DNA of 32,000 nt from Pirellula staleyi DSM 6068. Its GTDB lineage: Bacteria; Planctomycetota; Planctomycetia; Pirellulales; Pirellulaceae. This document shows, one piece after another, positions 1 to 32,000 of the stretch. The position numbers and the translations under genes were made by a program. Positions within the stretch are counted from its first letter, which is position 1, and every line of letters starts with the position of its first letter. Location of the stretch: contig CP001848.1 of NCBI GenBank assembly GCA_000025185.1, positions 1,500,001 through 1,532,000 on the forward strand. The letters are read 5' to 3'. The notes under the pieces were generated by a model. The model saw only the letters and a list, made by a program, of their open reading frames with translations. It did not search any database and was not told where the DNA came from.

Positions 1-180
1 CTCGCCTATGGATTCGAACCGCGATCGATTGCCGAAAAACTTGATATTAGTATTAGCACGATCCACACGCATCTAAAACATGCCCGTGAAAAGCTGGCAC
101 TTCCAACGCTCGAATCGCTCATCAGTTTTGCCGCCCGCTACTGCTATCCCATGAGCCTCCCTTTTGAGCAAAAGACTTAA
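1..180 (+). CDS. LuxR/GerE-type helix-turn-helix regulator, C-terminal fragment (5' end outside window)
   Basis: Frame +1 is open from base 1 to TAA at 178-180. Hand translation LAYGFEPRSIAEKLDISISTIHTHLKHAREKLALPTLESLISFAARYCYP fits the GerE/LuxR HTH pattern (IAxxLxISxxTIxxHLxxxxxKL). It is absent from the ORF track because it has no in-window start. Confidence 0.7.
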   Translation, partial: LAYGFEPRSIAEKLDISISTIHTHLKHAREKLALPTLESLISFAARYCYPMSLPFEQKT

Positions 181-559
181 GGAGTGGTTTTGATGCAATA
201 TTTAGAATAGTAGTATTAGAAGCATGGGGATATGAGACTTATAGTCACTACGATATGGGCAAGCGTTGAGGTCCAAGTTTGATGAGTACTCGATCTTCAA
301 CGATTAAGTATCCAAACCCAAAATCGCAAGCGAGTTTCTCTTCTAGCGTCGATGGCCTGGTAGCCTCCTAAGAGATCTCATCGCACGTTGATAGTTTTTT
401 GCTGCGATCCATCGCGCGCCTCTCGCTCGGCAGCGACTACATGTGTCTCCCAGAGAGTGCATCCAGGTAGGCTTCTCCCGGATCGTGTAGCCGCGTCTTC
501 GCAGCGTCAGCCTCTCCTGAAAAGGGACGCACCTGTACCGCCAGTCGACCAGTGTCGCA

Positions 560-707
560 TGCATCGTTTGCCCTTCGCCGAACGTTGCGAGTACATTGCA
601 CTGGTCGGTCAGCGATCACTTGCGAATTCCCGGGACCTTGATCGGTGCTGGTCGAAACTGGCGAATGAACCCAGCGCGAGCGACTGCATCGTTTGTCGCC
701 GAACGTT
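560..707 (+). repeat. Imperfect direct repeat, two copies ~125 bp apart: TGCATCGTTTG[CCCT]TCGCCGAACGTT
   Basis: Copy A is 560-586 (TGCATCGTTTG-CCCT-TCGCCGAACGTT). Copy B is 685-707 (TGCATCGTTTG-TCGCCGAACGTT). All 23 shared bases are identical, with one 4-nt indel. Copy B overlaps the TTG start given by the ORF track for the downstream gene. Confidence 0.7.
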
Positions 708-3700
708 TTTGCGGTGGAGTGTCACCCTGTGCTACGAACAGTCGTTATCACGCTCATCGGCATCGTGTCAGTTGTTGGCGCGATGGTTGCCTCCGCCGTG
801 GAGCCAACGAAGCTTCCCGTGGCTGTGCCCAGCGGGTTCCAGGTGAAGCGAGTTGCCTCGCAGCCGCTGGTCGAGCGCCCCATGTTCGCGGCGCTCGACC
901 CCCAGGGTGGACTCTATGTCCTTGATTCCGGCGGCGCAAATGGGAGTGATCGCCGCGAGAATCCTGCGGATGTAGTGCGCTACTTGACCGATACCGACGG
1001 CGACGGCGTGTACGATAAAAGTGTGATCTTTGCGGACAAAATTGTCTTTGGTACCGGTTTAGTCTGCTACGACAAGGCGGTCTTCGTCACTTCACCTCCC
1101 AGTCTCTGGAAGTTCGAAGATACGACAGGGGATGGTATTGCCGACCAGCGGACCGAACTAGTCACTGGCTTTGCGTTTAATCAGAGTTGCACCGACGATC
1201 TGCACGGCGCTTGCTTAGGGCCGGATGGGCGGATTTATTTCCTGCCTGGGAGGTTTCATCACAAGGCCCAGGTGCCGGGTGGCCCTGTGATTCGTGAAGG
1301 GGTCGGCCCTTGGCTGATGCGCTGTCGACCCGATGGACGTGAGGCAGAGATTGTCAGCGGCGCTGTCGGCAATCCGGTGGAAGTGGCGTTCCTCCCCACT
1401 GGTGACGCGTTCATTCAAGGAACCTTTTGGGCCAAGCCGTCAGCCGCCGATGGACTGCGCGACGCACTCATTCACGCTGTTCCAGGAGGAGAATATTCGG
1501 TCCGTGATCGCGACTACTCCGATCGTGTCCGAACCGGGGACTTCCTTCCAGCACTGGTGCCACTAACGGCCACTGCACCAAGCGGTCTCACGGCCTACTG
1601 GAGCGACACTTGGGGCCCTGAGTATCGACATAACTTATTCACCTCGCACTTCAACACCGGCAGAATTCTGCGACATCGACTTTCCCCTCAAGGGGGAACG
1701 TTCACGAGTGTGACAGAAGACTTTGTCACCGCCGCTCAAGGGGATGTTCACTTTACCGATGTGCTTGAAGATGCAGATGGGAGCCTGCTGGTTGTCGACA
1801 CCGGAGGTTGGTACCTCGCTTGCTGTCCTGCTTCGGGAACCAGTAAGCCGGAAGTGAAAGGTGCGATTTACCGAGTCTCGCGCGAGGGAGCGCAGCGAGT
1901 GGCCGATCCGTATGGCAACGCGATTCCTTGGGAGCAGGCCACGGCTGCGGATCTAGCACAGCGACTCGGCGATCCCCGCTTTGCGGTGCGCGAGCGGTCG
2001 ATTCTTGCGCTGAGTAAGCGTGGTGACGACGCCATCGTGGAACTGACTCAAGTGCTCCAGTCGCGAGCAGCAACACCGCAGCAGCGACAAAACGCTGTTT
2101 GGGCGCTCTGTCGCATGGAGGGACCAGCAGCGCGCAAGGCAGGTAGAGTTGCGCTAAGCGATTCTGCTGAGGAGGTTCGTCAGTCGGCCGCTCATGCCGC
2201 AGCTTTGCACCGCGACAATGGGGCGCTCGATCAACTCCAGCAGCTGCTGCGGGATAACTCGCTTGCGGTGCGGCGCGAGGCAGCTCACGCGCTCGGCAGA
2301 ATTGGGCGTGGCGAGGCTGTGCCGAAACTGTTGGAGGCGATTGGGGCCCTTTCCCAAGGGACCGCAGCTGCGAGCGATCGTTTTGTCGAGCATGCCCTGA
2401 TCTTCGCGATCATCAGCATCAATGATGCGGTGGCGACGCGACCTGGGCTCACTGCCAGCGGATTTGCTGAACGTCGCGCGGCTCTGATGGCGCTCGATCA
2501 AATGGCGCTCACCATCCTCGCTTCCGGCGACATCGCTCCCTTGTTGGCAACTAGCGATCCTGTGCTGCAGCAAGCGGCCATCGATGTACTTGCGCGACAT
2601 CCCGAATGGACTACCGAGTCGATTAAACTCATCGATGGCTGGCTGAGAGAGCGAGCGCTCGATGAGACCCGCGTCCAGATGCTGATTGGTGTCGTGCGAG
2701 CACTGCGCAACGATAAGTCGATGAGGAGGGTACTCGACCAACACCTTGCCAACCAAAGCAAACTCTCGATCCCAGCGCGTCGAGCGCTTCTCTTGGCAGT
2801 GGGCCGAAGCGGTGTGAGCGAGGTCCCGAATTCTTGGCAAGAAGGAGTGTCTGAGGCGCTGCAAGCCACTGAACCCGAAATTCGGTTCGTGGCACTTCAA
2901 ACTGCAGCAGGGCTATCGCTGAAAGAGCTTGCCGGCGACATCCACCGCCTTGCGGCTGATTCCTCGTCCAGTGCAGCGCTGCGTCTGACAGCTCTCCGCT
3001 CGCTGGCTGTCTTGCAGCAGGAACTATCTGACCAGGAGTTCGACTATCTGCTGTTGCGACTCTCGCCGGAAGTTCCCATTCAAGAGCGTTTGACCGCTGT
3101 CGATGTGGTGGCTCAAACGCAGCAGAGCGACGCGCGACTGCGCAGACTCGTTCCACTTGTCCGGGCGGCCAGCCCGATCGAACTACCGGCGCTCTTGACT
3201 CCCTTTTCGCGTGGAACCGACACAGAAGTAGGTCTCGAACTTGTCGCGGCGCTCACGTCGTCCACGGTAAATCCACCACCGGAAATCGTCGAGCAAGCGC
3301 TTCAGCGTTATGGCGAATCGGTCCAGGTGGCGGCCCGTCCCCTCTTGGAGCGACTAAAAAAATCGACGCAGAACCAAGCGGCGCGGCTGAAAGAATTAGA
3401 AACCGTTCTCGAATGCAATCCGGGGGATTTAGAGCGCGGGCGCGAACTCTTTTTTAGCAAGGCCCAGTGTCATTTGTGCCACGCAGTTGCAGGTCGTGGT
3501 GGCAAAGTCGGTCCCGATTTATCGGCGATTGGCGACATCCGCTCGCGACGCGATTTGCTCGAAGCTGTCGCGTTTCCAAGCGCTACGTTCGCCCGTGGAT
3601 TTGAACCGATGATGGTCGCCCTTGCCGACGGACGGGTACTGACCGGCCTCGCCGGGCGCGAGACGGCTGACGAATTAGTGCTAGTGGTTGTGCAAGATAA

Positions 3701-3875
3701 CAAACCGGTCGAGGTACCTCTCAGCCGCGACATGATTGAGCAAGTTCAAATCGGACGGATCTCGACCATGCCAAACGGTTTAGATCACCAACTACAGCCT
3801 CAAGAACTAAGTGACCTGATCGGCTACTTGCAGCAGCTCCGTAAACAAAAACCGGAGCCCGATGGTGGAAAGTAG
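693..3875 (+). CDS. PVC-type heme-binding CxxCH protein: membrane-bound-dehydrogenase-like domain + HEAT repeats + C-terminal cytochrome c domain
   Basis: 1060-aa ORF with a signal/anchor (LRTVVITLIGIVSVVGAMVASA). GFQVKRVASQPLVERPMFAALDPQGGLYVLDSGG is typical of the planctomycete 'putative membrane-bound dehydrogenase' domain. HEAT-like repeats follow (AVRREAAHALGRIGRGEAVPKLLEAI). The C-terminal heme-binding domain is FFSKAQCHLCHAVAGRGGKVGPDLSAIG, with CHLCH at 3468-3482. The track start is TTG 693; GTG 729 gives a cleaner signal peptide, so the 5' end is uncertain by ~36 nt. Confidence 0.85.
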   Translation: MSPNVFAVECHPVLRTVVITLIGIVSVVGAMVASAVEPTKLPVAVPSGFQVKRVASQPLVERPMFAALDPQGGLYVLDSGGANGSDRRENPADVVRYLTDTDGDGVYDKSVIFADKIVFGTGLVCYDKAVFVTSPPSLWKFEDTTGDGIADQRTELVTGFAFNQSCTDDLHGACLGPDGRIYFLPGRFHHKAQVPGGPVIREGVGPWLMRCRPDGREAEIVSGAVGNPVEVAFLPTGDAFIQGTFWAKPSAADGLRDALIHAVPGGEYSVRDRDYSDRVRTGDFLPALVPLTATAPSGLTAYWSDTWGPEYRHNLFTSHFNTGRILRHRLSPQGGTFTSVTEDFVTAAQGDVHFTDVLEDADGSLLVVDTGGWYLACCPASGTSKPEVKGAIYRVSREGAQRVADPYGNAIPWEQATAADLAQRLGDPRFAVRERSILALSKRGDDAIVELTQVLQSRAATPQQRQNAVWALCRMEGPAARKAGRVALSDSAEEVRQSAAHAAALHRDNGALDQLQQLLRDNSLAVRREAAHALGRIGRGEAVPKLLEAIGALSQGTAAASDRFVEHALIFAIISINDAVATRPGLTASGFAERRAALMALDQMALTILASGDIAPLLATSDPVLQQAAIDVLARHPEWTTESIKLIDGWLRERALDETRVQMLIGVVRALRNDKSMRRVLDQHLANQSKLSIPARRALLLAVGRSGVSEVPNSWQEGVSEALQATEPEIRFVALQTAAGLSLKELAGDIHRLAADSSSSAALRLTALRSLAVLQQELSDQEFDYLLLRLSPEVPIQERLTAVDVVAQTQQSDARLRRLVPLVRAASPIELPALLTPFSRGTDTEVGLELVAALTSSTVNPPPEIVEQALQRYGESVQVAARPLLERLKKSTQNQAARLKELETVLECNPGDLERGRELFFSKAQCHLCHAVAGRGGKVGPDLSAIGDIRSRRDLLEAVAFPSATFARGFEPMMVALADGRVLTGLAGRETADELVLVVVQDNKPVEVPLSRDMIEQVQIGRISTMPNGLDHQLQPQELSDLIGYLQQLRKQKPEPDGGK

Positions 3876-4009
3876 CATTGCCCGGGAGCCAATCACTGGC
3901 GCTGCATCTGGAGCAAGAGCTCGAGGCAATGGTGTGGGCCTCGATTACCGTGGAGCGAACATTTACACCGGTTGATTTTCTTAGTGAAGAAAGTGGACGG
4001 TTCGCCTTT

Positions 4010-4053
4010 AGAGAGGTGACCACGGCAATGGGCTCGTGGGAATTCACCTCTCT
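4010..4053. repeat. Compound inverted repeat (stem-loop) in convergent intergenic region
   Basis: AGAGAGGTGA (4010-4019) is the perfect complement of TCACCTCTCT (4044-4053). CCACG (4020-4024) / CGTGG (4035-4039) is nested inside, with a 4-nt bulge. There is no adjacent T-run, so I do not call it a classical intrinsic terminator. Confidence 0.6.
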
Positions 4054-4072
4054 TGGAGAGCAACTGTCATGA

Positions 4073-4399
4073 GTGTCTTTGAGAATCCTGGCAACCACGC
4101 AGTCGTACCTCCAATGTTTGCATGGAACAGGCGTACTCAAGTCTCTCGACTCCACGCGTTTCTCGCTCGTCGATTTCATCCTGGGCAAACCATGGGACGA
4201 GATTGTCACCTGCGCAGGGGGCTATGCGGTGATCGCGTCGGCCGCCACTAGCTCGCGCTGGGACGAGATGCTGACGAAAATCGAATCGCTCCCCCGACTT
4301 CCGTTCGTCTTTCCCATGCCCAAGCCGTCGATCCAGATTTCGGTGAAAGTGAGCATGCTGCTCAGCAGCATCGTCCGGACGGTGGGACGTGTGAAATGA
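4073..4399 (+). CDS. Hypothetical small protein (108 aa), doubtful
   Basis: The ORF opens with GTG directly after an in-frame TGA. From about codon 25 onward, third positions are mostly G/C, as in the neighbouring genes (LDSTRFSLVDFILGKPWDEIVTCAGGYAVIASAATSSRWDEMLTKIESLP). I recognise no family, RBS or ATG start. Confidence 0.3.
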   Translation: MSLRILATTQSYLQCLHGTGVLKSLDSTRFSLVDFILGKPWDEIVTCAGGYAVIASAATSSRWDEMLTKIESLPRLPFVFPMPKPSIQISVKVSMLLSSIVRTVGRVK

Positions 4400-4489
4400 T
4401 GTCGACTCCTGGCAACTTCGTAGGGCTCGAAGCCATCGAAAAACTCATCGGCAATCGCGGCACAGGATTGCCGGTGGGTGCATCGGCCC

Positions 4490-4540
4490 CAAAGCGAAAA
4501 ATCGGCTCCTCTCCCTGGAAATCATGCCCCGGGAGAGGAG
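4490..4540 (-). terminator. Putative intrinsic terminator of the OMF-RND-MFP operon
   Basis: Perfect 10-bp GC-rich stem, CTCCTCTCCC (4506-4515) / GGGAGAGGAG (4531-4540), with a 15-nt loop. On the minus strand it is followed by CCGATTTTTCGCTTTGG (T5 run). It lies ~60 nt downstream of the MFP stop at 4602. Confidence 0.55.
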
Positions 4541-4601
4541 AGTCGCTGGTGAAGTTGCCTAGCCGCGTGGAAATCGCACGACGAATTCTTGGCGAAGAAT
4601 G

Positions 4602-5966
4602 TTAGCGCGAGGGCTGGGAGATGATCTCGACCACTTGCCCTTCGCGATAGGCGGAAACATTGCTCGCGATCAACGACTCGCTCCCAGTGAGGCCAGCAAG
4701 GACCTCGATTTCCGCGCCGCTGTTGATCCCAGTGGTGATCGACTGCCAGACGAGCGTGCTCTTGGGGTCGACAACGTAAACACCGGGCTTCCCCTCTTTC
4801 ATCACGAGACTGCTCTTGGGAATCACGAGCGCATCGCTTTTGTCGGCGACGGTCAGGACCGCCAGAACATAGAGCCCGGGACGAAGTTTGCTATCGGCAT
4901 TGGGCAGATCAATCGCGGCTCGCAAGGTACGTGTGCTGGGATTCAACTGCCAACTGCTGCGCGAGACTTTCCCTTCGATTTTCGAGCCCAAGGCAGGGAT
5001 CTGAATCACGGCATCGCATTCATTCGAAATGAGCGAGGCATCGATCTCGGGGACTTCGACATAGACCCGAACAACATCGGTGCGCGACAGATGGACGAGC
5101 GGCTTGTCGCTCGCCCCTTTTCCGGGCTGCACGAAGTGGCCGGTGTCGGCATTGCGCATGGTGACTATGCCATCGAACGGAGAGGTGATCTTCGTATAGT
5201 CGTGAATGGCCCGGAGGCGCGCTTCGTCGGCGAGGGCAACATCGGTGCGCGAACTGGCCGCTTGAACGTCGGCTTGGGCTTGCTCGATGCCAGCTCGTTT
5301 TTCTTCGACAACAGCCTCGGAGGAAGCGATGCGGGCTTGGGCTTCGGCGACTGCTGCCGCTGCAGCACGCTGACCCGCTTTCGACTCTTCGAGCACCTTT
5401 TCGGTGATCGCTTGATCGGCGAAAAGTAACTCCAAACGCGACAATTCCGTATCGGCGCGCTCGAGTTCGGCAGTGCTCCGCTCAAGTCCCGCTTTGGCTT
5501 CGACCACTAAGGCTTCTGCCGATCGGACCGCTGCTTCAGCCACCTTCACGCGCGCGTCGGCCTGCGAAGTTTCGGCCTTCGACTGCGCGACCAGCGCTTG
5601 CTTCTGTTTCAGCTCTTGCTCGTACTCGGGAATGGCGATCTCCAGCAGCACGTCCCCCGTTTTCACCCGGTCACCGAGATCGACATGCACCTTGCTGACG
5701 TAGCCAGTCACCTTGGCATGAATCGGCGTTTGCTCAATGGGCTCGATCGTGCCGGGTTGTTCGACGGTGCGAATGAGCCTTTTTTTCAGAGGTGACACAA
5801 CAGTCACGCGCGCCACCGACGAAGCAGCTGAACTGGCTGCGGCGGTCGAGTTGTTGGGCTTGGGTGCGCTCGAAGCTGTGTCGCTATGCGTACAGCCGAT
5901 CACCACAGGGATGCCGCAGGCGACGAGGGTTGCCACTGCCAAGCGATGTTTGGGAAGGCGAAACAT
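4602..5966 (-). CDS. Efflux RND periplasmic adaptor (membrane fusion protein, HlyD family), lipoprotein
   Basis: 454-aa ORF with a lipoprotein signal (LVACGIPVVIGC). It has a lipoyl-like hairpin motif (IHAKVTGYVSKVHVDLGDRVKTGDVLLEI), a long Ala/Glu/Gln coiled coil and a beta-rich C-terminus. Its ATG overlaps the RND stop (TAATG, 5964-5968). Confidence 0.9.
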   Translation of the reverse strand: MFRLPKHRLAVATLVACGIPVVIGCTHSDTASSAPKPNNSTAAASSAASSVARVTVVSPLKKRLIRTVEQPGTIEPIEQTPIHAKVTGYVSKVHVDLGDRVKTGDVLLEIAIPEYEQELKQKQALVAQSKAETSQADARVKVAEAAVRSAEALVVEAKAGLERSTAELERADTELSRLELLFADQAITEKVLEESKAGQRAAAAAVAEAQARIASSEAVVEEKRAGIEQAQADVQAASSRTDVALADEARLRAIHDYTKITSPFDGIVTMRNADTGHFVQPGKGASDKPLVHLSRTDVVRVYVEVPEIDASLISNECDAVIQIPALGSKIEGKVSRSSWQLNPSTRTLRAAIDLPNADSKLRPGLYVLAVLTVADKSDALVIPKSSLVMKEGKPGVYVVDPKSTLVWQSITTGINSGAEIEVLAGLTGSESLIASNVSAYREGQVVEIISQPSR

Positions 5967-8900
5967 TAGGCTTCCTCCGTGCCGGGAACAAAGTGTCGAC
6001 TACCTGCATCACCAGGATCGAGCGAAGCACTGGCTCGTGTGGCGCGCGATTGAACGAAGGCGAACAGCGAAGGCAAAACGACGAGTGTCGAGAAGGTCGC
6101 TGCAATCAGCCCCCCCATCACCGCGCGGCCGAGTGGTGCCGTTTGTTGTCCCGCTTCGCCGAAGGCAAGCGCCATGGGGAGCATGCCAGAGAGCATCGCC
6201 AGGCTGGTCATCAAAATGGCTCGCAACCGCTGCTTTCCACCTTCAATGGCAGCTGTCGAGGCTGCGGCTCCCTCACGGCGAGCTTGTTCGGCAAAGGTGA
6301 TCAGCAGGATGGCGTTGGCCATCGCGACACCAATCGCCATGATCATGCCGATGAACGATTGAATGTTGAGCGTCGATCCGCTCAGAAGTAAGACCACGAG
6401 TGAACCGGCCACAACAGCTGGTGCAGTGCTCACTGCCACGAGCGCCAGTCCAAGCGATTGAAAGTTCGCGGTGAGGAGCAGATAGATCACGAGAATCGCT
6501 AGTAGCAGACCGATCCCCAGTCCGCTGATCATTTGCTTCATCGGTGGGATTTGCCCCCGAATTTCGTACGAAATCGCTGCTGGCTTGACCCCGTTTTGCG
6601 TGTTGACCTCGCGCTCGGCATCGTACTCCGCTTGCACCCGTTTGAGGATCGTTTCGAGGCGAGCCGACGTGCGACCCAAGTCGGTTCCGGCGAGATTGGC
6701 GGTCAAGCTCACTTCACGCTTCATGTTATAGCGGTCGTACTGCCCTGGAGTCGTTCCTTCGGAGATCGAGGCCACATCACGCAGGAGCAGCGGCGTTTCC
6801 GATTGACGAACAGGCACCGCGCCAAGCTGATCGATGCTTGTGAGAAAAGGCTGAGGAACTTCGACCTGCACTTGATAGCCGACCCCCGATTTCGGATCGG
6901 GCCAGTAGTTGGGAACCACAAAACGGCTCGATGCAGTGGCGGCGAGCACCGAGCGTGCAACTTGGCTGGTGGTGACTCCCGAGCGACCAGCCTTGATGCG
7001 GTCGAGCTTCACATCCACGGTGGGATAGTCGAGCGACTGATAGAGCTGGACATCGCGTAGTTCAGGAAGTTCGGCTAGCGCCGTGGTAACGCGCCCAAGG
7101 AAAGCGCGATTCTCGGCTACCGATCCGCCGCGAGCCGCAATTTCGATTGGCGTGGGGGAACCAAAGCTCATCACTTCGCTGACGATATCAGCTGGCTCGA
7201 ACGAGAACCGTACCTGCGGAAACTTTTGGGCCAGTTCCGTACGGAGCTCTTCTTTCACCACTTCGGTGCGAATGCCGGTGTGTGGTTTCAGGGCGATGCG
7301 GAGGATTGCCTCTTCGGGGCCGCGCGAGAATTGATAGACGGCGTTGATTGGAAAATTCGAGTGAATCATGCCGACATAGCCCAGCGTGATATCGACATTT
7401 TCGGGGCCCACTTTCTGGCCGATGTGATCGAGTACACCGAGGGCGATGCGCTCGGTCTCTTCGATGTGGGTTCCATCCTTGGCGCGAAAGCGGAGGCGAA
7501 ATTCCCCTGCGTCGATTTGCGGGAAGATCTCGATCCCGATCTGGCTACCGACCACTCCAATTGTCAGGAGTGAAGCGGCTAGGTAGGCCGGAATCACAAT
7601 CCAGCGGGCGGCGACCATGCCGCTGACAAACGTGCCATAGAAGTCGCGATAGGTATTGAAAGCGAACCAGTTTCGCGAGCTACTACCAGGCTGACCTTCG
7701 CTCCGATGGCCATGCTGCTCGGCATGCGAGTGGCTGTGATGTTGGAGGAGCCAGGTCGAGAGAATCGGTACGAAGGTGCTCGAAAGGATGTAGGAAGCAA
7801 TCATCGAAAAGCCGACCGCGAGCGACAGCGGCACGAAGAGTTCGCGGGCAGCGCCGGTCATAAAAAAGCTTGGCACAAACACGGCAAGAATGCAAAGCAT
7901 CGCCAGGAGTCGCGGGATTGCTGTTTGCGAGTTTCCACGCCGCACGGCGAGCGCTACGCTGTCGGTGTGATCGAGTTGCGAATGGATGTTTTCGATTTCC
8001 ACGGTCGCTTCGTCGACAAGAATACCGACCGCCAGCGCAAGTCCGCCAAGGGTCATCAGATTGATCGTTTGGCCGCAGATCCAAAGGCCGACCACCGCAG
8101 CGGCGATCGCCAGCGGGATGTTGAGCACCACTACAAGTGCGCTGCGCCAATCGCGCAGGAAGACGAGCACCATCAAACCGGTGAGGAGCGCGCCGAGGGC
8201 CCCTTCGTGGAGCAGGCTGTCGATGGCGCGGGTGACATAGGGGGACTGATCGAACTCGAACGACACACGAATGTCGTCGGGCAATTCCTTCTGCATACTC
8301 GGTAGTGCCCGCTTAATTTCGTCGATCACACTCATCGTCGAAGCATCCGCGCGCTTGGTGGCGAGGATGTAAACCGCGCGGCGGCCATTCACTAGTGCAT
8401 AGCCGGCCGAGATATCGGCGGCATCGACGATCTCCGCTAAGTCGCTCAAGTAGACGGCGGGATTCGCACCGACCTTGATTGGTATCGTGCCGAGTTCTTT
8501 GGGATCACGCACCATCGCATTCATCGGCACGATGGGATAGGAGTTCCCGACGTGCAGGTTTCCGCTGGGGCTGATGGTGTTGCCACTCACCAGTGCATTG
8601 ATGACATCATCAGCCGACACGCCATAGGCACGCAGTTTGTCGGGCGAGACACGGAGCACCACGGTGCGCGCACTTCCACCAAAGGGTGGCGGCGCTGATA
8701 CACCTGGAAGCGCGGAGAAGAGGGGACGAACCTTAAAGAGGGCGATGTCTTGAATCTCGGCGATCGTGCGTGTTTCGCTGGAAAGGACGAGATAACCGAC
8801 CGGCACGCTGCCGGTATCAAACCGCATCACAAACGGCGAAACGGTTCCTGGTGGCATGAAGGCGCGCGAACGATTCACGTAGTTAATCGTCTCGGCCATC

Positions 8901-9265
8901 GCCTGAGCCATGTTGGTGCCGGGATGAAAGTAGAGCTTCATCAAGGCGTTGCCTTGGACGTTTTTGCTTTCGACGTGATGAATGCCGCTGATGTAAAGAA
9001 AGTGATATTCGTAGTAGTTGGTGATCAGCCCTTCCATCTGCGCGGGGTCCATGCCGCCGTACGGCTGACAGACGTAAATCACTGGCAAATTGAGCGCGGG
9101 GAAGATGTCGACCGGCATCCGCTTGAGAGGCAACTCGACCCCATACTGCGACAAGTACTGATCGACCGACTTGGGGCGGACCGCAACGCCAGCGGCGAGC
9201 AAAATGGCGATGATCCCGACCACAATGGTCAGAGGACGTCGCATGGCAAAGATCACCGGATTCAT
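5966..9265 (-). CDS. RND efflux transporter inner-membrane subunit (AcrB/CusA/CzcA superfamily)
   Basis: The track ORF is 1182 aa, but its first 83 codons run into the upstream gene and spacer. ATG at 9265 gives MNPVIFAMRRPLTIVVGIIAILL, a canonical RND N-terminus/TM1, and a 1099-aa product. It shows a two-lobe 12-TM layout, a TM4-type motif GLALAVGILVDEATVEIENIHSQL (7973-8044), and a His-rich loop HHSHSHAEQHGH (7706-7741). Confidence 0.9.
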   Translation of the reverse strand: MNPVIFAMRRPLTIVVGIIAILLAAGVAVRPKSVDQYLSQYGVELPLKRMPVDIFPALNLPVIYVCQPYGGMDPAQMEGLITNYYEYHFLYISGIHHVESKNVQGNALMKLYFHPGTNMAQAMAETINYVNRSRAFMPPGTVSPFVMRFDTGSVPVGYLVLSSETRTIAEIQDIALFKVRPLFSALPGVSAPPPFGGSARTVVLRVSPDKLRAYGVSADDVINALVSGNTISPSGNLHVGNSYPIVPMNAMVRDPKELGTIPIKVGANPAVYLSDLAEIVDAADISAGYALVNGRRAVYILATKRADASTMSVIDEIKRALPSMQKELPDDIRVSFEFDQSPYVTRAIDSLLHEGALGALLTGLMVLVFLRDWRSALVVVLNIPLAIAAAVVGLWICGQTINLMTLGGLALAVGILVDEATVEIENIHSQLDHTDSVALAVRRGNSQTAIPRLLAMLCILAVFVPSFFMTGAARELFVPLSLAVGFSMIASYILSSTFVPILSTWLLQHHSHSHAEQHGHRSEGQPGSSSRNWFAFNTYRDFYGTFVSGMVAARWIVIPAYLAASLLTIGVVGSQIGIEIFPQIDAGEFRLRFRAKDGTHIEETERIALGVLDHIGQKVGPENVDITLGYVGMIHSNFPINAVYQFSRGPEEAILRIALKPHTGIRTEVVKEELRTELAQKFPQVRFSFEPADIVSEVMSFGSPTPIEIAARGGSVAENRAFLGRVTTALAELPELRDVQLYQSLDYPTVDVKLDRIKAGRSGVTTSQVARSVLAATASSRFVVPNYWPDPKSGVGYQVQVEVPQPFLTSIDQLGAVPVRQSETPLLLRDVASISEGTTPGQYDRYNMKREVSLTANLAGTDLGRTSARLETILKRVQAEYDAEREVNTQNGVKPAAISYEIRGQIPPMKQMISGLGIGLLLAILVIYLLLTANFQSLGLALVAVSTAPAVVAGSLVVLLLSGSTLNIQSFIGMIMAIGVAMANAILLITFAEQARREGAAASTAAIEGGKQRLRAILMTSLAMLSGMLPMALAFGEAGQQTAPLGRAVMGGLIAATFSTLVVLPSLFAFVQSRATRASASLDPGDAGSRHFVPGTEEA

Positions 9266-9353
9266 AGATTGCTCATGGCGTCGTGATGGTGGGGAGGAAG
9301 TGTTCGAGACTTGCTGATCGTTGGGGAGTGTGTCGCTACTCGTCGCTGGCTGG

Positions 9354-11204
9354 TTAGTTCGTTTCCTGTGCCAGCTGGGTAGGAGCGCCACCGACAGCTC
9401 GCAGGAGTTGAAACTGAGCCAGGTTATAGTCGATGACAGCTCGCAGGTAGTCGCGACGCGCGGCGCCGAGGGCCTGCACCGACTGTAGCGCCTCGATCGG
9501 AAGCCCTTGGGCACTTTCGATCCGCTTCAGGTTGCGTCGATGAGAATCGAGGGCAGCTTGAATGCCGCGCTCGGCAACAGCAATTTGCTGCTGGCGCGAC
9601 TTGACCCGCGCGTGCGCTTCAACAACTTCCCCGGCTACGCGGTCCATGATGGCGACGTTGCGCCACTGGGCTTGTTCGATCCGCGTCGCCGCTTCCGTAC
9701 GAGCAGCCCGTTCACCGAGTCCAAAATTACGGATCTCCCAGTACGCAGCAGCATCGCCATCAAAACGATCTTCCACCGGACTGAAGTTCGTACCAAGTCC
9801 CCCACCCATGCCGCCATAACTGGCACCTAGGAGGACGCTCGGCAAGAGGGGCGCGAACTTCTCTCGGCGCATTTTGGCAACGGCTTCACTTACGAGCCAG
9901 CGACTTTCCGAAAGTTCTGGACGCTGCGAAAGGCCTTCGGCTACGAGGTCACCCAGTGGTGCTTCGGGATCGTACAGCCGAATCGGTGCAGCCACTGGTT
10001 CCTGGACCAGCAGCGGCTGTGAAGGATCGATTCGCAGGTGCGTGGCGAGTCGAACGGAAGCAACCTGAGCTTGCTCGATAGCGCGGAGTAGTTCGTTTTC
10101 GCGTAAGGAATAATCGGCCTGCGAGCGATCGTAGTCCGAAGCGAGCCCCTGCCCCGACTTGGCGTAAGAATTCGTGAGGTCGGCGAGTTGCTTGGTGTTG
10201 CGTAAGGTTTCGCGTGCGATCTCGGCATCTCCTTCGGCTCGCAGTAAATCGAGGTACAGCGAAGCTGACTGGTACATCGCATCGAGCATTGCTGTTTGCG
10301 AGGCCCACGCACGGGCCTCTGCCTGGCTCGCGAGAATCTTGGGCTGGAAGATGGCATCGGCCGTATGAAAGTTCATCCAGACGCCAGGAACTTGCGGCGA
10401 GCCTTGTCCGACACCCACGGCGCCGAGGCCGCCGTAGTAGCCACCACGACTGGTGTCGAACACATTGCCGGCGACATCTTGAATCGCTTGCTCGTGGCGG
10501 TTGTAGGAGATGCCCATCCGCAGGTGAGGGAGCCACAAGATTTCAGACCGCGACACTTGGGCGTAGGCCTCTTGCACCCGCCAGCGCGCAAACTGCACCT
10601 GGGGATTGTTGGCGTCGGTGGCTTGCAGGGCCGAGACCAGGTTCATCGGCATGCCGCGCGGGACATTGTTTTGCAGGTGCGCAGCGGCTCGATCGCGCTG
10701 CCGTTCGGGAAGCGTTTCGTAGCTAACTGGTGGCATACGGTCTGGATCGGGCATGGGACTGGGGACCGGCACCATCTCGGTTTGCACGAGAGTGACCGGT
10801 TGCACCTGCGACGCTGGCGGGGTGACGCGAGCGACATAGTTGGCAGTCGCCACAGGAGCGGGTTCGTCCGCTGCTTCGATCGGAGGGAGACGTTCGATGC
10901 GTGGTCGTGCTGCCGACCATTGCTCGAGAGGAACGGGCTTGAGCTGCGACGCGAGCGGACGTGAAGCGGGGGCTGAACTGGCTGCGATGGGTGCGCTACG
11001 CGGTGCTGTCGGGAGAGCCGAGTTTGATCCAGGAGCAAGGGCCACGCTGCTCGGCTGAAGGTTCGGGGCAACGGCTGGCGAAGGTCGACGGGCTGCAAGC
11101 GGTGTCGAGAAGTTGTCGCCTTCGCTCGGCGCCAAACAGCCTACGATCGCCAGCAATAAGCTAGAGACCATGGCTAATCTGCGTTGTTGACATGTGCCGA
11201 GCAC
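9354..11204 (-). CDS. TolC-family outer membrane efflux protein (OMF) lipoprotein with long Pro/Ala-rich N-terminal linker
   Basis: 616-aa ORF with a GTG start and signal + lipobox (RRLAMVSSLLLAIVGC). A ~150-aa Pro/Ala/Ser-rich low-complexity segment comes next. TolC-type helical repeats follow (LVSALQATDANNPQVQFARWRVQEAYAQV; LSQRPELSESRWLVSEAVAKMRREKFAPLLPSV). An alternative ATG is at 11171. Confidence 0.85.
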   Translation of the reverse strand: MLGTCQQRRLAMVSSLLLAIVGCLAPSEGDNFSTPLAARRPSPAVAPNLQPSSVALAPGSNSALPTAPRSAPIAASSAPASRPLASQLKPVPLEQWSAARPRIERLPPIEAADEPAPVATANYVARVTPPASQVQPVTLVQTEMVPVPSPMPDPDRMPPVSYETLPERQRDRAAAHLQNNVPRGMPMNLVSALQATDANNPQVQFARWRVQEAYAQVSRSEILWLPHLRMGISYNRHEQAIQDVAGNVFDTSRGGYYGGLGAVGVGQGSPQVPGVWMNFHTADAIFQPKILASQAEARAWASQTAMLDAMYQSASLYLDLLRAEGDAEIARETLRNTKQLADLTNSYAKSGQGLASDYDRSQADYSLRENELLRAIEQAQVASVRLATHLRIDPSQPLLVQEPVAAPIRLYDPEAPLGDLVAEGLSQRPELSESRWLVSEAVAKMRREKFAPLLPSVLLGASYGGMGGGLGTNFSPVEDRFDGDAAAYWEIRNFGLGERAARTEAATRIEQAQWRNVAIMDRVAGEVVEAHARVKSRQQQIAVAERGIQAALDSHRRNLKRIESAQGLPIEALQSVQALGAARRDYLRAVIDYNLAQFQLLRAVGGAPTQLAQETN

Positions 11205-11709
11205 GGAGCAGCCTCCAGAACAGTTCTCAGGGGCGACCTGCGGTGGTCGCTAGGTTGAGAATCGGCAGTCTAGTGGAAGCGGATAAAGCGATTCTGCTGT
11301 TTGTAGGGGCTTCTCGGCCCTGGTTTGCCTCCCAGAGTCACCGATGGAGTGTGCAGATAATTTCTGTAAGTGATTTTCTGAAAAAGACTTGCGATCAGTC
11401 CACTGCCGCACAGAAGTGCATGGATTCTAAGGTGAGCGATCTGGCACATGATCTACATCTGTCACTGAAAAAGGGAGCGGAGCGAGCAGATCATAATTGC
11501 ATGACAGTCAAACGATCGTTAGTGCATTGCGCCACCAGCTCCATCGATGCCAATCAGGTCTTCTTCGGCGGCCTGCTGAACGCTCGCGGCCAAGTCGGTT
11601 TTTCATACTGATTGGCGCGAGAGGCAGATCGCATGTGTGTTTGATGCTCTTGCGCGTGAAACGTGCAAAGGGCTCATTTCATGCTGGCAATACGCAAAAG
11701 AAACGCTTG

Positions 11710-12066
11710 CTAGCGCTTGGGACGGGCGTTGTAAACACCTTCGGGAGTCGCCAGTCGGAGGGGCTCGATTTGGATGCGCGCTGCTGCGTCCCAAATCGCT
11801 TGGCGTGAAGGGACGACATCGGTTTGCTCGATGTAGAGCGAGCGTGTTTTGTAGTCGACCGCGACGCGCTTGATTCCCGGAATACGCGATAGTTCCTTGA
11901 TCGCCGGGATCGATTCTTTGGCGCAGCACAGATGTTTCACCGTCAAAATCGCGGCATATTGCGGCGCTGCTGGTGGCGCTGGCTGCTGCGCTTCAGCCCG
12001 CTCTGCGCCGATCGTTGCCAGTGTAAGAAGTCCGAGGATCAGCTGCCGAAAGTTGCGCGAGAACAT
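11710..12066 (-). CDS. Exported HMA-like (ferredoxin-fold) small protein with variant metal motif H-L-C-C
   Basis: 118-aa ORF with an ATG start and a signal peptide (LILGLLTLATIGAERAEA). ILTVKHLCCAKESIPAIKELSRIPGIKRVAVDYKTRSLYIEQTDVVPSRQAIWDAAARIQIEP aligns by eye to the heavy-metal-associated pattern V-x-G-M-x-C-x-x-C...G-V-x-x-V-x-V-D. HLCC (11923-11934) stands where MxCxxC would be. The gene is the last one after the TolC of the ABC pump, with a 54-nt gap. Confidence 0.6.
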   Translation of the reverse strand: MFSRNFRQLILGLLTLATIGAERAEAQQPAPPAAPQYAAILTVKHLCCAKESIPAIKELSRIPGIKRVAVDYKTRSLYIEQTDVVPSRQAIWDAAARIQIEPLRLATPEGVYNARPKR

Positions 12067-12120
12067 AGGTCTTTCCTTGAAGTGTCGAGTAACGTGAAAT
12101 TCAAAACAGTGAGCAAGCGA

Positions 12121-13551
12121 CTAACGACGATCGAGGCTTCCCGATAAGAGCATCCCTTCGATCTCCGCTTCAGCGGCGCGCAGCTCGCCGAGCGATTCGA
12201 GGTAGTTCAAGTGCGTTTGCGAGAAGGTGCGCTGCGCGGTGAGCAGATTGATATAGCCTGTCTCGCCCGCTTGATACGATTTACGCAGCAGCTCGAGCGA
12301 CTGACGCGAGACAGGCAGAATGCGCGTCTGATATTTGGCGACTTGACTCGCCGCATTAGCGTAGCGCTCGAAGACCGGCGCGAGTCGATGCTGCAGCGAC
12401 ATTTCGAGCTGCTCGAGCGCGCGCTCTGCTGCCACAGCCTCTTGAGCCGCTTGGATCACACCCCCTTGGTTGCGATCCCACACCGGCAACGGAATGCCGA
12501 CGGTGATACCTCCATCCGATCCACCGCCAATGCCATTGTCGCGCCAATTCACGAGCCCCTGAACCGTGATGTTCGGCGTCTTTTGGACCCGAGCCCGTTC
12601 GGCTTCCCAGCGTGCCCGTTCGATTTCGGCCAGCGCGGCGGCAATCTCTGGACTTGTTGTAAGGAGTCGCTGCAGGCTCGTTTCCCAAGCGAGTGGCGGG
12701 CGAAGCTCCTCCAAATCTCCTACGAGTGGCTGTGGCTCGAGCGACGGATTTCCGAGCACCGACGCCAATCGTTGCCAAGCTGCTTGCGAGCGATTCCGAG
12801 CGTTTTCGACGAGGATTTCTAAGTTTTCGAGCTCGAGCTGGGCCTGCAGCAGATCGACGCGCCCCACTTCCTGCGCTTGCTCAAGAGCGGCTGCTGTTTT
12901 CATCCCCTCCGCTGCGATTTGGCGAAGCTCCCCTGTCAACGACGCTTGCCGCTCGGCGATCAGCACTTGGTAGAAGGCAATTCGCACATCGGTCAGCACG
13001 CGTTGCTGCTGAGCCGCCAATTCCTGCTCCGCCTTGGCCACTTCCTGCGAAGCGACGTTGCGGCTGAGCTGTAGTTTGCCGCCGCGCACAATCTCTTGCT
13101 CGACAAACAAACCCTCTTGCTCAGCAGCTCCACCACTACCGATCTGCTGCCCTTCGTACCCCACGGTTGGATTCGGCGCAAGACCAACCTGCAACCAGTG
13201 TCCTCGCGCTGCTTCGACAAGCGCACGCGCCCGCGCAACTGAGGGACTGGCTGTGAGTGCCATCTGCTCGAGATCAGGGAGCGTGAGTCCGGTGGTCACC
13301 GGTTTCTGCAAGAGTGGCGGCAAAATTTCCGCATGCGGCACAGAAGATTCAGACGCTGTAGTTCCAGGTTCATTGGTTCCTGGATCGGTGAACGAGGCTT
13401 GCTCGACCGAGGGACTTGCGCTTGTCGGAGTAAAGCTCGTGGGAGTTGGCGTGAGACTTGGGATCGGTGGCGCTTCGCGCGCGGGGCGGGTCGTGTGACA
13501 GCCGACGATCAGCAGGATCGACGTCATCACGATGGGGCGTAAATTTTTCAT
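12121..13551 (-). CDS. TolC-family outer membrane efflux lipoprotein (CzcC/CusC-like)
   Basis: 476-aa ORF with a lipobox (SILLIVGC) and a Pro/Thr/Ser-rich linker. OMF repeats follow (LEQMALTASPSVARARALVEAARGHWLQVGLAPNPTVGYEGQ; LLTTSPEIAAALAEIERARWEAERARVQKTPNITVQG). Confidence 0.85.
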   Translation of the reverse strand: MKNLRPIVMTSILLIVGCHTTRPAREAPPIPSLTPTPTSFTPTSASPSVEQASFTDPGTNEPGTTASESSVPHAEILPPLLQKPVTTGLTLPDLEQMALTASPSVARARALVEAARGHWLQVGLAPNPTVGYEGQQIGSGGAAEQEGLFVEQEIVRGGKLQLSRNVASQEVAKAEQELAAQQQRVLTDVRIAFYQVLIAERQASLTGELRQIAAEGMKTAAALEQAQEVGRVDLLQAQLELENLEILVENARNRSQAAWQRLASVLGNPSLEPQPLVGDLEELRPPLAWETSLQRLLTTSPEIAAALAEIERARWEAERARVQKTPNITVQGLVNWRDNGIGGGSDGGITVGIPLPVWDRNQGGVIQAAQEAVAAERALEQLEMSLQHRLAPVFERYANAASQVAKYQTRILPVSRQSLELLRKSYQAGETGYINLLTAQRTFSQTHLNYLESLGELRAAEAEIEGMLLSGSLDRR

Positions 13552-13625
13552 GCGAGCCTCCCTGCTCTTCCAGCGATCTACTACTGTCTCAGCTAAAAGG
13601 TTTGCAGCTCAAGCGAGTTTGCGAA

Positions 13626-14768
13626 CTAAGCCTGCCGCAGGGCGTGAACAATTTCGCTACGTGCCGCTTGCCAGCCGGGCGCGATGCCAGCGAGAAGACC
13701 GACGACGGCCGAGACGATCGCGCCGGTGAGTGCTAAATCGAGCGAAGGCTCGAAGGCAATCGTCACCCCTTCTGCGCCGACCGCAAAACGGCCCCAGGCC
13801 AGCAGTGCGAGACCTGCCCCGATTCCGAGGCCACCCCCGGCAATGCTTTGCAGCATGCTCTCGGCGAGAACGAGTCGAAAAATTCTTCCGGGACGAACTC
13901 CCAGCGTCTGCAGCACCGCATGTTCTTGGATGCGATCTTGCACCGCCATCACGGTGGTTGTAGCGACAAGCGCGAGGACCAGACCGACACAGGCGTAGCC
14001 GAGCCAGTGAGCAAACCCGATCAGCTCAGCGAGATCCGCCAGCGTGTCGCGCTGAAAGAGACCTTTCGAGCGTGTGGTGGTGGCGACAGGACCACTTTGA
14101 AACTGTGCATCGATCGCAGCAGCGATTTGGTCGGGATTGGCTTGCTCGCTGAGCTGAACTTCCAGCTGCGTCACCGTTCCGACGGAGCTACTTCCCTGCG
14201 CACGTTGCAGAAAGTCGAGATGGGTGTAGATGTAGCTTTCTTCCGCAGCGACAGCCGACCGAAAGATCCCCACGACATGCACCGTCACTTCTCCCATCGT
14301 GAAGCGCTCCCCGACTTGAATCCCTCGTCGCTTGGCAACGGCCTGCCCCACCATCGCTCCATCGGTTCGCGTGGCAAAGGAGTCCCAACCACCAGCCACG
14401 AGCTTCAGGTCGCGCGCTGCGCGGAGCTGTTGCGGCGGCATTCCGTGGAAGACCACCACATCGAGACTCGCTCGGCAATTGTTCGTAAGCACCTTGATCG
14501 GCACCACTTCCTTCACACCTGCGAGCTTCGCCGTCGCGCGTGCATAATCCTCGGGAAGTTTGCTACTGGCAGGACAAAAACGGTTCTCTTGAAACACGAT
14601 GAGGGTCCGCAAAGCTGCTTGATCTTCTGTGAGTCGAGCGAGTCCACGCTGTACCGAACCGACGCAGCAGAAGACAAACAGCGCGACCGCCGAACCACTC
14701 ACCGTCAGGAGTGTGCGATTTCGATGTCGCCACAAACCTTTCAGAACGTAGGGAGCTAGTGGAAGCAC
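13626..14768 (-). CDS. ABC transporter permease, FtsX/MacB/LolE-like (permease 2)
   Basis: 380-aa ORF with a GTG start 3 nt after the ATPase stop. The N-terminus [28 protein letters not shown] is typical of FtsX-family TM1. A ~220-aa periplasmic domain follows, then a C-terminal 3-TM FtsX domain ([49 protein letters not shown]). Confidence 0.85.
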
Positions 14769-14771
14769 GAT

Positions 14772-15497
14772 TTAGGCCCTTTTCTCGAGTGGATAAGGGG
14801 TTGAAGCGAGAGCCAGGTCGCGACCTTTTTCGATCAGCTTCCCTTTCTCGAGTCGAATCTGTCGCCGCGCGAGCTGGGCAACTTTCGGATCGTGTGTTAC
14901 CAGCAAAAGTGTCATCCCGAGTTCGTCGTTGAGTCGCTGAACGAGCTCCAAGATTTGCTCCGTGGTATCGGCGTCGAGATCGCCAGTCGGCTCGTCACCC
15001 ACGATGATGGTGGGACTGGCAACAATCGCGCGTGCAATGCCGACACGCTGCTCTTGGCCACCCGATAGCTGGCGAGGATAGTGCTGCGCACGATCGCGCA
15101 AGTTCACCGCCTCGAGGGCAATCTCGACACGCTTGTGACGCTCGGCAGACGAGATCGGCAGCAGTAGCAGCGGCAATTCGACATTCTCATAAGCAGTGAG
15201 GACCGGAATCAGATTGTGCATCTGAAAGATGTAACCGATGTTGGCAGCACGCCAATCGGCAAGAGCTCCGCGCGACAGCCGCGTGATGTCGGAACCGTTA
15301 ATCACAATCTCCCCCGACGTTGGTCGATCGATCCCAGCGACCGAGTTGAGGAGGGTGCTTTTTCCGCTTCCACTGGCCCCCATCAAGGAAACGAAATCGC
15401 CACGTTCGATATCAAGATCGACATCGAGCAGAGGGGTGATCACTTCGTCTCCCTTGCGGAATTGCTTGGTGAGTCGACGAATTTCTACGAGAGCCAT
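14772..15497 (-). CDS. ABC transporter ATP-binding protein (MacB-NBD/LolD-like)
   Basis: 241 aa. Motifs seen: Walker [13 protein letters not shown] signature LSGGQEQRV, Walker [13 protein letters not shown] and H-loop LLVTHD. An AGGAAA sits upstream of the ATG. Confidence 0.95.
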
Positions 15498-15519
15498 AAC
15501 AAGTTTCCTGCAGTGAAGA

Positions 15520-17139
15520 CTATTTGGTGGTGGGGGAAGTTGGCTGCGCTGTGCGAGCTGTCGTAACTGGGGCAGACATCGAATCGCGCGATGTACCGAG
15601 CGAGCGATCGGCCCCTGTCACTCGAATTCGCGCTCCATCGGCTAGTTCATCGCGCCCCGCGACGATCAATTTGTCGAGCGCCGTAAGTCCACCGATCACT
15701 TCGACAAGCTCGCTCGTCTTGGCCTCGCCGAGCTGAATCGTTTGTCGCCGCGCGATCGTTTGCGAGCCATCGATGATCCACACACTCGCCCCACTTTCGC
15801 TCGTTTCGACGAGCTCTTGAGGGACGAGCATTCGAAGCGGATCGTGATTGGCTTCGGTTGCAGGTCGCGCACTTTGCGGCGCGAGGAAGGTGACCTGCGC
15901 GAGCATCTCGGGACGCAAAACCTCCGGTGGATCGGTGATCGAAACTTTGACCTGCAGCGTGTTTTTTTGAATGTCGGCCTGTGAGGTGATTCCGAGCACG
16001 ACCCCCTGCAAAATCGCTGGCGATGCCGACGTTGTAAGCTGGACACTTTGTCCGAGCTGAACTTGCGACACATCTTCGAGTCGCACATCGACGCGCACTT
16101 GCAGCTGTTTGGGGTCATACAGCGACGCGACGCTGCTCGAATCACTTTCCGACGCGCTTGTGAGTCCCATCAAGCGCGAACCGGGACGAGTGTGAAGCGC
16201 CAGCACGCGCCCCTGGATTGGCGAGCAGACCGTCATCCGCGCTAGGCGGAGCTGAATCGTTTCGATGGCCAGTTCTGCTTGCCGCACATGCGCTTCAGCG
16301 GCAGTGAGCCGAGCCTGCGAGTCTGCTGCGGCCAGCGTTTCGTCGGTCTTGAGCTTAAGCTTGGTATGGAGCGCTTCGCAGCGGCGTTGCCATGCGGCTT
16401 GCTGTCGCGCGAGGGTTGTGCCCCGCTGCTCGAGATCGGCAAGCGTGGCCGAGGCAGCGTCGAATTCGCTCTGTGCTTTTTGAATCGATCGACCGGCGAT
16501 GGCATCCGCCACTTGCTGCTTAGCTTCGAGATCTTGTCGCGCGAGTGTGAACCGAGCCCGTGCCGATTGAATCAGAAACGGAAGATTGTTGATTTCGGTT
16601 TCGAGCGTCGCGAGCGCCGCGTCCGCCTCGGCATGTTCGGCCTCTAAATGAACCGGCTGATCGAATTTCGACTGCGCGCTGGCGACAGCCGCTCGAGCCG
16701 CATCGCGCTCGGCCTGTCGCAGCAGCAGGATCGACTCCGCTTCGGCCAGTTGTAGACGAACGTCGGCATCGACCAGTCGCGCGATCGGCTGGTTCGCCTC
16801 GACATTTTGTCCCTCGACCACCAGCAACTGCTCGACTACCCCTTCGACAAGTGCCGAGCAAATCACAGCGGTCGGACGGGGCTCGATCCATCCAGCAGCT
16901 TGAAACAGGGGAGTTCCCGCCTGTTGCACCTCGGCCCGTGTCAGCAAAACAGGCATGATGGTGACTGGTGCTGCTGGGAGCCAGAAGTCGCGCGCTGACC
17001 AGCCAACGAGGGCGACAAAGCCTGCTATGGTGAGTAGCGGCAAGCCCCAAGAAAGTGTCGTACCCCGTTTACGTGCTCGAGGAGTTTCAGGAACTACGCG
17101 ATCGACGGTCAGTTGTCGGAGATCTACTTGAGTTGCCAT
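15520..17139 (-). CDS. HlyD-family periplasmic adaptor of the ABC pump
   Basis: The track ORF (592 aa) starts inside the upstream permease gene. ATG at 17139 ([14 protein letters not shown]...) gives 539 aa. It has an N-terminal TM anchor ([19 protein letters not shown]), a lipoyl-like motif ([20 protein letters not shown]), a long Ala/Gln/Glu coiled-coil hairpin and a beta-barrel C-terminus. Confidence 0.85.
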
Positions 17140-17201
17140 GGCTGTATTTACTGTCGACTTAACGCTGAGGTGGCTGGTGAAAGAGTGCTTTGACAAGCGG
17201 A

Positions 17202-18371
17202 TTAGAGCGCTTTGAGTCCCTCGACGATCTCGTAGCGCATCGCCTTCATGGCCGGGGGCAAAGCTCCCAGAACGCCGAGTAGAAAACCGGTGCCACATCC
17301 CACCAGCATGGCCAGACTATCGACACGCAGTGCGAACGCTCCCATGGTGAAACGAACGGCGGTGCCATTAACGAGCAGCAACGCGATCGTGCATGCCAGA
17401 AGCGAAGCGGTCATCGATAGCAGGGTTGCTTCCTGAATCAAACTGATGGCGATCGAGCGGCGGCGATAGCCGATTGCTTGCAGCGTCGAGAGCTCGCGAA
17501 CACGTCCGACCACAGCCCCGTACATCGTGTTGAGTCCGGCAAAAATTCCTGCGCCAGCAACGAGGACGACGACAATCCAGCCGAGCATACGAACCGGCTG
17601 ATAATGTTTTTGTAGCGAGGCGTAGTAGGCAGTTTCACCGACAGCTTGGAGCTCGAGATCGACACGCTCTTTGCAAAAAAGCTCGACATCGGAGGGTGCG
17701 GCACCACTCGTGAGCCCCACTGCCACCAGGCTGATATCTTGCCGCTTGAGCGCCGTTTGCAGATCTTCCAGTGGTGCCCAAATCTCCGATTCAAAGGCGG
17801 CTCCCCTCGCGCTGAAGCGTCCGCTGATTGTCCACTCCCGATTGTCGAACCGCAGCGTTTTTCCGATCGTGAGCAGCTCGGCTTTGCACCCCAGTTTGGC
17901 GGCGGCAAGTTTCCCCACGAGGATTTCTCCGGTCGCAGGCCACTTCCCTTCGATCATCGCCACTTGGCGCCGCAGAAGCGGTGTGGCGGAGGTGACACCA
18001 CGCACGATGCCAAACATCCCCGGCGCATCGACAGCGGTTTGCACTTTGGTGCCGATATAAAGTTCGGGCGCCACATGACTAGTTCCAAAGCGACTCTCCA
18101 CACCATCGAGACTGGCGGAGAGGAGCGCCGCTGTTCGACCAGGGATCGCGGAATTCTCGATATCGGCCGCAGCGCCGATGGAGTAGACGAGCACCACTTG
18201 AGAATCGCCACTCGAGGCGAGCGATCCTTCGAGTCCACGAATGAACGCGACGACGACCAGCACCAGCAGCACGACGGTGGTGAGTGCGGCGAGTGTCAAA
18301 CCACTTCGCGCGGGGCGGCGAAATAGGTTGCGAATTCCGTATTCCCACGGAAGAAGTCGTAAGTGAAACAT
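17202..18371 (-). CDS. ABC transporter permease, FtsX/MacB/LolC-like (permease 1)
   Basis: 389-aa ORF with AGGAG 7 nt upstream of the ATG. The N-terminus is [34 protein letters not shown], followed by a large periplasmic domain. The C-terminal FtsX domain is [54 protein letters not shown]. Confidence 0.85.
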
Positions 18372-18438
18372 CGTGAACTCCTACGCTGAACTCCAAGAAA
18401 CTCTTGCCGTCGACCTGCCTGTCATCGAGCAGCGAGCT

Positions 18439-18945
18439 TTAGCGGCGGATGAAGAAGCCATCGGCTGCAATCGAGACGTTTCCCCCCTTGTCGCGCGATG
18501 CTGTCCCTTGAATCACAACCGTTTCTTGCTCTTTCACGCCGAGTAGTTCGCGAGCATCGTGCGCGATCACTTTGCCATCATCCCCTACGAACTTCACCAT
18601 GGTGGCGGCCGCCATCATCTCCTTGGCACAGTCGGCGCAATCAGCCTGGCAATGCCCCGCAGCATCGCACGAGGGAAGGATACGTGTGTCGACAATCAAA
18701 AAGGCAGCTCGACCTTCGACCCACGGATTCACACCACCACCGAGTCGACCGACCACGACAACCGGCTGGCCATCTTGGGCCGACTCTTTCACGTCGAGCA
18801 CTTCGACAGCCCCTTGGGGCTCGGCAGAGAGCTGAAACTTTGTCGCCGTCGCCGACTCGATTGACGAAGCAGAAGACCGAGCGCATCCGGTGATCATCAG
18901 GGCCATCATGGAAACCGAAGCGACGAAATAAACGAAGCAGCGCAT
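18439..18945 (-). CDS. Lipoprotein with C-x5-C-x3-C-x2-C cluster, unknown family
   Basis: 168-aa ORF with signal + lipobox (MMALMITGC). Cys cluster CDAAGHCQADCADC lies at 18628-18669. Codon third positions are GC-rich. The gene ends 67 nt upstream of permease 1 on the same strand. Confidence 0.65.
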   Translation of the reverse strand: MRCFVYFVASVSMMALMITGCARSSASSIESATATKFQLSAEPQGAVEVLDVKESAQDGQPVVVVGRLGGGVNPWVEGRAAFLIVDTRILPSCDAAGHCQADCADCAKEMMAAATMVKFVGDDGKVIAHDARELLGVKEQETVVIQGTASRDKGGNVSIAADGFFIRR

Positions 18946-18957
18946 GGAAAGTTCCTC

Positions 18958-18975
18958 TTCCTTGCAGGCAAGGAA
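18958..18975. promoter_or_regulatory. 8+8 inverted repeat TTCCTTGC-AG-GCAAGGAA abutting the lipoprotein RBS
   Basis: Arms 18958-18965 and 18968-18975 are perfect complements. On the minus strand the 3' arm runs into GCAAGGAAGAGGAA, 12 nt before the ATG (18943-18945). It could be an operator or an RBS-occluding hairpin; function is not established. Confidence 0.4.
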
Positions 18976-19107
18976 AACTAGGAGATGTGTGAAATGAAAG
19001 ATGCGAAGCGCGCACGTTACGTCGAAGGACGAGTAACTAGCGCTACTGAAATTGGCGGCGAGCAGAAGACTATGAAAGACAAGCCGCAGGGACTTGTCGG
19101 TCGCCTA

Positions 19108-19650
19108 TCAAGACGTGAATCGGCAAAGAAGTGCACAGCGTGCCAGGGCCGAAGAACCAGGGTTTGTAGGACACACTAGCGCCCAAGAGCGAGCTTGATC
19201 GGCCGCTACTAGCCGAAGCAGAAGTTCTGCGTCGGCAATGACGATTGCAGTCGGTGGATCGAGCTCGATCTTCGTCGATTCGACCGCTGCGACGCGCTGC
19301 TGATGTCGCGTAAAACAATCGCAGTCGGTGGGGCAGTGGCAAGGTGTCGCGTCGATCCAAAACTGCTTGGTTGTGTCGGCTTCAGCGATCGTTTCTCGTG
19401 CAATCAGCTCGCCCGGCACCTCGAGATTCGAAGCATCGAGCTGCTGCGGCTGATCGATGTGGTCATGGCATTCAGAGTGATTCTGTACGCAGCGAGCGTC
19501 ATCACACGAGGCATGCTGGCAGGTGGTCTCGCCAGCGGTGACGACGCAGCAATCGCAGGCACAATCGAGGGCTAGCAATGGCTGCACGGGGATCACCCCG
19601 GCTGTGAGCCAGATCACCAGCTTCGCGAGTTGTTGCCGCCACACGTACAT
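19108..19650 (-). CDS. Exported/anchored Cys- and His-rich protein (metallothionein-like motifs), unknown family
   Basis: 180-aa ORF with GC-rich third positions and an N-terminal hydrophobic segment (LAKLVIWLTAGVIPVQPLLAL). It has 15 Cys by hand count, including CACDCC, CQHASCDDARC, HSECHDH and PCHCPTDCDC. It is the first gene of the minus-strand block. Confidence 0.6.
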   Translation of the reverse strand: MYVWRQQLAKLVIWLTAGVIPVQPLLALDCACDCCVVTAGETTCQHASCDDARCVQNHSECHDHIDQPQQLDASNLEVPGELIARETIAEADTTKQFWIDATPCHCPTDCDCFTRHQQRVAAVESTKIELDPPTAIVIADAELLLRLVAADQARSWALVCPTNPGSSALARCALLCRFTS

Positions 19651-20314
19651 CCGTATCCCTTTTGAATTGCCTTTCAGCTGCCAACCCTAGTGGGGCAGTG
19701 TTATCCCTAACTTCGTCACAACGGGCGAGCCCAATTGAGCGAGAATCGTGGGAAAAGCTAGTCAATAACGGGCTGAAACTACGCTTCGTTCTCGCTTGCA
19801 AACGCCCCGTAATTGATCACGTGCACTAGATCACGAGCGGTCTCAAATGCAACTGAAGTTCTAGAGCGTCAATTGGTGATGGTGATGGTGATGCCGGTCG
19901 CGATCGCGCTGGCCAGAAAAATCTCAGGTGCCTTGCACGAAAGTGGCGCGAACCTGCGCGTGAAGGTGTTGTCTTACCGTCGACGACCCCGCGCTAGGTG
20001 AATCCTCTTACCGAGTCTCTGCTGGGGCGACGTGCCACTTCTTTCTCTCCACCGCTGACGAAAGGGAATCCCATGTTTGCAAGTATTGGTCGCCCTTCGT
20101 TACAGCGACTCCTGCCGGGCGATACGCGCCCGCTCGACTAGCCGCGACAGCTTTTGGCAATCGCTGCTTTTTTCTAGTCCTGCAATCGTCGTGCGCACAT
20201 TTCGTGGCGCTTGCGCGAATCGCGAGGACTCTTTCTACATCGGTCACGCTGCTCCCATTGAAGCGCCGCGCAGATGCGACTCGTTAGAGCGCGCATGCGT
20301 GGCGGTTAGGAAGA

Positions 20315-22858
20315 GTGCTGCGCGCCCCTGCTCTGCTGGATGAATGGATGTCACGAATCACAAGACGCGACACGCGACATGTCACGATGGCCCGCGCGCT
20401 CCATGCGCGACTTTACCTCAGCGCCGATGGGAAGCTCTTTTCGTTTCGCGGAAAAGTGCCGTATCAGGATCTAATCGCCGCACTGCTAAAGGATCGTCTG
20501 GCCAGCACGCTGGCCGAGCGTACTCCGACTCCGCAAGAGCTGGGCATTCATCCCTGCGATGGTCAGCTCTGCCCCCAGGTGCTGCACAACTTTCAAGTGG
20601 CGCTTCATCGCTGGGGCAAAGAATTGTCGGAAGAGAAACTCCGCGCTCGCGCACGCCGTCGACGCGACAGCGTGATCGCCAGCGAGCAAGTGGAAGTGAA
20701 ACTGCTCGGTGATCGTCTCACGGAGATCCGTCAGAAACTTGCAGCGCACAAGGAATTGCTCGCTACTGGGGGCTGCTACTTTCTCGACGCCGCAACCGAA
20801 GCAACTCTTGCTGCGCTCCTTGCTCAATCGCGACGCAGCTTGGCCATTCCACCTGCGGTGGCCTGGCTAGCGCGGATGGTTTTCTGGCTCTCGGGCGAAT
20901 GTGCTGCGCGACGTTTCATCCGCGCCGCTGAAGTGCTGCTGGAAACCTATCCCAAGGTTTCGCTCGCGATGCAGCTCGACGGTTTTCAGCGTGCGCTTCA
21001 GGTTTGGAGAAAACGCTCGGAGATCCAGCCCGCGCGACAGCTTCGCGACGAACTCGCTGCCCACGTGGCGCAGCTATCTCCGGAACTTGCGCGTCGTGTT
21101 CAACTCTCGGTACGTCTGCGCGGTCGCACCATGCGGCAGCACTGCGATCTGCTGCTTACGCGCTGCGCGCAGAGCGTCAAGCACGAGCAGCGACTCTATT
21201 GGCAAACCATCCCCGCGCATTTGGCGGCGCTGGTGGCTTGCGATGGAAGTGCCGTCCCCATTCCACAGCGCTGCCTCACATCGACCAAAGAACGAACGGC
21301 TCATCCGTCGCAGGTGGAAGAGTTTCGCAGCCTCGCTCATGAAATGGAGGAGCCGGGCTACGACGCGCTACTCCGAGCGATCGATGAGCTCGCCGAGCCC
21401 GCACCGCGTAGCGAGTATGGATCGTTGCGCCGACATCTTGTTGCAGGACAATCACTCGACAACATCGCTTGGCTTATTCAAAACTACGCGCTTTATCACA
21501 TCGCCAATCAAACCCTGGATATAGCGCGTGCTCGTCGTCTCGTCGACCGTTTGGAGAAATCCGGATTGAAGATTGAAGATTGGTATTTGCCACGAATCAT
21601 CAGCGCAGTATCGGACACGAGACTTCGCGCTGCGATCGAGCGCTGGGTCGATTGGCTGGCGAGCGTCTCACCGCGTAGCGTCACGCCGAAGCTGCGCTTG
21701 GTACTCGAAAAATTTTTCCGGAATCGCTACTTGCCCCTCATTGGTCAAGTTGGTTGGTTCGAAAAAGTGAGTCCTGCCTTGCTGCCGCTACAAGGCGATC
21801 CCTCTTCGAGCTCGATCACGGAACTTCTGCAGCGACTCGCCAACTATCAGCAACTGCTGGGGCATGCAGCGGAGCTGCCCAAATCGCTTCGTAAAATGGT
21901 CGATTCACACGAGCGTGAAGCGCGTGAGCGCATGCACCTGCGCGCGCAACTAGTTAGCGGATCACTCAGCACATCAGCGGCCCAGCGCTGGCAATTGCTC
22001 GAAGCCCGGTCGAGCGATCGGTCTGATACCAGTAAGCTGCGGCGCGTGGCCGAGGAAGCTTATTTGAAGCTTGGTGTCGAAACGCAGCTGACAGTGATGA
22101 AACAGCTCGCGCTCGCTCGATCGCAAGACTACCTGGGAGAGATGGCCGAGCGACTGAGCTGCGATCAACTGTGGCAATGCGTCAACTGGCTCGAGGAACT
22201 TCCGGCCGAGGAACGAACGCGACTTCGAAGGCTAGTCGCATCGCATCGCTACTTTGGTAGCAGCTACAAACAACAGCTCCCCGAGAATCAGCCGTGGATA
22301 GCAAAAGCCGCTGCAGAAGGTTTTGATCTCGTGTCGTGGTTCGCCCCGCCGTCGCACAGGCTGATGCTCGGACAACAACGCTGCGAAATTCTCATCGCTT
22401 GCGACATCGAGAAGGTTTTGCTCATGGGGGAATATTTCGACACGTGCCTCGGCTTCGGTGGTGTGAATAATCGGACGACGATCACCAATGCCTACGACGC
22501 CAACAAGCAGGTGGTATTCGTCGTGACGCGCGACAGCGAGGGGCGCGAACGCGTGCTAGCTCGCATGCTGCTGGCGATCAGCCGCGACTGGAAGCTTGTG
22601 CGTTACCGGCTCTACATGGCGGTCCCTCGCACCGAAACGGCAACTCGCACAGCGGTGTTCCACGCCGTGACGAGCTTTGCCGCGCAGATTGCGAGCGACT
22701 GTGGTTTGCCACTTGCCGACAACGGAGCCCCTGAGACGATCGGCGAGCACTTCTGGTACGACGACGGAACCATGGAGTGGCCAGCACGGGCCTATGCCGA
22801 ACTGCGCGATGCGCTCGAAGACCATGCTTCGCAGTTCAGCATGTGCGTTGGCTTGTGA
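20315..22858 (+). CDS. Large hypothetical protein (847 aa), mostly alpha-helical Leu/Arg/Ala-rich with distinct C-terminal domain
   Basis: This is the only long ORF here, and the opposite-strand ORFs are short. I recognised no signal peptide, P-loop or catalytic motif. The C-terminal segment contains LMGEYFDTCLGFGGVNNRTTITNAYDANKQVVFVVTRDSEGRERVLARMLLAI (motif 22421-22471). The start is uncertain (GTG 20315, ATG 20348 or ATG 20387). Confidence 0.75.
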   Translation: MLRAPALLDEWMSRITRRDTRHVTMARALHARLYLSADGKLFSFRGKVPYQDLIAALLKDRLASTLAERTPTPQELGIHPCDGQLCPQVLHNFQVALHRWGKELSEEKLRARARRRRDSVIASEQVEVKLLGDRLTEIRQKLAAHKELLATGGCYFLDAATEATLAALLAQSRRSLAIPPAVAWLARMVFWLSGECAARRFIRAAEVLLETYPKVSLAMQLDGFQRALQVWRKRSEIQPARQLRDELAAHVAQLSPELARRVQLSVRLRGRTMRQHCDLLLTRCAQSVKHEQRLYWQTIPAHLAALVACDGSAVPIPQRCLTSTKERTAHPSQVEEFRSLAHEMEEPGYDALLRAIDELAEPAPRSEYGSLRRHLVAGQSLDNIAWLIQNYALYHIANQTLDIARARRLVDRLEKSGLKIEDWYLPRIISAVSDTRLRAAIERWVDWLASVSPRSVTPKLRLVLEKFFRNRYLPLIGQVGWFEKVSPALLPLQGDPSSSSITELLQRLANYQQLLGHAAELPKSLRKMVDSHEREARERMHLRAQLVSGSLSTSAAQRWQLLEARSSDRSDTSKLRRVAEEAYLKLGVETQLTVMKQLALARSQDYLGEMAERLSCDQLWQCVNWLEELPAEERTRLRRLVASHRYFGSSYKQQLPENQPWIAKAAAEGFDLVSWFAPPSHRLMLGQQRCEILIACDIEKVLLMGEYFDTCLGFGGVNNRTTITNAYDANKQVVFVVTRDSEGRERVLARMLLAISRDWKLVRYRLYMAVPRTETATRTAVFHAVTSFAAQIASDCGLPLADNGAPETIGEHFWYDDGTMEWPARAYAELRDALEDHASQFSMCVGL

Positions 22859-22897
22859 GTGGCCTGCGCGTCGGTCGACCGCACGCGCGATCACTGC

Positions 22898-22927
22898 AGG
22901 CTGCTGGAACCCGGTTTCCAGCAGCCT
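22898..22927 (+). terminator. Putative terminator hairpin after the 847-aa gene
   Basis: Perfect 12-bp stem AGGCTGCTGGAA (22898-22909) / TTCCAGCAGCCT (22916-22927) with a 6-nt loop, 40 nt after the stop. It has no T-tail, so confidence is moderate. Confidence 0.5.
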
Positions 22928-23113
22928 CGAGGTCTGGTCGCTGGCGTCTCAGCATTCCGTTCGCTTCGGATTTCACTTGACTCAGCAACAGCCTCGCGGT
23001 AGTTTCATCGACGATCGTTGATCGGTTCCCCACCACCCCTACCCACCTGCCCTGCCCTCGCCTCTCGCCCGTTTGAATCTCCCCTTCCCATCCACTTCGG
23101 TAGGAGGACAGCA

Positions 23114-25477
23114 ATGTCTCCCCGAGTTGCCTTGCTGGCCATTGTGGCGATTCTGTCGCCTTTGTGCCTGTCTGTAAGGGCCGATGATACACCTTCGGTT
23201 TCTGAGCGGATCGATCAGCTCATTGAAGCCAGCGCCATCGGTCCGGTCGCTCCCACCGCTTCCGATGCCGACTTTGTGCGCCGCATCTACCTCGATTTGG
23301 TCGGAGTGATTCCCTCAGCGACGCAAACCCGAGCGTTTCTTAGCGATACTTCGCCCACCAAACGGGCCGATCTGATCGATCAGCTGCTCGAGACGCCGCA
23401 GTTCGCCCGCCACATGGCCCTGACGTTCGACGTCGTGCTGATGGAGCGCCGTCCCGATCGGGCGGTGAAGTCGGCCGAGTGGTTCGAGTACCTAAGGTCG
23501 GCTTTCGCGCAGAATCGTCCCCTCGATGCCTTGCTGCGGGAACTGATTACAGCCGATGGTGCCGACGAAGCAGCCCGCCCTGCTGCCCGGTTCTTACTCG
23601 ACCGAGAATGCGAGCCGAACTTGATCACGCGTGATGCCGGACGAGTGCTGTTTGGCATGGACCTGCAATGTGCCCAGTGTCACGACCATCCCAATGTGAA
23701 CGACTATTTGCAGGAAGACTACTACGGCCTCTATTCCTTTTTCCTCCGCACGAGCTCGTTTACCGATCCCAAAAAGAAGCAAGCTTTCACGAGTGAAAAG
23801 GCGGATGGCGAAGCGAACTTCAAATCGGTCTTCACTGGCAACTCAGCAGATCGTGTCGCCCCGCAGCTTCCTCACGGAAAGACTCTCTACAACGAGCCCA
23901 CGTTCAAGTCGGGTGAAGAGTACGTATCAATCCCGACCAAAGAGACCCGCGCGATTCCCAAACATAGCCGCCGCGCTCGGCTCGCCGAGAGTCTCACCTC
24001 GAGCTGGGAGTTTCGTCGCAATCTGGCGAATCGATTATGGGCCCACTTGATGGGGCGCGGGCTAGTGCATCCGGTCGACAGTCATCATCTCGACAATCCG
24101 CCGACGCATCCCGAGGTCTTGGAGCTCCTTGCGACCGAGATCGAAACATCGGGCTATAACCTCCAAACGATGCTCCGCACGATTGCTCTCACGCGTGCTT
24201 ATCAGCGTACCTGCGATCCTGTTGCGGAAGCGTCGGTGATGGGAACGGTGACCCCTGAACTTCTCGCTAGCCTCGAGCGCGATCGCGGAATTCTGGATGC
24301 CCAGCACAAAAGCCTCGATGAAACATTTCGCCAGGCACAGGCCGAGCGCAAACGACTCGTTGAACTGCTGGAAAAGAGTCGAGCTGAAGTCGTCGCGCTC
24401 GAGAAAAAGAAAACCGAGATTGCGGCGGATCTCGAAAAGAAAAAGGGGGCTGAAAAGCCCGCCGAAGAACTCGTCGCCAAAGTACGCGAGCAACTTCGTG
24501 CAACGACCGAAGCGGCCACGAAGGTCGCCGAAGCCGCCAAGTTGTTGGGCGAGGATAAGCCGCTGAAAGATGCCTCCGATCTGGTGACCAATCGTGCCAA
24601 ACAGATCGAGACCGATCTAGCAACCGCTGAAAAATCCCTCGCGGACAAACAAGCGGAAACCAAAGGTCTCTCTGATCAAATGGTGATGCTGCAGTCGCAG
24701 ATCGAAAGCACCCGCAACTCGCAAGTGTCGACCTCCGACCTGACAGCCGCTGAAGAAGCGATGCTTGGGCATCGTCACGAGCGCGACACGATCTACTATC
24801 GTTTGCAAGGACTCAAGAACCGACAATTGCTCGCCCAGCGCGTCGTCGATTTTCAAACCGCTACAGAGTCGGATAAGCCAGCCGAAGAGCGAGCCGCGAT
24901 CTGGAACGATCTGGTCGATCGCTGGACGATTGCTAATCAGGTGGCCCCTTTGCGCCCTCTGACGAGCGAACAGTTCACCCTGTCGCTCCTCGAAGGGACG
25001 GGGACCCTGGCTCATCGTCGTCAGCAGTTGCAAGCAGCGCTCGTAGCAAAGCCCCCTGATCGATTGCAGCAAGCACTCGAAGCTGATCGCGAGTCGATGC
25101 TGGAAACACTTGTCGACGAGCAACTATTCGAACAATCGCGAGGGAATCTCGGCGCTTTCATTCCGCTCTATGGAACTCTGGCGGGAGCCGACTTTCAGGC
25201 CACAGTCAACCAGGCTCTCTTCTTCGAGAATGGTGGGGCGGTGCAGTCTCTGCTGAATCCTGTCCCCGAGAATTTAGTAAGTCGGCTCATGCCACTCACG
25301 GAAGCGGGGCCAGTCGCTGAAGAACTTTACGTGTCGATCCTGAGCCGTTTGCCGAGCGACGACGAGCGTCACGAAGTGGCTGCCCACCTGCAAGATCGGA
25401 CCGACGATCGTCCGCAAGCACTCGGTGAACTGGTGTGGGCCCTCATGTCGACCAGCGAGTTTCGGTTCAATCACTAA
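23114..25477 (+). CDS. DUF1549 (PSCyt2) + DUF1553 (PSD1) domain protein with central coiled-coil insertion
   Basis: ATG 23114 is preceded by AGGAGGA (23103-23109), so the track start at 23018 is probably too far upstream. Signal peptide is LLAIVAILSPLCLSVRA. The DUF1549 motif is DADFVRRIYLDLVGVIPSATQTRAFL. CAQCH lies at 23669-23683. DUF1553-type segments are NRLWAHLMGRGLVHPVDSHHLDNPPTHPEVLELLA and the family-typical C-terminus LMSTSEFRFNH. Confidence 0.9.
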   Translation: MSPRVALLAIVAILSPLCLSVRADDTPSVSERIDQLIEASAIGPVAPTASDADFVRRIYLDLVGVIPSATQTRAFLSDTSPTKRADLIDQLLETPQFARHMALTFDVVLMERRPDRAVKSAEWFEYLRSAFAQNRPLDALLRELITADGADEAARPAARFLLDRECEPNLITRDAGRVLFGMDLQCAQCHDHPNVNDYLQEDYYGLYSFFLRTSSFTDPKKKQAFTSEKADGEANFKSVFTGNSADRVAPQLPHGKTLYNEPTFKSGEEYVSIPTKETRAIPKHSRRARLAESLTSSWEFRRNLANRLWAHLMGRGLVHPVDSHHLDNPPTHPEVLELLATEIETSGYNLQTMLRTIALTRAYQRTCDPVAEASVMGTVTPELLASLERDRGILDAQHKSLDETFRQAQAERKRLVELLEKSRAEVVALEKKKTEIAADLEKKKGAEKPAEELVAKVREQLRATTEAATKVAEAAKLLGEDKPLKDASDLVTNRAKQIETDLATAEKSLADKQAETKGLSDQMVMLQSQIESTRNSQVSTSDLTAAEEAMLGHRHERDTIYYRLQGLKNRQLLAQRVVDFQTATESDKPAEERAAIWNDLVDRWTIANQVAPLRPLTSEQFTLSLLEGTGTLAHRRQQLQAALVAKPPDRLQQALEADRESMLETLVDEQLFEQSRGNLGAFIPLYGTLAGADFQATVNQALFFENGGAVQSLLNPVPENLVSRLMPLTEAGPVAEELYVSILSRLPSDDERHEVAAHLQDRTDDRPQALGELVWALMSTSEFRFNH

Positions 25478-25535
25478 ATGCTCGGCCCAGTACAGCGGTC
25501 CGAATTTTTTAAGTCACCTCACGGAGAATCGACCG

Positions 25536-32000: not shown

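Follow-up and report, generated by a model that had tools for sequence, protein, structure and literature searches.

A Planctomycetota-wide tripartite ABC efflux pump of the MacB/FtsX kind whose Cys-rich exported partners suggest toxic-metal expulsion

We examined a 32,000-nucleotide stretch of Pirellula staleyi DSM 6068 DNA (the window), in which a block of eight co-directional genes, every open reading frame intact, lies on the minus strand. The first gene encodes a Cys/His-rich exported protein (19108..19650; 180 aa, 15 Cys and 6 His) bearing a signal peptide or N-terminal anchor as its export signal. Genes then follow for an OB-fold lipoprotein (18439..18945; 168 aa, lipobox ITGC), permease 1 (17202..18371; MacB-like periplasmic core domain and four-TM FtsX domain), a periplasmic adaptor, or membrane fusion protein (MFP) (15520..17139; 539 aa, N-terminal membrane anchor), an ABC ATPase of the LolD/MacB/DevA type (14772..15497; 241 aa), permease 2 (13626..14768; MacB_PCD and FtsX), a TolC-like channel, the outer-membrane factor (OMF) (12121..13551; 476 aa, lipobox IVGC read straight from the sequence), and an exported MerP-like protein of HMA fold (11710..12066; 118 aa). 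From the 180-aa gene to the 118-aa gene the intergenic gaps measure 162, 67, 62, 22, 3, 74 and 54 nt, exactly the span of 3 to 162 nt given by an earlier sequence-only reading, which had counted seven genes although its own list named eight. A longer adaptor frame from 17298 also exists; since it overlaps permease 1, and since the gene call in a 98%-identical twin MAG gives the protein as 539 aa, the start was set at 17139. A weak terminator-like hairpin from a consensus scan (11701..11718, minus strand) lies at the last gene's stop codon and may mark the operon end, being only suggestive in a region where such sites do not exceed the shuffled expectation; 505 nt separate the last gene from the next. 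Pfam and NCBIfam searches detected no regulator domain in any of the eight proteins, as the earlier reading had held for the block. Together, the eight genes form a single operon; it encodes a tripartite efflux pump of the MacB/FtsX (type VII ABC) kind, which is driven by ATP and spans the envelope.

All five pump components were identified by Pfam or NCBIfam models. This bears out the earlier description of a heteromeric pump of MacB/FtsX type with separate ABC subunits, an adaptor and an OMF of its own, together with its ATPase assignment and the MacB_PCD, FtsX, HlyD and OEP assignments for which it had proposed HMM searches. Permease 1 matched PF12704 (MacB_PCD) at 1.5e-12 and PF02687 (FtsX) at 8.9e-09, and permease 2 matched the same models at 1.1e-16 and 1e-11; their closest solved relatives are Spr0695 (5xu1_M) and MacB, by a weak similarity (E 1e-5 to 1e-3, FtsX domain only). 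The permeases are only 23% identical to each other, yet permease 1 is 55–85% identical to its orthologues at related loci and either permease has 53–85% identical orthologues throughout them, a sequence pattern that indicates an ancient, fixed heteromeric pair. C233 of permease 1 was invariant (62/62 sequences), even in a clade without its possible partner C199, as were C65, C98 and C260 of permease 2 (50/50 orthologues). The adaptor matched HlyD_D23 and HlyD_3 in Pfam and exceeded the TIGR01730 cut-off (122.7 bits against 94.9), and its best solved relative was ZneB, a CzcB-like heavy-metal MFP (E = 6.5e-7); we counted this relative, and the lone invariant C233 of permease 1, toward a metal substrate. 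The ATPase matched PF00005 (ABC_tran) at 1.5e-33, with LolD as its top NCBIfam model (230 bits, under the 307.75 cut-off), and ATPase and adaptor showed sub-threshold similarity to DarD and DarC, respectively. PF02321 (OEP) matched the OMF at 6.3e-36 over two stretches.

The 168-aa lipoprotein is an 'upstream' paralogue of the core lipoprotein of a family that has no Pfam model and comprises 70 clusters, 73 genome loci and about 1400 representatives. Its lipobox residues G20-C21 are invariant in the family. In the OB fold predicted by AF2 (pLDDT 81.4), strand 3 is followed by an inserted four-Cys loop (C93-x5-C99-x3-C103-x2-C106), and Foldseek matched the model with Ten1, YgiW and the anticodon OB domain of LysRS. 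The loop holds four Cys in 70/86 members and at least three in 85/86, and His-rich tails of up to 20 His occur on 10/86; that four conserved Cys could be merely two structural disulfides was counted against metal binding. For the 180-aa protein no match was found in Pfam or NCBIfam and a word-indexed search yielded only the 98% twin, while BLASTP and HMM searches recovered homologues of 25–36% identity, which occupy the corresponding place in the operon at 10 loci of the Pirellulaceae clade. This family is fast-evolving and syntenic, with nine invariant Cys (C30, C32, C34, C104, C106, C110, C112, C172 and C176) and an invariant H116.

The 118-aa protein had been called HMA-like, a description that holds for its family and fold and is borderline for the window sequence alone (PF00403 at E = 0.059, under the Pfam cut-off). 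Its 33 homologues include some labelled CopZ in source databases, PF00403 was matched at E ≤ 1 by 23/24 family members (best 4e-5), and the top PDB match of the family profile was MerP (E = 3.9e-5). The AF2 model adopts a beta-alpha-beta-beta-alpha-beta fold (pLDDT 83.6), and all of its top 50 Foldseek matches were HMA domains. Residues C47, C48, A49, K50 and E51 are invariant, giving the motif M-C-C-A-K-E (CC-x2-E) in place of the canonical M-T-C-x-x-C. We counted an operon-encoded MerP-like HMA protein with CC-x2-E invariant in its putative metal-binding loop for a metal substrate, and the non-canonical motif and sub-cut-off score against it.

Synteny was assessed in 72 related Planctomycetota loci carrying the core pump, drawn from the 73 genome loci of one scan and from metagenome contigs. 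At almost every one of these loci a lipoprotein homologue is encoded within the pump operon, and most loci keep the order permease 1, lipoprotein, adaptor, ATPase, permease 2; the ancestral position of the lipoprotein, as read from these sequences, is within the operon. Synteny of the HMA-like and Cys/His-rich proteins with the pump holds in the Pirellulaceae clade. The pump belongs to a Planctomycetota-wide family, present as several paralogous copies per genome, whose hallmark is an operon-internal OB-fold lipoprotein with a loop of three to four Cys. Missing synteny between Cys proteins and pump had been named earlier as grounds for abandoning the idea of a link, and the two do co-occur. 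The earlier picture of a pump bracketed by three Cys proteins overlooks that the ancestral lipoprotein site is internal, and that the window copy has lost that lipoprotein along with a further Cys protein, of about 134 aa, found in 61/72 relatives. The window copy is a reduced paralogue, having neither of two otherwise near-universal small Cys proteins, and because of these absences, also counted against metal transport by this operon, it may be degenerate or dependent on its paralogue. The 98%-identical MAG holds a complete paralogue, which adjoins a P1B ATPase.

A P1B heavy-metal ATPase or HMA protein was encoded within 10 kb of 18/49 well-flanked loci (37%), and about 63% had no metal gene nearby. 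The neighbouring P1B ATPases exceed the TIGR01525 cut-off; where such a gene immediately follows permease 2, its product scores best as the Zn/Cd/Pb type. An RND adaptor that contains a heavy-metal-binding domain was found repeatedly, near 4 loci. No other recurrent functional theme emerged among 150 neighbours, and no P1B ATPase is encoded within the window's 32 kb, where the RND pump adjoining the operon is generic and not clearly of metal type. Counted against a metal substrate were this generic RND pump, the absence of a P1B ATPase from the window, the lack of any metal-sensing regulator found near the locus, and a metal-related neighbour at no more than roughly one in three well-flanked loci.

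The Cys-rich exported partners and, in relatives, the frequent heavy-metal-gene neighbours suggest, short of proof, that the pump expels toxic metals. The reading we favour, at about even odds, is that it drives efflux of thiophilic metals from the periplasm to the outside; the earlier option of metal extrusion gains independent support from the recurrent P1B/HMA neighbours and the His-rich lipoprotein tails. From gene content, families, folds, Cys conservation, synteny and neighbourhood we infer metal binding, substrate, hand-over steps and stoichiometry as follows. The inner-membrane motor would consist of the two different permeases and presumably two copies of the single ATPase, and the membrane-anchored adaptor would join it to the operon's own lipidated TolC-like channel. 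Metal, most likely Zn/Cd/Pb-type divalent cations and possibly Cu/Ag/Hg, would reach the periplasm from outside or via P1B ATPases, be captured by the tetra-Cys lipoprotein, the MerP-like CC-HMA protein and the Cys/His-rich 180-aa protein, and be handed to the permease periplasmic domains with their invariant Cys. ATP-driven mechanotransmission, by which MacB-type pumps work on periplasmic substrates (PMC5985334), would then push it out through the adaptor/OMF duct. Such a scheme would parallel CopA with CusCFBA or ZntA with CzcCBA, an ABC motor replacing the RND motor.

The substrates of characterised MacB-type pumps are large (macrolides, peptides, siderophores, glycolipids) and are not bare ions (PMC8277102, PMC11481552), which weighs against metal-ion efflux; every characterised tripartite pump of this type exports organic molecules. 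The locus could encode a general efflux pump for xenobiotics or antimicrobial peptides, comparable to VarACDEF, MacAB or YknWXYZ, with the lipoprotein as a disulfide-stabilised structural or assembly subunit and the metal genes nearby reflecting generic clustering of envelope-stress and resistance genes. The even number of loop Cys fits two disulfides, YknWXYZ requires an accessory membrane protein, and the many loci without a metal gene, like the generic RND neighbour in the window, agree with such a role. We nonetheless consider it unlikely: HMA and P1B genes are the sole recurrent neighbours, some lipoproteins carry His-rich tails, the operon itself encodes a MerP-like protein, three or four separate Cys-rich exported families go with one pump, and permease 1 retains a lone invariant periplasmic Cys. 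MacB-type pumps favour bulky substrates, and the exported species could, instead of bare ions, be a metal bound to its chelator (a metallophore complex) or some other small molecule that reacts with thiols, with the Cys proteins as periplasmic receptors; PA4064/65, a MacB-type transporter with a periplasmic metal-binding accessory that is implicated in, or proposed for, pyochelin-Co export, offers a precedent. This is very doubtful, since neither metallophore biosynthesis nor TonB-receptor genes recur near the loci and PA4063 and PA4066 are no relatives of the accessory proteins here.

The other option raised in the sequence-only reading, export of a Cys-rich protein or peptide encoded in the operon (the 180-aa protein here, the protein of about 134 aa in relatives) and possibly metal-loaded, has precedents in the export of enterotoxin STII by MacAB-TolC and of darobactin by DarBCD, to which the sub-threshold similarity of ATPase and adaptor to DarD and DarC adds. 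Candidate genes with signal peptides head the operons, and their fast-evolving Cys/His-rich linkers run between invariant Cys motifs. At 130–180 aa with many Cys, however, these proteins are far larger than the cargo known for MacB; the operons encode neither a maturation enzyme nor a protease, the window operon keeps its pump though the 134-aa protein is absent, and the pump is phylum-wide while the 180-aa family occurs in a single clade, making such cargo quite improbable. Exceedingly improbable is a Lol-like machine for lipoprotein sorting or surface exposure, its cargo being the co-encoded OB-fold lipoprotein. The permease, ATPase, permease order resembles Lol, LolD is the ATPase's top NCBIfam match and the pump is always linked to a lipoprotein gene, but the scores fall far under the cut-offs (LolCE 54 against 362 bits; LolD as above), an adaptor and OMF are present, there are several paralogous copies per genome, and, given the general dimensions of a TolC-type duct, an OB domain of 15 kDa that is folded and contains disulfides would not be expected to pass through it.

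The earlier reading took characterised MacB-type tripartite pumps to use a fused NBD-permease homodimer and set the locus apart by its Lol-type layout with an adaptor and OMF. The generalisation does not hold, because DevBCA-HgdD and YknWXYZ are split MacB-type systems (PMC8277102). Nor is the architecture new: in Vibrio cholerae, VarACDEF combines two different permeases with an ATPase encoded separately, an MFP and an OMF of its own (PMC5595328). VarACDEF shares the subunit inventory of the locus core and differs in gene order, in its macrolide resistance and in its LysR regulator and accompanying metallo-beta-lactamase. E. coli MacAB-TolC and S. pneumoniae Spr0693-0694-0695 (type VII ABC) share the MacB_PCD and FtsX permease fold and an adaptor, and likewise act on periplasmic or extracytoplasmic substrates; neither has accessory Cys proteins, and MacB is a fused NBD-permease homodimer with a shared TolC, whereas the locus has split subunits and its own OMF. 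LolCDE resembles the locus in its heteromeric paralogous FtsX-type permeases, separate ATPase and partly similar order, but lacks an adaptor and OMF and is a single-copy essential system, unlike a pump with several paralogues per genome.

CusCFBA (Cu/Ag) and CzcCBA/ZneCBA (Zn/Cd/Co) follow the logic proposed here, a transenvelope pump with its own OMF clearing periplasmic metal, and work with P1B ATPases, much as P1B ATPases lie near some members of the locus family. The cusF gene, for a small periplasmic beta-barrel/OB-like chaperone, adjoins cusB, the adaptor gene; the operon-internal lipoprotein gene of the family, for a putative chaperone, also sits beside the adaptor gene, and its product is unrelated to CusF by sequence. 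Their motor is an RND antiporter where the locus has a type VII ABC transporter, and their ligands are Met or His where the putative ligands at the locus are Cys. MerP and the 118-aa protein share a signal peptide, a beta-alpha-beta-beta-alpha-beta fold and the position of the putative metal-binding loop; no mer genes lie near the 118-aa gene, and where MerP has GMTCxxC the 118-aa protein has a vicinal Cys pair with Glu in place of the second Cys. In P. aeruginosa PA4063-PA4066 and Vibrio ZrgABCDE, accessory proteins that bind metal in the periplasm are co-encoded with a MacB-type ABC transporter whose ATPase and permease are separate, and the system is linked to metal export, being implicated in exporting pyochelin-Co (PMC11481552, PMC8561739). 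Unlike the locus, they have a single permease type and an operon without adaptor or OMF, and are Zur-regulated, responding to metal deficiency rather than excess; their accessory proteins, such as the ferredoxin-like PA4063 with its His-rich loops, are unrelated to the locus proteins and differ in fold. VarACDEF has no counterpart to the Cys-cluster lipoprotein, HMA-like or Cys/His-rich genes. What looks new at this locus is the accessory Cys-protein set.

Positions 11710-19650 of the window hold eight co-directional, intact minus-strand ORFs, confirming the pump block described by the sequence-only reading, which had counted seven genes. In operon order these encode a 180-aa protein with 15 Cys and 6 His (19650-19108), a 168-aa lipoprotein (18945-18439), permease 1 (Perm1; 18371-17202), an adaptor (MFP; 17139-15520), an ATPase (15497-14772), permease 2 (Perm2; 14768-13626), a TolC-like outer-membrane factor (OMF; 13551-12121) and a 118-aa protein (12066-11710). 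The intergenic gaps of 162, 67, 62, 22, 3, 74 and 54 nt match exactly the range of 3-162 nt reported before. For the adaptor, 17139 is the most likely start (539 aa), in line with the gene call of a 98%-identical MAG; an alternative longer ORF from 17298 overlaps permease 1. The last gene is followed on its 3' side by a 505-nt gap and a weak hairpin; a promoter scan returned no sigma-70-like promoter, and terminator-like sites in the same scan were at chance level. Planctomycete-type PSCyt2/PSD1, DUF1501 and DUF7133 genes surround the block, and the closest public sequence to the window is MAG GCA_002483025.1, with Pirellulaceae as the closest named relatives. Three ORFs of 847, 1063 and 271 aa (20315-22858, plus strand; 27924-31115 and 31130-31945, both minus strand) had no Pfam match, and L005, the 98% twin of the window in that MAG, also calls large Pfam-less genes at the first two positions (823 aa, and 1058 aa cut by the locus end). 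The stretch 23018-27844 (plus strand) carries a planctomycete-typical PSCyt2/PSD1 and DUF1501 pair, then a 339-aa WD40 beta-propeller protein.

Comparison with Pfam and NCBIfam bore out the earlier component calls (MacB_PCD and FtsX permeases, MFP, NBD and OEP-type OMF). The two permeases scored 48.7 and 62.1 bits against PF12704 (MacB_PCD; Pfam cut-off 27) and 35.9 and 45.4 bits against PF02687 (FtsX; cut-off 25.5), and in both the segment between TM1 and TM2 is a MacB-like periplasmic core domain, alongside the 4-TM FtsX domain. The ATPase reached 116.8 bits against PF00005, its best NCBIfam models were LolD, YbbA, FtsE, MacB NBD and DevA, and we class it from its sequence as a LolD/MacB/DevA-type NBD. 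The adaptor scored 122.7 bits against TIGR01730, above the cut-off of 94.9, and its best solved relative was the heavy-metal MFP ZneB; the OMF scored 124.4 bits against PF02321 (cut-off 22) and has two OEP repeats and a lipobox. With MFP and OMF co-encoded with the permeases and ATPase in one block, the locus has the gene-level make-up of a type VII (MacB/FtsX) ABC tripartite efflux pump, for which assembly and efflux are predicted.

Perm1 and Perm2 share 23% identity, and orthologues of each (53-85% identity) are present in every related locus, indicating an ancient fixed permease pair; such a pair argues for a heteromer like LolC/LolE rather than two homodimers. The closest solved permeases, Spr0695, MacB and LolC, were all weak matches in which the FtsX domain alone was covered. 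Cys residues C65, C98 and C260 of Perm2 are invariant, as is C233 of Perm1 (62 of 62 sequences), which is retained even in the clade that lost C199.

We then followed the lipoprotein across Planctomycetota. Its family comprises 70 clusters at 90% identity and occupies 73 loci in one-genome-per-species Planctomycetota genomes; an exhaustive HMM search gave ~1400 representatives at 50% identity. Together with metagenome contigs found via homologues, the 73 genome loci made up a set of 77 related loci, whose ORFs were compared with the window proteins. The core pump is present in 72 of the 77, and most of these 72 have the order Perm1, lipoprotein, adaptor, ATPase, Perm2. The lipoprotein is therefore an internal, conserved operon member and does travel with the pump. 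It had no Pfam or NCBIfam match, even at E<=1, and its family profile gave nothing below E=0.08 against PDB sequences, where all matches were at chance level.

The lipobox Gly-Cys is invariant in this family. An AF2 model (pLDDT 81.4) places the protein as a five-stranded OB barrel, with Foldseek matches to Ten1, the LysRS/AspRS anticodon OB domain and YgiW (1nnx) at E-values of 3e-4 to 1e-3. A Cys loop is inserted after strand 3; of 86 members, 70 have four Cys in it and 85 have at least three. The internal type, encoded between Perm1 and the adaptor, has a strongly conserved C-x4-8-C-P-T-P-W-D-Y-C-C motif, and the upstream type, encoded 5' of Perm1 as in the window, has C-x5/6-C-x3-C-x2-C; His-rich C-terminal tails of up to 20 His occur in 10 of 86 members. 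Some operons have two tandem internal lipoprotein genes (locus L019, 9164-10570; locus L029, 4961-6066), and the exhaustive search returned fused double-OB lipoproteins of ~310-340 aa with two matched stretches (P0146, P0176, P0200, P0213, P0215, P0221, P0228 and P0253). Distant homologues also occur without an ABC pump (locus L075, 9531-10393; locus L076, 9983-10585). The one in L075 adjoins an HMA-like ORF and an RND gene, which suggests that the ABC pump may not be the only partner of the OB/Cys lipoprotein.

The remaining Cys proteins fall into further families. A word-indexed search with the 180-aa protein gave the 98% twin alone, but BLASTP and HMM comparison with the ORFs of the related loci recovered homologues at the operon head in 10 loci (25-36% identity), and orphan status was rejected. 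Three motifs hold the nine Cys and one His that are invariant in this family: DCxCxC following the signal sequence, PCxCPxDCDCxxRH, and a C-terminal CxxLCRF, with a variable Cys/His-rich linker between the first and second. A second exported Cys family of ~134 aa, probably lipidated, is encoded just 5' of Perm1 in 61 of 72 loci (for example 2631-3035 in L006, a paralogous locus in the same MAG as the twin, and 7852-8262 in locus L053 of Planctomycetaceae bacterium SH248); its invariant motifs are CPxxC, CxxC and CxC-GAV, and it is without a Pfam model. These Cys proteins received no Pfam or NCBIfam assignment, even at E<=1. Homology between the two families, as if the gene pair had been duplicated together with the lipoprotein, was rejected (hhalign probability 4%).

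The 118-aa protein carries a signal peptide and belongs to a family of 33 clusters, some annotated at source as CopZ. Its AF2 model has a beta-alpha-beta-beta-alpha-beta ferredoxin-like fold (E37-43, H49-60, E65-71, E76-81, H88-97, E102-106; domain pLDDT >94), and the top 50 Foldseek matches were all HMA domains. The best PDB match of the family profile was periplasmic MerP (E=3.9e-5), and 23 of 24 family members matched PF00403 at E<=1 (best 4.2e-5). The window protein itself reached 14.2 bits against PF00403 (E=0.059), below the gathering cut-off of 24.8, and the canonical M-x-C-x-x-C loop-1 motif is absent from the family, which has an invariant M-C-C-A-K-E instead. Aligned to MerP, the second C of this motif corresponds to the first MerP Cys, and the Glu to the second. 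Homologues sit after the OMF gene in Pirellulaceae-clade loci, and some Planctomycetaceae loci have a different HMA protein 5' of Perm1.

Relatives in the Pirellulaceae clade have two lipoprotein paralogues, one upstream of Perm1 and one internal. The window and its 98% twin have neither the internal lipoprotein nor the ~134-aa gene, and the window's operon copy is reduced. A complete paralogous locus is L006 (1-20354 of contig DLHC01000031.1, GCA_002483025.1), in the order Cys/His protein, upstream lipoprotein, 134-aa Cys protein, Perm1, internal lipoprotein, adaptor, ATPase, Perm2, OMF and HMA-like protein; 3' of the pump follow MFP-RND genes, a 169-aa protein, a canonical HMA protein and a Zn/Cd-type P1B ATPase. 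In two other loci (L002, 5415-5789; L003, 5432-5806) a PDDEXK_3 (PD-(D/E)XK) gene lies between adaptor and ATPase in an otherwise intact operon, which is directly followed by a P1B ATPase. One related locus (L004, 88-3451) lies beside two ParB/RepB genes and a serine recombinase, which suggests a plasmid-borne or otherwise mobile locus.

The gene neighbourhood is the sole functional signal for the substrate. Ten loci have P1B heavy-metal ATPases no further than 10 kb away, with scores well over the TIGR01525 cut-off; the ones immediately 3' of Perm2 scored best as the Zn/Cd/Pb type, and one upstream had a CopA-type score. Both loci of the cultured Anatilimnocola sp. NA78 (L013 and L014) adjoin P1B ATPases. 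HMA-like proteins occur in 17 loci, and 4 have a recurrent CusB-like adaptor that contains a heavy-metal-binding domain. Where the flank is 6 kb or longer (49 loci), a P1B ATPase or HMA protein is nearby in 18 (37%), with the caveat that two thirds of loci have no metal-related neighbour; a rough chance estimate, assuming at most about ten P1B genes per 8-Mb genome and adjacency within 20 kb, gives a few percent. The remaining 150 neighbours were heterogeneous, with no recurrent regulator, biosynthetic or peptide theme. The P1B and HMA neighbours lend comparative support to the metal extrusion that the sequence-only reading had given as its first option; the invariant Cys residues of the permeases and the kinship of the adaptor to ZneB are additional hints. 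The window itself has no P1B ATPase within its 32 kb and no metal sensor near the pump.

Directly 3' on the same strand, 4602-11204 encodes a second tripartite pump (OMF, RND and MFP). Its OMF (616 aa) carries a lipobox and is extended at the N-terminus by a long stretch rich in Pro, Ala and Ser, and its RND transporter likely starts at 9265. A His-rich insertion in the RND protein, HHSHSHAEQHGHRSEGQ (residues 592-608 of the long ORF; 7691-7741), could form a metal-binding loop. The RND protein is generic, and assignment of this pump to the metal (HME) type was not supported, as multidrug models outscored CusA/CzcA, all below their curated cut-offs.

Our preferred reading, about as likely right as wrong, is efflux of thiophilic metals by this pump from the periplasm to the outside. 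A bolder version, more likely wrong than right, is that Planctomycetota possess a widespread, undescribed class of heavy-metal resistance machine: an ATP-driven transenvelope pump of type VII ABC kind, clearing thiophilic metal ions out of the periplasm via a thiol relay (the obligate in-operon tetra-Cys OB lipoprotein, the CC-HMA protein and other Cys-rich proteins), downstream of P1B ATPases. In the proposed relay, metal would enter the periplasm from outside or via the P1B ATPases and be captured by the Cys proteins, which would hand it over to the periplasmic domains of the permeases for expulsion via the adaptor/OMF duct. In this scheme we infer the metal binding, the substrate and the hand-over alike. 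MacB-type transporters are known to use mechanotransmission to move substrates that are in the periplasm (PMC5985334). A precedent for a MacB-type system linked to metal, with an accessory protein that binds metal in the periplasm, is PA4063-66, which is proposed to export pyochelin-Co (PMC11481552).

One rival is generic efflux of drugs or peptides, in which the lipoprotein would serve as a structural subunit. It would fit the bulky organics that are the known MacB substrates, and the four loop Cys of the lipoprotein could form two structural disulfides; we consider this explanation unlikely. Export of the Cys-rich proteins themselves, the second option of the sequence-only reading, appears improbable to us. 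Export of a metallophore complex, for which PA4063-66 is again the precedent, seems a long shot for the planctomycete pump. Lol-like lipoprotein handling is the least likely of all. LolCDE stands alone without an adaptor or OMF partner, whereas the window locus has an adaptor gene between Perm1 and the ATPase and an OMF gene after Perm2. Identity with LolCDE is excluded by this adaptor and OMF and by scores far below the cut-offs (Perm2 54.4 bits against TIGR02212, cut-off 362; Perm1 ~16 bits; ATPase 230.3 bits against the LolD equivalog, cut-off 307.75).

To our knowledge, and in the literature searched, every known system of transenvelope metal efflux in Gram-negatives is RND-driven. If the metal-relay reading is true, the RND systems CusCFBA and CzcCBA would have their first ABC-powered counterpart in this pump. 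Its confirmation would add metal detoxification to the tasks for which the MacB-type mechanotransmission motor has been recruited. A large orphan lipoprotein family (~1400 representative clusters, no Pfam model) and two further Cys-rich families would gain a function, the CC-x2-E site would mark a new HMA variant, and part of planctomycete metal tolerance in sediments and wastewater would be explained. Even with a non-metal substrate, the obligatory in-operon OB-fold lipoprotein is a new accessory-subunit arrangement for the type VII ABC superfamily.

Split MacB-type tripartite systems are already known in DevBCA-HgdD and YknWXYZ (PMC8277102), and the experimentally characterised VarACDEF of V. 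cholerae pairs two separate MacB-like permeases with an ATPase that is likewise separate, and has an MFP and an OMF of its own (PMC5595328). The claim of an undescribed architecture that accompanied the metal-extrusion proposal was therefore wrong. Compared by description only, the window locus has the VarACDEF-type inventory of two distinct permeases, one ATPase, an MFP and a dedicated OMF. In the searchable literature we found no description of this planctomycete system and, on ABC/MacB-type metal efflux pumps, nothing relevant besides PA4063-66. The novelty lies in a variant of the heteromeric type VII ABC tripartite pump that occurs across Planctomycetota, encodes an OB-fold Cys lipoprotein within its operon and has further Cys-rich partners. 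In the Cus system, the gene of the OB-like chaperone, cusF, adjoins cusB. CusCFBA and CzcCBA have an RND (ACR_tran) antiporter in the inner membrane, whereas the window pump has an ABC motor, and its likeness to them is one of functional logic only: the proposed relay would parallel CopA plus CusCFBA, with the ABC motor replacing the RND motor.
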